Below are positions 1 through 64,000 of a DNA stretch of 64,000 nucleotides, one piece after another. Where the stretch lies: the NCBI GenBank assembly GCA_963752285.1, contig CAVVXN010000001.1:101990-165989 (forward strand), written 5' to 3'. The notes below the pieces were generated by a model. That model made no database searches and was not told where the DNA came from. It was given only the letters and a program-made list of their open reading frames with translations. Every line of letters begins with the position of its first letter. The stretch's first letter is position 1. The position numbers and the translations under genes are program-made. The stretch is from an uncultured Planctomycetota bacterium (lineage in GTDB: Bacteria; Planctomycetota; PLA2; JAEUHO01).

Positions 1-578
1 GCCGGGGACTCGCCGAAGGCGTACCGGCTCTTCGGCTCCCCCTCGAACCCGAGCACCTCCACCTCGGCGGCGGCGACGCGGGTCGCGCCGGCTGCCGGCG
101 TGAGCCGCACGAGGATGAATCGCGCGGCGATCGGCGGGAAGGGGAAGAGCCTGGGCCGTCCGGCGGCGTCCAGCGGGTCCGCCCGCACCGAGGTGAAGCC
201 CGCGTGCGCGGAGACCGTCGAGACCAGGACCTCGACCCGCGCGGCCGGCGCCTGGGAAGCCCTCGCGTCGGGAAGCGTCACGCGCACGCCTTGCGGCGCG
301 ACCTCTGCGTCGCCGAAGCCGTAGACGACGTCGAGCGTCGTGCCAGGCGCGACGGCGACCTCGGCGACCGTGTCGGACTTTCCGTCTGCCAGCGCGGCGA
401 CGGAGGCCGCTTCGCCGCCGAACGCCGTGGTCGCGACGACCGAGGCCGCCGGCAGCCTGAGGAGGTCGACCGGCTTCTCCTCCTCCGCGCGCGCCGCACG
501 CGGCAGCAGGCTCAGGAGCGCGAGGGCGAGCGCCGCGCCCGGCAGAACGAGACGAGCCCGGGCCAGCACGCGGATCAT
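1..578 (-). CDS. Secreted protein with discoidin / F5-8 type C-like (galactose-binding-like) domain; N-terminal part only, gene runs off the left edge
   Basis: Not in the ORF track (no stop inside the window). Minus-strand ATG at 576-578 gives MIRVLARARLVLPGAALALALLSLLPRAARAEEEKPVDLL... (signal peptide). It continues ...DGKSDTVAEV...ARFILVRL...AAAEVEVLG, typical of F5/8-C-like domains. Codons end almost exclusively in G/C. Confidence 0.6.
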   Translation of the reverse strand, partial: MIRVLARARLVLPGAALALALLSLLPRAARAEEEKPVDLLRLPAASVVATTAFGGEAASVAALADGKSDTVAEVAVAPGTTLDVVYGFGDAEVAPQGVRVTLPDARASQAPAARVEVLVSTVSAHAGFTSVRADPLDAAGRPRLFPFPPIAARFILVRLTPAAGATRVAAAEVEVLGFEGEPKSRYAFGESP

Positions 579-794
579 CGGATTCCCCCCGTCTCGGCCA
601 CCTCGCCAGGGCCGAGGTCGCGCGGGAGGCCGCGGGCTCCCGGCCCGGTCCGTCGCAAGGGTCGCCGGCCCGTCCGGACGAGGACCGACCTGCCCCCGCC
701 GAACGGGCCCGATCCTACGTCGTGGCCCCACCGCCCACCAGGGCCAGCCGAGGGCGGACTGCCGTGCGCGCGCGAGTCGTCGCCCCTTCACCTT

Positions 795-818
795 CGACTC
801 CCGACCCAGATTTTCGAC
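795..818. repeat. REP-like 24-nt unit on the left flank of the RAYT gene (inverted copy of 2163-2186)
   Basis: Sequence cgactcccgacccagattttcgac. Its reverse complement matches 2163-2186 at 23/24 and 2108-2131 at 21/24 positions (hand alignment). Confidence 0.85.
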
Positions 819-858
819 ATTCCCCACGAGCACGATCCATCCGCCCTTCCCTCGATCC

Positions 859-910
859 AATCCCAAGCCGGAGTTTCGCGCTTCAATCCCAAGCCGGAGT
901 TTCGCGCTTC
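859..910. repeat. Perfect tandem duplication of a 26-nt REP-related unit
   Basis: aatcccaagccggagtttcgcgcttc occurs twice back to back (859-884 and 885-910). The unit is about 18/26 identical to the copy at 797-822, so it is a second subtype of the same repeat family. Confidence 0.9.
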
Positions 911-945
911 GCCGCCAGGGCCCCCACGCATTCCCCGCCTTGGGA

Positions 946-1911
946 TCAGGCTCTCCAGGCGTCGTAGTCCTCGCGGAGAGCCGCGTGCAGGACCCGGGCC
1001 GACCGCTCGGCGTAGAGCCCGTCCTCCCCGAGCAGCCGCACGTGGAGCCGGGCCCGCCTCTGGACGGTCGAGACGGAGGCCCGCACGCCGTGGGCGATCT
1101 CCCGGATGGAGAGTGCACACGCGTGGCGTAGGAGCCCGACGCGAAGCACCTCCCACGCGTCGATGCTCCGGCGCCCGGGCGCCACGCGCCAGAGCGGGGC
1201 CTCTTCCTCGGCGCGGTCCAGAGCGCGTTTCAAGGTCGCGGGAAGTACCAACACGCGCGCGGCGAGCACGCCGTCGGCACGGCGGGCTCTGTCCCCGAGC
1301 CAGCGTTGGACGTGAGCGGGCTTCGCCAGCAGCAGCTCGTCGAGGTCGACTTCGTCTGGCGTCGGGGAGCGAAGCCAGGCTCGCACCAGACGAATCGGAA
1401 CGGTTCGGCCATTGCGAACCGCCGGATCGAGTCGTTGGCCGAAGTCGCGGGCGAGCCAGGGACGTCCTCTTCCGCGGGCGTAATCACGAGCACTCGAGAA
1501 GGGATAGGCTTCGGCGTCCGTGACGATGCCCGCTCGGACCGGGTTGTCGTGGATGTAGCCGATCACCGCACGACGATAGGCTTTCGTTAGGATGAGCTTC
1601 GCCCGGAACCTGCCACGAAAGAGCGGGCCGTCGCGATCGTGACGCAGGTTGAACCACCGGGCGTAGGCGTCTTCGATGCGCTGCAATGCGGCCGAGATGT
1701 CGCCGTGCGGGCTACGCACGAGCAGGTGGAAGTGATTGTCCATCAAGCAGTAAGCGTGGATCTCGAGTCGCTCTCGCCGGACCGAGCAGGCAAGTAGGGC
1801 CAGGAAACGCAGGAACTCGTGGCGGGACTCGAAGATCGCCCGCTGGGCGACCCCGCGGTTCGTGATGTGCCACCAGGCCCCCTCGAAGTCCCGTCGCAGG
1901 CGTCTCGGCAT
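946..1911 (-). mobile_element. REP-associated tyrosine transposase (RAYT, IS200-like Y1 transposase fold) with C-terminal DnaA-C-like helix-turn-helix
   Basis: Part of track ORF 946..2040(-). The likely start is MPRRLRRDFEGAWWHITNRG at 1911, with GGAGG 8 nt upstream. It has the HUH motif NHFHLLV and the YIHDNPVRAG tyrosine motif. The C-terminal ...LSIREIAHGVRASVSTVQRRARL... resembles the DnaA C-terminal HTH. The gene is flanked by inverted REP-like units. Confidence 0.8.
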
Positions 1912-2086
1912 GATGTCTGCCTCCGAGGGGGGATCGCCCGACCTCCCGTCCTGGTCACAGGCGGGCGGTCGCGGATCACTCCCGGTGGGGGTCGCCGGCC
2001 GGAACCAGCCGCCGCGCGGGGCCGCACCGGTGGGGGTCAACCGATCCGGTCGGCCAAGTCGAGGTCGTCAGCCGCCGGCCCGGGGC

Positions 2087-2196
2087 CCGGGCGGTGCGGG
2101 CCTGAAGAGCGAAAATCTGGGTCGGGAGTGGATCGATCGGGCCGGGCGGTGCGGGCCTGAAAGTCGATAATCTGGGTCGGGAGTCGATCGATGCGG
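2087..2196. repeat. Tandem ~55-bp duplication, each copy carrying a REP-like unit (2108-2131 and 2163-2186)
   Basis: Copies at 2087-2141 and 2142-2196 both begin ccgggcggtgcgggcctgaa and are about 48/55 identical by hand alignment. The second copy runs into the ATG at 2191. Confidence 0.85.
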
Positions 2197-4080
2197 ATGC
2201 GGGTGGTTGTTGTCTTTCTGCTCGTTCTCGGGGCGTCCGGTGCGGCCGGTGCGCCCGACGGCTCGCCGGTGGGCGCGCGCCTGTCGGTGTTCGGCGAGGG
2301 CGGCGGTCCGGCGGTCGAGGGCGACGTCTTCCACCTGCTCGACGCGGCGAAGTCCCCGCGGCAGTCGAACGCGCTGGCCTTCGACCGCGCCGACGAGGGC
2401 GCGCGGGACCGCGTGACCCTCCGGTGCCGGATGCGCGTCCTCGCGGGGGGTGACGGCGGCTCGTACCTCTTCCTGAACACGGCGGAATACGGCGTCCGCG
2501 GCCCCGCGCCGTTCCTGCCGAGCGTCGTGGAGCCGAACCTCCGCCGCTCGTTCGCGGTGGGTATCGACGTCCACGACCCGCCGAGCCAGGAGGTGTTCAC
2601 CCCGTGGGGCAACTACCAGGACCTCCCGCAACGCGAGGTCTCGCTCCACTGGGACGGGCGCGAGATCGTGAAGCGCGTCTCGCCCGAAGAGTTCCGCGGC
2701 GACGACGCGGAGGTGGAGATCACGCTCCGGATGGTCGTCGGCGGGGCCGAGGCGACGGTGCGAATCGGCGAGGGCACCGTCTACGACGCCTACTTCGTGC
2801 CCGGCGTCACGCCCTACGAGACACGCCTCGCGATCGCGGCCGGCACGCGTTCCGACGCCACGACGACCTTCGACGTCTCCGACGTGGCGTTCACCGTCGG
2901 GGCGCCGGCGCGGCCGACACGCCGGCCGCACCACGTCGCGGTCTTCAACCACGTCCTCACGGACAACCGGAAGACCGCGTTCGACGAGGAGGTCACGCTC
3001 CCCCCCGCGGAGTTCGCGTTCGGCCGCGTGCTCATGACGATCGACATCCACGACGCCGGACCCGACTGGGACGAGTGGGACCGGAACGGCGAGGTCTCGG
3101 TCTGGACGAAGGACGGCGAGAAGCTCCCGATCGTCTCCTTCATCACGTCGTACCGAACGCCGTGCCACTGGGTGGTGGACGTCACACACCTCCGCCCGCT
3201 CCTCTCCGGCACGACCCGACTCGAGATCGCGGCGGGGACGACCTTCTACAAGAACCGCGGCTTCATGATGAGCCTGGCGCTCGATTTCTGTCCCGGCACC
3301 GCGGACCCCGAGCCCTGGCGCGTGGTCCCGGTGTGGGTCGGGACCGCGCACCATGGACCGCCGGACAACCACTTCCAGGACTTCTTCGTCCCGCGGACCG
3401 TCGCGATCCCCGCGGAGGCGACGGCGGCCCGGCTCGTCGTGACGACGACGGGCCACGCCCAGGTCGGCGAGTTCACGCCCTCGCGCCGCACGATCGTCTT
3501 CACCCCCGACGTCGCCGCCTCCCCATCGGTCGAGCGCCGCTTCGAGAGCGCCCTCTGGAAGACCGACTGCTACCTGAACCCGAACCGCCCCCAGTTCGGG
3601 ACCTGGCAGTTCTCGCGCGCCGGGTGGGCCCCGGGCGACGTCGTCCGGCCGTGGTGGATCGACCTGGCGCCCGACCTCCAGCCGGGCAAGGAGGCCGGGC
3701 TCCGATACGAGACCCAGGCGTACGACTTCTCGGGGCAGGACGAGAAGCCGACGGAGAAGCAGGTCGCCGAGGCCTCACAGGTGGTCCGCGCGTACCTGAT
3801 CCTGTACCGCGCCCCCTCCGCGCAGGTCACCCCCCCCACCCTCCTCGTCGCCGACGTGGCCAGGGGCAGCCACGCCGAGGGCGCCGGCGTACAGGCGGGG
3901 GACTACCTCTCGTCGTACGACGGGAAGCCCGTGGACTCGCTCGACGACCTCCGCGCTGCGCTGAAGGCCGCGGAGGCCGCGGGAGAGAAGGAGGTCCGGA
4001 TCGTGCTCTACCGCGGCGCCGAGCGGGTGGAGCTGACCCTGCCACCGGGCCGCATGGGCGTCAGCCTCACGGGGGAATGA
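2191..4080 (+). CDS. Secreted multidomain protein: jelly-roll/lectin-like N-terminal region, PNGase F-like central region, C-terminal PDZ domain
   Basis: Track ORF of 629 aa with signal peptide MRMRVVVVFLLVLGASGAAGA. The motifs HDAGPDWDEWDRNGEVSVW...SFITSYRTPCHWVVDVTHL and CYLNPNRPQFGTWQFSRAGWAPGDVV recall the two PNGase F-type domains. The C-terminal GVQAGDYLSSYDGKPVDSLDDL...VRIVLYRGAERVELTL is PDZ-like. Confidence 0.6.
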   Translation: MRMRVVVVFLLVLGASGAAGAPDGSPVGARLSVFGEGGGPAVEGDVFHLLDAAKSPRQSNALAFDRADEGARDRVTLRCRMRVLAGGDGGSYLFLNTAEYGVRGPAPFLPSVVEPNLRRSFAVGIDVHDPPSQEVFTPWGNYQDLPQREVSLHWDGREIVKRVSPEEFRGDDAEVEITLRMVVGGAEATVRIGEGTVYDAYFVPGVTPYETRLAIAAGTRSDATTTFDVSDVAFTVGAPARPTRRPHHVAVFNHVLTDNRKTAFDEEVTLPPAEFAFGRVLMTIDIHDAGPDWDEWDRNGEVSVWTKDGEKLPIVSFITSYRTPCHWVVDVTHLRPLLSGTTRLEIAAGTTFYKNRGFMMSLALDFCPGTADPEPWRVVPVWVGTAHHGPPDNHFQDFFVPRTVAIPAEATAARLVVTTTGHAQVGEFTPSRRTIVFTPDVAASPSVERRFESALWKTDCYLNPNRPQFGTWQFSRAGWAPGDVVRPWWIDLAPDLQPGKEAGLRYETQAYDFSGQDEKPTEKQVAEASQVVRAYLILYRAPSAQVTPPTLLVADVARGSHAEGAGVQAGDYLSSYDGKPVDSLDDLRAALKAAEAAGEKEVRIVLYRGAERVELTLPPGRMGVSLTGE

Positions 4081-4144
4081 CCTCTCCCCGCGTGGCGTTC
4101 CGCCTCTCGCTTTGGACGTACACTCCTTTGCCGAGGAGGCACCC

Positions 4145-4594
4145 ATGTCGAAGCTGCCGCGCCCCAAGGGGCACCACACGATCACGCCGGGGTTCGCCGT
4201 CGAGCACGCCTCCGACGTGCTCTCGTTTCTCCAGAAGGCATTCGGGGCGAAGGTCGTCGATCGCTACGACGGGCCGGGCGGCGCGATCATGCACTGCGAG
4301 GTCATGCTCGGCGACTCCTCCGTGATGTTCGGCCAGGCGATGCCGGGCTACGACCCGATGCCCGCCTCGCTCTCGTACTACGTCGACGACGCGAAGGCCG
4401 TCGATGACACGTACGCGCGGGCGATCGCCGCCGGCGCCCAGTCGGTCATGGCCCCGAAGAACCAGTTCTACGGCTACCGCTCCGCGACCGTGAAGGACAT
4501 GGGCGGGAACAAGTGGACGATCTGCGCCGTGATCGAGCAGCTCACGAAAGAGCAGATCGAAGAACGCATGGCCGCCATGCCGAAGGGCGACTGA
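4145..4594 (+). CDS. VOC / glyoxalase-fold family protein (PhnB-like)
   Basis: Track ORF 4112..4594. The preferred start is MSKLPRPKGHH at 4145, after GAGGAGG. ...HCEVMLGDSSVMFGQA...FYGYRSATVKDMGGNKWTI is typical of this fold. Confidence 0.7.
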   Translation: MSKLPRPKGHHTITPGFAVEHASDVLSFLQKAFGAKVVDRYDGPGGAIMHCEVMLGDSSVMFGQAMPGYDPMPASLSYYVDDAKAVDDTYARAIAAGAQSVMAPKNQFYGYRSATVKDMGGNKWTICAVIEQLTKEQIEERMAAMPKGD

Positions 4595-4620
4595 CGCGCG
4601 GCCGAGCGTGGCGTGCCGGC

Positions 4621-5066
4621 GTGACCCTCGCACCCCTCCCGCCCGCGGTCCCCGTCTTCGGACGGCGGCGCGCGGGCTGCTCGTACCGGTCCCGGCCCTC
4701 CGCGTACGCCCTGCTGCGGGACCGTGAGGGGCGCATCGCCGTGGTGGTCACGCCGCGGGGCGTCCACCTCCCCGGTGGAGGATACGAGGGCGGGGAGCGC
4801 GCCGAGACGGCGGTGGTTCGGGAGGTGAGGGAGGAGGCGGCCTCTTCGTCGAGGTCGTCCGGCCGCTCGGCCGGGCCGTCGAGCACCTCGAGGCCGAGCG
4901 CGAGGGACGGTTCTCGGTGGACGCCCGCTACTTCGAGGTCCACCGCGTCGCGGCCCGCGCCGACGCTCCGACCGAGCCGGACCACGCGACCTCGTGGCTC
5001 CCCGCGGGCGTGGCCATGCGTCGCGTGCTGCGGCGGAGCCACGCCTGGGCGATCGCTCGGTTCGCG
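4621..5066 (+). pseudogene. NUDIX hydrolase with an apparent 1-nt frameshift inside the Nudix box (or a sequencing error)
   Basis: The frame of track ORF 4513..5214 gives [23 protein letters not shown] (4774-4842). The canonical continuation G-L-F-V-E-V... and the Nudix C-terminal part (..[14 protein letters not shown]..) are in the frame of ORF 4917..5570. One extra g in gcggcc (about 4838-4841) would restore REVREEAGL. Confidence 0.6.
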
Positions 5067-5570
5067 ATGTCGCCCGTCGCGGCGATCGGAAGAGACGCGC
5101 GTCCCCCGACGCACGTGCGTGCCTTCACACACGACGACGCGCCCGCGTGCGAGGCGGTCCTCCGCGCGCTTCCGGAGTGGTTCGGGATCGAAGAGGCGCT
5201 CCGCGGGTACGTAGAGGCCCTCGATCGCCCGCCGGCCCGGGTCGCGGAACGAGACGGTTCGATCGTCGGCTTCGTCCAGTGGACGCGCGCGCGGGAGGAG
5301 GACGCCGAGATCCACGTCCTCGCGGTCCGGCCCGAATGCCGCGGCTCGGGGGTCGGTCACGCGCTGCTCGTGGCGGCGGAGGCGGCGCTCTCGGCCGAAG
5401 GCGTGCGGACGCTTCGCGTGAAGACGCTCGGCCCCTCCCGCCCGGATGCCCACTACGCCCGCACACGCAGCAGCTACGAGCGCTGGGGCTTCTTCGCGAC
5501 GGGCGAGTCGCGCAGGGAGTGGGGGCCGGAGAATCCCTGCCTCACGATGGAGAAGTCGCTCGAGCGCTGA
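5067..5570 (+). CDS. GNAT family N-acetyltransferase
   Basis: C-terminal part of track ORF 4917..5570: ...[36 protein letters not shown]... (acetyl-CoA-binding R-x-x-G-x-G). An ATG at 5067 is a possible own start. There is no stop between the Nudix C-terminal part and this domain. Confidence 0.7.
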
Positions 5571-5674
5571 CGGCGATCGGACCCCTCGTCGCCGTACTTC
5601 GACATCGACGGCCGGCGTCGCCGGTATCCTCGGTGTCCTACCCCCTCGGGCCCGGACGGCCCACGGCGAGCCCC

Positions 5675-6400
5675 ATGGGACGGATCTTCGAGAAACGCAA
5701 GACGACGATGTTCGCCCGGTGGGACCGGGTGTCGAAGCAGTTCTCCCGCATCGCGAAGGAGATCGCCATCGCCGTCAAGTCGGGCAGCGCCGACCCCGTC
5801 GCGAACCCGTCCCTCCGGCGCGCGATCCAGAACGCGCGCGCCGCGAACATGCCGAAGGACAAGATCGAGAACGCGATCCGCCGCGCGTCGGGCCACGACG
5901 GGGTCGCGTACGAGGAGATCCTGTACGAGGGCTACGGCCCCCACGGCATCGCGATCCTCGTGGAGGCCGCCACCGACAACCCGACCCGCACCGTCGCGAT
6001 CGTGCGCAGCGCGTTCAAGGCCCACGGCGGAAACCTCGGCGCGACGGGCAGCGTCGGGTTCCAGTTCCAGCGGATGGGCGTCTTCCGTGTCGATGCCCAC
6101 GCCGTCGAGGACGCCGACGCACTCGAGCTCGACATGATCGACCACGGGCTGGAGGAGATGCGCGAGGGCGAGGGAGAGAAGGGCGAGCCCCAGCTGATCC
6201 TCCGTTGCGGCTTCGGCGACCTGGGGAACCTGCAGAAGGCGCTCGAGGAGCGCGGCATCCACCCGGTGTCGGCGGGCTCCGAGTACCTCTGCCGGAACCT
6301 CATCGAGCTGCCCGGGGACCAGGCGAACGAGGTCCTCGCGCTGGCGGACGCGCTCGAGCAGGACGACGACGTCCAGCACGTCTTCACCGCGCTCGCCTGA
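5675..6400 (+). CDS. yebC: YebC/PmpR family DNA-binding transcriptional regulator
   Basis: C-terminal part of track ORF 4994..6400 from [30 protein letters not shown]...; ...[24 protein letters not shown]... is family-typical. Confidence 0.85.
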
Positions 6401-6439
6401 CCGCGAGGGGAACGCGACGCGCGTGCGCGGTCCCCGCGA

Positions 6440-8215
6440 CTAGTCGAGCACCTCCCCGTCCGCGTCGGGGAGGTGTCCCCGGTCCGAGCTCATCGGCGAC
6501 GACTCCGCAGCATCGAGCAGGACGTCCACGACGAACGGGCCCTTGGCCGCCAGCGCCCGCTCGAGCGAAGGGGCGAGATCCGTCTCCGACGTGACCGTCG
6601 CACCATCCGCGCCCAGGCTCCGCGCGAACGCGACGAAGTCCGCTCGCGGGATCTCCGTCTCCCCGGGCGCGGAAACGTCCGCGCGGACGCTCGTCGCGGA
6701 GGCACGCCGACGGGCCTCGTTCAGCACGATCCACACGGCACGCGCCCCCGCGCCGAGGGCCGTCCGGATCTCCTGCCCCTCGAGCATCGAGCGCTCGTCC
6801 ACCACCGCGACGGCCGGGCCACCCCGGCCGAGGGCCGCGCCGACCACGCCACACGCCATGCGTCCTCGCGAGCCGGCTGTCGCGCCCGCGCGGTAGCGCC
6901 GCGGTCGATCGAAGCGGAGGTGATGGTTCGCCCACGCGAACGCGGGACCCGACTCGGACAGCACGACCGCGTCACTGCGCTCGACCACGACGTGCTGCAC
7001 CGCATCCATCAACGCCTGCGGTCGGACCGCGCCCTCCTCGCGGAGATCGACGGCGAGAGGATGGACCGGGAGGGAGGACCGCGGCGAAGGCCCGGCCTCG
7101 CGAAGACACGGCAGGAGCTCCCGCAGGAAGGCGCTCACGTCCGCCTGGATCCCGAACGTGGGTACGTGCGGGTAGGCGGCGCCGAACACCGCCGGGTCGA
7201 GGTCCACGTGCACGACGCCGCCGGGCGGGACGCGCCGGCGATCCCACTGCGACGTGAGCTCGCCGAGCCGCGTACCGAGAACGAGCAGGCGTCCGGGCCG
7301 CTCCCGTTCCAGGAACGAGAGGGCCGACGCATGCCCGCCGACTCCCGTGACCCCCACGAAGAGCGGGTGGGACTCGGGGAACACGCCCTTTCCGCGCGGC
7401 GAGCACATCACGCCGGCTCCGGTCCGCTCGGCCACGGACCGCACGAGTGGCGACGCGTCGCGCGCGCCGGCCCCGACCCAGATCGCGAACCCCGCCCTCT
7501 GCAGGAGCAGAGCGGCGCGACGCGCGTCCGCGTGGGCCACCGAGGGAACCGCGACGTCGATCGGCGCGTCGAGCGAGAGGGCCACGCGATGCGCGTCCAC
7601 GGAACGCGCCTGGCTCGACGTCGGGACGGAGACGTGGGCGACGAAGCGATGCCGCCCGGCCAGGCCGACGAGCAGGCGTCGAACGACCTCGGGCAGGTCG
7701 TCGCCTCCCAACACCGGCACGGCGAGGTCGAAGAGGTGCGTGTCGTGAAGCGCCCCCTGGACCGCGGCGTACGGGCTCGTCTCCCCGGCGGCGCCGCGTC
7801 CCCACTTCGAGACGCCCGTCGAGGACGAGAGCAGGACGAGCTTCGCGCGGTCCGCGCGGGCCGCGGCCACCCCGGGCAGGGCCTCGAGGACACCGTGGTC
7901 CGCGGCGACCACGACCGCCGCGGGCCTGCCCGTCGCGTGGTGGTGCTCGAGCGCGGCGAACACCGCGCCGCCGGCGTCGCGCAGCGGCACGAAGTCGATC
8001 GCCGAGCGCGCGACCGCTTCGTAGAGCGGGCCGCGCGTCCCGTCCCGGGCCCCGAACACGCGCCCGACCCCTGCGCGGCGCAGCCCCTCGACCAGCGCCG
8101 CCGCGACCGTGACGGTCCGCGCCGGTGCCCCCCGAGACGGCTCGGCTCGACCCGTCTCCCGTTCCCGGCCTGGCCGCGCTCGCGTATCGAGGGAGTCCGT
8201 ACGGGTCACCGACAT
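6440..8215 (-). CDS. Thiamine-diphosphate enzyme fold protein (acetolactate synthase-like), with divergent cofactor motifs
   Basis: Track ORF of 591 aa. AAGGAG lies 8 nt upstream of the ATG at 8215. It has the three-domain ALS-like layout, but GDG..NN reads VDE..NE and the usual HE reads RD (by-eye alignment). Confidence 0.65.
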   Translation of the reverse strand: MSVTRTDSLDTRARPGRERETGRAEPSRGAPARTVTVAAALVEGLRRAGVGRVFGARDGTRGPLYEAVARSAIDFVPLRDAGGAVFAALEHHHATGRPAAVVVAADHGVLEALPGVAAARADRAKLVLLSSSTGVSKWGRGAAGETSPYAAVQGALHDTHLFDLAVPVLGGDDLPEVVRRLLVGLAGRHRFVAHVSVPTSSQARSVDAHRVALSLDAPIDVAVPSVAHADARRAALLLQRAGFAIWVGAGARDASPLVRSVAERTGAGVMCSPRGKGVFPESHPLFVGVTGVGGHASALSFLERERPGRLLVLGTRLGELTSQWDRRRVPPGGVVHVDLDPAVFGAAYPHVPTFGIQADVSAFLRELLPCLREAGPSPRSSLPVHPLAVDLREEGAVRPQALMDAVQHVVVERSDAVVLSESGPAFAWANHHLRFDRPRRYRAGATAGSRGRMACGVVGAALGRGGPAVAVVDERSMLEGQEIRTALGAGARAVWIVLNEARRRASATSVRADVSAPGETEIPRADFVAFARSLGADGATVTSETDLAPSLERALAAKGPFVVDVLLDAAESSPMSSDRGHLPDADGEVLD

Positions 8216-8385
8216 GGCCGTCGCTCCTTTGGAGAAGGACCTGGACCTGCGTCAGGGGGTGGCCGCGGCGCGCGCGGAGTTACCTCGGGGCGACCCGGAC
8301 GCGCCGTCGGCCCCGTACAATCGGGCCCGGCCGGCGTCGGGGGCGGCCCGGGGTCGGGCGGGTGGAGGCCGGTGGAGATCGGACC

Positions 8386-9312
8386 ATGGGGCCCCTCGGA
8401 GCCTCGGGGCGCGACGACGACGCCCGACGCGAGACCTTCGCGGCGGGACTTCGCGAGGCGATGTCCCTCTGGGGCCCGTTCGAGCTCCCCCCCGAGCGAT
8501 TCGAGGAGGAGGCCACGACGCGGATCCGACGGCGCCTAGAGCGGTCGGGAGCCGACGCGACGTCCGAGGCGGTCCGAGGCGCGCTCGCGCGGACGTCCCT
8601 CCCCGACCTCGCGCTCGCCGTGGCCTGCTCCGACGGCGCTTCCGGATCGTGGGACACCCTGGTCGGCCGGCTCACGCCTCGACTCGTCGGGCTCGCCCAG
8701 GCGCGCGGAGCGTCGGGCGCCGAGGCGCGGGTCCTCGCGGCCGACGTGCTCTCCGAGATGTCGATCCCCGCCAGCGGCGGCCGGGTTCGGAGGCTCATCG
8801 ACACGTACGAGGGCGCCGGAAGCCTGTTCGGCTGGGCGGCGGTGATCCTCGTGCGCCGGCTCCACCGAGCGCGGCACCGCGACGCCGCACGGGCCGGCCA
8901 CGCGACCGCCGAGGCGACCGGACGAGAGTCTCGAGCTTCCCATGGCGCCGACCCGGCGGCGGTGGCCGCGGGGGCCGAAGCGGTCGCGAGTTTTCGCCGC
9001 GCGCTCCAGGCCGCGTGGACCGCCCTCTCGGGGCGCGAGCGGCTCGCCCTCTCGTGGCGCTACCTCGACGGGATCCCGCAGACCCGGATCGCGACGCTGC
9101 TCCGGGTGAGCGAGCCGCACACGAGCCGCATCGTGACGGGCGCCGTGGCGCGCCTGCGAACCGGCCTCGAGCGGGCGCTCGGCCACGAGGCGAACGGGCC
9201 GGAGGGCGCATGGCCCGCGCTCGTCGAGGTTCTTCGCGCCCAGATGGTATCCGCGAGGCCCGTGCCGCCACTCCCTACGGGGGAGGCTCCCCCCGCACGA
9301 GGTCCCCGATGA
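8386..9312 (+). CDS. ECF-type sigma-70 family RNA polymerase sigma factor (long form)
   Basis: In track ORF 8125..9312; start MGPLGASG at 8386. Region 4 is LSGRERLALSWRYLDGIPQTRIATLLRVSEPHTSRIVTGAVARLR. The region 2-like segment is ...LIDTYEGAGSLFGWAAVILVRRL. Confidence 0.75.
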   Translation: MGPLGASGRDDDARRETFAAGLREAMSLWGPFELPPERFEEEATTRIRRRLERSGADATSEAVRGALARTSLPDLALAVACSDGASGSWDTLVGRLTPRLVGLAQARGASGAEARVLAADVLSEMSIPASGGRVRRLIDTYEGAGSLFGWAAVILVRRLHRARHRDAARAGHATAEATGRESRASHGADPAAVAAGAEAVASFRRALQAAWTALSGRERLALSWRYLDGIPQTRIATLLRVSEPHTSRIVTGAVARLRTGLERALGHEANGPEGAWPALVEVLRAQMVSARPVPPLPTGEAPPARGPR

Positions 9313-10331
9313 CGATCGACGCCGATTCCCGTGACGCGTTCCTGGTGGATCAGGCCACGAGGGCCGACGCCGGTCCCTGCCCCGACGCGAGCGTGGTCGC
9401 CGGCCTCGTCGAGGGGGCGCTGCTCGACGACGAGGGGGAGCGCGTCGCCGCGCACGCGGCCCTGTGCCCGGCATGTCGGGAGGCGATCGTGGTCCTGGCC
9501 GAGGCCGGCGAGGGCGACGTGCGGTCCCGTGCGCCCAGGCCCGCGCCCGCCCCGCGCGCGCGGCCCCGCCCGCGGCGGCTCCCACCCCGCCGGCTCGTCG
9601 CGATCGCCGCCCTCGTCCTCGTCGGGGTCGGCGCCCTCGCGCTCCTCGCCCACGCCCCCACCGAGAGCGACGCGCACGCCGGCACCGACGCCCGCCTCCT
9701 CGCCGCCGCGCGGGACCTCGCGTCGGCCGACCCGGGCCTCTTCGCGCGCTTCACGCCCCTCACGCACGACGAGCGGACCGCGGCCCGCGGCGTCCGCGAG
9801 CGCGGCGGGCTCGTGCTCCTCGGGCCGCGGGAGGTCGTGCTCTCGGACCGCCCCGCGTTTCGCTGGGAGACGGTCCCGGGATCGACGCGCTACGAGGTGA
9901 CGGTCCTGGGGGCCGACGACCGGCCGATCTGGACCCGGGCCGCGACCGGCACGAGCCTCCCCTATCCCGACGACGAGCCCGCCTTGGAGGCGGGCACGCG
10001 CCACGCGTGGGCGCTCTCGACACAGGGCGTCCTCGGCGGGCGTACCGAGTCGCGCGCCACGTTCACCGTCGCCTCGCCCGACCAGGCTGACGCCTTCGCG
10101 CGCGCCCGGCGCGCGATCACGGACCGCGCGCCCGCCGATCTGGCCGCGCTCCTCTGTGCGCACTGGGCGCTCCGGCACGGTCTCCTCGACGAGGCCGAGC
10201 AGCTCGCGAACGCGGCGCTGGCCGACGATCCCGACGACGACGCGCGCGTGGAGACGCTCCGCGCGGTCCTGCGCCGGCGCGGCGCGAGCACCACGGGCGC
10301 GGCCCGGGGGTCCGGGGCGGGAACGCGATGA
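9309..10331 (+). CDS. Anti-sigma factor (zf-HC2), single-pass membrane protein with extracytoplasmic domain
   Basis: Frame of track ORF 8109..10331 from MTIDADSRDAF. ATGA overlap with the sigma gene stop. HAALCPAC is an H-x3-C-x2-C motif. The TM segment is LVAIAALVLVGVGALALLA. An FN3-like then helical C-terminal region follows. Confidence 0.75.
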   Translation: MTIDADSRDAFLVDQATRADAGPCPDASVVAGLVEGALLDDEGERVAAHAALCPACREAIVVLAEAGEGDVRSRAPRPAPAPRARPRPRRLPPRRLVAIAALVLVGVGALALLAHAPTESDAHAGTDARLLAAARDLASADPGLFARFTPLTHDERTAARGVRERGGLVLLGPREVVLSDRPAFRWETVPGSTRYEVTVLGADDRPIWTRAATGTSLPYPDDEPALEAGTRHAWALSTQGVLGGRTESRATFTVASPDQADAFARARRAITDRAPADLAALLCAHWALRHGLLDEAEQLANAALADDPDDDARVETLRAVLRRRGASTTGAARGSGAGTR

Positions 10332-13300
10332 CGCGCCGCGCGGCCCGGTCCCTGGCCCTCCTCGTCACCGTGGCCCTCGCAGTGCTGGGCGGGCCCCCGG
10401 CGGCGGCCGGCGAGTCTTCGCGCTCCAACGTGAAGCTCGACCAGGCCGCATTCCGGTTCGTGAAGGCCTTCTCGGACGGCGACGAGGACGCGATGCGCGC
10501 CGTGGCCGAGGACCGCTCGTACGACGCCCGAAGCCTCGCCGACCGGATGCTCGCGCTCTACGAGTACGCGTGGACTCGGTCCTCGCCGCGGCAGAAGGTC
10601 ATCATGGACGCGATCGGCGCCTACGCGGAGCGCGCCCGCTCGCGGCCCGAGGTGCGGGGACTGCCCCAGGTCGTCGCGGCCTGGGCCCTCCTCGCGCCGA
10701 AGGACCTGGCGCGAAACCAGTGGTTGCGCGGGATCGTGGACCAGGTGCACCAGGCGGAGGACCGGACGGAACCGGCGAAGGTCCTCGAGATCCTCGCGAC
10801 GGCGAAGTCCGCGCTGGCCGTGCAGCCGCCCACCCTGTCGGTGCTCGTGTTGCGCGAGTCCGAGGCCCGCGCCCTCCGGAGCACGGGTCGCCTGGACGAG
10901 GCGGTCGCCGCCTGCGGGCGGGCGAAGGACGTCGCCGAGGCGCTCCGCTCGCCTCGGGACGAGGCCTACTGCCTCGAGCTGCTCGGCCTGGTCCAGGCCC
11001 GCGCCAACCGGACCGCCGAGGCGGCGGCGGCGTACGAGGAGGCGCTGGCGATCCGGGAGGACTTCGGGCCCCCGAGGAACGCGACGTGGGTGCGGGTCGA
11101 GCTCTGCCGCGCGTGGTCCGAGCTCGGGAGGCTCGCCGACGCGCTCGCGGTCGGCGAGCGTGCGCTGAGCGACCAACGCGACCTCGGCGACCCGGATCTC
11201 CTCGGGCGGAACCTCTTCGTGCTCGCGTGTGCGCGGCGCGACCTCTTCGATCCCGCGGGCGCGCGGGACCTCTACGAGCGGGCCGCCGCGGCGTACCGAA
11301 CCGCCAAGGACGACCTGGCCTCGGCGACGGCCCTCTCGGGCTCCGCGTGCATGCGCCTGACGAACCCGGCGCGCGACCTCGACGGCGCGAAGGAGCGATA
11401 CGAGCAGGTTCTCGCGACCGCGAAGGCCCACGACGACGCGTACCTCGCGCTCCTGGCCACGTACGGGCTCGGCAGCACGGCGCGGGACCGCGGCGACACT
11501 CGGGAGGCCGTCGAGCTCCACGAGCGCGCCCTCGCCATGGCGACCGATCAGCAGAAGCAGGACATCGCCATGTACGTCCTCGCCGCCCTCGGCTCCGACC
11601 ACCTGGTGCGCGGCGAGCCGAAGGCGGCCGTGGACGCGCTCGAGCGCGCCATCCGGATCGCGGACGAGATGCACTTCCCCCAGCGACGGCTCGGGATCAC
11701 GCACCGTCTCCTCGCGCGGGCCTACCACGAGAGCGGTCGTCCGCACGACGCCGTGGTGGCCGCCGAGGCCGGGCTCGTGCTGCGGCGGGACCGGGCGCGG
11801 GAGCTCGGAGAGGGCTTCAGCGCCACGGAGCAGGCGGGGGTCCGGGCGACCGCGGACACGGGCATCCTGGCCGCCCTCCGCTGGGTCGCGCGCGAGCCGC
11901 GGGCGCGCGCGGACGCGGCCGCCGCCGCCTTCCTCCTCTCCGAGGCGGCGCGCGCCGAGTTCCTCGCCGACCGGCTGATCGACGCGGGCGACCCGATCGA
12001 GACGCGGGAGGAGCGCGCGGAGCAGGAGTCCGCACGCCGGAGGCTCGACGACGCGAGACGGAGCGTCCTCCTCCTCGCGTTCGGCGAGGCGCGGGACGAC
12101 GCGGCCCTCGCGGCCGCGAAGAAGGCGTACGAGGAGGCGGGCGCCCGGCTCCGCGAGCTCCGCGCGCGCGCCGACCTGCGTCGCGACACGGCGCGCGGGG
12201 GCGCGGACCCGGTCTCGCTCGAGGAGGCGCAGCGGGCGCTGCCCGAGGGCACGGCCCTCGTCTTGTACCAGGTCACCTACGAGCGGCTCGTGGCCGTGGT
12301 CGTCACGCGCGGGGGCGCGGACCTGGTGGACCTGGGCGAGCCCGCCCCGGTGATCGAGGCGTCGAAACGATGGCTCGACGCGATCGCGTCTCCGGACGGG
12401 GAGGAGGGCGACCTGCCCGAGACCCTGTACGACGCGCTCGTCGGACCGCTCGCGTCGCGCCTCACGGACGCGCGAACGCTCCTCGTCGGTCGCGACGGCC
12501 CCCTCGAGTACCTCCCCTTCGAGGCGCTGGTCCATCGGGAGGACGGGCGCCCGCGACGCGCCGTCGAGCGGTGGACGATCTCGTACGTGCCCTCGGCGAC
12601 CGTCTACGCGACGCTCGAGAGCCGTGCCGACTCCGCGCCCCCGCGGGACTCGCTCGTCGCCCTGGGCGACCCCGTGTATCCCGGCGAGACCGGTCGGCCG
12701 GACGCGGAGCGGAGCGTGGCGCGCACGCGCGGGCTCGCGAGCCTCGATCGGCTGTTCGCGAGCGGCGACGAGGTCCGGGCGGTCGCGGCGCGCTTCGCCC
12801 CCGCCCGTCGGACGGTCCTCCTTCGCGAGGACGCGACGCGTGCGCGCCTCGCCGACGCCGTCCGGGCCGACGGGAACCGGCTCCGCGTCCTCCACCTCGC
12901 GTGCCACGGCTTCGTGGACGAGCGGATTCCGTACGGCTCCGGCCTCGTCCTCTCCGGGGCCGACGTTTTGAGCGTGGACGACGTGTCCCGGATGCGCCTG
13001 TCCGCGGACGTCGTCGTGCTCTCCGCCTGCGAGAGCGGCCGGGGCCGGGCGCGGGTGGGCGAGGGGATCCTCGGCCTGCCGCGCGCGTTCCTCACCGCGG
13101 GGGCGACGCGCGTGGTCGCGGCGGACCGCGCCATCGCCGACGAGGACGCGCGCGACCTCCTGTCCCGGTTCTACGACGCGTATCTCGACGGCGGTCTCGC
13201 CCCCGCGGCCGCCCTCCGCGCGGCCAAGCTCCAGCGCATCCGCGCGGGCGGCCCCGCGGCGCACCCGTACGCCTGGGCGGGCCTCGTGCTCTGGGAGTGA
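10328..13300 (+). CDS. Secreted TPR-repeat CHAT-domain protease
   Basis: Track ORF of 990 aa. ATGA overlap with the anti-sigma gene. Signal peptide MTRRAARSLALLVTVALAVLGGPPAAAG, then multiple TPR-like helices. The C-terminal CHAT domain has VLHLACHG (His) and VVVLSACESG (Cys). Confidence 0.8.
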   Translation: MTRRAARSLALLVTVALAVLGGPPAAAGESSRSNVKLDQAAFRFVKAFSDGDEDAMRAVAEDRSYDARSLADRMLALYEYAWTRSSPRQKVIMDAIGAYAERARSRPEVRGLPQVVAAWALLAPKDLARNQWLRGIVDQVHQAEDRTEPAKVLEILATAKSALAVQPPTLSVLVLRESEARALRSTGRLDEAVAACGRAKDVAEALRSPRDEAYCLELLGLVQARANRTAEAAAAYEEALAIREDFGPPRNATWVRVELCRAWSELGRLADALAVGERALSDQRDLGDPDLLGRNLFVLACARRDLFDPAGARDLYERAAAAYRTAKDDLASATALSGSACMRLTNPARDLDGAKERYEQVLATAKAHDDAYLALLATYGLGSTARDRGDTREAVELHERALAMATDQQKQDIAMYVLAALGSDHLVRGEPKAAVDALERAIRIADEMHFPQRRLGITHRLLARAYHESGRPHDAVVAAEAGLVLRRDRARELGEGFSATEQAGVRATADTGILAALRWVAREPRARADAAAAAFLLSEAARAEFLADRLIDAGDPIETREERAEQESARRRLDDARRSVLLLAFGEARDDAALAAAKKAYEEAGARLRELRARADLRRDTARGGADPVSLEEAQRALPEGTALVLYQVTYERLVAVVVTRGGADLVDLGEPAPVIEASKRWLDAIASPDGEEGDLPETLYDALVGPLASRLTDARTLLVGRDGPLEYLPFEALVHREDGRPRRAVERWTISYVPSATVYATLESRADSAPPRDSLVALGDPVYPGETGRPDAERSVARTRGLASLDRLFASGDEVRAVAARFAPARRTVLLREDATRARLADAVRADGNRLRVLHLACHGFVDERIPYGSGLVLSGADVLSVDDVSRMRLSADVVVLSACESGRGRARVGEGILGLPRAFLTAGATRVVAADRAIADEDARDLLSRFYDAYLDGGLAPAAALRAAKLQRIRAGGPAAHPYAWAGLVLWE

Positions 13301-13543
13301 GCGCGCCGGCTGCGCCGCGCGCCGCGGACCGCGCGCGTCCCGACGCCGGCATCGACGACCCGACGACGCTGCGTCCCCCCACCGGAGGCGCCTCGCTTGC
13401 GACGCCTCGATGCACCGGGGCCTCTGCCCGTCGGGGTGAACGGAAGCGGCATTCGGCGCGATCTCGTTCCTGCTGCGGAAGGGCGTCGATGCGGGCACGC
13501 AGGCGTGTCTCACCGGTGAGGACCGCCGCCCCGGCCGGGTGGG

Positions 13544-14428
13544 TCAACGGTAGAGGATCGAGAGGAGCACCAGGCGCTCCCCGTGGCGCAGAGGCTCTCG
13601 CGCGTGGACCACCCCGCACTCCATGGCGACGGCGGAGCCCGGCTCGATCTCGTGCCGGTGGACCGCGCCGCGCGGGCCGTACGTCAGGAGCGCCGAGCCC
13701 GAGGAAGACCCGTTCGGCAGCGCGCGGTCCACGCACACGAGCAGGTTCACGGTGAAGCCCGGGTCGTCGGCGTGGGGCCACGTGTGGTCGCGCGGCTTCG
13801 TGTAGTAGAGGTACTTCGCGACGAGACCCGGCGAGACGTCGCGCCCCACGGCGCGGGCTACGGCGCGGCAGAGTCGGGCATCGACGGCGAGCTCGCACCC
13901 TCGCCGTCCGGGCCGCCGGCCACTCGCGACGCGCCCGACGCGAAGGCCCCGCGAGGCGTCGCGTCGAAGGGCGTGGAGCCGCCGCGCGTCGAGCCCGGGG
14001 AGCGCGTCGAGCGGCACGACGGCGGTGGGGTAGCCGATCCCGAAGAAGTGCACCAGCGCGTTCCAGCCCGCGCGCAGCACGGGATCGGTCGGGACGCGAC
14101 CGTCCGGGGCGAGCCCGGTCGGCGCGTACTGGAGCAGGATGCGGAGCGGACGGTCCGCGCCGGCCCCGCGACGCTCGATCGTCCGCGCGAGGCGGCGCGC
14201 GAGGCGGAGCGCCGTCCGGCCCCAGGTGGCCCGCGGTCCCGCCGCGCGTCGCCACGCGGCGGCGTGGGTACGGAGGACGCGGACCCGCGGGTCCCGCCGG
14301 CCCGAGACGTGGCGCAGGTTGATGTCGTCCTCGGGCAGGCGGTACGCGAGCTCGCCCGCGGTCAGGAGCAGGTCGAGGAGCGCCCGGGCGGGCGGGTCGT
14401 CGCAGAACGCCTCCCGGGCGCGGGGCAC
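13544..14428 (-). CDS. 2OG-Fe(II) oxygenase-like (double-stranded beta-helix) protein
   Basis: Track ORF of 294 aa. WPHADDPGF (HxD), GVVHAREPL (distal His) and GERLVLLSILY (possible 2OG-binding Arg). The start codon is uncertain (GTG at 14428). Confidence 0.55.
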   Translation of the reverse strand: MPRAREAFCDDPPARALLDLLLTAGELAYRLPEDDINLRHVSGRRDPRVRVLRTHAAAWRRAAGPRATWGRTALRLARRLARTIERRGAGADRPLRILLQYAPTGLAPDGRVPTDPVLRAGWNALVHFFGIGYPTAVVPLDALPGLDARRLHALRRDASRGLRVGRVASGRRPGRRGCELAVDARLCRAVARAVGRDVSPGLVAKYLYYTKPRDHTWPHADDPGFTVNLLVCVDRALPNGSSSGSALLTYGPRGAVHRHEIEPGSAVAMECGVVHAREPLRHGERLVLLSILYR

Positions 14429-14508
14429 CGCGTCGCGGAAGGGCAGGGAGTAGCGGATCGCCGCGGTGGGGCGCGCGAGCCGCCCCCGCGGAGCATCGAA
14501 GCCTACGA

Positions 14509-14628
14509 CTACTGCTCCTGCCCCAGCGAGGCGCGGCCCCCCTTGACCTTGGCGGCGTCCGCCTTGCGAACGGGCAGGTCCTTGGGGCTCTTCGCGGACG
14601 CGTTCTTGCTCGGCTTCTTCGAGGGCAT
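14509..14628 (-). CDS. Small Lys-rich protein (39 aa) with KVKGG double-glycine motif; candidate exported peptide precursor
   Basis: Below the track length cut-off. ATG at 14626-14628 and TAG at 14509-14511. GGAGGA lies 6 nt upstream. 38 of 39 sense codons end in G/C. Product: MPSKKPSKNASAKSPKDLPVRKADAAKVKGGRASLGQEQ. Confidence 0.6.
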   Translation of the reverse strand: MPSKKPSKNASAKSPKDLPVRKADAAKVKGGRASLGQEQ

Positions 14629-14712
14629 CACCGATCCTCCGGGTTGGGGTGGCGACTACTATGTCAATCCCCGCGGCGGCGGCAAGGCCCTGGGCGTGGA
14701 GGTGAGAGGCGC

Positions 14713-15690
14713 TTGGCCGAACCCGAGCTCGAACCGCCCGCGGCGCTCACGGCCACGGTCTTCGAGATCGCCGGACGGCCGGTCACGGTGCGAGACGTGG
14801 TTCGTGCGGCGGACGCACGAGGGGCCCTCGACGACGCCAAAGGCCGATTCGTCGCGGGCCTCGAGGCCGAGGCGCGGGCCCGGGAGGCCGGGGAGGCCCC
14901 CCCCGACGACGCCGTCGAGGCGCGCGCGAACGAGATCCGGTACGAGCGCAACCTGATCACCGCCGAGGAGGCGGAGTCGTGGCTTTCGGCCCGGGGTCTC
15001 ACGTACGACGCGCTCCTCGATCACTGTCGTCGCGAGCTCCTCCGGGAGGCCGAGGCCGCTGTGGCCGACCGCGCGAGAGGCCTCGTACCGCCCGAACGCG
15101 AGGCCGACTTCCTCGCCTACCTCGTGTTCTCGGGCGAGCTCGATGGCCAGGCGCGGGAGCTGGCGCGACGCCTCGTGGTGAGCGACCCGGACGGGGACCT
15201 CTCGCCCGACCGCCTGCGGTCGGTGGAGGCGTCCTACCGACGACACCTGTCGGCGCTCACGGCGGAGCGGGAACGCGAACGCGTCCTGGCCCTCCTGCGC
15301 CTCCCCTTGACGCGGGTGGACGTCGAGGTCCTCGACGCGCCTTCGCTCGACGCGGCGCGGGAGGTCGTCCTGTGCCTTCGCCAGGACGGCGCCGACACCG
15401 CGGCGCTCGCGGCGGAGACCGGGTACCCCCACGCGCGGGCTTCGCCGTTCCTGGACGACCTCGAGGACGACGTGCGCGACGCGCTCCTCTCCGCGGCGCC
15501 CGGCGACGTGCTGGAACCGGTCGAGGAGCCCCCGCGCGTGCGCGTCTTCCGCCTGCGCTCGAAACGCGAGCCGACGCTCGAAGACCCCGAGGTGCGCGAG
15601 CGCGTGGACCAGCGGATCGTCGACGCGCACTTCGCCGAGCGGGTCGCGCGGACCGTGAGGTGGCGGCTCTCGGACGAGCGGAACCGATGA
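14713..15690 (+). CDS. PpiC/parvulin-like C-terminal domain protein, possible peptide-maturation accessory protein
   Basis: Track ORF 14644..15690. The preferred start is TTG at 14713, after GGAGGTGA. The C-terminus ...DAAREVVLCLRQDGADTAALAAETGY...APGDVLEPVEEPPRVRVFRLRSK... is parvulin-like but degenerate. The stop overlaps the exporter start (ATGA). Confidence 0.55.
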   Translation: MAEPELEPPAALTATVFEIAGRPVTVRDVVRAADARGALDDAKGRFVAGLEAEARAREAGEAPPDDAVEARANEIRYERNLITAEEAESWLSARGLTYDALLDHCRRELLREAEAAVADRARGLVPPEREADFLAYLVFSGELDGQARELARRLVVSDPDGDLSPDRLRSVEASYRRHLSALTAERERERVLALLRLPLTRVDVEVLDAPSLDAAREVVLCLRQDGADTAALAAETGYPHARASPFLDDLEDDVRDALLSAAPGDVLEPVEEPPRVRVFRLRSKREPTLEDPEVRERVDQRIVDAHFAERVARTVRWRLSDERNR

Positions 15691-18600
15691 GCGAGCTCCT
15701 CCGAGAGAGCCCCCTCGAACGCACGGTCTTCCGGTTCCTCGGCGCCGGGGCCCGCGCCGCCCTGCTCGAACGGTTCACCCCGTGCCGCTTCGCGTTCGGC
15801 GACGTCGTCGTACGCCAGGGCGAGGAGGCCGACGCCTACTACGTGATGACGGAGGGACGTGCGCGGGTCCTCCGCACGACCGAGACGGGCGAGGAGATCT
15901 CGCTGCGGGTCCTCCGGACGGGGGACGAGTTCGGCGAGGCCGCGCTCTCGCCCGGCGGCGCGCGGTCGGCCACGGTTCGGTGCAGCAGCCGCGTCGAGGT
16001 CCTCCGCCTCGAACGGACCGCGTTTCTCGCCCTGGCCCACGAGAACCCCGCGATCCGTCACGCGGTCGAGATCGCGGCCCGGTTCAAGACGCTCCACGGG
16101 TTCCTGTACGAGTTCAGCAACTTCGGCCGCCTGTCGGCGCCGTGCGTCCAGCGGTTGGTGGAGAGCCTCGAGCCCGAGCCGCGCGCGCGCGGCGAGGTCT
16201 TCCTCCGCGAGGGCGACCCGCCCGGCCCGATGTACGTGATCCAGCAAGGCCGCGTCCGGCTCTTCACGACCCGCGGCGGTCGCGAGCACAACCTCGCATT
16301 CCGGCGGGAGGGCGAGTTCTTCGGCGAGATGTCCGCCTTGAGCGGCACGCCGCGGTCCGCGTCCGCCGAGGCGACGACCGACACCGTGCTCCTCGCGCTT
16401 CGACCGCAGGCGGTGAACCGCCTCCGGGAGGAGTTCCCGGATCTCGGCCGCCTGCTCGAAGAACGCATCGCCCAGTACCGGTCCGACGAGGCCGCGCGCG
16501 TACCGCTCGACTTCGCCACCGAGATGCTGCCGGCGGACGCGTCCGTCGAGAACAAGGTCGGCCTGGACCTCGAGGACGAGACGCCCGCCCCCGGTCCCGA
16601 CGCCGCGGCGGTGAAGGTCCCGCGCCTGCGGCGTCGGTTCCGGTCCTTCCCCTACGTCGCGCAGATCGACGAGATGGACTGCGCCGCCGCGGCACTCGCC
16701 ATGGTCTGCCGCCACCACGGGCGCAAGGTGGCGCTGCCCCGCATCCGCGAGCTGTGCCAGACCTCCACCGACGGCACGAGCCTCAAGGCGATCTGCCACG
16801 CCGCCCGCGAGCTGGGCCTGGCGGCGCGCGCGGCGAAAGTGTCCGCGCGCGAGATCGACGGCCTGCCGCTGCCGGCGATCGCCCATTGGGAGGGGAACCA
16901 CTGGGTCGTCGTGCACGCGGTGGACCGCGGCCACGTCCACGTCGCCGATCCCGCGCAGGGCCTCCGCAAGATCGACCGGCGCGCGTTCCTCGAACGCTGG
17001 ACCGGCTACGCCGCCCTCTTCGACTACACGACCGCCTTCGAGCACGCCCCCGAGGGCCGGCCGGCGCTCTCCTGGATCTGGCCCTTCTTCGGACGCCACC
17101 GCGCGGTCCTCGTGAAGGTGCTCCTCCTCGCCGGTGTCGTCAGCGCGCTCCAGCTCGTCCTGCCGCTCCTCACGCAGACGGTGATCGACTCCGTGATCGT
17201 CGGCAAGGACGTGAGCCTCCTCGCGACCATCATGCTCGGCATCGGCGCGGCCCTCGTGTTCATGGTCCTCGCGAGCGTCGTCCAGCAGTACCTGCTCGCC
17301 TACGCGGCGGTGCGCATCGACTCGGCGATCCTCGACTTCCTGACGCGCCGGCTGCTCGCGCTCCCGATGCGGTACTTCCAGACCCGGCGCACCGGCGACA
17401 TCCAGCGTCGCCTGGACGGCGCGGAACAGATCCGGGAGCTCGTGGTCCAGCACGGCATCGGCAGCGTCCTCGCGATCGTGCTGCTCCTCGGCTGCCTCGG
17501 GCTGATGTTCGCGTACAGCGCGACCCTCGCGCTCGCCTTCCTCGCGGTTGCGCCGCTGTACGGCGTGCTGGTCTGGCTGTCGGTGCGCTTCTTGAAGCCC
17601 ATCCTCGCCGACCTCGAGGCGAGCCGCGGCCGGTACCGGGCGCACCAGATCGACGCGATCAAGGGCATCGAGGCGGTGAAGGCCGCGTCCGCCGAAGGCG
17701 CGTTTCGCGACGCGATGCTCTCGCAGTTCCTCTCGGTCACCCGGCAGATGTTCCGCGGAACGTTCTTCTTCATGGGCTACGACAGCGCGATCCAGACGCT
17801 CAGCGTGGTCGCGACGGCCCTCTTCCTCTGGGTCGGCGCCCGCCAGGTCCTCTCGGGCGCGATGTCCGTGGGCGGGTTCGTCGCGTTCAACACCCTCGCG
17901 ATGATGGCGAACGCCTCGATCCTCCGGCTGCTCCAGTCGTGGGAGAAGGCGCTCTCGGCCTCCGTCCTCCTCCACCGGCTCGAGGACGTGGTCGCGCAGG
18001 AGCCCGAGCAGGGCAGCGACCACGCGCGGCTCCGGCCCGTCCCGAGCCTCGAGGGCCGGATCGAGCTCCGGGGCGTCGGCTTCCGCTACGGCGGGCCCGA
18101 GTCCCCGCGCATCCTCCAGGACGTCACGCTGGACGTGCCCGCCGGGCAGAGCCTCGCGCTCGTGGGACGGAGCGGCTGCGGCAAGACGACCCTCGTGAAG
18201 CTCGTGGCCGGGCTCCTCGAGCCGACGGAGGGCACGATCCTCTTCGATCGCATGGACCTCGCGACGCTCGACCACGCCGCGCTCCGCCGCCACGTCGGCA
18301 TCGTCCTCCAGGAGAACCACGTCTTCGACGGGTCGATCCGCGACAACATCGCGTTCGGCGATCCCGACCCGGACCTCGGCCGCGTGCTCTGGGCCGCGCG
18401 CATGGCGAACGCCCACGAGTTCGTGATGCGGCTGCCGCTGGGCTACGAGACACGCGTCGGCGAGTCGGGCCTCGCGCTCTCGGGGGGCCAGAAGCAGCGT
18501 GTCGTGATCGCCCGCGCGCTGTACGCCGATCCCGCGGTCCTGATCTTCGACGAGGCGACCAGCGCGCTCGACTCCGAGTCCGAGCGCGCCATCCAGGAGA

Positions 18601-18785
18601 GCATGGGCCAGCTTCTCGCGGGCCGGACGTCGCTCGTCATCGCCCACCGCCTCTCGACGATCCGCGACGCCGACCGGATCGTCGTCCTCGAGCGGGGGAA
18701 GATCGCCGAGGAGGGCACACACGACGAGCTGATGGCGCTCCGCGGCCTCTACTTCCACCTCTCGAGCCAGCAGGCGACGGGCTGA
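15687..18785 (+). CDS. ABC exporter with two N-terminal cyclic-nucleotide-binding domains and a C39 peptidase domain (bacteriocin/GG-peptide exporter type)
   Basis: In track ORF 14979..18785 from MSELLRESPL. There are two CAP_ED-like domains (FGEAAL..RSATVRC and FGEMSAL..RSASAEA). The C39 domain has QIDEMDCAAAALAMV (Cys) and NHWVVVHAV (His). A six-TM ABC membrane domain follows. The NBD has GRSGCGKTT, LSGGQKQR and LIFDEATSALD. Confidence 0.85.
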   Translation: MSELLRESPLERTVFRFLGAGARAALLERFTPCRFAFGDVVVRQGEEADAYYVMTEGRARVLRTTETGEEISLRVLRTGDEFGEAALSPGGARSATVRCSSRVEVLRLERTAFLALAHENPAIRHAVEIAARFKTLHGFLYEFSNFGRLSAPCVQRLVESLEPEPRARGEVFLREGDPPGPMYVIQQGRVRLFTTRGGREHNLAFRREGEFFGEMSALSGTPRSASAEATTDTVLLALRPQAVNRLREEFPDLGRLLEERIAQYRSDEAARVPLDFATEMLPADASVENKVGLDLEDETPAPGPDAAAVKVPRLRRRFRSFPYVAQIDEMDCAAAALAMVCRHHGRKVALPRIRELCQTSTDGTSLKAICHAARELGLAARAAKVSAREIDGLPLPAIAHWEGNHWVVVHAVDRGHVHVADPAQGLRKIDRRAFLERWTGYAALFDYTTAFEHAPEGRPALSWIWPFFGRHRAVLVKVLLLAGVVSALQLVLPLLTQTVIDSVIVGKDVSLLATIMLGIGAALVFMVLASVVQQYLLAYAAVRIDSAILDFLTRRLLALPMRYFQTRRTGDIQRRLDGAEQIRELVVQHGIGSVLAIVLLLGCLGLMFAYSATLALAFLAVAPLYGVLVWLSVRFLKPILADLEASRGRYRAHQIDAIKGIEAVKAASAEGAFRDAMLSQFLSVTRQMFRGTFFFMGYDSAIQTLSVVATALFLWVGARQVLSGAMSVGGFVAFNTLAMMANASILRLLQSWEKALSASVLLHRLEDVVAQEPEQGSDHARLRPVPSLEGRIELRGVGFRYGGPESPRILQDVTLDVPAGQSLALVGRSGCGKTTLVKLVAGLLEPTEGTILFDRMDLATLDHAALRRHVGIVLQENHVFDGSIRDNIAFGDPDPDLGRVLWAARMANAHEFVMRLPLGYETRVGESGLALSGGQKQRVVIARALYADPAVLIFDEATSALDSESERAIQESMGQLLAGRTSLVIAHRLSTIRDADRIVVLERGKIAEEGTHDELMALRGLYFHLSSQQATG

Positions 18786-18896
18786 CGCTCTCCGCCGGCC
18801 GTGCCGGCAGCGACATCGCGTGGGCCCGGGCCTCTCCGGGGTTGCTCCGCGGGCGTCGCCCCGATGGAATGGCCGACCCAGGCTGGAGAGGTCCCC

Positions 18897-19340
18897 ATGG
18901 AACCCACGATCGAGACGCTCACAAAACGACCCCTGCTCGGCATCCGCGCGCACGTGAAGGTCACGCAGATCGGCGAGCGGATCGGCGAGCTGATGCCGCG
19001 TCTCATGGCCGTCGCCGGTCCCCACGTGGCGGGTCCTCCCGTCGCGCGCTGGCACACGTGGGAGAACGACGAGGGCGAGATGGAGCTCGCGGTGCCCGTC
19101 CGGACGCCGGTCGAGGGCCGGGGCGAGGTCCAGGCCTCCACGCTGCCCGGCGGGCGCGCCGCGGTGTTCACACACGTCGGTTCCTACGAGGGCCTGAAGG
19201 ACGCGTGGGGTGGCGTCTCCAAGTGGCTCCAGTCGAGCGCCTACCAGGGCCGGGACGCGCCCTGGGAGGAGTACGTGGACGACGGCCGGAGCACCCCGGT
19301 CGAGAGGCTCCGCACGCGGATCGTCTGGCCGATCGTCTGA
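18897..19340 (+). CDS. GyrI-like small-molecule-binding domain protein
   Basis: Track ORF 18801..19340; start MEPTIETL at 18897 after GGAGAG. The layout ...LLGIRAHV...WENDEGEMELAVPV...GGRAAVFTHVGSYEGL...PWEEY is GyrI-like. Confidence 0.6.
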   Translation: MEPTIETLTKRPLLGIRAHVKVTQIGERIGELMPRLMAVAGPHVAGPPVARWHTWENDEGEMELAVPVRTPVEGRGEVQASTLPGGRAAVFTHVGSYEGLKDAWGGVSKWLQSSAYQGRDAPWEEYVDDGRSTPVERLRTRIVWPIV

Positions 19341-19426
19341 CGCGCCCGCACGGCGCCGCGCGGGGACGGGCGCCGAGGACCGGGACCGGTTGTCCGGCCT
19401 CCGGTCGCCTGCCATCCTCTCGGCGC

Positions 19427-20074
19427 ATGAAGAAGCTCCTCCAGGGCATCCTCGACTTCCGCCGCCGCCGCCCGGCGGGCTACGCGAAGGCGCTCGCCGA
19501 GCTCGCGCTCGGGCAGACGCCCGACGCGCTCCTGATCTGCTGCTCGGACAGTCGCGTCGCGCCGAACGTCTTCGCGTCCGTCGAGCCCGGTGACCTCCTC
19601 GTGGTCCGCAACGTCGGGAACCTGGTGCCGCCGCACGACGAGGGCGGGACGTCCGAGACGTCCGTGGCCGCCGCGATCGAGCTGGCCGTCGGCGCCCTGC
19701 ACGTGGAGGACGTGATCGTCTGCGGACACTCGGGATGCGCGGCGATGCGCGCGGTCCACGAGGGCGACCGGGCCTCGGTCGCGCCGCCGCTCGCCGCCTG
19801 GCTGAAGCACGGCGAGCCCGCCCTCCGTGGCCTGGGCCGTCCCCCCCGGGGCCTGACGCACGAGAACCACCTGTCGCAGCAAAACACCCTGCTCCAGCTC
19901 GAGAACCTCCGCACGTACCCGGCCGTGCGCGAGGCCGAGACGATCGGGACGCTCCGTCTGCACGCCTGGTGGTTCGACATCGCGCGAGCCGAGGTACAGC
20001 ATCACGACGAGGAGCAGGACGGCTTCGTCCCCCTCGACGACGCCTCGGTGGCCCGACTCCTGATGCGCCTCTGA
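19427..20074 (+). CDS. Beta-class carbonic anhydrase
   Basis: C-terminal part of track ORF 15782..20074 from MKKLLQGILDFRRR. Zinc ligand motifs are LLICCSDSRV and VCGHSGCAAM. Confidence 0.85.
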   Translation: MKKLLQGILDFRRRRPAGYAKALAELALGQTPDALLICCSDSRVAPNVFASVEPGDLLVVRNVGNLVPPHDEGGTSETSVAAAIELAVGALHVEDVIVCGHSGCAAMRAVHEGDRASVAPPLAAWLKHGEPALRGLGRPPRGLTHENHLSQQNTLLQLENLRTYPAVREAETIGTLRLHAWWFDIARAEVQHHDEEQDGFVPLDDASVARLLMRL

Positions 20075-20278
20075 CCGTCCTGGCCGTCCGGCGGAAGGAC
20101 GACGATCCTCCCGGCACCGTCCGCGAACGGGCTCGGCCAGGCCTCCCGCGAGCCCACCCGGGGCGAAGGTCGCCCGGCGAACGCGGCGTCCCGCCCCGCC
20201 GACCGGGCGGCGCCGTCGCACCGGTCGCGGCCGACTCGGACGCGTGCTCGAGCTCCGTACGCGTACACTCGCGCGCCC

Positions 20279-21205
20279 TTGGATCCCGGGTCGTCCGTTC
20301 CGCTCCTGCCGTACCGTGAACCGCGCTGGGAACGCTCGGTCGCGAGCGTGGAGATCGACGACGAGAGAGGGCGCGCGCTCCTCGCGGCGTGGCCCGAGCT
20401 CGTCGGGCGGCCCTGGCGGCATCTCGAGGGCGGCCTTCGGTCGTCCGGTTTCCGGGTCGGCGACGACCTCGTGCTGCGCGTCGCGTCGTCCCCCGAACAG
20501 GACCTGGAGCGGGAGGCCGCGCTCCACGAACGCATGGCCGGGCGCGTCCGCGTGCCCCGCGTGCGGGGTCGCGCCCCCGGCGCGCTGCTCTTGGAGCACG
20601 TCCCGCACGCCGAGCTGCCCGACACGGCGGCCGCCGGTGGCGCCGCGGGACGCGCCGCGGCGCGAATCCACGCGTTCGGGTACGAGCGGAGCGGGTTCCT
20701 CGACGCGCACCTCGACGTCGTCGATCCGTTCCCCGACGCGCTGACCGGGCTCCTCGGGTGGACGACGTCGTGTCTCGCCGGGCCGGCCGGGCGGACCCTC
20801 GGCCCGCGTGTCGCGCGCGTCCGTGACGCGTGGCAGGAGGCGCACGCGGCGCTCGTCCGCGCCACCGAGCGACCCGTCCTCCTGCACGCCGACTTCAAGC
20901 CCGCGAACGTGAAGTGGCTGCCCGGCGAAGGGGACGTGGTCGTGTTCGACTGGGAGTTCTCGTGGGCCGGCCCCGCGCTGATGGACGTCGGACAGATGTT
21001 CCGTTGGGGCGCGTCGGCGGAGTTCACCTCGGCCTTCGCGTCGGCGTACCGGGCCGAGGGGGGAACGATGTCCGAGGGGTGGGCGCGGACCGCGGCGCTC
21101 CTGGACCTCTTCAACCTGGTCGGCCTCCTCGACCACCTCGAGCCGATGCCGCGCCGCGACGGCGACCTGCTGGACGCCGTGGATCGGACCCTCGGGACGC
21201 GGTAG
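20279..21205 (+). CDS. Aminoglycoside-phosphotransferase (APH)-fold kinase family protein
   Basis: Track ORF of 308 aa. LLHADFKPANVKW (HxDxxxxN catalytic loop) and VVVFDWEF (metal-binding Asp). The start is uncertain (TTG at 20279, or a downstream GTG). Confidence 0.65.
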   Translation: MDPGSSVPLLPYREPRWERSVASVEIDDERGRALLAAWPELVGRPWRHLEGGLRSSGFRVGDDLVLRVASSPEQDLEREAALHERMAGRVRVPRVRGRAPGALLLEHVPHAELPDTAAAGGAAGRAAARIHAFGYERSGFLDAHLDVVDPFPDALTGLLGWTTSCLAGPAGRTLGPRVARVRDAWQEAHAALVRATERPVLLHADFKPANVKWLPGEGDVVVFDWEFSWAGPALMDVGQMFRWGASAEFTSAFASAYRAEGGTMSEGWARTAALLDLFNLVGLLDHLEPMPRRDGDLLDAVDRTLGTR

Positions 21206-21297
21206 CCCCGCCGACGTCGAAGGCCGACGGCGTGCGGGACGCAGGCGGGGCGGGTACGCTCGCGCCCCCAGGGCACGGAGGCGGGAGGAGCGTCGGG

Positions 21298-23046
21298 ATG
21301 GCCGCCGACACGAACCGGGTCGCCGGGATCGACCTCGGGACCACGAACAGCTCGATCGCCGTGTTCGAGGACGGACGCGTCCGCGTCCTTCCGAACGCGC
21401 TGGGCGAACCCCTCACGCCCTCCGTGGTGGCGTGGGACGAGCGCGAGCGGCGCATGCTCGTCGGCCGCACGGCGAAGGACATCTGGGCGCTCCACCCGGA
21501 CCGTGGCGCCGGCCTCTTCAAGCGCGCCATGGGGACGAACCGCGTGTACCGGGTCGGACCGCAGCTTCTGACGGCGATCGAGCTGAGCGCGCTCGTCCTC
21601 CGGGATCTCAAGGAGAACGCCGAGCGCTCGCTCGGCGAGATCGTCGAGCGGGTCGTCATCACGGTGCCCGCCTACTTCAACGAGGACCAGCGCCTCGCGA
21701 CGCGGCAGGCCGGCGAGCGCGCGGGATTCTGCGTCGAGCGCATCCTGAACGAGCCCACGGCGGCGGCCATCGCGCACGGGCTCCACCGGCGCAAGAGCGA
21801 GGCGGTGCTGCTGGTGTTCGATCTCGGCGGCGGCACGTTCGACGTGTGTGTCATGGAACGCTTCGAGGGGAACCTCGAGGTCAAGAGCGTCGCGGGCGAG
21901 AGCATGCTCGGCGGCGAGGACTTCACGCGTCGCATCGCCGGCGCGGCGCTCGAGCGCTTCGGGCTCCCCTTCGAGATCGCGGAGATGGAGGATCCGGAGG
22001 CGCTGGCCCTGCTCGTCAAGCGGGCCGAGCTCCTGAAGCGCGGTCTCGCCGGCGCGACGACGGGGAGCCCCCCGCCCGCCCTCCGCATCCCGCCGTTCGG
22101 CACGCGTCTGAAGGAGGAGCAGTCGGTCCCGGTCGGCGCCGCGATCCTCGACGACGCCTTCGCGCCCCTGCTCTCCCGGCTGACCGGGCCCGTGCGCACC
22201 GCGCTCCGGAGCGCGCACCTCACGCGCACCGACGTGGACGAGCTGATCCTGGTGGGCGGCGCCACGCGGCTGCCGCAGGTCGTCCAGCTGGTCTGCGAGC
22301 TCCTGCCGGTCGCTCCGCACGACGGCGTGGATCCCGACCTGGCCGTCGCGTACGGCGCGGCGATCCAGGGCGCCCTCTACGCCCGCGAGGAGGCGGTCTC
22401 GGACCTCGTGGTCACCGACATCGCGTCCCACAGCCTCGGCGTGGACACGTGCAAGGTCTTCGGCGCCGAACATCGCGGGGGCTACTTCTCCCCGATCATC
22501 CACCGGGGAACGGTGATCCCCACCTCGCGCGCGACCACCTTCACCACGATCGACGCGAACCAGACGGTCATGGTCCTCGGCGTGTACGAGGGCGAGGCGC
22601 GGCACGTGAAGGACAACCGGAAGATCGGCGAGCTGCGCGTGAGCGGCATCCCGAAGGGACCGCCGGGTAAGGGCGTCGAGGTCACGTTCACGTACGACCT
22701 CGACGGCATCCTCCAGGTGGACGCGCGGGTTCGCGACACGGGCGCCACGTTCTCGAAGGTGTTCCACCGCACGGGGCGAGAGCTCGACGCCGACGAGGCC
22801 GCGGCGGCGGCCGCCCGCCTCGCGGAGCTCAAGGCCGACCCGTGCGAGGCGCCCGCCGTGCGCGATCTGATCGCGCGGGCCGAGCTCTTGCTCCGCGACG
22901 TGAGCGCCGAGGAACGACGGCAGCTCGAGCAGGGGCTCGACGCCCTCGAGCACGCGCTCCTCGACCGCGACGCCGCGCGCATCGAGGAGGCGCGCGCCCA
23001 CCTCGAGTCGCTCTGCCAGGAGCTCGACGGCGGGGACCGCTGGTGA
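21298..23046 (+). CDS. Hsp70 family chaperone (HscC-like, non-DnaK paralogue)
   Basis: In track ORF 20830..23046 from MAADTNRVAGIDLGTTNSSIAVF. Motifs NEPTAAAIAHG, VFDLGGGTFDV and LVGGATRLP are present. A substrate-binding beta domain and a short helical lid follow. GGAGG-rich sequence lies upstream. Confidence 0.85.
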   Translation: MAADTNRVAGIDLGTTNSSIAVFEDGRVRVLPNALGEPLTPSVVAWDERERRMLVGRTAKDIWALHPDRGAGLFKRAMGTNRVYRVGPQLLTAIELSALVLRDLKENAERSLGEIVERVVITVPAYFNEDQRLATRQAGERAGFCVERILNEPTAAAIAHGLHRRKSEAVLLVFDLGGGTFDVCVMERFEGNLEVKSVAGESMLGGEDFTRRIAGAALERFGLPFEIAEMEDPEALALLVKRAELLKRGLAGATTGSPPPALRIPPFGTRLKEEQSVPVGAAILDDAFAPLLSRLTGPVRTALRSAHLTRTDVDELILVGGATRLPQVVQLVCELLPVAPHDGVDPDLAVAYGAAIQGALYAREEAVSDLVVTDIASHSLGVDTCKVFGAEHRGGYFSPIIHRGTVIPTSRATTFTTIDANQTVMVLGVYEGEARHVKDNRKIGELRVSGIPKGPPGKGVEVTFTYDLDGILQVDARVRDTGATFSKVFHRTGRELDADEAAAAAARLAELKADPCEAPAVRDLIARAELLLRDVSAEERRQLEQGLDALEHALLDRDAARIEEARAHLESLCQELDGGDRW

Positions 23047-23945
23047 GCGAGGTGGACGCAGCGCTCCTCGACGCGGTGCGACACGCGCCGGACGCCCCGG
23101 CGGCGCGACGCGCGGTGGCGGCGGCGATGGCGGCGACGCCGGACGCCGCGCCCGGACGCGTCCGAATCCTCCGTCGCGCGCTGGCGCGTCGTCTCGCGGA
23201 GCTCGAGCGCGCGCGCGCGCCCCGGGCGACCGGCGGCGCGGCCGCACCGGCGGTCGAGGCGCGCCCCGGGATCGGGAGCGCGGGCGACTGGCGCCGCGCG
23301 TGGCTCGACCCGACGACCGACCCGCACGCCCTGTCGGCGTGGCTCGACGACCTCTGGTCGCGGGACGCGGACGCCGCGGAGCGCCTCGCGCGGCTCCTCG
23401 ACGCCCGCGAGGAGTGGTTCGCGCTCCACGCCGCGGGCGGGCTCGGCGACGCCGTGGGGTCGGTCCTCGAGCGCTGGGTCCGTACGGGCAACACGCCCGG
23501 CGCGCGCGAGGCACTCCGGCGGACCCTTCCGGCGGGTCGCAAGATCCTCGACCGGATCGAACGCGAGGCCCCGCGACTCTTCGCCGCCGAGGAGACGCTC
23601 CTTCGTCCTCTCGTGGACCGCGCGTACGCGAAACGCCTCGCGCGATCGTCCGTGCGGCGGCGCGCGACGCCGCGACGGACGGGCGGCGTCTTCGCGACCG
23701 TCTTGGTGACGCTGTGGCTCCTGAACCAGTGCCGGCGTGCGGGACCCGTGGCCCCGCACGACGCGGCGACGCCCCCGACGACGTCGTCGGAGGACGCGCG
23801 CGGGGACGTCCACGAACGGCAGGGGCCGGTCCCCCGGGACGCGGAGGGCCCGGAGGGGCTCCCCGGAACGCCGGCGGCCGCGGCACCGGGCGCGGAGCCG
23901 ACGACCGCGCCCCCGGCGTCCGACGCGCCGGGGGGCGAGCGTTGA
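23043..23945 (+). CDS. Hypothetical protein: helical cytoplasmic domain, one TM segment, Pro/Thr/Ala-rich tail
   Basis: In track ORF 22842..23945. The GTG at 23043 overlaps the Hsp70 stop (GTGA). The TM segment is GGVFATVLVTLWLLN. No family recognised. Confidence 0.55.
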   Translation: MSEVDAALLDAVRHAPDAPAARRAVAAAMAATPDAAPGRVRILRRALARRLAELERARAPRATGGAAAPAVEARPGIGSAGDWRRAWLDPTTDPHALSAWLDDLWSRDADAAERLARLLDAREEWFALHAAGGLGDAVGSVLERWVRTGNTPGAREALRRTLPAGRKILDRIEREAPRLFAAEETLLRPLVDRAYAKRLARSSVRRRATPRRTGGVFATVLVTLWLLNQCRRAGPVAPHDAATPPTTSSEDARGDVHERQGPVPRDAEGPEGLPGTPAAAAPGAEPTTAPPASDAPGGER

Positions 23946-25453
23946 CGAACGACGACGCCCTGCCTGCGACCGAGGACCCGTTCGAGCTCCTGGGCCTCCC
24001 GCGCACCGCGGACGAGGTCGAAGCGCGGCGCGCGTACGTCCGGCTCGCGAAGCGGTTTCGCCCCGAGACGCACCCGGTCGCGTTCCGGCGCGTCCGTCGC
24101 GCGTGGGAGGACGTGCGGGACTGGATCCGGTGGGTGCGGGGAGCGGACGCTCCCGAGCACGACGAACCCGGGGACCGACGCGCCGCTCACCTCGCCCGCG
24201 CGGAGGCCGCGCGGTCCCGTGCCCACCCCCTTTGGGCCGACGCGGCGCGTGGCGACGTCGGAGCGGCCCGCGCGCGGGCCCGGGCCTGGGTCCGCGACGA
24301 GCCCGCATCCGAGGAGGCCTGGACGCACCGCTACCTCCTCGAGGACGTGTTCGTGTCCCGCGAGGCCGCCACGTCGGTCCTGGAGGAAGCGTTCGCCTCG
24401 ACGGCCGCCCCCGCGAGCGTCGCGCTCCGCCTGCTCGAGCGCTCCGAGCGCGAGGCCGTGGCGCGCGGACCGGAATGCGCGTGGGAACGGCTCTCGCGAT
24501 GGACGGACCGGAAGGCCGCCCTCGCGTGGATGGGCCTCCGTGTGAGCGTCGGCCTCCGCGACGGTCGCGCCGGAGCGCTGGCGGAAGAGGTGCTCGGCCC
24601 GGCCTTCGAGGACGACGCGCGCGACGACCCCGCCCTGGAGCACCTGGCGTGGGTCGTGATGGTCGGCGCGGCGCGGGAGGCCCCCGAACGGGCCGCCGAG
24701 ATCGCGAAGCGCTACCCGCAGGTCGCCACGCCCGGCGGCTGGACCCCGTGGGAACAGCTCGAGGTGGTGCGCGAGGTCGCCGCCGGCCTCTCCCGCTGGG
24801 CCGGCGACGACCCGCACCGTGGGGAGCTCGCCCGCTTCGTGGCGGTCGCGGGCGTCCTCGACATCGCGACGGTCGCGCCGTGGGCCTCGCGCCTCGCGCG
24901 CGACTTTCGCGCGCGCCCCGAGCTCTGGTTCGACGACCTCCTCGACCTCGACCGCGAGGCGAAGGACGCCCTCGGTCTCTTCTCGCGGACGATCCGCAAC
25001 GAACCGCTGCTCCCGCCCGGCCCCCTGTCGGTGAGGCGCGTCCTCGCGGTGCTCCACGGGGTGGAGGACCGCGTGCGTCGCTGGAAGCGTCGTCGCTTCC
25101 GCCGCGCGTACCTCGTGGCCATCGTCCTCGTCGGCGCCGCGCTCGGGGCGGGCTTTCGGGGCTGGGCGATGCCCGTCGCCATCGTGTCCATGATCGCGCT
25201 CGACCTCTCGCGAGCCCGACGGCGGTACGAGAAGCTCGTGCGGCGGCCCCTGCTCCGCCTCGTGCTCGAACACGCCGTTCCCCCCGAGCGGCTCTCCCCG
25301 CTGATCGAGCGGAACCGGCGCACCCTCGACGCGCTTCACGACCTGCAGGAGCTCGTGCGGGAGGACGAGGCCCTCGAGGCGGTCTACTGGGCCCGCCGCA
25401 TGGCCGAGATCGCGCCCGCCCACCGCGCCGCCACGCCCGACGAGACCGGTTGA
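23942..25453 (+). CDS. Membrane-anchored J-domain-like protein lacking a canonical HPD motif
   Basis: In track ORF 23300..25453. The TTG at 23942 overlaps the upstream stop (TTGA). EDPFELLGLPRTADEVEARRAYVRLAKRFRPETHPVAFRRVRRAWEDV aligns to J-domain helices I-III. RPE sits at the HPD position, and the nearby HP is followed by V. Two TM segments lie near ...YLVAIVLVGAALGAGF..WAMPVAIVSMIAL. Confidence 0.6.
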   Translation: MTNDDALPATEDPFELLGLPRTADEVEARRAYVRLAKRFRPETHPVAFRRVRRAWEDVRDWIRWVRGADAPEHDEPGDRRAAHLARAEAARSRAHPLWADAARGDVGAARARARAWVRDEPASEEAWTHRYLLEDVFVSREAATSVLEEAFASTAAPASVALRLLERSEREAVARGPECAWERLSRWTDRKAALAWMGLRVSVGLRDGRAGALAEEVLGPAFEDDARDDPALEHLAWVVMVGAAREAPERAAEIAKRYPQVATPGGWTPWEQLEVVREVAAGLSRWAGDDPHRGELARFVAVAGVLDIATVAPWASRLARDFRARPELWFDDLLDLDREAKDALGLFSRTIRNEPLLPPGPLSVRRVLAVLHGVEDRVRRWKRRRFRRAYLVAIVLVGAALGAGFRGWAMPVAIVSMIALDLSRARRRYEKLVRRPLLRLVLEHAVPPERLSPLIERNRRTLDALHDLQELVREDEALEAVYWARRMAEIAPAHRAATPDETG

Positions 25454-25556
25454 GGCGCCCGGCGGCGGACGGCGAGCCGTGCGGGGTCGGTCCGGATGGC
25501 CCTCGCGACGCAGGGTCGATATCCTCCCCCTTCTGTCGTTCGTCCGAGGAGGTGTC

Positions 25557-27584
25557 ATGCGGTCCCGCCTTCTCTTCGTCGCGACCGCGCTCGCCGTCCT
25601 CCTCACGGTACCGGCGCGCGCGCGGGGCGGCGACGCCTCGCCCCTCACCGAGGCCGACCAGCGGGCCTTCGCCTGGTTCGACGGGATCGGCCTCCCCTCC
25701 ACCGCGGGGAAGCCGTACGTCCGCGTCACCTGGACGAACGCCGCCGCCGGGGAGGACGCGCCGCGGGACGAGCGCGTGTGGGAGGTGGACGGGTTCCTCA
25801 TCGACGAGAAGGACGGCACGATGACGCTGCTCGACGCGGACGGTTGGCCCCGTCGCGTGGAGCGGAGGGGCCTCGGTGCCTGGTCGGGGCGCGTGGACGA
25901 GCTCGACCTCGCCCGGGTCGCGGCGGAGGTGTCGGCGCGCCTCCGCGCGTTCGCCGAGGACCCGGCTTCCGTCGAGCCTGCGCGCGTCGTGTTCCGTGGC
26001 GTGCGGGGTCTGGTGGGGACCGCCTCCCAGTCGCTCCTCTTCGCCCGTCACGTCGCGGAGCACCATCTCGACGCCGCCGCGCACGAGATCCTCGAGGCGG
26101 CGCGCGCCCTCCCGGCGACCGACCCGTCGACGACCGCGCCGGCGCCCATCGAGGAGACGGCACGGCGCCAGATGGCCGACGCCGTGATCTGGCGCATCGT
26201 CTTCGACTTCGCCGAACGGGATGTCTCGCGGGCGCGCCTGCTCGAGCGCTACCGCGGATGGCAACGGAGCTTCCCGAAGAGCGAGCACCAGGAGCGCGTC
26301 GCCGCGGCGATCCGGGTCCTCGAGCCGATGGTGAAGGAGGACGCGACCCACCCGGGCATCTCCGACGAGGCCCTCGGGACGCTCTCCCCCGACCTCCAGG
26401 CGCGCGAGTGGGTGTTCCGGCTCCGCGACCAGGGCGGCGACGTCTCGGTCGGACGGGCGGGCGTTCGTCTCGAACCCGACGAGGACGACACGCCGCTCGA
26501 CCACCTCGTCTCGCTGGGCCTCGTGGCCGCGCCCGCGCTCGTGGACGCCCTCACGGACGCGCGATTCACGCGCGCGGTCCTGTTCCGCTTCGACGCGGAC
26601 TTCGCGCGCCAGCACGTGGCCCGCGTCGGCGACATGGCCGAGGTCGCGCTCGAACGGATCACGCACCAGAGGAACTGGGAGCCCACGGCCGACGCGCCGT
26701 CGATGTTCGACGCCGGCGCGGCGGAGGGCGTCCAGGAGAGGTGGCGCGCCTGGCTCGCCCGCGCGACCGACCTGACCGCCGCGCTCGTCGCGCTCGCGGC
26801 GGAGAAGGACCCCGCGCGGCGTGTCGAGATGGCCCGCGCGCTGCCCGATCGCGGCGCGGGTCCCCTCGGCGGCGCCCCGCGCGCGGTCTGGGGGACGAGC
26901 AGCTTCACGCGCGCGGTCCCCGGGCTCGACGACGCCGCCGCGAAGGACCTCCTCGAGGTGGTCCTCGCCAACGCCCCGAGCCCGCGCATGCAGACGCTCG
27001 CCGCCTGGGCGCTCCTCGACCTCGGCGACGAGCACGCCGTCGAGGCCGTGATCGACATCTGGAACGGCCTCGACGACGAGGAGCGTGCGGACCCGGAGCA
27101 GGGCGGGACCGTGGCCTCGTTCCTCGCCGCGTGCAACGACCCATCGGCGGTGAGCGCGCTCGCGAACGGACTCGACGCGCGGCCCCCGGCCGTGCGCGAG
27201 ATCGCGGTCCTCGCCTTCCTGGGCGAGGGACTCGGCGCGGTGCGGGGCTTCTCCGCGGACCCGCCCGCCGGATGGCGCACGGACTGGGCGCTCGAGGGCG
27301 CCGCCGCGGACGCCGCGGAGGACCTGCTCGGCGCGCGTCTCGCCGACCTCGACGTCGAACCGCTCGGGCGGATCCCGCGACAGACGCCGCTCGCGGACTT
27401 CGACCCCTCCTTCGACGCCGGCCGTCGCATCGCGGACGTCGCGATCCGCGTCCTCGGCGCGCACTGGTCGTCCGTCTATCCCCTCGAGTCCGCGCCCGTG
27501 CGCACGGCCGACGAGTGGGAGACGCTCCGCACCCGCTTCGAGAAGGCCTGGCACGACGCGGCGGCCCGTCGGGCCCCGCGCTGA
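25557..27584 (+). CDS. Secreted HEAT-repeat-like protein of unknown function
   Basis: Track ORF 25479..27584; start MRSRLLFVATALAVLLTVPARARG at 25557 after GAGGAGG. HEAT-like segments include ...AAWALLDLGDEHAVEAVI... and ...DPSAVSALANGLDARPPAVREIAVLAF. Confidence 0.55.
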   Translation: MRSRLLFVATALAVLLTVPARARGGDASPLTEADQRAFAWFDGIGLPSTAGKPYVRVTWTNAAAGEDAPRDERVWEVDGFLIDEKDGTMTLLDADGWPRRVERRGLGAWSGRVDELDLARVAAEVSARLRAFAEDPASVEPARVVFRGVRGLVGTASQSLLFARHVAEHHLDAAAHEILEAARALPATDPSTTAPAPIEETARRQMADAVIWRIVFDFAERDVSRARLLERYRGWQRSFPKSEHQERVAAAIRVLEPMVKEDATHPGISDEALGTLSPDLQAREWVFRLRDQGGDVSVGRAGVRLEPDEDDTPLDHLVSLGLVAAPALVDALTDARFTRAVLFRFDADFARQHVARVGDMAEVALERITHQRNWEPTADAPSMFDAGAAEGVQERWRAWLARATDLTAALVALAAEKDPARRVEMARALPDRGAGPLGGAPRAVWGTSSFTRAVPGLDDAAAKDLLEVVLANAPSPRMQTLAAWALLDLGDEHAVEAVIDIWNGLDDEERADPEQGGTVASFLAACNDPSAVSALANGLDARPPAVREIAVLAFLGEGLGAVRGFSADPPAGWRTDWALEGAAADAAEDLLGARLADLDVEPLGRIPRQTPLADFDPSFDAGRRIADVAIRVLGAHWSSVYPLESAPVRTADEWETLRTRFEKAWHDAAARRAPR

Positions 27585-27606
27585 CCGGGAACCGGGAGAC
27601 CCTCCC

Positions 27607-28971
27607 ATGCGTCTTCGCCGCGCCCGCCCCGTCGCGCTCGGACTCCTCGTCCTCGGGCTCCTCACACCGCCCGCGGCCCGTGCGGGGGAGGGAGACCTCC
27701 CCGAGGCGAAGCCCGTGCGCGTCGAGATCGCCGACGGGATGCGGCTCGCGGGGACGTTCTGGCCCGCGCGCGCCGCGCACGGCGCCGGCGTGGTCCTCCT
27801 CCACGACTTCCGACGCGACCGGAGCGCGTGGGACCGCGTCCTCCCCGCCCTTCGCGTGCGCGACGTCGCCGTCCTCGTCGTCGACGCGAGAGGCCACGGC
27901 GAGAGCGCGAAGCAGGGCGACGTGGACCTCTCCCTCGCGGTACGGAAGCGCGACCCGAAGGTCTTCGCCGCGATGCACGAGGACGCGATCGCCGCGGTGC
28001 GCTGGCTCGCGAAGGAGGGCGGGTGCGACCCGAGGCGCATCGCCCTGGTCGGCGCGGGGCTCGGGGGGTCGGTCGCCGTGGACGCCGCGCGCCGGCACCC
28101 GGACCTCGTCGCGGCGGTGCTCGAGATGACGCCGAGCGCCCGGTCCCTGGGCCTCGACACCCTCGCGAACGTGAAGGGCCTCCCGGCCGAGACGCCGCTG
28201 CTCCTCCTCGCGCACCGTGCGGACCTCGCGCTCGGAGCGAGCGAGCTCGTCGCGGCGCGGCCCGCGACGCGCCTCGTCGTCTACGACGACAAGGCGCCCG
28301 CGCAGGTCGTGGACGAGCCCACGTGGGCCCGCGGCACGGAGATGTTCGCCGGCATACCGCTCGTCGAGCAGACCGTCGCGAGCTTCGTGGCGGCGAAGAC
28401 GGGCTCGAAGGTCGAGAACGTGGTGCTCGACGGCGTCGTCACCCCCGACGGCCCGGACGCCGACCCGTGGCCGGAGGCGATCGACGTCGGCCAGCCGGGC
28501 GGGGACGGCCGCGCCTGGGCCTTCCGGGTCGGGCACCGCGTGCTCTTCGGGGGAACGGCGCACGCCGGCGTCCACGGGCTCCGGTTCGAGGTGCAGACGG
28601 GGGACCACCAGGAGAAGAGCGCGGACGACGAGGACCAGCCGGGCCTCGCCCTCGGGCCGGGTCAGGTCGTGGGATTCGACCTCGACACGGGGCGCGTCCT
28701 CTGGTCGTGGGGCGGCATGGGGTCGGTGCCCGGCTTCCCGGGCATGGACACGTCGAAGCTCTTCGGCAAGACGTACCCGGTCGTGCGCGTGACCCACGAC
28801 GAGGCGGGGACGAGCTTCGAGGGCGAGTGGTACGTCCCGTCGTTCGGGTCCTCGGAGGGAGCGATGGACCTCCGCCTGCTCGTCCGGTTCGACCGGACGG
28901 CCCATCCCGGCCCGCGAGGCGGGATGATGGAGTTCGACCCCGTGCACGCCGTGGACGTCCCGTCGCGGTGA
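27607..28971 (+). CDS. Secreted alpha/beta-hydrolase-fold protein with altered nucleophile elbow plus C-terminal beta-rich domain
   Basis: Track ORF of 454 aa with a signal peptide. ...GVVLLHDFRRDRSAW...VVDARGHGES...RIALVGAGLGGSVAV: GAGLG occupies the place of GxSxG. The C-terminal 200 aa are CBM9/DOMON-like by composition only. Confidence 0.55.
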   Translation: MRLRRARPVALGLLVLGLLTPPAARAGEGDLPEAKPVRVEIADGMRLAGTFWPARAAHGAGVVLLHDFRRDRSAWDRVLPALRVRDVAVLVVDARGHGESAKQGDVDLSLAVRKRDPKVFAAMHEDAIAAVRWLAKEGGCDPRRIALVGAGLGGSVAVDAARRHPDLVAAVLEMTPSARSLGLDTLANVKGLPAETPLLLLAHRADLALGASELVAARPATRLVVYDDKAPAQVVDEPTWARGTEMFAGIPLVEQTVASFVAAKTGSKVENVVLDGVVTPDGPDADPWPEAIDVGQPGGDGRAWAFRVGHRVLFGGTAHAGVHGLRFEVQTGDHQEKSADDEDQPGLALGPGQVVGFDLDTGRVLWSWGGMGSVPGFPGMDTSKLFGKTYPVVRVTHDEAGTSFEGEWYVPSFGSSEGAMDLRLLVRFDRTAHPGPRGGMMEFDPVHAVDVPSR

Positions 28972-29007
28972 GGGGAGGCGCCTCGCGCCGGAACGAGGGA
29001 GAACGCG

Positions 29008-29373
29008 ATGGCCCGCAACGTCCTCGGTGGCCCGCTAGAGCTCTGCGGCACCGACCCGCCCACCGGCTTCTTCCGGTCGGGTCGGTGCGACACCGGGCGC
29101 GACGACCCCGGGCTCCACTGCGTCTGCGCCCGCATGACCGAGGAGTTCCTCGCCTTCAGCGCGCGGCGGGGAAACGACCTGACGATGCCCCTCCCGGCCA
29201 TCTCGTTCCCGGGGCTCGTGCCGGGAGACCGGTGGTGCCTCTGCATCGCGCGCTGGAAGGAGGCGCTCGAGGCGGGCGTCGCCCCGCCCGTCGTGCTCGA
29301 GGCCACGCACATGTCCACGTTGGAGTTCGTCTCGCTCGAGGACTTGCGGCGTCACGCGGTGGGCCCGGTCTGA
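29008..29373 (+). CDS. DUF2237 family protein
   Basis: Track ORF of 121 aa. MARNVLGGPLELCGTDPPTGFFRSGRCDTG...HCVCA...RWCLCIARWKEA is characteristic. Confidence 0.7.
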   Translation: MARNVLGGPLELCGTDPPTGFFRSGRCDTGRDDPGLHCVCARMTEEFLAFSARRGNDLTMPLPAISFPGLVPGDRWCLCIARWKEALEAGVAPPVVLEATHMSTLEFVSLEDLRRHAVGPV

Positions 29374-29404
29374 GGTCCGGCGCGCGGGCGGCCACGGAGG
29401 TCCG

Positions 29405-29779
29405 ATGAGAACGCTTCAGTACGCCATCGTGTTCGTCTCGGACATGACCCGATCGGTGGCCTTCTACCGGGACGTGCTCGGCCTGCCCCTCCGCTTCGAG
29501 TCGCCGGGATGGAGCGAGCTCGCGAACGAGGGGACCACGATCGCGCTCCATGCGTCGTCGGCCGGCCGGGGCGAACCCGCGTCCGCCGAGGACCGGCCGG
29601 GAACGTGCCGTCTCGGCTTCCAGGTAGAGGACCTCGACGCGACGCATCGCCAGCTCCTCGAGCGCGACGTGACCTGTCTCTCGGCGCCGAAGGCGCAGGC
29701 GTACGGGATCCGGCAGGCCGTCTACGCCGACCCCGACGGCCTGACGTTCACGCTCGCTCAGCGCATGGCCCGCGGCTGA
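29405..29779 (+). CDS. VOC / glyoxalase family protein
   Basis: Track ORF of 124 aa. YAIVFVSDMTRSVAFYRDVLGL...GFQVEDLDATHRQL...VYADPDGLTFTL. Confidence 0.75.
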   Translation: MRTLQYAIVFVSDMTRSVAFYRDVLGLPLRFESPGWSELANEGTTIALHASSAGRGEPASAEDRPGTCRLGFQVEDLDATHRQLLERDVTCLSAPKAQAYGIRQAVYADPDGLTFTLAQRMARG

Positions 29780-29800
29780 CGCGGCGATCGTCGTTCGGCG

Positions 29801-30232
29801 TCACTCGTCCGCCTCGCCGGCGAGGCGCGGACGCGCGCCGGGCCGGCGCAGGGTGAGCGCGATCCCGCCGAGGATCGTCGCGCTCGCGGCGACGATCCGC
29901 ACGGTCGGCGCCTCGCTGAGAAGGGGGATCGCGGCCGCGGCCGCGAGGACCGGAACGGCGAGCGGCACGACCGCCGCGGGCGTCGCCTCGAGCCGCGGCA
30001 GCGCCGCATACCCAGCGGCGTAGCCGAGGCCGGACGCGACCGCGCCGGACGCGATGCGCACGAGCGTGAACGTCGCCGGGTCGATGCCCCCGCGCGGCAA
30101 CGCGTCCCGGCAGAGGAGGGAGTTGCCCGCGAACGCGACGAGCGCCACCGCGACCCAGGCGTAGGGCGGGGCGTCGCCGCCGGTGCGGGTCGCTTCGCTC
30201 GACGGTCGGGCCCTACCCATGCGCGCATTCAA
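29801..30232 (-). CDS. Short EamA/DMT-like membrane protein (possibly an internally deleted transporter)
   Basis: Track ORF of 143 aa. The N-terminus resembles the start of an EamA transporter ([40 protein letters not shown]). It is followed directly by a typical EamA C-terminal end ([32 protein letters not shown]...ILGGIAL). Confidence 0.45.
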
Positions 30233-30279
30233 GAATGGTCCGGGGGGCTCGGCCGGAGAGCGACCCCCGGGAGGGCGCC

Positions 30280-31266
30280 GTGCAGAAGATTCGACTGGGA
30301 GCGGGCGGTCCCGAGATCCCCGTGCTGGGCCTGGGTTGCATGGGGATGAGCGAGTTCTACGGCGCCCCGGACGCCGAACGAGCCGTCGCCACGATCCAAC
30401 ACGCGCTGGACCTCGGCTGCACGTTCTTCGACACGTCCGACATGTACGGCCGCGGGGAGAACGAGAAGCTCTTGTGCCGCGCCCTCGGGAACCGGCGCGA
30501 CGAGGCCGTGATCGCCACGAAGTTCGGGGTCCGCCGTTCCGCGGATGGCGGGTTCTCGGGCGTCAGCGGGAGCCCCGAGTACGTGCGCCAGGCCTGCGAC
30601 GGTTCGCTCGCACGCCTCGGCACCGACGTGATCGACCTCTACTACCAGCACCGTGTCGATCCCGACGTGCCGATCGAGGACACCGTGGGGGCGATGGCCG
30701 AGCTCGTCCGCGCGGGCAAGGTCCGTCGCCTCGGCCTCTCGGAGGCGGCACCGGACACGATCCGCCGGGCGCACGCCGTGCATCCCATCTCGGCGCTCCA
30801 GACCGAGTACTCGCTCTGGTCCCGCGAGCCCGAGGAGGAGCTCCTGGCCCTCACGAAGGAGCTCGGCATCACGTTCGTGAGCTACAGCCCGCTTGGACGG
30901 GGCTTCCTCGCGGGACGGTTCCACCGCCCCACCGACCTCGACGAGGGCGACGCCCGCCGGCACTTCCCGCGCTTCCAGGCCGGGAACTTCGAGGAGAACC
31001 TGAAGATCGCGGACGCCGTGACGGCGGTCGCGTCCGCGAAGGGCAGGACGCCGGCCCAAGTCGCGCTCGCCTGGGTACTCGGCGGGTCCGACCACGTGGC
31101 CGCGATCCCCGGGACGACCCGGGTCGCACGTATCGAGGAGAACGTCGCCGCGGCCGACCTCGTGCTCACGCCCGCCGAGCGAGAGCAGCTCGAGCGCGCG
31201 GCGCCTCCGGGTCGGGCCGCGGGGACGCGGTATCCCGAGCGCGGGATGCGTACGGTGCACCGGTGA
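30280..31266 (+). CDS. Aldo/keto reductase
   Basis: Track ORF 30235..31266. The preferred start is GTG at 30280 (VQKIRLG), after GGGAGGG. Motifs: [32 protein letters not shown]. Confidence 0.85.
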
Positions 31267-31475
31267 CCGGCGCCGCGAACGAGTCGGCGCGGGCCAACCT
31301 CGACCGACGCGGCCGCTGGCTCCGCCTGGGAGCCGGCGTGCTGCTGCTCCCGGCGGTCGCGGGGACGTTCCTCTGGATGGTGGACCGCCACGTGGACCGG
31401 GTCGCGCGCCTCGCGCTCTTCGTGCCGCTCGTCGTCGCGTCGCTCTGCCTGGCGCAGGCGTCCGCCTCGACCTGA
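31263..31475 (+). CDS. Small membrane protein; the reading frame continues past an in-frame TGA to 31640
   Basis: The GTG at 31263 overlaps the AKR stop (GTGA). Product: [40 protein letters not shown]...[19 protein letters not shown], then TGA (31473-31475). 54 further G/C3-rich codons follow in the same frame and end at TGA 31638-31640. Confidence 0.5.
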
Positions 31476-31644
31476 GTGGCCCTCGCGCGGCGCGGTCGGC
31501 GCGTGGTGGACGGCGAGGAGTGTGTGGTCGGGGACGCGGCCGTCGCCGCGGCCCTCCGCGCCCGCGCGGCGCGGATCTGGACCGGATCGCTCCTCGCGGC
31601 GGCCGCCGTGACGATCGCGCTCCTGCTCGCGCCGGCCTGAGGCG

Positions 31645-32271
31645 CTACTCGCTCCGCTTGTTCTCGACCTGCTGGATCACGCCGCAGGCGACGCGCGCGC
31701 CCGCGTTGCCGCTCGGCTGGGTCTTCAGGTCGTCCTCGCCCGCGTGGACGATCACCGCCTTGCCGATGATGGAGTCGGGTCCGTCGAGGCGCATGACCGG
31801 GTCGCGCCAGACGAGGGTCGCCTTGCCGTCGGCGTCCGCCTCGACGTTCCCCAGGTCACCGACGTGACGGTCCGCCGACGTGCGCGCGCCGTGCTGCTTG
31901 TTCGTGGGGTTGAAGTGGCCGCCCGCGCTCGAGCCGTCCGGCGCGGAGCAGTCGCCCTTCTCGTGGACGTGGAAGCCGTGCTTCCCGGGCGTGAGTCCCG
32001 TGATCTCGGCGCGAACCACCACGACGTCCTTCTCCTGGGAGAAGGTGACGGTGCCCTTTACGTGGTTCCCCTCCGTCGGCTCCAGGTCCGCCGTCGCCTG
32101 GAGGCCGGAGGCCGAGGGGCTCGGCATCGCCTCGGACGGCGACGAGGGCGTCTCGCGCGAGGAGGCCTCGTTTCCGGCGGGCTCGTTCGCATGGTCGGCC
32201 GTGTCGGTCCGACCGCAGGCGATCAGGCTCGCGAAGAGGACCACCGGCAGGATCGTTCGTGCACATCGCAT
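31645..32271 (-). CDS. sodC: Cu/Zn superoxide dismutase, lipoprotein form
   Basis: In track ORF 31645..32562(-). The internal start MRCARTILPVVLFASLIACG (lipobox) is at 32271. Metal-site motifs: HGFHVHEKGDC, GGHFNP, HVGDLGN, VIVHAGEDD. Confidence 0.85.
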   Translation of the reverse strand: MRCARTILPVVLFASLIACGRTDTADHANEPAGNEASSRETPSSPSEAMPSPSASGLQATADLEPTEGNHVKGTVTFSQEKDVVVVRAEITGLTPGKHGFHVHEKGDCSAPDGSSAGGHFNPTNKQHGARTSADRHVGDLGNVEADADGKATLVWRDPVMRLDGPDSIIGKAVIVHAGEDDLKTQPSGNAGARVACGVIQQVENKRSE

Positions 32272-32648
32272 GGCGCATCGCTCCACATCGTGGGTTCGAA
32301 GCCTCCCGGTCCTGCAAGGCGGGGACCAGCCGGAGCCCGCGACATCCGGGCCCAACCACCGGTCGCGCCGCCCGAATCGGAAGTCCCGCGCCGATCCGCT
32401 CGGCTCGCCAGCCCCGGTTCCGCTCCGCGACGTCCCGGCGTCCGTCGTCGCGCACGGGCAGGTCGGCCGGACGGGGACGTCGTCGGGGTTCTGTGCGGGG
32501 GTCGGTTCGCCGGGCGTCTCCGTCGCCGGGAGGACGCCGTCGTCGTCCGGCAGGCAGTCCACGGGACCGCGCGCGCCCTCCAGACCGACGGCCGGGCCCC
32601 CCCTTCGCCGCGGCCGGTAGGATGCGGAGGCTCGAGCGAGAGGAAGAC

Positions 32649-34112
32649 ATGGGGCGGCTGTGGATCGCGGTCCTCCTGGTGGTCGTAGCGCGCCTCGCCC
32701 CCGAGATCGGGCGGCGCGGCATGCACTTCGACGGCCTCGTGTACGCGGCCGTCTCCCGGAACCTCGCCCACGGCGAGGGGACGGCCTGGGCGCCGCGCGC
32801 GAGCGAGACGATCTTCAATCCCTTCTACGAGCACCCTCCGCTCTTCTTCTGGCTGGAGTCGGTCCCGTTTCACTGGAGCGACTCGGAGTGGGTCGAGAAG
32901 TGCTTCTCGCTCGCGACGCTCCTGGGCGCGCTCGGGCTGACGTTCCTCCTGATCGACCTCCTCGCGCCGGTGGACCGCGCGACGGCGATCCCGCTGAAGG
33001 GCCTCGCGGCGGTCCCGTGGATCGCCTCGGGACTCACGGCCTGGGTGTACGCGAACAACGTCCTCGAGACGCTGCTCACCCTGTTCGCCCTGGGCGCCGT
33101 GATCGCCTTCGTGGCGGGCGAGCGCACGTCGTCGCGTCCCGCCGCCCTCGCGTGGGGCGCCCTGGGCGCGGTCCTCGTCGCCGCCGCGGTCCTGACGAAG
33201 GGGCCGACCGGCCTCTTCCCCGTCGCCGCGCCGTTCCTCTACGTCCTCGCGACGCGTCCGCGCGCGTGGGCCGCCGGTCTTCGCTCGTCGGTGCTCGCCA
33301 CGCTCGCGTGCGGGTCGCTCCTCGGCGGGGTCTGGCTGTCGGTCGGCGCCGCGCGCGACTTCGCGTCGCACTACTGGGCGCAGCAGATCGTCGCCACGGT
33401 CTCCGGCGCGCGGGGCGTGGACCGCACGGGCGCGTCCCTCGTCGTGCTGGCCCGGGCCCTCTTCCACGCACTCTGGCCGGTTGGGGTGCCTTTCGGCGTC
33501 GTCCTCCTTCTCCGGTGGCGCGCGCGCGCGCGGCGCGCCTTCGACCGCGGGCTCGCCCGCGCGGGGGCGTTCCTCCTCCTGGTGGGACTCTCCGCCTCGC
33601 TCCCGCTCGCGATCACGCCGATCGTGCGCGGTCACTACCTCGCGCCGTCCACGCCCTTCTACGCGGCGGGCTTCGCGTGCCTCGGCGTCGCCGCGTGGCC
33701 GTTCGAGGGTCTCTCCGCCTTCCTCCACCGCCTCGTCGTCCGCGCCGCGGCCGTCGCCCTCGTCGTCGCGGTCGCCGTGGGCTTCGCCGTTCTCTTCCGG
33801 GACGGCCCCCATCCCGTTCGCGACCGCGCGTCGCAGGAGATGCTCGACGTGTGCGCGCGCGAGGGCCTTCGGGAGGAGCGCCTCGACATGTCGCCGGCGC
33901 TCGACCGCGCGTGGTCGCTCCACGCGTACCTCGAGCGGCACCTCGGACTCAGCATGGTCGAGACGGCCCGTCCGACCGGCGCGTACTACCTCGTCCCGTC
34001 CGAGCAGGTCCGCGCGCTGCCCGACGCGTACCAGGTGCCCGACGAGAACCGCACGTCGCGCTACGCCCTGGCCGTTCGCGCTGGTGGGGCCGGACCGCAC
34101 GGGGCCCGCTGA
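32649..34112 (+). CDS. Family 39-like (ArnT/PMT-type) membrane glycosyltransferase
   Basis: In track ORF 32259..34112 from MGRLWIAVLLVVVARLAPEI, after GAGAGGAAG. It is polytopic, with an early DGLVYAAVSRNL loop and many TM segments. Confidence 0.6.
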   Translation: MGRLWIAVLLVVVARLAPEIGRRGMHFDGLVYAAVSRNLAHGEGTAWAPRASETIFNPFYEHPPLFFWLESVPFHWSDSEWVEKCFSLATLLGALGLTFLLIDLLAPVDRATAIPLKGLAAVPWIASGLTAWVYANNVLETLLTLFALGAVIAFVAGERTSSRPAALAWGALGAVLVAAAVLTKGPTGLFPVAAPFLYVLATRPRAWAAGLRSSVLATLACGSLLGGVWLSVGAARDFASHYWAQQIVATVSGARGVDRTGASLVVLARALFHALWPVGVPFGVVLLLRWRARARRAFDRGLARAGAFLLLVGLSASLPLAITPIVRGHYLAPSTPFYAAGFACLGVAAWPFEGLSAFLHRLVVRAAAVALVVAVAVGFAVLFRDGPHPVRDRASQEMLDVCAREGLREERLDMSPALDRAWSLHAYLERHLGLSMVETARPTGAYYLVPSEQVRALPDAYQVPDENRTSRYALAVRAGGAGPHGAR

Positions 34113-34246
34113 GGGGCCGGACCGTCGCAGGGCGGCGACCGGCGCCCCGCGCCCTCCTCGGTCGGGACGCCGCCGCCCGCGCCCACGCGATCTCCCTATC
34201 CTGTGCGCGGGGCGGGCGCGGGTCGGGGCGGACGACGAGGTGCGCT

Positions 34247-35443
34247 TTGGACCACCGTTCCCTCCGGCACCGGGTCGCCCCCGTGCCGCTCCGTGTCGCG
34301 GGCGTCGTCCTGGGCTTCGTCCTCGCCGTCCTCGTGAGCGTAGACGCTCCGGCGCGCGGCGCCCCCCCCGAAGCTCCTTCCGGCCCCGCCCCCGCCGAGG
34401 TCCGGCGCGCGCTCGACCGCGGGGCCGACTGGCTCCGCCGGGCGTACGCGGGCGGGTTCCCCGAGTCGTCCTGGCACGACCCGGTCGAGCTCGTCGTCCT
34501 CACGCTCCACCACGCCGGGGCCGACCGCTCCGACGCCGTGCTCCGCGCGGGGCTGGAACGGCTCGCGTCGGAGGCGCCGCGGTACACGTACCGCGCCTCC
34601 GTGCTCGCGATGGCGCTGGCCGAGGTCAACCCGCGCCTCTATCTCCCCCAGATCGCACGGGCCGCGCAGTGGTTGGTGGACACGCAGCTCCCCGGCGGCG
34701 ACTGGGGCTACCCCGGCGTCATGTCGGGTCCGGACCGCCAGCCCGTTCCGGTGACCGTGACGCCTCCGACCCTGCCCGGCTCCGCGGAGGGGCCGCCTCC
34801 CGAGAAGGTCGTGATCGAGCGGCGGGCGTCGCCCGAGGGCATGCCGGGCGCGAAGGGCGACTTCTCGAACACGCAGTTCGCGATCCTCGGCCTCCGGGCC
34901 TGCCGGGACGCCGGCGTCGAGATCCCGGCCGAGACGTGGAGGTCGGCGCTCGCGTACCTCGCCAAGCGTCAGAGGAAGGGCGGCGGCTGGGGGTACGACC
35001 AGGGCGACCAGCCGGACCGGACGGCGTACGCGTCGCTCACGGCGGCCGGCCTCTCGAGCGCGGCGATCTGCGTGAACGCGCTCGGAAAGCGACCGGACGA
35101 CGACCCCGTGGTCCGACGGGCAGAGCGCTGGATGGACCAGCACGAGGAGGTGGGGAAGAACGTCGCGATCGACCAAAGCTCCGTGATCGGCCCGAGCTCG
35201 TGGCAGTACTACCACCTCTATTCCGTGGAGCGCGTCGGGGCCGTCCTGCGGCTCGACCGGATCGGCGGCGAGGACTGGTACGCCGCCGGCGCGCGTCGGG
35301 TCCTCGCGGAGCAGGGTGCCGACGGGTCGTGGAAGGACCCGAGCCCCGACGAGATGGGACCCCGCCCGCGCTACCTCGACGTGGCCGACACCTGCTTCGC
35401 GATGCTCTTCCTGGCGCGCCGGACGCCGCCCCTGACCCGTTGA
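34247..35443 (+). CDS. Membrane-anchored/secreted prenyltransferase-squalene oxidase (QW) repeat protein
   Basis: In track ORF 32660..35443. Start is TTG at 34247. The anchor is VAGVVLGFVLAVLVSV. There are three QW-type repeats: QLPGGDWGY, QRKGGGWGY, QGADGSWKD. Confidence 0.65.
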   Translation: MDHRSLRHRVAPVPLRVAGVVLGFVLAVLVSVDAPARGAPPEAPSGPAPAEVRRALDRGADWLRRAYAGGFPESSWHDPVELVVLTLHHAGADRSDAVLRAGLERLASEAPRYTYRASVLAMALAEVNPRLYLPQIARAAQWLVDTQLPGGDWGYPGVMSGPDRQPVPVTVTPPTLPGSAEGPPPEKVVIERRASPEGMPGAKGDFSNTQFAILGLRACRDAGVEIPAETWRSALAYLAKRQRKGGGWGYDQGDQPDRTAYASLTAAGLSSAAICVNALGKRPDDDPVVRRAERWMDQHEEVGKNVAIDQSSVIGPSSWQYYHLYSVERVGAVLRLDRIGGEDWYAAGARRVLAEQGADGSWKDPSPDEMGPRPRYLDVADTCFAMLFLARRTPPLTR

Positions 35444-35510
35444 GATCGCACGCCGGTGGCCCGGCACGCCCCCTGCGGAGGGCCGACGCCGGGGCGCGAA
35501 AGGACCGGAA

Positions 35511-38240
35511 GTGACTCGCCCGCATACCACCCCGTTCCTCTTCCTCCTCGTCCTCGCGCTCGGCTCGCGCGTCGGGCGGGCGGACGAGTACGAGGACCGG
35601 ACGAAGCCCGGGCACTGCGCGTGCGCGAAGGGGAACGCCACGTGGGAGTACCTGCGGTCCCCCCTCCCCCGGCCGGAGGACCCCGTCCGGTGCGGTCTCC
35701 TCCTCTCGGGAGGCAGCTGCGCGAACGAGCCCCGCCCCGCCGGGACGAGCGCCGCCTGCTGGGGCAGCCAGAAGGTCGAGTGCTTCTGGCGGCGCCACGC
35801 CTGGTCGTGGCACATCCGCTGCAGCCGGTGCCTGGCCGAGGACGCGTGCGACGCGTGCGACGACCTGCCCGGCGCCCAGGACCCCGAGGCGCGCGCGGTC
35901 GTGGCGAAGCGCGTGGCGGCCGAGTCGGCGAGCATGGACCCCGACATCGTGGTCGCGATCTCGCCGCACTTCTACGTGGTGACGAACGTCCAGAAGCTCA
36001 AGCTCCGCAACTTCCGGGGCGGGTACGGCTACGCCGACGCCCACGAGGTCGCGCACCTCTACGCGCAGCGCGCGGAGCAGGCGTACGACGACTTCGTGCA
36101 CGGGTTCGGGCCGGAGGTGGTCCTCCCCAAACCGATGGCCGTCTACGTGGTCTCGCGGAAACGCGACGCGAACCGCGTCAGCGAGCGTTACTTCGGCGAC
36201 CACGAGACGCGCATGAACTACGCGTTCAACTACACGGCCCGCATCGCCGACGGCTTCTGCGGGAACGGTTGCGTCGTCTCCGAGGAGGAGAACCGCGACG
36301 ACAACGGCATGCACGGGTTCCTCCGACACCAGATCGGGCACATCCTCTTCTCGTGCTGGCGCATCACGAACGGCTTCGAGGACCACTGCCCGCGGTGGGC
36401 GTGGGTCGGAGCGGCGCACTTCCTGGAGAAGCTTCTGCCCATCCACGAGGACTACGCGACCTTCTGCGCGGGCGAGAGCCGGGTGGGCGAAGGACCGCGA
36501 AAGCGCTGGCCGAAGCGCGTGCGGGACATGGCCGCGCGCGAGATGGAACCCATCGAGACCTTCTTCAACAAGAACTCGCTGAGCGACCTCGCCTACCCCG
36601 ACCACCTGCGTGCGTGGTCCGTCATGGACCTGATGCTCCGGGAAGACCGCGGCCCCTGGCTCCGGCTGCTCGCGAAGCTCCGCGACGGCGAGAACGAGGC
36701 GCCCGCATTCCGAGAGGTGCTCGGGCTCTCGCCCGAGGCGTTCCAGGAGCGATGGGTGGAGCGCGTGCTCGGGAAGCGCAAGAGCATGGCGGCGGAGCCG
36801 CCGGCGAGCGGGTCCGCCGAGGCGCCGCCGAGCCCCGATCTCGACCGGCTCACCGAGCCCGGGGACCCGACGGTCCTGGCCGGGCGGATCCGCGGCCTCG
36901 ACGTCGTGGCCGACCCGAAGACCGCCGCGGCCCTCCTGCCCGACCTCGCGTCCGACTCGGATCTGGTCCGCGAGACGACGCATCTCGTGCTGCTGAAGAC
37001 GACGTCCCCCGAGGTGATGGCGTACCTGCGGACGGAGGGGCTCGGCCACGCCCGACCGCTCGTCCGCGCCGGCGTGGCCCGGGTGCTCGGCGCGCTCGCC
37101 GACCGGGCGGCCCGCGGACGCCTGGAGGCGCTCCTCGACGACCGCGGCTGGCTCGTGCGCGCGAACGCGGCGTGGGCGCTGTCGAAGATCCACGATCCCG
37201 ACTCGCGTCCCGTCCTGGAACGGCACCTGGAGGACGGCAACGACAAGGCGTGGATCTCGATCGCGGACGCGTGTGCGTCGTTCGTCGGCCGCTCCAAGGA
37301 GGCGACGCGCCTCCTCGCCGGCCGGCTCGACGACCCGGCTTGGCAGGTCCGTCTGACCGCCGTCGTGGCGCTCCGGAAGATCGGCACGGAGGACGGCCTC
37401 GACGCGCTCGTCCGACGGTTCCAGGAGGAGGACGGCCGCCTCGCCCGCGAGCTCCATGCGACGCTCGCGGTGATCGCGCGGGACGACCTCGGCCCGAACC
37501 CCGAGTCGTGGCGTTGGTGGTGGAAGCACCAGAAGGAGACGTACGGAGGGCTCCCGCCCGACCTGCCGGCGATGCCCACGAACCCCGCGGACGAGAGGTA
37601 CGGGCTCCCGAAGGACGCTCCGCCCGACGAGCCGCACTACTACGGACGGCGGTTCTTCTCGCGAAGCGTGTGCTACGTCCTCGATACCAGCGCCTCGATG
37701 AAGTACACGATGAACATCGTCGCGGACCAGGCGAAGGAGCTGGGGAAGATCCCGACGACCGGATCGCGCATGGAGATCGCGACGAGCGCGCTCGTGGACT
37801 CGCTCGAGCACCTCGATCCGCGCACGCGGGTCCGCCTCGTCTTCTTCTCGACCGGGGTGACGCTGCGGCGCCCCGACCTCTTCGTGGCGTCGTCGGGCAA
37901 CGTCGCGGCCGCGGTCTCCGACATCCACCGGATCCGGCCCGACGGCGAGACGAACTTCCACGGGGCCCTGAAGGCGGCGCTGGGGACGTACGGGGCGCCC
38001 TCCCTCGGACCCGATCTCGCGCCGAGTCCGGACACGGTGTTCTTCCTGACCGACGGGCGGCCGACGCGGGGCGAGATCACGTCGATGCCGGAGCTCCTGT
38101 CCTGGCTCGAGTACGTGAACCGGTTCGCGAAGGTCCGGCTCCACGTGATCGCCCTGGGAGAGCTCAACGTGGACATCGACTCGCTCCGCGCGCTCGCGAA
38201 GGCCGGGGGTGGCGAGGTGATCTGGGTCCGGGAGCGCTGA
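35511..38240 (+). CDS. Secreted multidomain protein: Cys-rich N-terminus, HExxH metallopeptidase-like module, HEAT repeats, C-terminal VWA domain
   Basis: Track ORF of 909 aa with a signal peptide. Many Cys lie in the first 120 aa. DAHEVAHLY (HExxH) and LRHQIGHILF are present. HEAT-like segments include LVRAGVARVLGAL and WLVRANAAWALSKI. The VWA domain has the MIDAS motif VLDTSASM. Confidence 0.65.
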   Translation: MTRPHTTPFLFLLVLALGSRVGRADEYEDRTKPGHCACAKGNATWEYLRSPLPRPEDPVRCGLLLSGGSCANEPRPAGTSAACWGSQKVECFWRRHAWSWHIRCSRCLAEDACDACDDLPGAQDPEARAVVAKRVAAESASMDPDIVVAISPHFYVVTNVQKLKLRNFRGGYGYADAHEVAHLYAQRAEQAYDDFVHGFGPEVVLPKPMAVYVVSRKRDANRVSERYFGDHETRMNYAFNYTARIADGFCGNGCVVSEEENRDDNGMHGFLRHQIGHILFSCWRITNGFEDHCPRWAWVGAAHFLEKLLPIHEDYATFCAGESRVGEGPRKRWPKRVRDMAAREMEPIETFFNKNSLSDLAYPDHLRAWSVMDLMLREDRGPWLRLLAKLRDGENEAPAFREVLGLSPEAFQERWVERVLGKRKSMAAEPPASGSAEAPPSPDLDRLTEPGDPTVLAGRIRGLDVVADPKTAAALLPDLASDSDLVRETTHLVLLKTTSPEVMAYLRTEGLGHARPLVRAGVARVLGALADRAARGRLEALLDDRGWLVRANAAWALSKIHDPDSRPVLERHLEDGNDKAWISIADACASFVGRSKEATRLLAGRLDDPAWQVRLTAVVALRKIGTEDGLDALVRRFQEEDGRLARELHATLAVIARDDLGPNPESWRWWWKHQKETYGGLPPDLPAMPTNPADERYGLPKDAPPDEPHYYGRRFFSRSVCYVLDTSASMKYTMNIVADQAKELGKIPTTGSRMEIATSALVDSLEHLDPRTRVRLVFFSTGVTLRRPDLFVASSGNVAAAVSDIHRIRPDGETNFHGALKAALGTYGAPSLGPDLAPSPDTVFFLTDGRPTRGEITSMPELLSWLEYVNRFAKVRLHVIALGELNVDIDSLRALAKAGGGEVIWVRER

Positions 38241-38275
38241 CGGGCCGGCCCGGGCCGGGTGCGCGAGCCCGAGGA

Positions 38276-38659
38276 TCAGCGCTCGAAGAGCGCGAGAACG
38301 GCGCCGGCCGGGTCACGCACGACGCAGAACGTCTTCGCGCCCATCGGGCGCGGACCGTCGAGCACGGCGCCGCCCAGTTCCACGCAGCGCCGGGCGCGAC
38401 CCGCGACGTCGTCCACGGCGACGTAGAGGAGCCAGTGCGGCGGCAGGTTCGCGTTCTCTCCGCGGGCGTGGCAGATGCCCGCGACGGTCCGGCCGGTCTC
38501 CGGCGAGACCATCTCGAAGTCGGCGTACGCCCCCATGTCGTGCGGCTTGGACGTCCAGCCGACGACCCCCTCGTAGAACGCACGCACGGTGTCGGCGTCG
38601 GGGACCGTGAGGTCCTGCCAGACGATCGTGCCGGCGGCGGTCGGCTTCGCTTCGCTCAT
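38276..38659 (-). CDS. VOC / glyoxalase-fold protein
   Basis: In track ORF 38276..38932(-). The preferred start [17 protein letters not shown] is at 38659, after GGGAGA. ...[22 protein letters not shown]...[15 protein letters not shown]. Confidence 0.7.
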
Positions 38660-39064
38660 GTCACGTCTCCCGGCGTCGCGCCGCTCACCACAGAACGGGC
38701 TCTCGCGAGAGCGGCGAGACGCGCTCGTCGGGGCCAAGGATGCCCCGAGAGCCGAGCGGATCGCAAGCCGCGACATCGAGCCTCGGCCCCGGCGACCGGC
38801 GCCCACCTCGCGGAGCAGGGTCACGGCCTCGGGCGAGGCGTCGTGCTCGCCGTCGAAGCCGGCGACGAAGCGCCCGCCACGGACATCGCCTCGAGGCTCG
38901 AGGAGACGCCGGGCGCGGCGAGGTCGCGCCACGGCACGGGGACTCGCACCCGCGAGACGGTCTTCCGGAACACGACGGCCGTGCGCCGGAGGAGCCCGCG
39001 CGCGACCGTCTCGGGCGCGGGCGGGCGAGCGTCCGGGCGGGCTCGGGGCGGGGTCGGGGCGAGG

Positions 39065-40852
39065 TCAGGGTGAGGTCGCCTGGAGCGCCCGGAGGTGCGA
39101 CTGGATCTCCTCCGTCTGGAGGAACGACTGGTACGTGGGAGACCGCTGCGCGAGGTCCTCGTGCGTTCCCTGGTCCGCCGGTCGGCCGTCCTCGAGCACG
39201 ATGACGCGGTCCGCCCGGCGGATCGTGGCGAGCCGGTGGGAGACCACGACCACCGTCACGCCGGGGAAGGCCTCCGCGAGGGCCGACCAGAAGCGATCCT
39301 CGTTGTCGGCGTCGAGCGAGGCGGTGCAGTCGTCGAGGAGGAGCAGGTCGGGACGTCCGAAGAGCGCCCGCGCGATGGCGATGCGCTGGCGTTGCCCGCC
39401 CGAGACGCGGGTGCCGCCGCGGCCGAGGCGCGTCGAGACCTCCGCCGGCATCGTCGCGAGGTCCGGCGTCATCTGCGCCACGTCGAGGCACCGGCGGAGC
39501 CAAACCTCGTCGCCCTCGCGCCCGAACGACACGTTCTCCGCGACGGTGTCGGAGAAGAGCTGGGCGTCCTGCGGCACGTAGCCGATCCGCGACCGGAGGG
39601 TCGGCCACGTCCAGGCGTCGAACGGCTGCCCGTTCACGAGGACCGCGCCCTCGGAGGGGGTGAGGAGCCCTGCGAGCGCGCGGACCAGCGTGGTCTTGCC
39701 CGAGCCCACCGCGCCGACGACGGCCACGCGCTCGCCCGCGCGCATCTCGATCGCGTCCACGCGGAGGGCGGGCGCACGGTCCCCGCCGTACGCGAGCGTC
39801 GCGCCCCGCAGCCCGACCGACTCGATGCGCGCCGGGCCTTCGCGCGTGCCGCGCCGTTCGACGACGGCCGGGTCGCGCAGCACTTCCTCTTCCCGGTCGA
39901 TCGACACGAACGCCTGCTTGGCCGTCACGAGCAGGTTCGGTAGGTCGATCATCGGGTGGATGAGCTGGTCGAGGTAGAGGTAGATCGCGTAGAGGGTGCC
40001 CAGGGTGAGCGTGCCGTCGAGGAAGCGGAGCCCGCCCAGAAGCACGACGAGTACCTGTCCGAAGCGACCGGCCGCCTCGTCGAGCTGGTGGATCAGCACG
40101 TTCAGCCGCGCGAGGCGGAGCTGGATCCGGATGCGCTCCTCGAGCACCTCGCCGAGCCGGTGCTCCTGCCCCGGAGCGGCGTTGAAGGCCTTGACGATCC
40201 GGATGCCGGAGAACGCGGACTCCAGCACGTCGTTCGTCCGCGCCACGGACTCCTGCTGCGCCTGGTACGTCTCGCCCATGGCGCGGCGCGCCATGTAGAA
40301 GACGTACAGCATCACCGGGACCGGGAGGAGCGCGAGGAGGGTCAGGTTCACGTCGAGGAGGAGCATCGCGACGATGCAGAACGCGAACCGGGACATGGAG
40401 TCCACGAACCGGAACACCCCCGAGCAGGCGAACCACCCGATCCGGGGGTAGTCGGTGATGTCGTCGGTCAGACGGGTTACGAGATCGCCCGTGCGGAACC
40501 GGGAGAAGAACGACGGGTCCTTCCGGAGGATCGACCCGAAGACCCGCGCGCGCACGGCCATCTCGATCCGCTGGTTCACCCAGGCGCGCACGCTCGGGTA
40601 GAACCCCGCGAGGACCCGGCCGAGGGCCACCGCCCCGAGCAGGAGCAGGATGCCCGGGAGACGCCCCGCGAGGACCTCGCGACCCGTGCCCATCGCGTCG
40701 AGCGCGCGCTGGAATACGAGGGGGTACGCGATCGTGACGGCGGTCGAGACCGTGGTGAGGCCGAACAGGAGAAGGAGGAAGCCGCGGTTCGGACGCCAGA
40801 CGGCGCGCAGGAACGCGAGGTGGTCGCGAAGGGGGAGCGCGGGCGTGCTCAC
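39065..40852 (-). CDS. ABC transporter permease/ATP-binding protein (second subunit of a heterodimeric exporter)
   Basis: C-terminal part of track ORF 39065..42688(-) from VSTPALPLRDHL. The GTG at 40852 overlaps the upstream stop (GTGA). Motifs: GAVGSGKTT, VSGGQRQR, LLLDDCTASLD. Confidence 0.85.
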   Translation of the reverse strand: MSTPALPLRDHLAFLRAVWRPNRGFLLLLFGLTTVSTAVTIAYPLVFQRALDAMGTGREVLAGRLPGILLLLGAVALGRVLAGFYPSVRAWVNQRIEMAVRARVFGSILRKDPSFFSRFRTGDLVTRLTDDITDYPRIGWFACSGVFRFVDSMSRFAFCIVAMLLLDVNLTLLALLPVPVMLYVFYMARRAMGETYQAQQESVARTNDVLESAFSGIRIVKAFNAAPGQEHRLGEVLEERIRIQLRLARLNVLIHQLDEAAGRFGQVLVVLLGGLRFLDGTLTLGTLYAIYLYLDQLIHPMIDLPNLLVTAKQAFVSIDREEEVLRDPAVVERRGTREGPARIESVGLRGATLAYGGDRAPALRVDAIEMRAGERVAVVGAVGSGKTTLVRALAGLLTPSEGAVLVNGQPFDAWTWPTLRSRIGYVPQDAQLFSDTVAENVSFGREGDEVWLRRCLDVAQMTPDLATMPAEVSTRLGRGGTRVSGGQRQRIAIARALFGRPDLLLLDDCTASLDADNEDRFWSALAEAFPGVTVVVVSHRLATIRRADRVIVLEDGRPADQGTHEDLAQRSPTYQSFLQTEEIQSHLRALQATSP

Positions 40853-42648
40853 GTCGCCGCCCCCGCCTCGCGGAACTGGAGGTCGAACAGGTCGCGGTAC
40901 ACGCCGCCCCGGACGTAGAGCTCGCGATGCGTCCCCTCCTCCACGAGCCGCCCCTGGTGGAGCACCAGGATCCGGTCGGCACCGACCACGGTGGCGAGCC
41001 GGTGCGCGACGATCAACGCCGTGCGACCGCGGAGCAGGCGATCCAGCGCGTCCTTCAGCCGCCGCTCGGTCGCCGGGTCCACGGACGACGTCGCCTCGTC
41101 GAGCACGAGGACGTCCGGATCGTGGGCGAGCGCCCGCGCGAAGCAGAGGAGCTGCCGCTCCCCCATCGAGAGGTTCGCGCCCCGCTCGTGGAGGATCTCG
41201 TCGTAGCCGCCCGGCAGGCGCCCCAGGAGGTCCTGGATCCCCGCGACGGCGACGGCGCGGTCCACGGCCTCCCCCGGGACGTCCTCGGCCAGCGCGCAGA
41301 GGTTCTCGCGGACGGTGCCCGGAAAGAGGTGGATGTCCTGGAGCACGAGGCCGAGCCGGGATCGCCACGCAGCGATGCGCCACGCGCGGATGTCGTCGCC
41401 GTCGAGAGCGATGCGGCCCTCGGTCGGGTCGTGGAAACGGAGCAGCAAGCTCGTCAGTGTCGTCTTGCCGCCCCCGGAGAGGCCGACCAGCGCCACCTTC
41501 TCTCCCCGCCCGATGGTGAAGGAGACCCCGTCGAGCGCGCGCGTCCCGCCGTCGTACTCGAAGGACACGTCCTCGAACCGGAGCGCCTTCCAGTCGTCGG
41601 GGACCTTCGGCCTCGCGTCCGGGCGGTCGCGGGTCAGGGACCGGGTGTCGAGCACCTCGAAGACGCGGTCGGCCGAGGCGAACGCGCGCTGCACCTGGCC
41701 GAGCTGCTCGGAGAACGCGATGAGCGGCCGGAACGCGCGGCGCGTGTACTCGAGGAAGAGCACGAAGACGCCCGGCGTCATCGCCGCGCCGAGCGTGTCG
41801 CCCGCCGCGATCCACAGGATCAGGATCACGGCCACGACCTCGACCGCGGAGAGCGCGCCCCAGAACCCGTAGTCGAGCAGCGCGGCCCGCCGCTCGGCGA
41901 CGAGCTTGTCCTGGTTGAGGCCGGCGAGGCGCGCCTCGGCCCGCACCTCGTAGCCGAAGGCCCGGAGCACGGGCACGCCCTGCACGAACTCCGACACGAA
42001 CGCCGAGATCCGGGCGTAGAGCGCCCGGACGCGCCGATAGAGAACATGCATCCAACGGAAGAAGAACACCGTGGCGAAGATCACGGGCACGGCCAGCGCG
42101 ACGACCGCCGCCGCGATCTGCCACGCCGTCGCGAACATCACGACGAACATGCCGAGGACGAGCAGCAGCGTCCGCAGGAGCGAGACGCCCACCTCCGAGA
42201 AGAGCGCCTGGAGCCGCTCCGTGTCGGACTCGACGCGCGCGAGCAGCTTGCCTGGGCTGTTCTCGTCGAAGTACGCCATCGACAGGCCGAGGAGGTGGTG
42301 GAACAGCGCGCGCTTGAGCGTCGTGACGATCGCGAGGCCCATCTTCGCGAGGAGGACCACCTGGACCCACGCGGCCAGGCCGGAGCAGGCGAAGAGGAAG
42401 GCGAGGAGGGCGGCCGACGCGTACAGCGCGTGCCTCGACCCGCCGACCAGCCCCGCGTCGATCAGGTGACGCAGCGCGAGCGGTCCGGCGAGCTCGGCGC
42501 CGATCCCGACGAGCATGGCCAACGTACCGCCGAGGAGGAGCCGGGCTTGCGGCCGCACGAGCGGGACGAGACGGCGCACCATCTCGCCCAGCCGGAGCCG
42601 GCGAACACGGCGTTCCTCCTCGACCAGCTCCTCCGGCGCGAACGGCAT
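40849..42648 (-). CDS. ABC transporter permease/ATP-binding protein (first subunit of a heterodimeric exporter)
   Basis: Track ORF of 599 aa. Six TM segments plus an NBD with GLSGGGKTT, LSMGERQL and LVLDEATSSVD. Confidence 0.85.
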   Translation of the reverse strand: MPFAPEELVEEERRVRRLRLGEMVRRLVPLVRPQARLLLGGTLAMLVGIGAELAGPLALRHLIDAGLVGGSRHALYASAALLAFLFACSGLAAWVQVVLLAKMGLAIVTTLKRALFHHLLGLSMAYFDENSPGKLLARVESDTERLQALFSEVGVSLLRTLLLVLGMFVVMFATAWQIAAAVVALAVPVIFATVFFFRWMHVLYRRVRALYARISAFVSEFVQGVPVLRAFGYEVRAEARLAGLNQDKLVAERRAALLDYGFWGALSAVEVVAVILILWIAAGDTLGAAMTPGVFVLFLEYTRRAFRPLIAFSEQLGQVQRAFASADRVFEVLDTRSLTRDRPDARPKVPDDWKALRFEDVSFEYDGGTRALDGVSFTIGRGEKVALVGLSGGGKTTLTSLLLRFHDPTEGRIALDGDDIRAWRIAAWRSRLGLVLQDIHLFPGTVRENLCALAEDVPGEAVDRAVAVAGIQDLLGRLPGGYDEILHERGANLSMGERQLLCFARALAHDPDVLVLDEATSSVDPATERRLKDALDRLLRGRTALIVAHRLATVVGADRILVLHQGRLVEEGTHRELYVRGGVYRDLFDLQFREAGAAT

Positions 42649-42805
42649 CGCGCGTCAAGGTAGCCCATCGACCTCGTCGCGGCTCCATCCGTGTCCGGAG
42701 GGACCGGCGCCTGGCCGTGCCGCCCCGCCTCCGGGACCTCGTCCCGCGCCTCTCCCACCACGGGTCGCCTCCGCGCGGGTGGTAGGATTGGGTTCAGGCT
42801 CCAGG

Positions 42806-43972
42806 ATGAACGCGATGAACCCCATCACATCCGAGGACCTCGAGCTCCTTCTCACGCGCCGCGCCGGCCCCTGCGTCTCGATCTACCTCCCGACGCACCG
42901 GGCCGGTCGAGAGACGCAGCAGGACCGGATCCGGCTCAAGAACCTCGTGCGGCGCGCGGAGTCCGATCTCGAGCGCGTCGCGATCCGCGGATCGAGCGCC
43001 GAGGAGGTGCTCGCCCCGGCCCGGGCGCTGCTCGGCGAGGGACCCTTCTGGTCCGAGCTCTCCGACGGACTCGGCATCTTCCTCGCGCCGGGTTTCTCCC
43101 ACGTGCTCCGGCTGCCGGCGTCGTGCGACGAGCTGGTCGTCGTGTCCGGCGCGTTCCACGTGAAGCGCCTCCTGCCGCTGGTGAGCGGCGACGGCGCGTT
43201 CTACGTGCTGGCGATCAGCCAGAATCGAGTCCGACTGCTCGAGGGAACGCGGTTCCAGGTCGAGGAGCTCCAGGCGACCGGGCTCCCCAAGAGCCTGCGG
43301 GACGCGCTCTGGATGGACAACCCGGAGCAGTCCCTGCAGCACCACACCACGCTCCCGGCGCGCGACGGCGGCTCCGCCACCGTCATGTTCCACGGACACG
43401 GCGGCGCGTCCGAGACCGAGAAGAACCGACTGCTCCGCTACTTCCGGCGCGTGGACGAGGGCGTGCGGGAGCTCATCCACAACGATCACGTGCCTCTGGT
43501 GCTCGCGGGCGTCGAGCACTATTTCCCGATCTACCGCGAGGCGAACCGGTACGCCGGACTCGTCGAGCAGGGCGTGCACGGCAGCCCCGACCAGCTCACG
43601 GCTCGCGAGCTGCACGCGCGCGCGTGGGCGATCGTCGCACCGCGGTTCCGCCGCGCACAGGAGACGTCGATCGAGCGCTTCCGCGACCACGCGGGCCAGG
43701 GCAAGACGTCCGACCGCCTGGAGGACATCGTCGCCGCGGCCCACCACGGACGCGTGGACACGCTCTTCGTCGCGTCCGGACGCCAGTGCTGGGGCGCGTA
43801 CGTGCCGGGCGACGGCGGCACGGTCGTGTTGCACCCCTCCTACGAGCTGGGCGACCAGGACCTGCTCGACGTCGCGGCGGCGGCCACGCTCAAGACGGGA
43901 GGTCGCGTGTTCCCGCTCGCGCCGGACGAGGTCCCCGCGCACGGCTGCGCCGCGGCCATCCTCCGGTACTGA
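42806..43972 (+). CDS. Bacterial archaeo-eukaryotic release factor-like (baeRF / eRF1-fold) protein
   Basis: In track ORF 42515..43972 from MNAMNPITSEDLELLLTRRAGPCVSIYLPTHRAGRETQQDRIRLKNL. The central FHGHGGASETEKNRLLRYFRRV aligns by eye with the eRF1 GGQ loop (GGQ becomes GGA). It ends ...AAILRY. Confidence 0.6.
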   Translation: MNAMNPITSEDLELLLTRRAGPCVSIYLPTHRAGRETQQDRIRLKNLVRRAESDLERVAIRGSSAEEVLAPARALLGEGPFWSELSDGLGIFLAPGFSHVLRLPASCDELVVVSGAFHVKRLLPLVSGDGAFYVLAISQNRVRLLEGTRFQVEELQATGLPKSLRDALWMDNPEQSLQHHTTLPARDGGSATVMFHGHGGASETEKNRLLRYFRRVDEGVRELIHNDHVPLVLAGVEHYFPIYREANRYAGLVEQGVHGSPDQLTARELHARAWAIVAPRFRRAQETSIERFRDHAGQGKTSDRLEDIVAAAHHGRVDTLFVASGRQCWGAYVPGDGGTVVLHPSYELGDQDLLDVAAAATLKTGGRVFPLAPDEVPAHGCAAAILRY

Positions 43973-44010
43973 CCCTGGGCCCCCGTCGGCGCACCTGGCG
44001 CGGGAGGGAT

Positions 44011-44952
44011 ATGCTGATGACGAGGTCGTTGGGCCTGGCCGTCTTGGGGTTCGCCTCCCTCCTCGCGTCGGGGTGCGGGAGCGAGGGGCCGGCGGCCTCG
44101 GCTACGAATGCGCGTCACGCGAAGCCGGTCGTGGCCGTCGTGAGCTATCCGCTCCTCTACTTCGTGGAGCGGATCGCGGGCGAGCGCGTCGAGACGTACT
44201 TCCCGGTTCCCGCGGGGGAGGACCCGGCGTTCTGGAGGCCCACCGACGACGAGGTGCTCCGGTACCAGCACGCCGACCGGGTCCTCCTGAACGGCGCGAC
44301 GTTCGCCAAGTGGGCGCTCATCACCTCGCTCCCCGAGGACCGGGTCACGGACACGTCCAAGAGCGTCGCCGATCACTACATCCAGATGAAGCACGTGATC
44401 ATCCACTCCCACGGCCCGGAGGGCCCCCACGAGCACCGGGGGACCGCGATCACCACGTGGCTCGACCCCACCATCGCCATCGTCCAGGCGCAGGCAACGA
44501 AGGACGCCCTCGAGGCGCTGCTCCCCGAGACCGCGCGACCCGACCTGGACCGCGGCCTCGCTTCGCTCGAGAAGGACCTCCACGACCTCGACGCGGCGTT
44601 CCGCGCGGCCGTGGACCAGGACCCGAAGCGGCCCGTCTTCTTCTCGCACCCCGTCTTCCAGTACCTGATCCACCGTTACGCAATCGACGCCGAGGCGGTG
44701 CACTGGGAGGCGAACGAGATGCCCGACGAGAAGGAGTGGACGGGCTTCGAGGCGCTCCTCGAGAACCACCCCGCGAAGTGGATGCTCTGGGAGTCCGCGC
44801 CGAGGGACGACGTCCGGGAACGCCTCCGGGAGCTGGGCGTCGAGAGCGTGGTGTTCGATCCGTGCTCGAACCGCCCGGCCGAGGGCGACTTCCTCTCCGT
44901 GATGCGCGCCGACGCGGACGCGCTCCGGACCGCGTTCGGCGCGGGCTCGTAG
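44011..44952 (+). CDS. ZnuA/TroA-like metal-binding lipoprotein (cluster 9 SBP), no cognate permease/ATPase nearby
   Basis: In track ORF 42691..44952 from MLMTRSLGLAVLGFASLLASGCG (lipobox), after GGGAGGG. His-rich loop IIHSHGPEGPHEHRG. ...HPVFQYLIHRY... Confidence 0.65.
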   Translation: MLMTRSLGLAVLGFASLLASGCGSEGPAASATNARHAKPVVAVVSYPLLYFVERIAGERVETYFPVPAGEDPAFWRPTDDEVLRYQHADRVLLNGATFAKWALITSLPEDRVTDTSKSVADHYIQMKHVIIHSHGPEGPHEHRGTAITTWLDPTIAIVQAQATKDALEALLPETARPDLDRGLASLEKDLHDLDAAFRAAVDQDPKRPVFFSHPVFQYLIHRYAIDAEAVHWEANEMPDEKEWTGFEALLENHPAKWMLWESAPRDDVRERLRELGVESVVFDPCSNRPAEGDFLSVMRADADALRTAFGAGS

Positions 44953-45213
44953 CCGGCCCGGGGACCCGGCGGCTCGGCCGGCACCTTCGTCCCCGATCGG
45001 TGGACGTCTTCGTGGACCGCGCGTCGCGCGTCCGAGGCCCGCGCGTCCCGGGTTTCCGGCGATCGGCGCGGGACCGCCGGGCCCGACGCCCCGGGATCTT
45101 CGACCCCGCGTGAACGGTTCCCCCCTTTGCGAGCCCCTATGGGCGTCCGTTGGACTGGGCGTGCCCGGTGGCCCACCGGCCCCGCGGCCATGTCCTTCCA
45201 GGGAGAAGCCCTC

Positions 45214-46122
45214 ATGTCGAACTCGCTACGGATCCCGATGGCCTTTGTCGGCGCGGCCCTCGCCGCGGCCTTTTTCGCGGGCTCGTCCGCGCAGGGCGAC
45301 GACGCGCCCCCCCTCACGGCGCCCGGCACCTCGGCCACGGCGCCCGCCGGCCCCGCCGCGACGCCCGCCCCGATCCCGACGAGCCCCTCGGCCGCAAACG
45401 TCCCGGCCCCCGCGGCCGACGTCCCGAGCCCGGCTTGCCGGGTGGAGGTGATCCCGGCCCACACGCGCGAGGTCACGCGGCAGGTCACGCACCCGCCGGT
45501 GGTCGGCGAGCGCCAGGTCCCGGTCTACGCGCAGGTAGATGTCCCGACCTACGAGACGCGGCAGGTGCCCGTGTACGAGACGGTCCAGGTCCCGACGTAC
45601 GCGACGCGCGAGGTCCCCGTCTACGACACCGTGCGTGAGCCCGTGTGGGGCGAGGCCGAGGTGCCCACGTTCCGCAAGGTCGAGAAGCCGGTCGAGATCG
45701 ACCTGTGGAACCCATTCGGATGCGACGACCTGACCGTGAAGCTCTGGGACACGACCGAGTGCGTCCCGTGTGGGACCGCCACCCAGTCGGCGGTGGTCGG
45801 CTGGCAGGAGCATCAGGTCCAGACCGGAACCCGGACGGAGAGCTACGTGTCGGGTACGACCGCCCAGCAGGTGCTCACGGGCTACCGGACGGAGACGACG
45901 CAGACCGGAACGCACCCCGAGACGCGCCAGAGCGGGTGGAAGACCGAGAGCGTCGTGCTCGCGCCGGCGCGCGTCGAGACCGTGACCGACCGCGTGGCCG
46001 TGCCGTGCGAGCGCGTGACGGTCGTTCCCGACGACCAGCTCGCCAGCGCCGTGCCGCTTCCGGGGACGACCCGGGTGATCGGAGAGACCGAGCTCGTGCA
46101 GACGCTCGCCACGGCGCGGTAG
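45214..46122 (+). CDS. Secreted repeat protein with about seven 8-residue VP(V/T)Y-x-T-x-x repeats
   Basis: Track ORF 45127..46122. Start MSNSLRIPMAFVGAALAAAFFAGSSAQG at 45214, after GGGAGA. Repeat region: QVPVYAQVDVPTYETRQVPVYETVQVPTYATREVPVYDTVREPVWGEAEVPTFRKV. Confidence 0.6.
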   Translation: MSNSLRIPMAFVGAALAAAFFAGSSAQGDDAPPLTAPGTSATAPAGPAATPAPIPTSPSAANVPAPAADVPSPACRVEVIPAHTREVTRQVTHPPVVGERQVPVYAQVDVPTYETRQVPVYETVQVPTYATREVPVYDTVREPVWGEAEVPTFRKVEKPVEIDLWNPFGCDDLTVKLWDTTECVPCGTATQSAVVGWQEHQVQTGTRTESYVSGTTAQQVLTGYRTETTQTGTHPETRQSGWKTESVVLAPARVETVTDRVAVPCERVTVVPDDQLASAVPLPGTTRVIGETELVQTLATAR

Positions 46123-46305
46123 CACGCCGGCGCCGGTGGGCGCCACGTGCGGCCACCGGTAGGCGCCCGGGGCGCGGCGGGTCGGCCCGACACGGGCGGG
46201 CGGCGGTCGACTCGGCCGCCGCCCGCCGGCTCGACTCGGAGGCGTCGATCCGGGTCCGTAGGCCGACACGCCGGGGTCCGCCGGGCTGGGTTCGGACGAA
46301 TTGCT

Positions 46306-46352
46306 CTGGCTCCGTATGACTACTGGCTCCGTGGGGATTCGGCTGGCTCCGT
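46306..46352 (+). promoter_or_regulatory. Three direct copies of CTGGCTCCGT upstream of truD
   Basis: Exact 10-mers at 46306-46315, 46323-46332 and 46343-46352 (start-to-start spacing 17 and 20 nt), in a locally lower-GC stretch. Confidence 0.5.
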
Positions 46353-46354
46353 GC

Positions 46355-46385
46355 GCGGAAGGACGGTATCGGTATCGCCTTCCGC
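46355..46385 (+). promoter_or_regulatory. Hairpin abutting the truD start codon
   Basis: gcggaagg (46355-46362) pairs perfectly with ccttccgc (46378-46385). The 15-nt loop contains tandem ggtatcggtatc. The ATG is at 46386. Confidence 0.45.
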
Positions 46386-47540
46386 ATGAAGGTGAAGCAG
46401 GCCCGCGAGGACTTCGTCGTCGAAGAGGTGATCGACCTCGCGCCTCGGCCCGACGGCGCCTTCGCGCTCTATCGGCTCGACAAGACGGGCATCGGGACGC
46501 TCGAGGCGCTGCGTGTGCTCGAGCGCGCATGGCGGGTGCCGCGCCGGGACGTCGCGGTGGCGGGCCTCAAGGACCGCCACGGCACGACCTCGCAGACGCT
46601 GAGCATCCGGAACGGACCGGCGCGCGACTACGAGGGGCGCGGGTTCTCCGTCCGGCACCTCGGCCGCGCCGCGCGGCCCGTCGGTCCCGGCGTCCTCGCC
46701 GGAAACCGGTTTCGCATCGTGCTGCGCGACCTCGGCGAGCGCGAGGCGCGGCGCGCCGTGGAACGCGCGGGGGACGTCCTCCGCCACGGGGTCCCGAACT
46801 ACTACGACGACCAACGGTTCGGCTCGCTCCGGGGCACGGGCGGCGCGTTCGTCGCGCGCGCCCGGCTCGCCGGCGACGACGAGCGGGCGCTCCGGCTCGC
46901 GGTCGCGAGCCCGTCCCCCGAGGACCGCGGACGGATCCGCGCCCGCCGCCGTCTGCTCTCGGAGCGCTGGGGCGCGTGGGGAGACCTGGCGCGGCGCCTC
47001 GAGCCCTCGCTCGAACGGAAGGTCGCCGAGCACCTCGCGCGCGGCGCGACCTTTCTCGACGCGTACGCGCTCCTCGACAGGAACCTTCGCGCGCTCCACC
47101 TCGGCGCGTGGCAGGCCCACGTGTTCAACGAAGGGCTCCGCCGCCACGTCCCGCCGGGTGGACCCTCGTCGCCGGGCGCCGACGGCCCGTACGCGTTCTA
47201 CGACGGACCGCCCGGCGCCCTCGCGACGGAGCGCGTCCCGCTCGCGCACACGCGCGCCGAGTCGCACCCCTGGCTCGACGAGGTGCTCGCCTCGGAAGGC
47301 GTGGACCGCGCGGCGCTCGCGCGCCTCCCCTTCCGGCGCGGGCTCCGCGCGGCGGTCCTCGTGCCCCGCGAGGTGGAGACGGGCGCGCCGATTCCCGACG
47401 ACCACAACCCCGGGCGCCTCGCGCTCTCCCTCGCGTTCGTGCTCGGTCCCGGCTCGTACGCGACGATGATCGTGAAGCGGCTCACGTTCGACGTCCCTCC
47501 GCGCGGTCGCGCGCGTCGTCGGCACGGCCGGGGCCGCTGA
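46386..47540 (+). CDS. truD: tRNA pseudouridine synthase D
   Basis: Track ORF of 384 aa. MKVKQAREDFVVEEV..., AGLKDRHGTTSQ (catalytic GxKD), VPNYYDDQRFG. Confidence 0.85.
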   Translation: MKVKQAREDFVVEEVIDLAPRPDGAFALYRLDKTGIGTLEALRVLERAWRVPRRDVAVAGLKDRHGTTSQTLSIRNGPARDYEGRGFSVRHLGRAARPVGPGVLAGNRFRIVLRDLGEREARRAVERAGDVLRHGVPNYYDDQRFGSLRGTGGAFVARARLAGDDERALRLAVASPSPEDRGRIRARRRLLSERWGAWGDLARRLEPSLERKVAEHLARGATFLDAYALLDRNLRALHLGAWQAHVFNEGLRRHVPPGGPSSPGADGPYAFYDGPPGALATERVPLAHTRAESHPWLDEVLASEGVDRAALARLPFRRGLRAAVLVPREVETGAPIPDDHNPGRLALSLAFVLGPGSYATMIVKRLTFDVPPRGRARRRHGRGR

Positions 47541-47542
47541 CG

Positions 47543-48784
47543 ATGGACGTGTGGATCGTCCTCGCGCTCGGGGCCCTGGCGGCCTGGGTGTTCCTCGCCC
47601 TCGATCCCGGCCGGCGCTGGCCGCGCGCGTGGCCGCAGCGATCGCTCGAGCCGGAGCCCCCCGAGGGGGAGGACGTCGCGGCGATCCTCCCCGCGCGAAA
47701 CGAGGAGGAGATGCTGCCGAAGACGCTCCCGAGCCTCCTCGCACAGTGGCCGCCGCTCCGCCGCGTGGTCGTCGTGGACGACCGCTCGTACGACGAGACG
47801 CTCCACGTCGCGCGCGCGATCGCGAGCCCCCGCGGCCCGGTCCGGCCGGAGCTGAGCGGGATCCGTCGTGAGGACGACCTCCCGGGATGGGCGGGAAAGG
47901 TCGCGGCCCAGGCCGCGGGACGCGCCGCGCTCGAGCGGGGTTGGTGCGCGCCGCCGGCTTCGCGCTGGATCCTGCTCGTGGACGCCGACATCGCGCTCGG
48001 CCCCTGCGTCGTGGACGACCTCGTCGCCCGCGCCGAGAACGGCGAACGCGACCTGGTGAGCGCGATGGCCCGGCTCCGGACGGAGTCGTTCGCCGAGAAG
48101 CTCCTGATCCCGCCCTTCACCTGGTTCTTCCACCACATGTACCCCTTCCGGCGCGTGGCGGACGCGCGCTCACGCGTGGCGGCGGCGGCGGGCGGGCTGA
48201 TCCTCGTCCGCGCCGAAGCCCTCGACCGCGCGGGCGGCTTCGAGGCGTGGCGCGACGCCCGGATCGACGACCTCGCGCTCGCCCGCGCCGTGAAGCGGTC
48301 GGGCGGGGCGCTGGAGCTCGGGTTCCACGAGGGCGTCGTCTCGCGGCGCGCGTACCCCACGTACCGATCAGTCGCCTCGATGGTCGAACGCTCGGCGTCC
48401 GAGGCGCTGGGCCACCGCCGCCTGCTCGTCGTGCTGGTGTGGCTCGCCCTGCTCTTCCTCTTCGTCGTCCCGCCCGTGCTGACCGGGCTCGGCGCGGCCC
48501 GAGGCGACGTCGCGCTCGCCGCGACCGGCGCGGCGGCGTGGGCGGTCGAGACGCTGCTCGTCCTTCCCGCGACGCGATGGCACCGGCTCCGGTGGGCGTG
48601 GGCCCTCTCGATGCCGCTGGCGGCGATCCTCTACGCGTGGATGACGGCGGTCTCGGTCTACCGCCACGCGGTCGGCCGACCGGTACCCTGGCGACCCGGC
48701 GGGGAGGCCCCGCACCGCGAGGGGCAGCGGCGGGTTCCAGGCCGGGGCACCCGCAGCCGGGCGCGCCCGAGGAGCCGCACGTGA
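47543..48784 (+). CDS. Family 2 glycosyltransferase, membrane-associated (HpnB-like layout)
   Basis: In track ORF 46301..48784 from MDVWIVLALGALAAWVFLAL. AAILPARNEE, VVVDDRSYDET, LLVDADI (DxD). C-terminal TM segments are present. Confidence 0.7.
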   Translation: MDVWIVLALGALAAWVFLALDPGRRWPRAWPQRSLEPEPPEGEDVAAILPARNEEEMLPKTLPSLLAQWPPLRRVVVVDDRSYDETLHVARAIASPRGPVRPELSGIRREDDLPGWAGKVAAQAAGRAALERGWCAPPASRWILLVDADIALGPCVVDDLVARAENGERDLVSAMARLRTESFAEKLLIPPFTWFFHHMYPFRRVADARSRVAAAAGGLILVRAEALDRAGGFEAWRDARIDDLALARAVKRSGGALELGFHEGVVSRRAYPTYRSVASMVERSASEALGHRRLLVVLVWLALLFLFVVPPVLTGLGAARGDVALAATGAAAWAVETLLVLPATRWHRLRWAWALSMPLAAILYAWMTAVSVYRHAVGRPVPWRPGGEAPHREGQRRVPGRGTRSRARPRSRT

Positions 48785-50736
48785 AGACGACCCGAACGCG
48801 CCTCCTGCCACTCCTCCTCGTCGCGCTCGCCGGCGTCCTCGGCGTACGGTCCGCCGCGCCCGTCTGGGCGGCGCCGCCGCGTCCGGACGTGGCGACCGAG
48901 GTCCAGAGGGACCTCGTGTACGCTCGCGTCGGCGAGACGGACCTCCACCTCGACCTGTACCGGCCGGGCCGCGCCGAGGGACGGCCGCCGCTCCTCGTCT
49001 GGGTGCACGGAGGAGGATGGGTCCATGGCGCGAAGGCCCCCTGCCCGATCGCGTGGCTCACGAGCGCGGGCTACGCCGTCGCGAGCGTCGAGTACCGGCT
49101 GACCGACGTCGCGATCTTCCCGGCGCAGATCCACGACGTGGAGGCGGCGATCCGCTGGCTCCGCGCGAACGATCGACGCCTGGCGATCGACGCGCGGCGG
49201 ATCGGCGTCGCGGGCGCGTCGGCCGGCGGGCACCTCGTGTCGCTCCTCGGCACGGGCGCGGGCGTGGCGGCCCTGGAGGGGACCGAGGGGGACGCACTCG
49301 GCACGTCGGACCGTGTCCAGGCCGTCTACGACATGTTCGGCCCGGCGGACATCGTGGACCTCGGCTCGAAGGCGCGCCCCGCGACCCCCGTGGCGCTTCG
49401 CGCGGTGTCGATGCTCCTCGGCGGCGACGTCTCGTCCAAGACCGAGCTCGCGCGCCTCGCGAGCCCTCGGACCCACGTCTCGAAGGACGACGCGCCCTTC
49501 CTGATCGTCCACGGCGGGAAGGACCCGCTCGTTCCCCTGGACGAGAGCCGTCGCTTCGACGCGGCGCTCCGCGCGGCGGGCGTCGAGAGCCGCCTCCACG
49601 TGATCGAGGGCGCGGGCCACGGGGGACCGGGGTTCCGGACCGCCGACGTGCTCGACGAGATGCGGGCGTTCTTCGACCGCCACGTCCGGCTCGCCGGCGC
49701 CGAGACGCCGACCGGCGTCGCGCCGGGGAGCGCGCCGCAGCCGACGTCCCGGGGTGCGCCCGAGTCCCCGCCGCCGGCAGCGGAGGCCCGCGCGCGCGCG
49801 CGCGTCCGCACGGCCGAGGCGCCGGGCCCGTACGAGACCGCACGGGCGAACAGCGCGCTCGAGGACGCCGCGCGGCACAAGACGCTCCCGCTCGCCGTGA
49901 CCTTCCCGAAGGCGGCGGGCCCCCACCCCGTGATCGTCTTCTCGCACGGCGCGTACGGCTCGAAGGACGCGTACCGTCCGCTCGCCGAGCACTGGGCGAG
50001 CCACGGCTACGTGGTCGTCCAGCCGACGCACGAGGACTCCCTCTCGCTCGGGAAGCCCGTTCGCCGGCTGCTCGGGAACCCCTTCCGCTTCTGGCGCTCC
50101 CGCGTGGACGACGTGCGCCTCGTGCTCGACCACCTCGACCTCGTCGCCGCGGGCACCGCGGGCCTCGAGGGCACGCTCGACGCCTCGCGGATCGGGGTCG
50201 GCGGCCACTCGTTCGGCGCGCACACGGCCCAGCTCCTGGCGGGCGCCACGACTACCGAGGGCCGTGGACCGCGCGAGAGCCACGCCGACGCGCGGCCGAA
50301 GGCCTTCCTCCTGATCTCGCCGCAGGGCCGCGGCGACCTCCTCGACGCTTCGTCGTGGCAGGACGTCCGGCGCCCCCTCCTGGTCATCACGGGCACGAAC
50401 GACACGGGCCGGGGCGGCCAGCCGTTCGTCTGGCGGATGGACCCGTTCTCGCTCTCGCCCCCGGGCGACAAGCTCCTCGCGCTGGTCGTCGGCGCCTGGC
50501 ACGGCTTCGGCGGGATCACCGGCAAGACGCCGTTCCCCGGCTCGGGCCCGAAGGACCCGGCCGAGGTCGAGGCGGTCGAGGCGCTCTCGCTCCTCTTCTT
50601 CGACGCGTACGTGGACGGCGACGCGTCGGCCCGGGCGGCCCTCGCGACGCCCCCCCTCGCCGGCGTCTTCGGCGACCTGGTTCGTTTCGCGTCGAGACCG
50701 GAGCCGGACGCGACCCGGCCCGGCGGGACGAGGTGA
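48781..50736 (+). CDS. Secreted fusion of two alpha/beta-hydrolase modules (esterase/lipase-like plus PAF-acetylhydrolase/chlorophyllase-like)
   Basis: In track ORF 47887..50736. The GTG at 48781 overlaps the GT2 stop (GTGA). Module 1: LLVWVHGGGWVHG, GVAGASAGGH, IVHGGKDPLVP. Then a Pro/Ala-rich linker. Module 2: VIVFSHGAYGS, GVGGHSFGAHT. Confidence 0.7.
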   Translation: MKTTRTRLLPLLLVALAGVLGVRSAAPVWAAPPRPDVATEVQRDLVYARVGETDLHLDLYRPGRAEGRPPLLVWVHGGGWVHGAKAPCPIAWLTSAGYAVASVEYRLTDVAIFPAQIHDVEAAIRWLRANDRRLAIDARRIGVAGASAGGHLVSLLGTGAGVAALEGTEGDALGTSDRVQAVYDMFGPADIVDLGSKARPATPVALRAVSMLLGGDVSSKTELARLASPRTHVSKDDAPFLIVHGGKDPLVPLDESRRFDAALRAAGVESRLHVIEGAGHGGPGFRTADVLDEMRAFFDRHVRLAGAETPTGVAPGSAPQPTSRGAPESPPPAAEARARARVRTAEAPGPYETARANSALEDAARHKTLPLAVTFPKAAGPHPVIVFSHGAYGSKDAYRPLAEHWASHGYVVVQPTHEDSLSLGKPVRRLLGNPFRFWRSRVDDVRLVLDHLDLVAAGTAGLEGTLDASRIGVGGHSFGAHTAQLLAGATTTEGRGPRESHADARPKAFLLISPQGRGDLLDASSWQDVRRPLLVITGTNDTGRGGQPFVWRMDPFSLSPPGDKLLALVVGAWHGFGGITGKTPFPGSGPKDPAEVEAVEALSLLFFDAYVDGDASARAALATPPLAGVFGDLVRFASRPEPDATRPGGTR

Positions 50737-50739
50737 ATC

Positions 50740-51537
50740 GTGCTCGTGAAGCTCGTCTCCCGTCTCCTCCTGCCGCCCGGAGGGCTCCTCCTCCTCTTCG
50801 CCGCGGCGTTGGTCCTCGCGTTCCTCGGGCGGCGTCGCCTCGCGCTCGTCGTCGCGGGGGTGGCCGGCGCCGCGTTCTGGATCCTCTCTACGCCGATCGT
50901 CGCCGACCGGCTCGTCCAAGGGCTCGAGGGCGAGGTCGGGGCCCGCACGATCGCGGATCTCCCGGTCGCGGACGCGATCGTGGTCCTCGGCGGCGGGATC
51001 GGTCCCGCGCTCCCGCCCCGCACGGTCGCCGACCTGTCCGAGGGCGCCGACCGCGTCCTCTTCGCCGCGCGCCTCGCCCGGGCCGGCAAGGCGCCGCTCG
51101 TCGTCGCGTCGGGGGGCTACCCCGCCTGGGTCGGCGCGCCGACGTCGGAGAGCGCGGAGACGAAGGCCCTCCTCGTCGAGTGGGGCGTGCCCGCCGACCA
51201 CGTGCTCCTCGAGGAGAGGTCCCTCGACACGCTCGAGAACGCGGCGGACACGGCCAAGCTCCTTCGCGAGCGCGGCCTGACGAAGATCCTGCTGGTGACG
51301 TCGGCCCTCCACATGCCGCGCGCGCTCGAGGCGTTTCGCGCGACGGGCCTCGACGTGACCGCCGCGCCGACGGACTACGCGGGCGTCGAGAACGCGCACC
51401 ACACGGTGCTCGACTACGTGCCCACGGCGACGGCGTTCGAGCTGAGCGTCCGCTCGCTCCACGAGCACCTCGGACGACTCTGGTACCGGCTCCACGGGCT
51501 GCCCCGCGCGCCCGCGGACGCGCCGAGCGGCCCCTGA
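50740..51537 (+). CDS. YdcF/ElyC (DUF218) family protein
   Basis: Track ORF of 265 aa. N-terminal TM segments, AIVVLGGG, SLDTLENA, LLVTSALHMPRA. Confidence 0.75.
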   Translation: MLVKLVSRLLLPPGGLLLLFAAALVLAFLGRRRLALVVAGVAGAAFWILSTPIVADRLVQGLEGEVGARTIADLPVADAIVVLGGGIGPALPPRTVADLSEGADRVLFAARLARAGKAPLVVASGGYPAWVGAPTSESAETKALLVEWGVPADHVLLEERSLDTLENAADTAKLLRERGLTKILLVTSALHMPRALEAFRATGLDVTAAPTDYAGVENAHHTVLDYVPTATAFELSVRSLHEHLGRLWYRLHGLPRAPADAPSGP

Positions 51538-51581
51538 CCGGGTCGCCGCCCGGACGACGGCACGCTCCCGCCAGGACCGGG

Positions 51582-51890
51582 TCAGTCGAAGAGGAGCGAC
51601 CACCAGCCGAAGAGCGCCCCGCTCATCTTCCCGCTGCGGCGCGCGGACGACACGTCGGAGCTCCTCCGCGCGGTCAGCCGCGACTCGAGCCGCATGAGGA
51701 TCTGGTCGAGCTCGCCCCGGTCGAGCCACATGCCGTGCTCGTCGCACACGTCCACCGAGACGCCTCGGCGCGACTCGACGCGCATCGGCTTCTGGCAGAG
51801 GGGACAGGGCAGCTCGCGCGCGGGCTCGCCAAGCCCGCGCCCCCACTTGTCCGAGCTCCCCGGGAAATCCGAACCGATCTGGTCCTGCAT
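51582..51890 (-). CDS. TFIIB-type zinc-ribbon domain protein
   Basis: C-terminal part of track ORF 51582..54785(-) from MQDQIGSDF. GGAGGTG lies upstream of the ATG at 51890. CPLCQKPMRVESRRGVSVDVCDEHGMWLDRGELDQI. Confidence 0.65.
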   Translation of the reverse strand: MQDQIGSDFPGSSDKWGRGLGEPARELPCPLCQKPMRVESRRGVSVDVCDEHGMWLDRGELDQILMRLESRLTARRSSDVSSARRSGKMSGALFGWWSLLFD

Positions 51891-51977
51891 CGCCACCTCC
51901 CGCGAGGAGTGTAGCGACGCGTCTCTTCCCCCGGAACGGGCGCTACCGAAACGGGGACGAAGGGGTATCAAGGAGGG

Positions 51978-53543
51978 ATGCGACGCTGGCTCCTCCTCGT
52001 CGCCGTGGCCCTCCTCGCCTCCCCGGCCGCACGGGGAGACGCGGGTTCGTTCGTGGCGCCCTTCGAGCGGGGGACCGGTTTCGTCCCCGTGAACGACGTG
52101 GACGCGTGCGTGCTCGCGGGTCTCGCCGGCGCGGGGATCGAGCCGTCGAACCCGTGCTCGGACGAGGTGTTCCTCCGGCGTGTGTTCCTGGACCTCACCG
52201 GCACGCTTCCCGACCCGGAGCGCGTCCGGCGGTTCCTGGCGGACCCGCGGCGGGAGAAGCGCGAGCGGCTCGTGGACGCGCTGCTCGCGTCGGACGAGCT
52301 CTCCGACTACCTGACGCTCAAGTGGGGCGACCTCCTGCGCGTGAAGTCGGAGTTCCCCATCAACCTCTGGCCGAACGCCGTCCAGGCGTACGACCGCTGG
52401 ATCCTCGAGGCCGTCCGCTCGAACCTCCCCTACGACCAGCTCGCGCGCGCCCTCCTCACCTCGAGCGGAAGCAACTTCCGGGATCCCGCGGTCAACTTCT
52501 ATCGCGCGGTGCAGGCGAAGACGCCCGAGGCGGTCGCCGCGGCGGTCGCCCTGACCTTCATGGGATCCCGCTTCGAGCGCTGGCCCGGGGACCGCCAGAA
52601 GGGCATGGCCGCGTTCTTCTCGCGCATCGAGTGGAAGCGGACGCTCGAGTGGAAGGAGGAGATCGTCCTCCCCGACCCCGCGCCGGCGGGTCCGCTCTCC
52701 GCCACGTTCCCGGACGGCCGTGCGGTCACGATCCCGGCCGACACCGACCCGCGGCGCGTGTTCGCCGACTGGCTGCTCTCGCCCGGGAACCCGTGGTTCG
52801 CGCGCGCCATCGCGAACCGGGTATGGTCGTGGTTCTTCGGGCGCGGCGTGGTGGACGAGCCCGACGACCTTCGTGACGACAACCCGCCGTCGAACCCCGC
52901 CCTCCTCGCGTGCCTCGCCCACGACCTCGTGAAAGACGGCTACGACCTGCGGAAGCTGTTCCGCCGCATCGTCCTCTCCCGCACGTACCAGGGGTCGCCG
53001 ATCCGTCGGAGCGACGCTTTGGAGGCCGCCGGGCTCTTCGCGTACTACCCCGTGCACCGGCTCGACGCGGAGGTGCTGATCGACGCGCTCTGCCGTCTCG
53101 ACGACGTCGGCGAGGACTATGCGAGCACGGTCCCCGAGCCCTACACGATCCTCCCGAACACGTTGCGGACGATCACGCTCTCCGACGGGACGATCACGAG
53201 CGCGTTCCTGCAGATGTTCGGCCGCCCGGCCCGCGACTCGGGACTCGAGTCGGAGCGTGACCGCGACCCGACCGAGGCGCAGCGGCTGTACCTCCTGAAC
53301 TCGAGCGACGTCCAGCGCCGGCTCGCCCGGAGCCGGTGGATCTCGCGCCTGGTCGCGACCGCCCCGGACCGGAACGCGATCGTGGAGGGCCTCTACCTGG
53401 CCCTCCTCGACCGCTACCCGCTGCCCGACGAGGTGGAGGCGGCCTCCGTCTACCTCGACCGGGCCGACCTGACGACGCGTGAGGTCGCCCAGGACCTCGC
53501 GTGGGCGCTCTTGAACTCCAAGGAGTTCCTGTACCAACACTGA
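51978..53543 (+). CDS. DUF1549 + DUF1553 (PSCyt2/PSD1-type) secreted protein
   Basis: Track ORF of 521 aa with a signal peptide. FLRRVFLDLTGTLPDPERVRRFLAD, LTLKWGDLLRV, NRVWSWFFGRGVVDEPDDL, LLNSKEFLYQH. Confidence 0.8.
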   Translation: MRRWLLLVAVALLASPAARGDAGSFVAPFERGTGFVPVNDVDACVLAGLAGAGIEPSNPCSDEVFLRRVFLDLTGTLPDPERVRRFLADPRREKRERLVDALLASDELSDYLTLKWGDLLRVKSEFPINLWPNAVQAYDRWILEAVRSNLPYDQLARALLTSSGSNFRDPAVNFYRAVQAKTPEAVAAAVALTFMGSRFERWPGDRQKGMAAFFSRIEWKRTLEWKEEIVLPDPAPAGPLSATFPDGRAVTIPADTDPRRVFADWLLSPGNPWFARAIANRVWSWFFGRGVVDEPDDLRDDNPPSNPALLACLAHDLVKDGYDLRKLFRRIVLSRTYQGSPIRRSDALEAAGLFAYYPVHRLDAEVLIDALCRLDDVGEDYASTVPEPYTILPNTLRTITLSDGTITSAFLQMFGRPARDSGLESERDRDPTEAQRLYLLNSSDVQRRLARSRWISRLVATAPDRNAIVEGLYLALLDRYPLPDEVEAASVYLDRADLTTREVAQDLAWALLNSKEFLYQH

Positions 53544-53555
53544 GGGAGGCACGCC

Positions 53556-54917
53556 GTGTCCCGGAATCGGTCCTCGGCCCGGATCGGTCGCCGCGAGGTG
53601 CTCGCGAGGGCGGCCCTCGGCGCGGCGGGTCTGACCTTCGTCGGCCGCGCGGCCCGGCGCGTCTTCGCCGAGCCCCGCGAAGCGGCGCGCCGAGGGGCGC
53701 CCGCGCCGCGCGCCACCTCCGTGATCGAGCTGTGGATGTCGGGCGGGCCCTCGCACCTCGACACGTTCGACCCGAAGGCGGAGGCGGGCTCGGACTTCTG
53801 CGGCCCCCTCGCAAAGCCCATCTCGACGAACGCCGACGGCGTCCGGATCTCGGAGCTGCTCCCGCTGCTCGCGCAGCAGGCCGACAAGTACTCGATCGTC
53901 CGCACGATGTCGCACGGCATCGACGCGCACGAGACGGCCACGTACGCGATGCAGAGCGGCCGCCGGTCGAGCGAGAACGGGCTCGTCTACCCCGCCTTCG
54001 GTGCGGTCGTGTCGTCTTTCAAGGGCTACGGCCACGGGTACGAGGGCCGGATCCCGCCGTACGTGGTGCTCACGCAACCCCTCGGCCGCTTCGCGGTCGA
54101 GGGATTCCTCGGCCTCGACCACAAGCCCTTCGTGACCGGCGGCGACCCGCGGCAGGAGCGCTTCGCGGTGGAGGGCATCGTGGCCGAAGGCGTCTCGGAC
54201 GCCCGACAGGCGGCGCGCCGTCGCCTGCTCCACACGCTCGACACGCTCGGCCGCGCCCTCCCGGGCGACCCGTCGTTCGAGAAGCTCGACCGCGCCGAGG
54301 CGTCGGCCTACGAGATGATCCTCGGCGACGCGGGCCGGGTCTTCGACCTCCAGCAGGAGACCGCGGCGGTGCGTGACCGGTACGGGCGCACGACGTTCGG
54401 CCAGTCGTGCCTCGCGGCGCGCCGGCTCGTCGAGAAGGGCGTGCCGTACGTCGTCGTGAACTCGGGCGGGTGGGACACGCACAAGCGAAACTTCGAGACG
54501 ATGCGCACGAAGCTGCCGGACCTCGACCGCGGGATGTCGGCCCTGCTCGAGGACCTCGCGCAGCGCGGCCTCCTCGACCAGACCATCGTCTGGTGGAGCG
54601 GCGAGTTCGGGCGGACGCCCCGCGTGCAGTGGGAGGAGCCCTGGAACGGGGGCCGCGGCCACTACGGTCGCTGTTTCTCGGCCGTCGTGGCCGGCGGCGG
54701 CTTCGAGGGCGGCCACGCCGTCGGGACCTCGAATCCCCAGGGCACCGACGTCCGCGAGCGGCCCGTCACCCCGCGGGACCTGCACGCGAGCATGTACACG
54801 CTCCTCGGGATCGATCCCGACGGCCCGCTTCCGAACCCGCGTGGCCTGGACGTGCCGGTCCTCCCCGCGCCCGACGGCCCGAAGGGGTCCGGGCTCCTCT
54901 CCGAGATCATGCCGTGA
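53556..54917 (+). CDS. DUF1501 (sulfatase/phosphatase-fold) protein with Tat-like signal
   Basis: Track ORF of 453 aa. SARIGRREVLARAALGAAGLTF, IELWMSGGPSHLDTFDPK, GGWDTHKRNF, WWSGEFGRTP. Confidence 0.8.
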   Translation: MSRNRSSARIGRREVLARAALGAAGLTFVGRAARRVFAEPREAARRGAPAPRATSVIELWMSGGPSHLDTFDPKAEAGSDFCGPLAKPISTNADGVRISELLPLLAQQADKYSIVRTMSHGIDAHETATYAMQSGRRSSENGLVYPAFGAVVSSFKGYGHGYEGRIPPYVVLTQPLGRFAVEGFLGLDHKPFVTGGDPRQERFAVEGIVAEGVSDARQAARRRLLHTLDTLGRALPGDPSFEKLDRAEASAYEMILGDAGRVFDLQQETAAVRDRYGRTTFGQSCLAARRLVEKGVPYVVVNSGGWDTHKRNFETMRTKLPDLDRGMSALLEDLAQRGLLDQTIVWWSGEFGRTPRVQWEEPWNGGRGHYGRCFSAVVAGGGFEGGHAVGTSNPQGTDVRERPVTPRDLHASMYTLLGIDPDGPLPNPRGLDVPVLPAPDGPKGSGLLSEIMP

Positions 54918-57259
54918 GCCGCCTCCTCCTCGCCTCCGGGCTCCTCCTCCCGCTCCTGGCCCTCTTCGCGGGGGTCGTCACGGCGGGCGAGGGCCCCCAG
55001 CGGCCGAACGACCCGCACATCGGCTACGTCGTGCCCGCCGGGGGACAGCAGGGCACGGTCACCCGGATCGTCGTGGGCGGCCAGAACCTCCGCGGCGTGA
55101 AAGGCGTCCACCTGACGGGCACGGGCGTCACGGGACGCGTCGTGCTCTGGATCCCGCCGTTTCGTCCCCTCGATCGCGAGGAGTCGATCGAGCTCCGACG
55201 CCGCCTCGTCGAGGCACGCGACCGCCGGCTCGCGGAGGCCGCGGGCCGCACGGCGTCGAAGCCCCCCGCGCCGGCGCCGGCCGGGGAGGACGGCGGGAAG
55301 GACGGCGAAGCGAAGCCCCGCGCGAAGCTCCCCGACCACCCCCTCCTGGAGAACCTCGACGCGAAGAGCCTCCAAGAGCTGAAGGAGATCGCCGCCTTCT
55401 TCTTCCGTCGTCGCGATCCGACGCAGCAGAAGCGCGCGATCGCCGAGACCGTCTGGATCGACCTCGACGTCGCGGGCGACGCGGAGCCCGGCGAGCGCGA
55501 GCTCCGCCTCGTCACGCCGCAGGGTCTCTCGGACCCGCTGCGGGTCCGGGTGGGCCTCGTACCCGAGACGACGGAGCAGGAACCGAACGACGCGACCCCG
55601 CCCGCGAAGGACGCGGCCGACCTCCCGATCGTCTTCAACGGGCAGATCCTGCCGCGGGACGTGGACCGGTTCCGCTTCCACGCGAAGCGCGGACAGCACC
55701 TCGTGGCCCGGGCCGAGGCCCGCCGCCTCGTGCCGTACCAGGCGGACTCCGTCCCCGGCTGGATGCAGGCCACGATCACGCTCGAGGACGTGAGCGGTCA
55801 CGAGCTGGCGTACGGAGACGACTACCGGTTCGACCCCGACCCCGTGGTCTTCTACGACGTCGAGAGGGACGAGGACGTCGTCCTCGTCGTGAAGGACGCG
55901 CTCGCCCGCGGCCGCGAGGACTTCGTCTACCGCGTCACGGTCGGCGAGCTTCCGTTCGTCACGAGCGTCTTCCCCCTCGGGGGCCGGGCCGACGTCGCCA
56001 CGGTGGCGGAGGTGTCGGGCGTGAACCTCGACCTCCGGCGCGTGCCCCTGGACACGCGCGCGGGCCCGCTCGCCCTGCGGCGGGCGTCGTGGCGGCTCGG
56101 GCCGGCGATGTCCAACCCGGTCCCGTTCGCGGTCGGCGACCTGCCCGAGATCGTCGAGACCGAGGACGCCGAGGCCCCCGGCCCGACGCCGATCACGCTG
56201 CCCCTGGTCGTAAACGGCCGGATCGACCGCCCCGGCGACGTGGACGCGTACGCGTTCCGCGGGCGCGCGGGACAGACGATCGTCGCTTCCGTCGCGGCGC
56301 GCGCGCTCGGCTCGCCGCTCGACGGCGTGCTGCGCCTCGTGGCGGACGACGGCACGGTGGTGGCGTGGAACGACGACCATCCCGACCCCTCCCTGGGCGA
56401 GGTGACCCACCAGGCCGACCCGTGGCTCGAGACGCGCCTCCCGAAGACGGGCACGTACCGCGTCGTCGTGACCGACGGCACCGCGCACGGCGGTCCGGCG
56501 TACGCGTACCGGCTTCGCGTCAGCCCGCCGCGGCCGGACTTCGACGTGCTCGCGAGTCCATCGAGCCTCGACGTGCCGACGGGACGCGCCACGGTCGTCG
56601 CGCTCCACGTCGTGCGAAGGGACGGCTACGACGGGCCCGTGGACGTGACGCTCGACGGCGCGCCGCCCTACCTCACCCTCGCGGGCGCCCGGATCCCCGC
56701 GGGCCGGGACCGCGTCCTCGCCACGCTCTCGACCTCGGCCTCCGCCCGGACCGAGCCCGTCACCCTGCACCTCGTCGCGCGGGCCACCGTGGACGGGCGG
56801 GAGGTCGCGCACGCCGTCACCCCGGCCGACGCGCAGATGCAGGCGTTCGCCACGTGGCACCTCGTAGAGCGCGAGGTGCTCGTCGCGTGCGTCGTCGGAC
56901 CGGGCCGCGGCGGCGCGCCGATCACGCTCGAGGACCCGGTCCCCGTGCGCCTCGTGCGCGGGGGCACGGCGCGCGTTCGCGTTCACGTCCCGGGGCGCCC
57001 CGACCTCTCCGAGATCCGGTTCGTCCTCTACGAGCCGCCGGCGGGCGTCTCGCTCGACGCGCCGACCTCGGCCCGGGGCGAGCTCGTCCTGCCGATCCGC
57101 GTGGCGAAGGACGGTCCCGCGCCCGGCGCCGAGGACAACCTGATCGTCGAGGCGTTCACGGAGCGCGAGGTCCCCGGTCGCGACGGCCGGCCCGCACAGA
57201 CCCGCCGCGTCTCCCTCGGCGTGCTGCCGGCGATCCCCTTCCAGGTCGTGCGACGGTAG
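54914..57259 (+). CDS. Secreted protein with two pre-peptidase C-terminal (PPC)-like domains
   Basis: In track ORF 54407..57259. The GTG at 54914 overlaps the DUF1501 stop (GTGA). EQEPNDAT...NGQILPRDVDRFRFHAKRGQ and VVNGRIDRPGDVDAYAFRGRAGQ are PPC-like. Confidence 0.65.
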   Translation: MSRLLLASGLLLPLLALFAGVVTAGEGPQRPNDPHIGYVVPAGGQQGTVTRIVVGGQNLRGVKGVHLTGTGVTGRVVLWIPPFRPLDREESIELRRRLVEARDRRLAEAAGRTASKPPAPAPAGEDGGKDGEAKPRAKLPDHPLLENLDAKSLQELKEIAAFFFRRRDPTQQKRAIAETVWIDLDVAGDAEPGERELRLVTPQGLSDPLRVRVGLVPETTEQEPNDATPPAKDAADLPIVFNGQILPRDVDRFRFHAKRGQHLVARAEARRLVPYQADSVPGWMQATITLEDVSGHELAYGDDYRFDPDPVVFYDVERDEDVVLVVKDALARGREDFVYRVTVGELPFVTSVFPLGGRADVATVAEVSGVNLDLRRVPLDTRAGPLALRRASWRLGPAMSNPVPFAVGDLPEIVETEDAEAPGPTPITLPLVVNGRIDRPGDVDAYAFRGRAGQTIVASVAARALGSPLDGVLRLVADDGTVVAWNDDHPDPSLGEVTHQADPWLETRLPKTGTYRVVVTDGTAHGGPAYAYRLRVSPPRPDFDVLASPSSLDVPTGRATVVALHVVRRDGYDGPVDVTLDGAPPYLTLAGARIPAGRDRVLATLSTSASARTEPVTLHLVARATVDGREVAHAVTPADAQMQAFATWHLVEREVLVACVVGPGRGGAPITLEDPVPVRLVRGGTARVRVHVPGRPDLSEIRFVLYEPPAGVSLDAPTSARGELVLPIRVAKDGPAPGAEDNLIVEAFTEREVPGRDGRPAQTRRVSLGVLPAIPFQVVRR

Positions 57260-57277
57260 CGAGGGCCACGGCCCTCG

Positions 57278-57772
57278 TCAGAAGACCGACTCGTCGGCGG
57301 ACGGGCCGTAGATCGACGGCACCGGCACGTCGCGAAGACGCAGGTAGACCGCGAGCTGCGCCCGGTGGTGGATCAGGTGGCTCAGCACGAAGCGCCGCAG
57401 CACCGCGGACCGGGGCAACGTGAAGAACACCTGCTCGCCGTGACGGAGCGACCACCCGCCCCGCAGCCGCTCGTCCGAGACGCCGGCGATCTTCCCGTGG
57501 CCCGCCGCCACGTTCCGGTCGAAGAGCGCGAGGATCTCCGACCGCGTCGCGGCCTTCGGAGGCTCGAACGGTTCGGCGAGGTCGATCCCGTCTCCGTCCA
57601 CCGTCGCGGCGACCCACGACGGGATGTTCGCGACGTGCGTGGCGAGGTCCCCCATGGAGAAGGACTTGTCGTGGGGCTTCCAGGAGAAGGCGTCGTCGGG
57701 CACCCGCTCGAGGACCTTCCGTGTGGTCGCCATCTCCTGGTCGAACTCGGGCAGCAGCGTATCGGACGTCAT
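57278..57772 (-). CDS. DinB family protein
   Basis: Track ORF of 164 aa. ...MGDLATHVANIP..., FVLSHLIHHRAQLAVYLR. Confidence 0.75.
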   Translation of the reverse strand: MTSDTLLPEFDQEMATTRKVLERVPDDAFSWKPHDKSFSMGDLATHVANIPSWVAATVDGDGIDLAEPFEPPKAATRSEILALFDRNVAAGHGKIAGVSDERLRGGWSLRHGEQVFFTLPRSAVLRRFVLSHLIHHRAQLAVYLRLRDVPVPSIYGPSADESVF

Positions 57773-57984
57773 CGTTCGCGTTCTCCATGCCCTCGGACGG
57801 GGTCCGGCCGGGCGCCCGGGGCGCGCCGTACTACCGGGGGAGGCGTCCCTCCGTCAAGCGACGGCCGAGCGCAGGTCGGGCCCTCCGCGGCCGGGTACGA
57901 CACGCAAAACGCGGTCGAGGGAGCGGACATGGGAACGTGCCGGACGCACGCGGCCGTCCTGTCGGGTCCCGGGGAGCCGCGGTC

Positions 57985-59103
57985 GTGAGCGAGGCCCTTC
58001 TCACGCGCCTCGGCGCGCCGGGTCCGAAGCGGATCCTCGCGCTGGACGGCGGCGGCGTGCGCGGTCTCCTCTCGCTCGAGTTCCTCGCGCGCGTCGAGGA
58101 CGTCCTCCGCGCGCGCACGGGCCGGCCGGACCTCGTTCTCGCCGACTACTTCGACCTCGTCGGCGGGACCAGCACGGGCGCGATGATCGCGGGCGGCCTC
58201 GCCACGGGCATGGAGGTCGCGGCGATCCGCGAGCTCTACCTCACGGCCGGTCGCGAGGTCTTCCGGCGCCGCCGAATCCGGTTCTGGCACGCGCTCTACG
58301 ACGAGCACCGCCTCGAGCGCGTCCTGGAGGAGCGCTTCGGTGACGTCACCCTGGGCGACGACGCGATCCGCACGGGCCTGTGCCTCGTCACGAAGCGCGC
58401 CGACACGAACAGCACGTGGCCGCTCGTGAACCACCCCGGTGGCCGGTACTACGCGTCGAACCGCCACATCCGGCTGCGCGACGCCATCCGCGCGAGCGCG
58501 GCGGCGCCGGTGATGTTCCGACCCGCGAAGATCGAGATCGCGCCGGGCCAGTCGGGCACGTTCGTGGACGGGGCCGTCAGCGTCGCGAACAACCCCGCGC
58601 TCCTCCTGCTCCTCGTGGCCACGCTCGCGGGCTATCCCTTCCACTGGCCGCTCGGAGAGGACCAGATCCTCCTCGTCTCCGTCGGCACCGGGGTCTGGGA
58701 GCGGCGCACCGACGCGCTCGCCATGGCCCGCGCGAACGCGTTCCAGTGGCTGGCGCACCTCCCCGACATGCTCATCCAGGACGCCGGCACGATGACAGAG
58801 CTCCTGCTCCAGGCCCTGTCGAAGACGCCCACGCCCTGGGCCATCGACCGCGAGGTCGGCGACCTCGACGGCGAGCTCTGGTTCGGTCGGCCGGCGCTCT
58901 CGTACGTGCGCTACAACGCGCGCCTCGAGCCCGACGCGCTCGTCGAGCTCGGCCTCTCTGACCTCGTGCCGCGCCTCGACAGCCTCCGCCGGCTCGCGGG
59001 CCAGGACACCCACGACGACCTGGTCCGGATCGGCCGCGCCGAGGCGACACGGGCGGTGTCGCCCGACCACCTGCGTCCGGCGTTCGACCTGCCGGTGCCC
59101 TGA
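57985..59103 (+). CDS. Patatin-like phospholipase
   Basis: In track ORF 57721..59103. GTG at 57985, after GGGGAG. ILALDGGGVRG (oxyanion hole), LVGGTSTGAM (GxSxG), FVDGAVSVANNP (DGA). Confidence 0.8.
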   Translation: MSEALLTRLGAPGPKRILALDGGGVRGLLSLEFLARVEDVLRARTGRPDLVLADYFDLVGGTSTGAMIAGGLATGMEVAAIRELYLTAGREVFRRRRIRFWHALYDEHRLERVLEERFGDVTLGDDAIRTGLCLVTKRADTNSTWPLVNHPGGRYYASNRHIRLRDAIRASAAAPVMFRPAKIEIAPGQSGTFVDGAVSVANNPALLLLLVATLAGYPFHWPLGEDQILLVSVGTGVWERRTDALAMARANAFQWLAHLPDMLIQDAGTMTELLLQALSKTPTPWAIDREVGDLDGELWFGRPALSYVRYNARLEPDALVELGLSDLVPRLDSLRRLAGQDTHDDLVRIGRAEATRAVSPDHLRPAFDLPVP

Positions 59104-59184
59104 GGGTCGCATCGGCGGTCTCGACGGTCGCGCCGCAGCCCCGGCGCACGTCGCCGTCCTGGTACACCCCCGGGGGGAGGGCCC

Positions 59185-60510
59185 ATGGAGCACATCTCGT
59201 CCGAGCCGCCGCCGACGCGACGCGGCGGCGTCCTGGTGCCCGGGGAAACGGTCTCGCTCTCGGCGATGGTGCAGCAGGTGCGGCGCTTCGCGTGGGGCGG
59301 GTTCCTGATCCTCCGCCTCGACGACGGCTACGTGCAGGCCGTCTCGGACGACCCCCAGGCCCTGGAGGCGGTGACGGAGGGCGCGACGGTCCGCGTCAGG
59401 GGCGAGGTGCGCGCCGCCGACGTCAAGGCCGCGCACGTGACGAACCAGAAGGTCGAGATCGGGCTCCAGGAGATCGTCGTCCGGAGCGCCCCGACCGGTC
59501 TGCCCCCGGTGGACCTGCACAAGCCGGACCTCGACCTGACCCTCGAGGTCAAGCTCGACCACCGGCCGGTGTCGCTGCGCCACCCGAAGGAGCGCGCGAT
59601 CTTCCGCGTCGCCGCGCGCCTCGGCCGCGCGTTTCGGAAGTTCCTCGACGCCGAGGCGTTCATCGAGATCCATTCGCCGAAGATCTGCTCGACCGGCGCC
59701 GAGGGCGGCGCCAACATCTTCTCGCTCGACTACTTCGGACGACGCGCGTTCCTCGCCCAGAGCCCGCAGTTCTACAAGCAGATGGGCGTCGGGATCTTCG
59801 GTCGGGTGTACGAGATCGGCTCCGTGTTCCGCGCGGAGCCCCACGCGACGAGCCGCCACCTGAACGAGTACGTGTCGCTCGACTTCGAGATGGGCCCCAT
59901 CGACGACTTTCGCGACGTCATGCGGATGGAGGCCGCGCTCCTCACGGACATGATGCGGGACGTGGCCAGCGACTGCGCCGCCGACCTCGCACTGCTCGGC
60001 GCGACGGTCCCCGACGTGCCCGCGACGGTCCCCTCGATCACGCTGGCCGAGGCGCACGAGATCGTCCACGACCGACACGGCAAGGACCACCGCGGCGAGC
60101 CGGACCTCGCGCCCGAGGAGGAGGAGCTCCTCTCCCGGACCGCCCGGGAGGAGCTCTCGAGCGAGTTCCTCTTCGTGACGCACTACCCGAGCGCGAAGCG
60201 GCCCTTCTACACGTTCGACGACCCGGAGCGTCCCGGCGAGACGTGCTCGTTCGACCTCCTCTTTCGCGGCGTCGAGATCACCACCGGGGGCCAGCGCATC
60301 CACGACCACGCGGCGCAGGTCGCGAAGCTCGTCCGCTTCGGGCTCGACCCGGCCGACTTCGAGAGCTTCCTCCAGATCCACCGGGCGGGCATGCCGCCGC
60401 ACGGCGGCCTCGCGATCGGACTGGAGCGCCTGACCGCGCGGCTCCTCGGCCTCGCGAACGTGAAGGAGGCGAGCCTCTTCCCGCGCGACGTGAACCGCCT
60501 GACCCCGTAG
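59185..60510 (+). CDS. aspS: Aspartate--tRNA ligase, archaeal/eukaryotic type (type 2)
   Basis: Track ORF of 441 aa. N-terminal OB fold, class II motifs FRAEPHATSRHLNEY, GGQRIH, GMPPHGGLAIGLERL. The short length is typical of type-2 AspRS. Confidence 0.85.
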   Translation: MEHISSEPPPTRRGGVLVPGETVSLSAMVQQVRRFAWGGFLILRLDDGYVQAVSDDPQALEAVTEGATVRVRGEVRAADVKAAHVTNQKVEIGLQEIVVRSAPTGLPPVDLHKPDLDLTLEVKLDHRPVSLRHPKERAIFRVAARLGRAFRKFLDAEAFIEIHSPKICSTGAEGGANIFSLDYFGRRAFLAQSPQFYKQMGVGIFGRVYEIGSVFRAEPHATSRHLNEYVSLDFEMGPIDDFRDVMRMEAALLTDMMRDVASDCAADLALLGATVPDVPATVPSITLAEAHEIVHDRHGKDHRGEPDLAPEEEELLSRTAREELSSEFLFVTHYPSAKRPFYTFDDPERPGETCSFDLLFRGVEITTGGQRIHDHAAQVAKLVRFGLDPADFESFLQIHRAGMPPHGGLAIGLERLTARLLGLANVKEASLFPRDVNRLTP

Positions 60511-60580
60511 CCCGGACCTGGGGAACGCCCGGGGAGGAGAAGGGGTCCGCCGGCCCCGCGCACCGGCTCGGCGCCGTCCC

Positions 60581-60624
60581 CGCGTTCACGACCTGTTCAC
60601 GACCCGTGAACGCGCGTTAATTTT
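60581..60624 (+). terminator. Intrinsic-terminator-like hairpin downstream of aspS
   Basis: cgcgttcacg (60581-60590) pairs with cgtgaacgcg (60605-60614), with a 14-nt loop. It is followed by cgttaatttt (T-rich tail). Confidence 0.5.
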
Positions 60625-60690
60625 CGACTCGCGAGTCAACAATCCCTTCACCGAAAGGGAACGCGCGATGAGGGACGCCGGGAGCGGCGC

Positions 60691-63549
60691 ATGCAGTCGT
60701 CCGTTCGGGCTCGGGGAGCCCTCGTCCTCGCCTTCCTCCTCTCCGCGGGATCGCTCGCCGCGTGCGGCGGCGGCGGCACCGGCGGCGCGACGCCCTCGGT
60801 CACCACCCTCCCGTCCTCCGGGCCGACGACCACGCCGGCCACCCCGCCCACGACCGGGCCGGTCACGTCCCCCTCCGACCCGGTGCCCCCGGCGAGCGAG
60901 CCGCCCCCCGCGGACGCGCCGCCGGCGGCCGAGCCCCCGCCCCCGACGACGCCGATCGAGCCGCCCGAGAAGCCCGCCGCGCTCCCGGCGTGGACGGGCC
61001 TCCCGGACGTGCGCGGCGTCGCGATCGACCCGACCGACGGGTCCGCGTGGGCGGTCTCCGCCGCGGACGGGACCCTGTGGCGGCTTCGTCCGGGCGAGAT
61101 CCGGCCCGAGCCGCGCGGCACGCTCGCGACGGCGGGCGTCCGGGGTCTCACGGTGGACCCGATCGCGCACGTCCTCCTGGCCGTCGTGGACGGAGGCGGC
61201 ACGCTCGACGACCGGCTCGTCCAGATCGACCCGGACAGCCTCGCGACCACGCCGATCGGCACGATCGCGGGCCACGCGGGCGTCGAGGCGCTCGCGTACC
61301 ACCCGCTCGCGGGGATCCTCTTCGCCGTGGACACCGCCACGCACGTCCTCCTCTCGATCGACGCGGGGACGGCGGACGCGACGGTGGTCGGCTCGCTCGG
61401 GGCCTTCACCGACGTAGAGAGCCTCGCGCCGGACACCGGGAGCCTACGTCTCTTCGGCGTGGACCGCGCTCAGCGCGTCCTCGTCGGGATCGACTGCGCC
61501 ACGGCCACGGCGACGCGCCTCGCCGACGCCCCGGCGTCGGTGGACGGCCTCGGCTACGACCCTGGCGAGCGACGCTTCCTCGCCGCGTCGGCGTCCGACG
61601 GCTCCCTCTCCGTCTACGACCCCATCGGCGCGTGGATGGACACCGCCGACATCCGCGGCCTCGCGACCGACCCCGACGCCGGCACGCTCTTCGGCTCGTA
61701 CCCGCCGAACGGCCTGATCGTCCGCCTCGACCCGGCGACGGGATGGAAGCAGCCTGTCGGCTACGTCCCGGTGCCGCGTCTCGAGGGCCTCGCGTACGAC
61801 GCGGCGACCCGGACGCTCTACGCCGTGTCGAGCGCGACCGCGACCGTGTACGCCCTCTCGCCGGACGACGCCGCGGTGCGCGCGAGCGTGGCCGTGAACG
61901 GCGCCGGAACCGCCCTCACGGGGCTCGCCGGGCTCGCCTTCGGGAACGGCGTCCTCTACGCGAGCGACCGCGACCAGAACACGATCCTGAGGATCGAGCC
62001 CGCGACGGGCTACGCGAACGTCCTCGGCGCGCCGGTCGGCGCCGGCACGATCGAGGGCCTCGACTTCGACGCCGCCCAAAACCTCCTCCTCGGCTTCAGC
62101 AACGCCGCGCACGCGTTCGTCGAAATCGATCCGTCACGCGCCGACGAGGCGCGCGTCGTGAGCCAGGGCGCGTTCGCCCGCGTGGACGCCCTCGCCTGGT
62201 CCGCGACGGACGAGCGGCTCTACGGGACCGCGTCCGACCGGCACGAGCTGTTCGTCGTCTGGCAGAGCGAGGTCGCCCCGCTCGGTGTGGACGGTCTCGG
62301 CGCGCTCGTGTGGCAGAACGACACCAAGCGGCTCCTCGGGTTCGACGCGGCCAGCGCGACGATCGTGGAGATCGACCCCGACCTCGAGATCGCCCTTCCC
62401 GTCCGCGCGTGGCCGGGGGGCCGGCTCGACGCGATGACCTTCGATCCCGGTCGCGGCGTGGTGTTCGCGGTGGACGGCGGGACGGGCGACCTCTACGCCC
62501 TGGACGATGCGCTCCAAGCGACGCCCGTCGGCGCGCCGGGCGTCCTCGCCCAACAGGACGTGAGCGCGCTCGCGTTCGTCCCGGTGTCCGGACGCCTCTA
62601 CGCGGTCTCCGGCACGACCGGCCGTCTGCTCGTCGTGGACGCCGTGACCGGCGCGGCGACCGAGGTGAACGAGGCGGGCCCGGGCCTCGGCTTCTCATCG
62701 ATCCACGCGATGGTCTTCGACCCCGCGACGGGCATGCTGCTCGCCGTGGACCGCACGACGCAAAGCCTGCTCCAGGTGGACTGGACGACCGGAAGCGCGG
62801 TCACGCTCGCGACCGTCGAGCCGGCGCACGTCGGCGGCATGGCGATGCGCCCGGGCGCGCGGGCGATCTGGTTGTCCGACCAGGACCGTCTGGTCCGCGT
62901 GGACCGCTTCACCGGAGCGACCGTCCACGCGACGCCGCTTCCGCCCGCGGTCCGGGGCGGGACCGCCGGGGTCGCGCTCCGTCTCCTGTGGCCCCGCGGC
63001 GACGTGCGCGCGGCGGCGCTCGACACCCTCGGCGTGGAGGTCGGGCCCGCGGACCAGGACCAGGACCTCGTCATCAGCCGTCGCGGGCGCGAGCTCTACC
63101 GCCAGGCGCTCGACCCGACCGACGTCGTGACGGTCTGTCGCTTCCCGCCCACGGTGCGCCGCGCGCTCGCGGTCGGCGACGAGGTGACGTGGGGCGTCGG
63201 CTCGGCCAAGACGACGTTCCGCGTCGTCGCGGACGGCGGGACCTCCGCGGCCCTCGCGGCCGTCCTCTCGCACCCGACCGTCGCCACGCGTTCGGCGAAC
63301 GAGCGGGCCCTCGCCCGGGCCTGGCTCCTCGATCGCCGGGGGCTCTACACCGAGGCCCTCGACGTGGAGCTGAGGACGCTGGCCCGGCCTTCGAGCCGTT
63401 CTCCGTACCTGACCCTCGGTCTCCTCCGGACCCTCGGCCACCTCGGCCTGCTCGACACGCGGCTCGGCGCGACCGCGCTGGGCGAGGCCCGCGCCCAGAG
63501 CCCCGCCTGCCGGTTCGGCTCCGCGGTGCGCGCCTACGTCCGCGACTGA
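60691..63549 (+). CDS. Large lipoprotein with Pro/Thr-rich linker and many beta-propeller-blade-like repeats
   Basis: Track ORF of 952 aa with lipobox LLSAGSLAACGGGG. A PTT/PPA-rich linker follows. Then come repeated about 45-50 aa units such as VEALAYHPLAGILFAVDTATHVLLSIDAGTADATVVG and VSALAFVPVSGRLYAVSGTTGRLLVVDAVTGAATEV. Confidence 0.65.
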   Translation: MQSSVRARGALVLAFLLSAGSLAACGGGGTGGATPSVTTLPSSGPTTTPATPPTTGPVTSPSDPVPPASEPPPADAPPAAEPPPPTTPIEPPEKPAALPAWTGLPDVRGVAIDPTDGSAWAVSAADGTLWRLRPGEIRPEPRGTLATAGVRGLTVDPIAHVLLAVVDGGGTLDDRLVQIDPDSLATTPIGTIAGHAGVEALAYHPLAGILFAVDTATHVLLSIDAGTADATVVGSLGAFTDVESLAPDTGSLRLFGVDRAQRVLVGIDCATATATRLADAPASVDGLGYDPGERRFLAASASDGSLSVYDPIGAWMDTADIRGLATDPDAGTLFGSYPPNGLIVRLDPATGWKQPVGYVPVPRLEGLAYDAATRTLYAVSSATATVYALSPDDAAVRASVAVNGAGTALTGLAGLAFGNGVLYASDRDQNTILRIEPATGYANVLGAPVGAGTIEGLDFDAAQNLLLGFSNAAHAFVEIDPSRADEARVVSQGAFARVDALAWSATDERLYGTASDRHELFVVWQSEVAPLGVDGLGALVWQNDTKRLLGFDAASATIVEIDPDLEIALPVRAWPGGRLDAMTFDPGRGVVFAVDGGTGDLYALDDALQATPVGAPGVLAQQDVSALAFVPVSGRLYAVSGTTGRLLVVDAVTGAATEVNEAGPGLGFSSIHAMVFDPATGMLLAVDRTTQSLLQVDWTTGSAVTLATVEPAHVGGMAMRPGARAIWLSDQDRLVRVDRFTGATVHATPLPPAVRGGTAGVALRLLWPRGDVRAAALDTLGVEVGPADQDQDLVISRRGRELYRQALDPTDVVTVCRFPPTVRRALAVGDEVTWGVGSAKTTFRVVADGGTSAALAAVLSHPTVATRSANERALARAWLLDRRGLYTEALDVELRTLARPSSRSPYLTLGLLRTLGHLGLLDTRLGATALGEARAQSPACRFGSAVRAYVRD

Positions 63550-64000
63550 CCGCGCGCGCGGCCCGACACGAGGCCCCCCGTGCCGAGGACGAGGGAGGTC
63601 GTCCGGACGTCGTCGAACGCGGCGGCCGCGAGCGCCGCGTGGAGGTCCTCGGGCCAACGCGACGTACGGACCAGCGCTTCCAAGCGGCGGTCGAACGCGA
63701 CCCGCCACTCGGGGAACGCCCACGGTCCGACGCGCGCGACGACCCGCATCCACGCCGTCCAGAGCGCGCGCGGCAGGGGGCTCCCGGGCACCGTGAAGTC
63801 GTGGAACGCGACCACCGCGCCCGGGGCGAGGTGCGGGAGGAGGTTCGCCACGAGACGTCCTGCGTCCACGTACTTCGGGAGGTAGCTCGCGACGACCGCG
63901 TCGTACGGCCCGTCGAGCAGGACGTCCTCGGCGTTGCCCAGTCGGAGCGTGACGCGGTCGCCGAGCCGGGCGAACCGACGTCGGGCGACGGCGAGGTACT
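63534..64000 (-). CDS. Class I SAM-dependent methyltransferase, C-terminal part (5' end beyond the right edge)
   Basis: Track ORF 63534..63869(-) continues upstream without a stop to the window end: ...YLAVARRRFARLGDRVTLRLGNAEDVLLDGPYDAVVASYLPKYVDAGRLVANLLPHLAPGAVVAFHDF... Confidence 0.65.
   Translation of the reverse strand, partial: YLAVARRRFARLGDRVTLRLGNAEDVLLDGPYDAVVASYLPKYVDAGRLVANLLPHLAPGAVVAFHDFTVPGSPLPRALWTAWMRVVARVGPWAFPEWRVAFDRRLEALVRTSRWPEDLHAALAAAAFDDVRTTSLVLGTGGLVSGRARGQSRT

What the first reader, a model, noticed from the sequence alone, without database searches (positions are those of the whole stretch)
14509..14628. Unannotated 39-codon Lys-rich ORF with a KVKGG double-glycine motif beside a C39-peptidase exporter
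The ORF track omits it because it is shorter than 60 aa.

Coding evidence:
- The minus strand reads ATG (14628) ... TAG (14509-14511).
- GGAGGA lies 6 nt upstream.
- 38 of 39 sense codons end in G/C, the coding signature of this genome.

The product is MPSKKPSKNASAKSPKDLPVRKADAAKVKGGRASLGQEQ. GG occupies residues 30-31, with Val at -4 and -12. This recalls the double-glycine leaders cleaved by C39 peptidase domains; K-[IV]-K-G-G endings occur in some GG-type precursor families. Cleavage would leave the octapeptide RASLGQEQ.

An operon encoding an exporter with an intact C39 Cys/His starts 85 nt away on the other strand.

Caveat: the putative leader is Lys-rich rather than the classic LSxxELxxIxGG helix, and the core is very short.
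Basis: partly seen in the sequence, partly recalled or inferred. Interest (0 to 1): 0.7.

Follow-up and report, generated by a model that had tools for sequence, protein, structure and literature searches.

The report
Conserved double-glycine precursor peptide gene cassette
The 39-codon reading frame is a real, conserved small gene that most likely encodes the precursor of a short secreted peptide, and it sits in a previously undescribed cassette with an iron/2-oxoglutarate oxygenase, a chaperone-like partner protein and a nucleotide-sensing peptidase exporter.

Summary
ORF 14509-14628(-) encodes MPSKKPSKNASAKSPKDLPVRKADAAKVKGGRASLGQEQ, with GGAGGA 6 nt upstream and 38 of 39 codons ending in G/C.

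It is a real gene. Every homologue of the downstream 294-aa protein that I recovered has the same kind of small ORF just upstream. A profile of these peptides finds about 35 small proteins (33-50 aa). Each has a Lys-rich N-terminus, a [VI]KDLxV[RK]KxxA[DA]KVKGG box and a 6-14 aa tail. L-14, A-7 and V-4 are invariant in the collected set, and position -12 is always V, I or L. This is the spacing that C39 peptidases recognise.

The cassette is conserved in Planctomycetia and Vicinamibacterales (Acidobacteriota):
- the peptide;
- a 294-aa Fe(II)/2OG oxygenase-fold protein with no Pfam family (HxD...H invariant in 67/67; AF2 pLDDT 95.6);
- a 325-aa distant relative of TIGR04500, the family of MirC, the essential partner protein in rosaritide biosynthesis;
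- a cNMP-cNMP-C39-ABC exporter with Gln/Cys/His/Asp intact.

Best reading: a RiPP-like precursor is oxidised by the oxygenase, helped by the partner, then cleaved after G31 and exported. The modification, cleavage and export are inferred. All members found are annotated hypothetical, and I found no paper describing the cassette. I rate it a new variant of a known kind, interest about 0.7.

The parts
14509..14628 (-). Precursor peptide gene: 39 codons plus TAG. Leader is residues 1-31 (14536-14628): a Lys-rich N-terminus, then the conserved box K16-DLPVRKADAAKVK-G30-G31. The putative core is residues 32-39, RASLGQEQ (14512-14535).
   Evidence: Sequence. A gene caller called it in an independent assembly. 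Conserved orthologues appear. pN/pS is, the profile family and the position statistics.
14635..14640 (-). Shine-Dalgarno-like GGAGGA, 6 nt before the ATG.
   Evidence: SD-like GGAGG/GGAGGA/GAGGAG/AGGAGA is present upstream in 7 of the 7 orthologues with upstream sequence, except L009.
14655..14667 (-). AT-rich patch TTGACATAGTAGT in the 84-nt divergent intergenic region. It is a candidate promoter element, by inference only.
   Evidence: Aligned TATAAG/TAGAAT-like hexamers lie 35-45 nt upstream of the ATG in L002, L004, L006 and L007. The consensus sigma-70 scan found nothing.
13544..14428 (-). 294-aa Fe(II)/2-oxoglutarate oxygenase-fold protein: an N-terminal helical domain of about 130 aa plus a C-terminal double-stranded beta-helix. 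The metal triad is H219, D221 and H275. It lies 80 nt downstream of the peptide gene on the same strand. The true start may lie upstream of GTG 14428.
   Evidence: No Pfam or NCBIfam hit. 239 representatives at E<=1e-3. H219/D221/H275 are invariant in 67/67. AF2 pLDDT is 95.6. Foldseek hits 2OG oxygenases and prolyl-4-hydroxylase at E 4e-6.
14713..15690 (+). 325-aa SurA/PpiC-like protein, a distant relative of TIGR04500 ('putative peptide maturation system protein'). It is probably a partner or chaperone of the modifying enzyme.
   Evidence: Weak Rotamase_2 hit, E 1e-3 and below cut-off. Homologues in L007, L006, L004, L010 and L015. 3 of 5 family members hit TIGR04500, best E 7.6e-8 and far below the cut-off. 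The MirC precedent is in PMC13097080.
15687..18785 (+). 1032-aa exporter with two cNMP-binding domains, a C39 peptidase, ABC transmembrane and ABC ATPase domains. Its ATG overlaps the stop of the previous gene (ATGA at 15687-15690). The C39 domain spans about 16647-17024.
   Evidence: Pfam. NCBIfam best hits are HlyB, NHLM_micro_ABC1 and bacteriocin_ABC, all below their cut-offs. The alignment to ComA conserves QxxxxDC, H and D. The start was checked.

Best explanation
The ORF encodes the precursor of a small ribosomally made peptide. It is probably modified after translation, and it has a double-glycine leader.

Proposed pathway:
1. The 39-mer is translated from its own SD (shown: ORF, SD, conservation).
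2. Its conserved box KDLPVRKxDAxKVKGG is the recognition element (inferred).
3. The 294-aa Fe(II)/2OG oxygenase encoded 80 nt downstream oxidises the peptide, most likely by hydroxylation. The target residue is unknown, because only the Gly at core position +4 or +5 is common to nearly all tails. The enzyme is assisted by the 325-aa TIGR04500-like protein acting as partner or chaperone, by analogy with MirC.
4. The C39 domain of the divergently encoded exporter cuts after G31, and the ABC moiety exports the 8-residue core RASLGQEQ with its modification. The two cNMP-type domains may gate export in response to a nucleotide messenger, by analogy with HetC, whose domain binds ppGpp in vitro.
5. 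With a core of only 6-14 residues, the product is more likely a signal-type peptide than a pore-forming bacteriocin.

Shown: the gene is real, the family exists, the four-gene linkage is conserved, the oxygenase fold and triad are present, and the C39 catalytic residues are intact. Inferred: modification, cleavage site, export and biological role.
For: Conservation of the gene:
- A small ORF of the same family lies immediately upstream of every recovered homologue of the 294-aa gene: L002/L003, L004, L005, L006, L007, L008 and L009.
- The leader box is under purifying selection, with mean pN 0.20 against pS 0.52. DNA conservation is confined to that box.
- The profile search gives about 35 peptides of 33-50 aa.

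Fit to C39 recognition:
- L-14, A-7, V-4 and GG are invariant. Position -12 is V/I/L in 35/35, and -8 is D/E in 24/35.

Conserved linkage:
- The divergent layout (exporter <- partner | peptide -> oxygenase) occurs in the window and in L007, a Planctomycetia MAG. L004 and L006 show the partner gene.
- The collinear layout peptide -> oxygenase (40-44% id) -> partner (30% id) -> cNMP-C39-ABC (50% id) -> HlyD-like occurs in L010-L013 and L015-L019. That lineage is Vicinamibacterales.

The enzymes:
- Oxygenase.
- C39 catalytic residues.
- Partner protein link to TIGR04500. MirC is required for MirB activity in a BGC that also ends in a PCAT (PMC13097080).
- Precedent for an Fe/2OG hydroxylase acting on a GG-leader precursor, SmaO/SmaA: PMC12186529.
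Against: - There are no expression, mass-spectrometry or cleavage data.
- Position -7 is Ala rather than Leu, and -15 is Asp rather than hydrophobic, so this is not a textbook GG leader.
- The core is very short and has no universally conserved modifiable residue. The Pro common in Acidobacteria-type tails (LGP) is absent from the window's tail.
- No HlyD-type adaptor is in the 64-kb window.
- One peptide-plus-307-aa locus (the P0172 contig) shows no exporter within 5 kb.
- Related leaders occur beside a methyltransferase or a LanB dehydratase instead. The box is therefore a general leader, not proof of this particular pathway.
- The window's own 325-aa protein does not itself reach TIGR04500.
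- The 2OG-binding residue is not identified: R277 is present in 53/67 and R285 in 22/67.
Confidence: 0.7

Rival explanations
1. The gene is real, but the peptide is exported unmodified as a plain double-glycine peptide (pheromone or small bacteriocin). The 294-aa and 325-aa proteins would then serve another role, for example immunity, regulation or an unrelated substrate.
For: GG-type leader and linked C39 exporter. No conserved modifiable residue in the core.
Against: The 294-aa gene is the most tightly linked partner of the peptide. It lies directly downstream in all recovered loci, even where the exporter layout differs. Its N-terminal helical domain is specific to the peptide-linked subfamily. 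TIGR04500 relatives are known as partners of peptide-modifying enzymes (PMC13097080).
Confidence: 0.12
2. The peptide is not secreted. It would be an intracellular substrate, a cofactor precursor (in the manner of PqqA or MftA) or a regulator of the oxygenase, and its closeness to the exporter would be secondary.
For: Tight peptide-oxygenase pairing. One locus has no exporter within 5 kb. The tails share a semi-conserved G-x-E/P pattern.
Against: The exporter with an intact C39 domain is linked in two phyla despite rearrangement from divergent to collinear layout. The GG box matches C39 recognition spacing. No radical-SAM or other cofactor-pathway genes are nearby.
Confidence: 0.1
3. The ORF is a chance frame in GC-rich DNA, or a regulatory upstream ORF whose peptide product has no function.
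For: Short ORFs with high GC3 do occur by chance in this window. No promoter or terminator was found by the consensus scan.
Against: Amino-acid conservation with synonymous change holds across loci of 62-77% GC and across two phyla. An SD is present in nearly all. There is no Rfam element. The spacer hairpin in the window is not significant.
Confidence: 0.03

Closest known systems
Double-glycine leader peptides processed by peptidase-containing ABC transporters (ComC/ComA, LahT substrates, class II bacteriocins and microcins)
   Same: A GG cleavage motif with hydrophobic residues at -4 and -12 and an acidic residue at -8. The gene is linked to an ABC exporter whose C39 domain has catalytic Gln/Cys/His/Asp (PMC6363468).
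   Different: Position -7 is an invariant Ala, -3 and -5 are invariant Lys, and -15 is Asp. The N-terminus is long and Lys-rich. The core is only 6-14 aa. The exporter carries two N-terminal cNMP-type domains. No NCBIfam or Pfam leader model matches.
Rosaritide (mir) gene cluster: MirA precursor, MirB ATP-grasp, MirC (TIGR04500 partner protein), MirD PCAT (PMC13097080)
   Same: The same four-part logic: a precursor with a PCAT cut site, one modifying enzyme, a SurA/PpiC-like partner protein and a PCAT. Homologues of the 325-aa protein reach TIGR04500 at E 1e-7.
   Different: The modifying enzyme here is an Fe/2OG oxygenase-fold protein, not an ATP-grasp ligase. The partner scores 27 bits against a cut-off of 180, so it is a distant relative and not a member. 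The core is far shorter. The exporter has cNMP domains.
SmaA/SmaO: an Fe(II)/2OG Asp beta-hydroxylase acting on a GG-leader RiPP precursor, with a PCAT (PMC12186529)
   Same: A 2OG oxygenase modifies a GG-leader precursor that a PCAT then cleaves. That paper also notes BGCs with a GG precursor and PCAT but no known class-defining enzyme.
   Different: There is no HD-domain SmaX partner and no ATP-grasp here. There is no DG/GD motif in the window's core. The relationship of the 294-aa protein to SmaO was not tested, because no SmaO sequence was at hand.
HetC of Nostoc PCC 7120 (a cNMP-C39-ABC PCAT; PMC10986499)
   Same: The same exporter architecture, with an N-terminal cNMP-type domain that is required for function and binds ppGpp in vitro. 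No adjacent membrane-fusion protein, as in the window.
   Different: HetC's physiological substrate is unknown, and no GG peptide is encoded near hetC. Here a conserved candidate substrate sits next to the exporter. The window's protein has two cNMP domains.
RaxX/RaxST/RaxA/RaxB of Xanthomonas (from my own knowledge, not tested here)
   Same: A short GG-leader peptide receives a single tailoring modification and is then cleaved and exported by a PCAT to act as a signal-like molecule.
   Different: The tailoring enzyme there is a tyrosine sulfotransferase. There is no sequence relationship to the proteins here.

Membership tests
Double-glycine (GG) leader / PCAT substrate | Gly-Gly (or Gly-Ala/Ser) at -2/-1 | tested here: met
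   G30-G31 in the window. GG is present in 35/35 family members collected, though those members were selected with a V[KR]GG pattern. One member (P0164) has GS.
Double-glycine (GG) leader / PCAT substrate | Hydrophobic residues at -4, -7 and -12 and an acidic residue at -8 (ComA consensus L-12 x3 E-8 L-7; LahT pockets for V-4, L-7, L-12) | tested here: met
   V-4 in 35/35, A-7 in 35/35 (small hydrophobic, not Leu), V/I/L at -12 in 35/35 and D/E at -8 in 24/35. Literature read.
Double-glycine (GG) leader / PCAT substrate | Hydrophobic residue at -15 | tested here: not met
   Position -15 is Asp in 30/35. The invariant Leu is at -14.
Double-glycine (GG) leader / PCAT substrate | Genetic linkage to an ABC exporter with a catalytically intact C39 domain | tested here: met
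Double-glycine (GG) leader / PCAT substrate | Cleavage after GG by the C39 domain and export of the core | not testable with these tools
   This needs an in vitro protease assay or mass spectrometry.
RiPP (ribosomally synthesised, post-translationally modified peptide) | Precursor with a conserved leader and a more variable core | tested here: met
   The leader box is near-invariant. Tails are 6-14 aa and variable, with a loose A..(L)G[PE][EP].L pattern.
RiPP (ribosomally synthesised, post-translationally modified peptide) | A co-encoded enzyme that modifies the core | tested here: inconclusive
   An oxygenase-fold protein with a complete HxD...H triad is always adjacent. No modification has been observed.
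Fe(II)/2-oxoglutarate-dependent oxygenase superfamily (the 294-aa protein) | Double-stranded beta-helix fold with an HxD/E...H metal triad | tested here: met
   AF2 pLDDT 95.6. Foldseek top hits 6n1f, 4j25, 4xaa, 7vbr and 7dt0 at E 4e-6 to 2e-5. H219/D221/H275 are invariant in 67/67.
Fe(II)/2-oxoglutarate-dependent oxygenase superfamily (the 294-aa protein) | Membership of a curated Pfam or NCBIfam 2OG family | tested here: not met
   The window protein has no hit. Only 4 of 67 relatives give weak hits to 2OG-FeII_Oxy_3, HalD or TauD.
Fe(II)/2-oxoglutarate-dependent oxygenase superfamily (the 294-aa protein) | Basic residue binding the C5 carboxylate of 2OG | tested here: inconclusive
   R277 (H+2) is present in 53/67 and R285 (H+10) in 22/67. 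No ligand modelling was done.
TIGR04500 (PpiC_rel_mature) peptide-maturation partner proteins (the 325-aa protein) | Score above the NCBIfam cut-off (180 bits) | tested here: not met
   The window protein has no hit at E<=10. Homologues score about 27 bits (E 2e-6 to 8e-8) over profile positions 107-337. It is a distant relative only.
Graspetide group 21 (rosaritide-like) | An ATP-grasp ligase (TIGR04187) in the cluster | tested here: not met
   No ATP-grasp domain is among the genes at 8-21 kb of the window or in the L010/L015 cassettes.
NHLP / Nif11-type leader peptides | Match to the NHLP (TIGR03793) or Nif11 (TIGR03798) leader models | tested here: not met
   No NCBIfam hit for six family peptides at E<=1 to 10.

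The most novel reading that the evidence does not exclude
This would be the founding example of a new RiPP class. Its class-defining enzyme would be an uncharacterised Fe(II)/2OG oxygenase family with its own N-terminal helical domain, working with a TIGR04500-like partner. The product would be an oxidised oligopeptide signal of 6-14 residues. It would also supply the first cognate substrate family for HetC-type, nucleotide-gated cNMP-C39-ABC exporters, whose substrates are so far unknown. The system is present in Planctomycetota and Acidobacteriota.
Probability: 0.45. Interest if true: 0.8.

Novelty: new variant of a known kind. Interest (0 to 1): 0.7.

Why it matters
- cNMP-domain PCATs such as HetC are widespread in Gram-negative bacteria, but their natural substrates are unknown (PMC10986499). 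A conserved peptide encoded next to such an exporter gives a direct, testable substrate candidate.
- The cassette pairs a GG-leader peptide with an oxygenase family that has no Pfam or NCBIfam model. It also includes a relative of the recently recognised MirC-type partner proteins. This extends the partner-protein concept beyond ATP-grasp enzymes.
- It occurs in Planctomycetota and Acidobacteriota, phyla whose peptide signalling and natural products are barely explored.
- It shows that short ORFs below gene-caller thresholds can be recovered by synteny.

Tried and rejected
- A direct homology search with the single 40-aa peptide found only itself. The family became visible only through synteny and then a profile.
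- The first AF2 model, built from a 5-sequence alignment, was useless (pLDDT 48). The 67-sequence alignment gave pLDDT 95.6.
- Sequence searches of PDB with the 294-aa and 325-aa profiles gave only noise.
- The sigma-70 promoter and intrinsic-terminator scan of 13300-15000 found nothing.
- The Rfam scan of 13300-15900 found nothing.
- I tested for an attenuator-type hairpin between the precursor gene and the enzyme gene. It is not significant in the window or in the Planctomycetia-type loci (z 0 to +1.6). It is significant only in the Acidobacteria-type loci L010 (z -2.9) and L015 (z -2.0).
- A composition-only test of short frames with high GC3 and low GC2 is not discriminating. The frames it flags are antisense to real genes, and the ORF's own stop-to-stop frame fell outside the size bin.
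- I rejected prolyl hydroxylation of the core as a general mechanism. Many Acidobacteria-type tails have LGP, but the window's core has no Pro.
- A search for further copies of the peptide in the window found none.
- No HlyD homologue is in the window.
- A literature search for 'KVKGG' and for the cassette's components found no description of this system.

Full report
**1. Observation**

The window is 73.9% GC. On the minus strand, ATG 14628 to TAG 14509-14511 encodes MPSKKPSKNASAKSPKDLPVRKADAAKVKGGRASLGQEQ. GGAGGA lies 6 nt upstream. 38 of 39 codons end in G/C, and GC1/2/3 are 0.62/0.51/0.97, like the neighbouring genes.

In such GC-rich DNA, composition alone is weak evidence. Antisense frames of real genes also show GC3 above 0.9. 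I therefore relied on comparison with other loci.

**2. Surroundings**

Downstream on the same strand, 80 nt away, is a 294-aa gene (13544-14428) with no Pfam or NCBIfam hit.

Divergently, 84 nt away, a 325-aa gene starts (14713-15690; weak Rotamase_2 hit at E 1e-3, below cut-off). Its stop overlaps (ATGA) the start of a 1032-aa exporter (15687-18785). The exporter has two cNMP_binding domains, Peptidase_C39 (E 3.9e-37), ABC_membrane and ABC_tran.

The C39 domain aligns to S. pneumoniae ComA with the QxxxxDC, His and Asp positions conserved.

The flanking genes (CHAT/TPR, GyrI-like, APH) are not conserved partners.

**3. The ORF is a conserved gene**

The exact peptide was called as a gene in an independent assembly (L001). 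The single peptide finds no relatives by direct search.

The 294-aa protein has a few homologues at 49-54% identity. Every one has a small ORF just upstream:

| Locus | Peptide |
|---|---|
| L002/L003 | ...KKAVKDLPVRKADADRVKGGIGNAGEERLR |
| L004 | ...KKAPKDLPVRPNDADKVKGGAGNAGEQHLR |
| L005 | ...ATVKDLRVRKADADKVKGGAVMGWEKPPLR |
| L006 | ...KKIKDLPVRKSDADKVKGGAIMGGENPPLR |
| L007 | ...KPVKDLPVRKTEADKVKGGAASAGHEKLR |
| L008 | ...VKVKDLRLRKEHADKVKGGTTNLGEEPLT |
| L009 | ...MAVKDLRIGKDQANKVRGGVAGTALGSEPL |

- Most have an SD-like sequence upstream.
- Over the 18-codon leader box, mean pN is 0.20 against pS of 0.52, with wobble at third positions.
- DNA conservation is confined to that box.
- There is no Rfam element.
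- A profile of the eight peptides retrieves about 35 small proteins (33-50 aa) of the same design.

**4. Leader anatomy**

The N-terminus is variable and Lys-rich: Lys makes up about 26% of the residues before -17. After it, the box is [VI](-17) K D L(-14) x V(-12) [RK] K x [DE](-8) A(-7) [DA] K V(-4) K G G.

- L-14, A-7, V-4 and GG are invariant in the collected set.
- Position -12 is V/I/L in 35/35.
- Position -8 is acidic in 24/35.

This matches two published descriptions (PMC6363468). One is the spacing ComA needs, L-12 x3 E-8 L-7. [quoted passage not shown]

There are three deviations: Ala at -7, Asp at -15, and invariant Lys at -3 and -5. The Lys positions may reflect recognition by the other cassette proteins.

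Tails are 6-14 aa (median 9) and loosely follow A..(L)G[PE][EP].L. The window's RASLGQEQ resembles AASLGPQQ of the Acidobacteria-type peptide P0175.

**5. Conserved cassette**

The divergent layout of the window recurs in three other loci:
- L007, a Planctomycetia MAG, has the partner at 41% id and the exporter N-terminus at 60% id.
- L006 has the partner gene at 40% id.
- L004 has the partner gene's N-terminus, recognisable by eye.

In L010-L013 and L015-L019 the same genes are collinear:
- peptide (38 aa);
- oxygenase homologue (40-44% id);
- partner homologue (about 30% id);
- cNMP-C39-ABC (50% id);
- HlyD/AprE-like adaptor.

That lineage is Vicinamibacterales, where the proteins are annotated 'hypothetical' (MGE3958125.1 and MGE3958126.1).

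The window itself is probably planctomycetal. It carries a PSD1/PSCyt2 protein at 51915-53543, and its nearest locus is L007.

The four genes therefore stay together across two phyla and through a rearrangement. Exceptions and variants:
- The contig carrying P0172 has the peptide plus a 307-aa gene but no exporter within 5 kb.
- GPCFRPK-tailed relatives sit beside a methyltransferase.
- A weak family member sits near a LanB dehydratase.

The box thus behaves as a general GG-type RiPP leader.

**6. The 294-aa protein**

A profile search finds 239 representatives at E<=1e-3. Only the closest ones share the N-terminal region of about 130 aa. In a 67-sequence alignment, H219, D221 and H275 are the only invariant columns. 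Four of the 67 give weak 2OG-FeII_Oxy_3, HalD or TauD hits.

With this alignment AF2 gives pLDDT 95.6 and pTM 0.92. The model has a helical N-domain and a C-terminal beta-sandwich. Foldseek against PDB returns only Fe/2OG oxygenases, at E 4e-6 and upward and TM(target) 0.5-0.6:
- 6n1f;
- P. putida prolyl-4-hydroxylase (4j25, 4iw3);
- AviO1;
- TlxI;
- a proline hydroxylase;
- EctD;
- HalD.

It is an Fe(II)/2OG oxygenase-fold enzyme of an uncurated family. The chemistry and the target residue are not determined.

**7. The 325-aa protein**

Three of five family members hit TIGR04500 ('putative peptide maturation system protein'). The best E-value is 7.6e-8, at about 27 bits against a cut-off of 180. 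The window's copy does not hit it directly.

A TIGR04500 member, MirC, was recently shown to be an essential SurA-like partner. It co-purifies with the ATP-grasp MirB in the rosaritide cluster, which also contains a PCAT (PMC13097080). By analogy, the 325-aa protein is a partner or chaperone for the oxygenase. This is inference.

**8. Mechanism proposed**

The precursor is oxidised by the oxygenase with the partner's help. It is then cleaved after G31 by the C39 domain, and the 8-residue core is exported. The cNMP domains may gate export, as proposed for HetC. HetC's cNMP domain is essential and binds ppGpp, and its substrate is unknown (PMC10986499).

An Fe/2OG hydroxylase acting on a GG-leader precursor has a precedent in SmaO/SmaA (PMC12186529).

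The rivals are weighed in their own section of this report:
- an unmodified GG peptide;
- an intracellular substrate or cofactor precursor;
- a chance or regulatory ORF.

**9. Novelty**

I found no Pfam or NCBIfam model for the peptide or the oxygenase, and every database name seen was 'hypothetical'. No paper in the searchable library describes the motif or the cassette.

The components belong to known kinds (GG leader, PCAT, 2OG oxygenase, TIGR04500-like partner), but the combination is new. I rate it a new variant of a known kind, with interest 0.7.

Noticed in passing
window 14429-14470 (-): The conserved N-terminus of the 294-aa family (MS-IRLSRPFRASVA in homologues) corresponds in the window to AAIRYSLPFRDAV. 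This lies upstream of the first in-frame start (GTG 14428), and there is no ATG, GTG or TTG in that frame. An ATG at 14496 is in another frame. The independent assembly L001 has the same sequence. The cause could be a non-canonical start, an N-terminal truncation or a frameshift. It is unresolved.
   Followed up: partly
window 15687-15690 (+): The stop of the 325-aa gene and the start of the exporter overlap as ATGA, which suggests translational coupling of partner and exporter.
   Followed up: yes
L010 9700-9845 and L015 1408-1515: In the Acidobacteria-type operons, strong GC-rich hairpins follow the precursor gene (z -2.9 and -2.0 against shuffles), as in many RiPP operons. The Planctomycetia-type loci, including the window, show no such signal.
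   Followed up: partly
proteins P0181, P0183, P0184, P0187, P0188, P0190, P0193 (metagenomic): A sub-family has the same ...DADKVKGG leader but an acidic N-terminus and a Cys-containing tail (AVGPCFRPK or VVGPCDR). One member lies between a 278-aa protein with no Pfam hit and a SAM methyltransferase. It may be a different modification pathway reusing the leader.
   Followed up: partly
L010 17358-19704; L015 8049-10540; L016, L017: A LysR regulator and a PAS-domain histidine kinase are conserved just downstream of the HlyD-like gene in the Vicinamibacterales-type cassettes. They might sense the exported peptide.
   Followed up: no
window 8109-13300 (+): A 740-aa protein (weak zf-HC2 hit) overlaps by 4 nt a 990-aa TPR-CHAT (caspase-like) protein that is convergent on the oxygenase gene. 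This pair is not conserved at the related loci.
   Followed up: no
window 39074-43972: Two tandem ABC exporter genes on the minus strand lack a C39 domain (27-34% id to the PCAT's ABC part). They sit next to a bacterial archaeo-eukaryotic release-factor-like protein (baeRF family 3/7, E 1.7e-49) at 42470-43972.
   Followed up: no
window 51915-53543 (+) and 2161-4080 (+): A PSCyt2/PSD1 (DUF1549/DUF1553) protein, typical of Planctomycetota, supports the taxonomic assignment. Separately, there is a PNGase-F C-terminal domain plus PDZ protein at 2161-4080.
   Followed up: no
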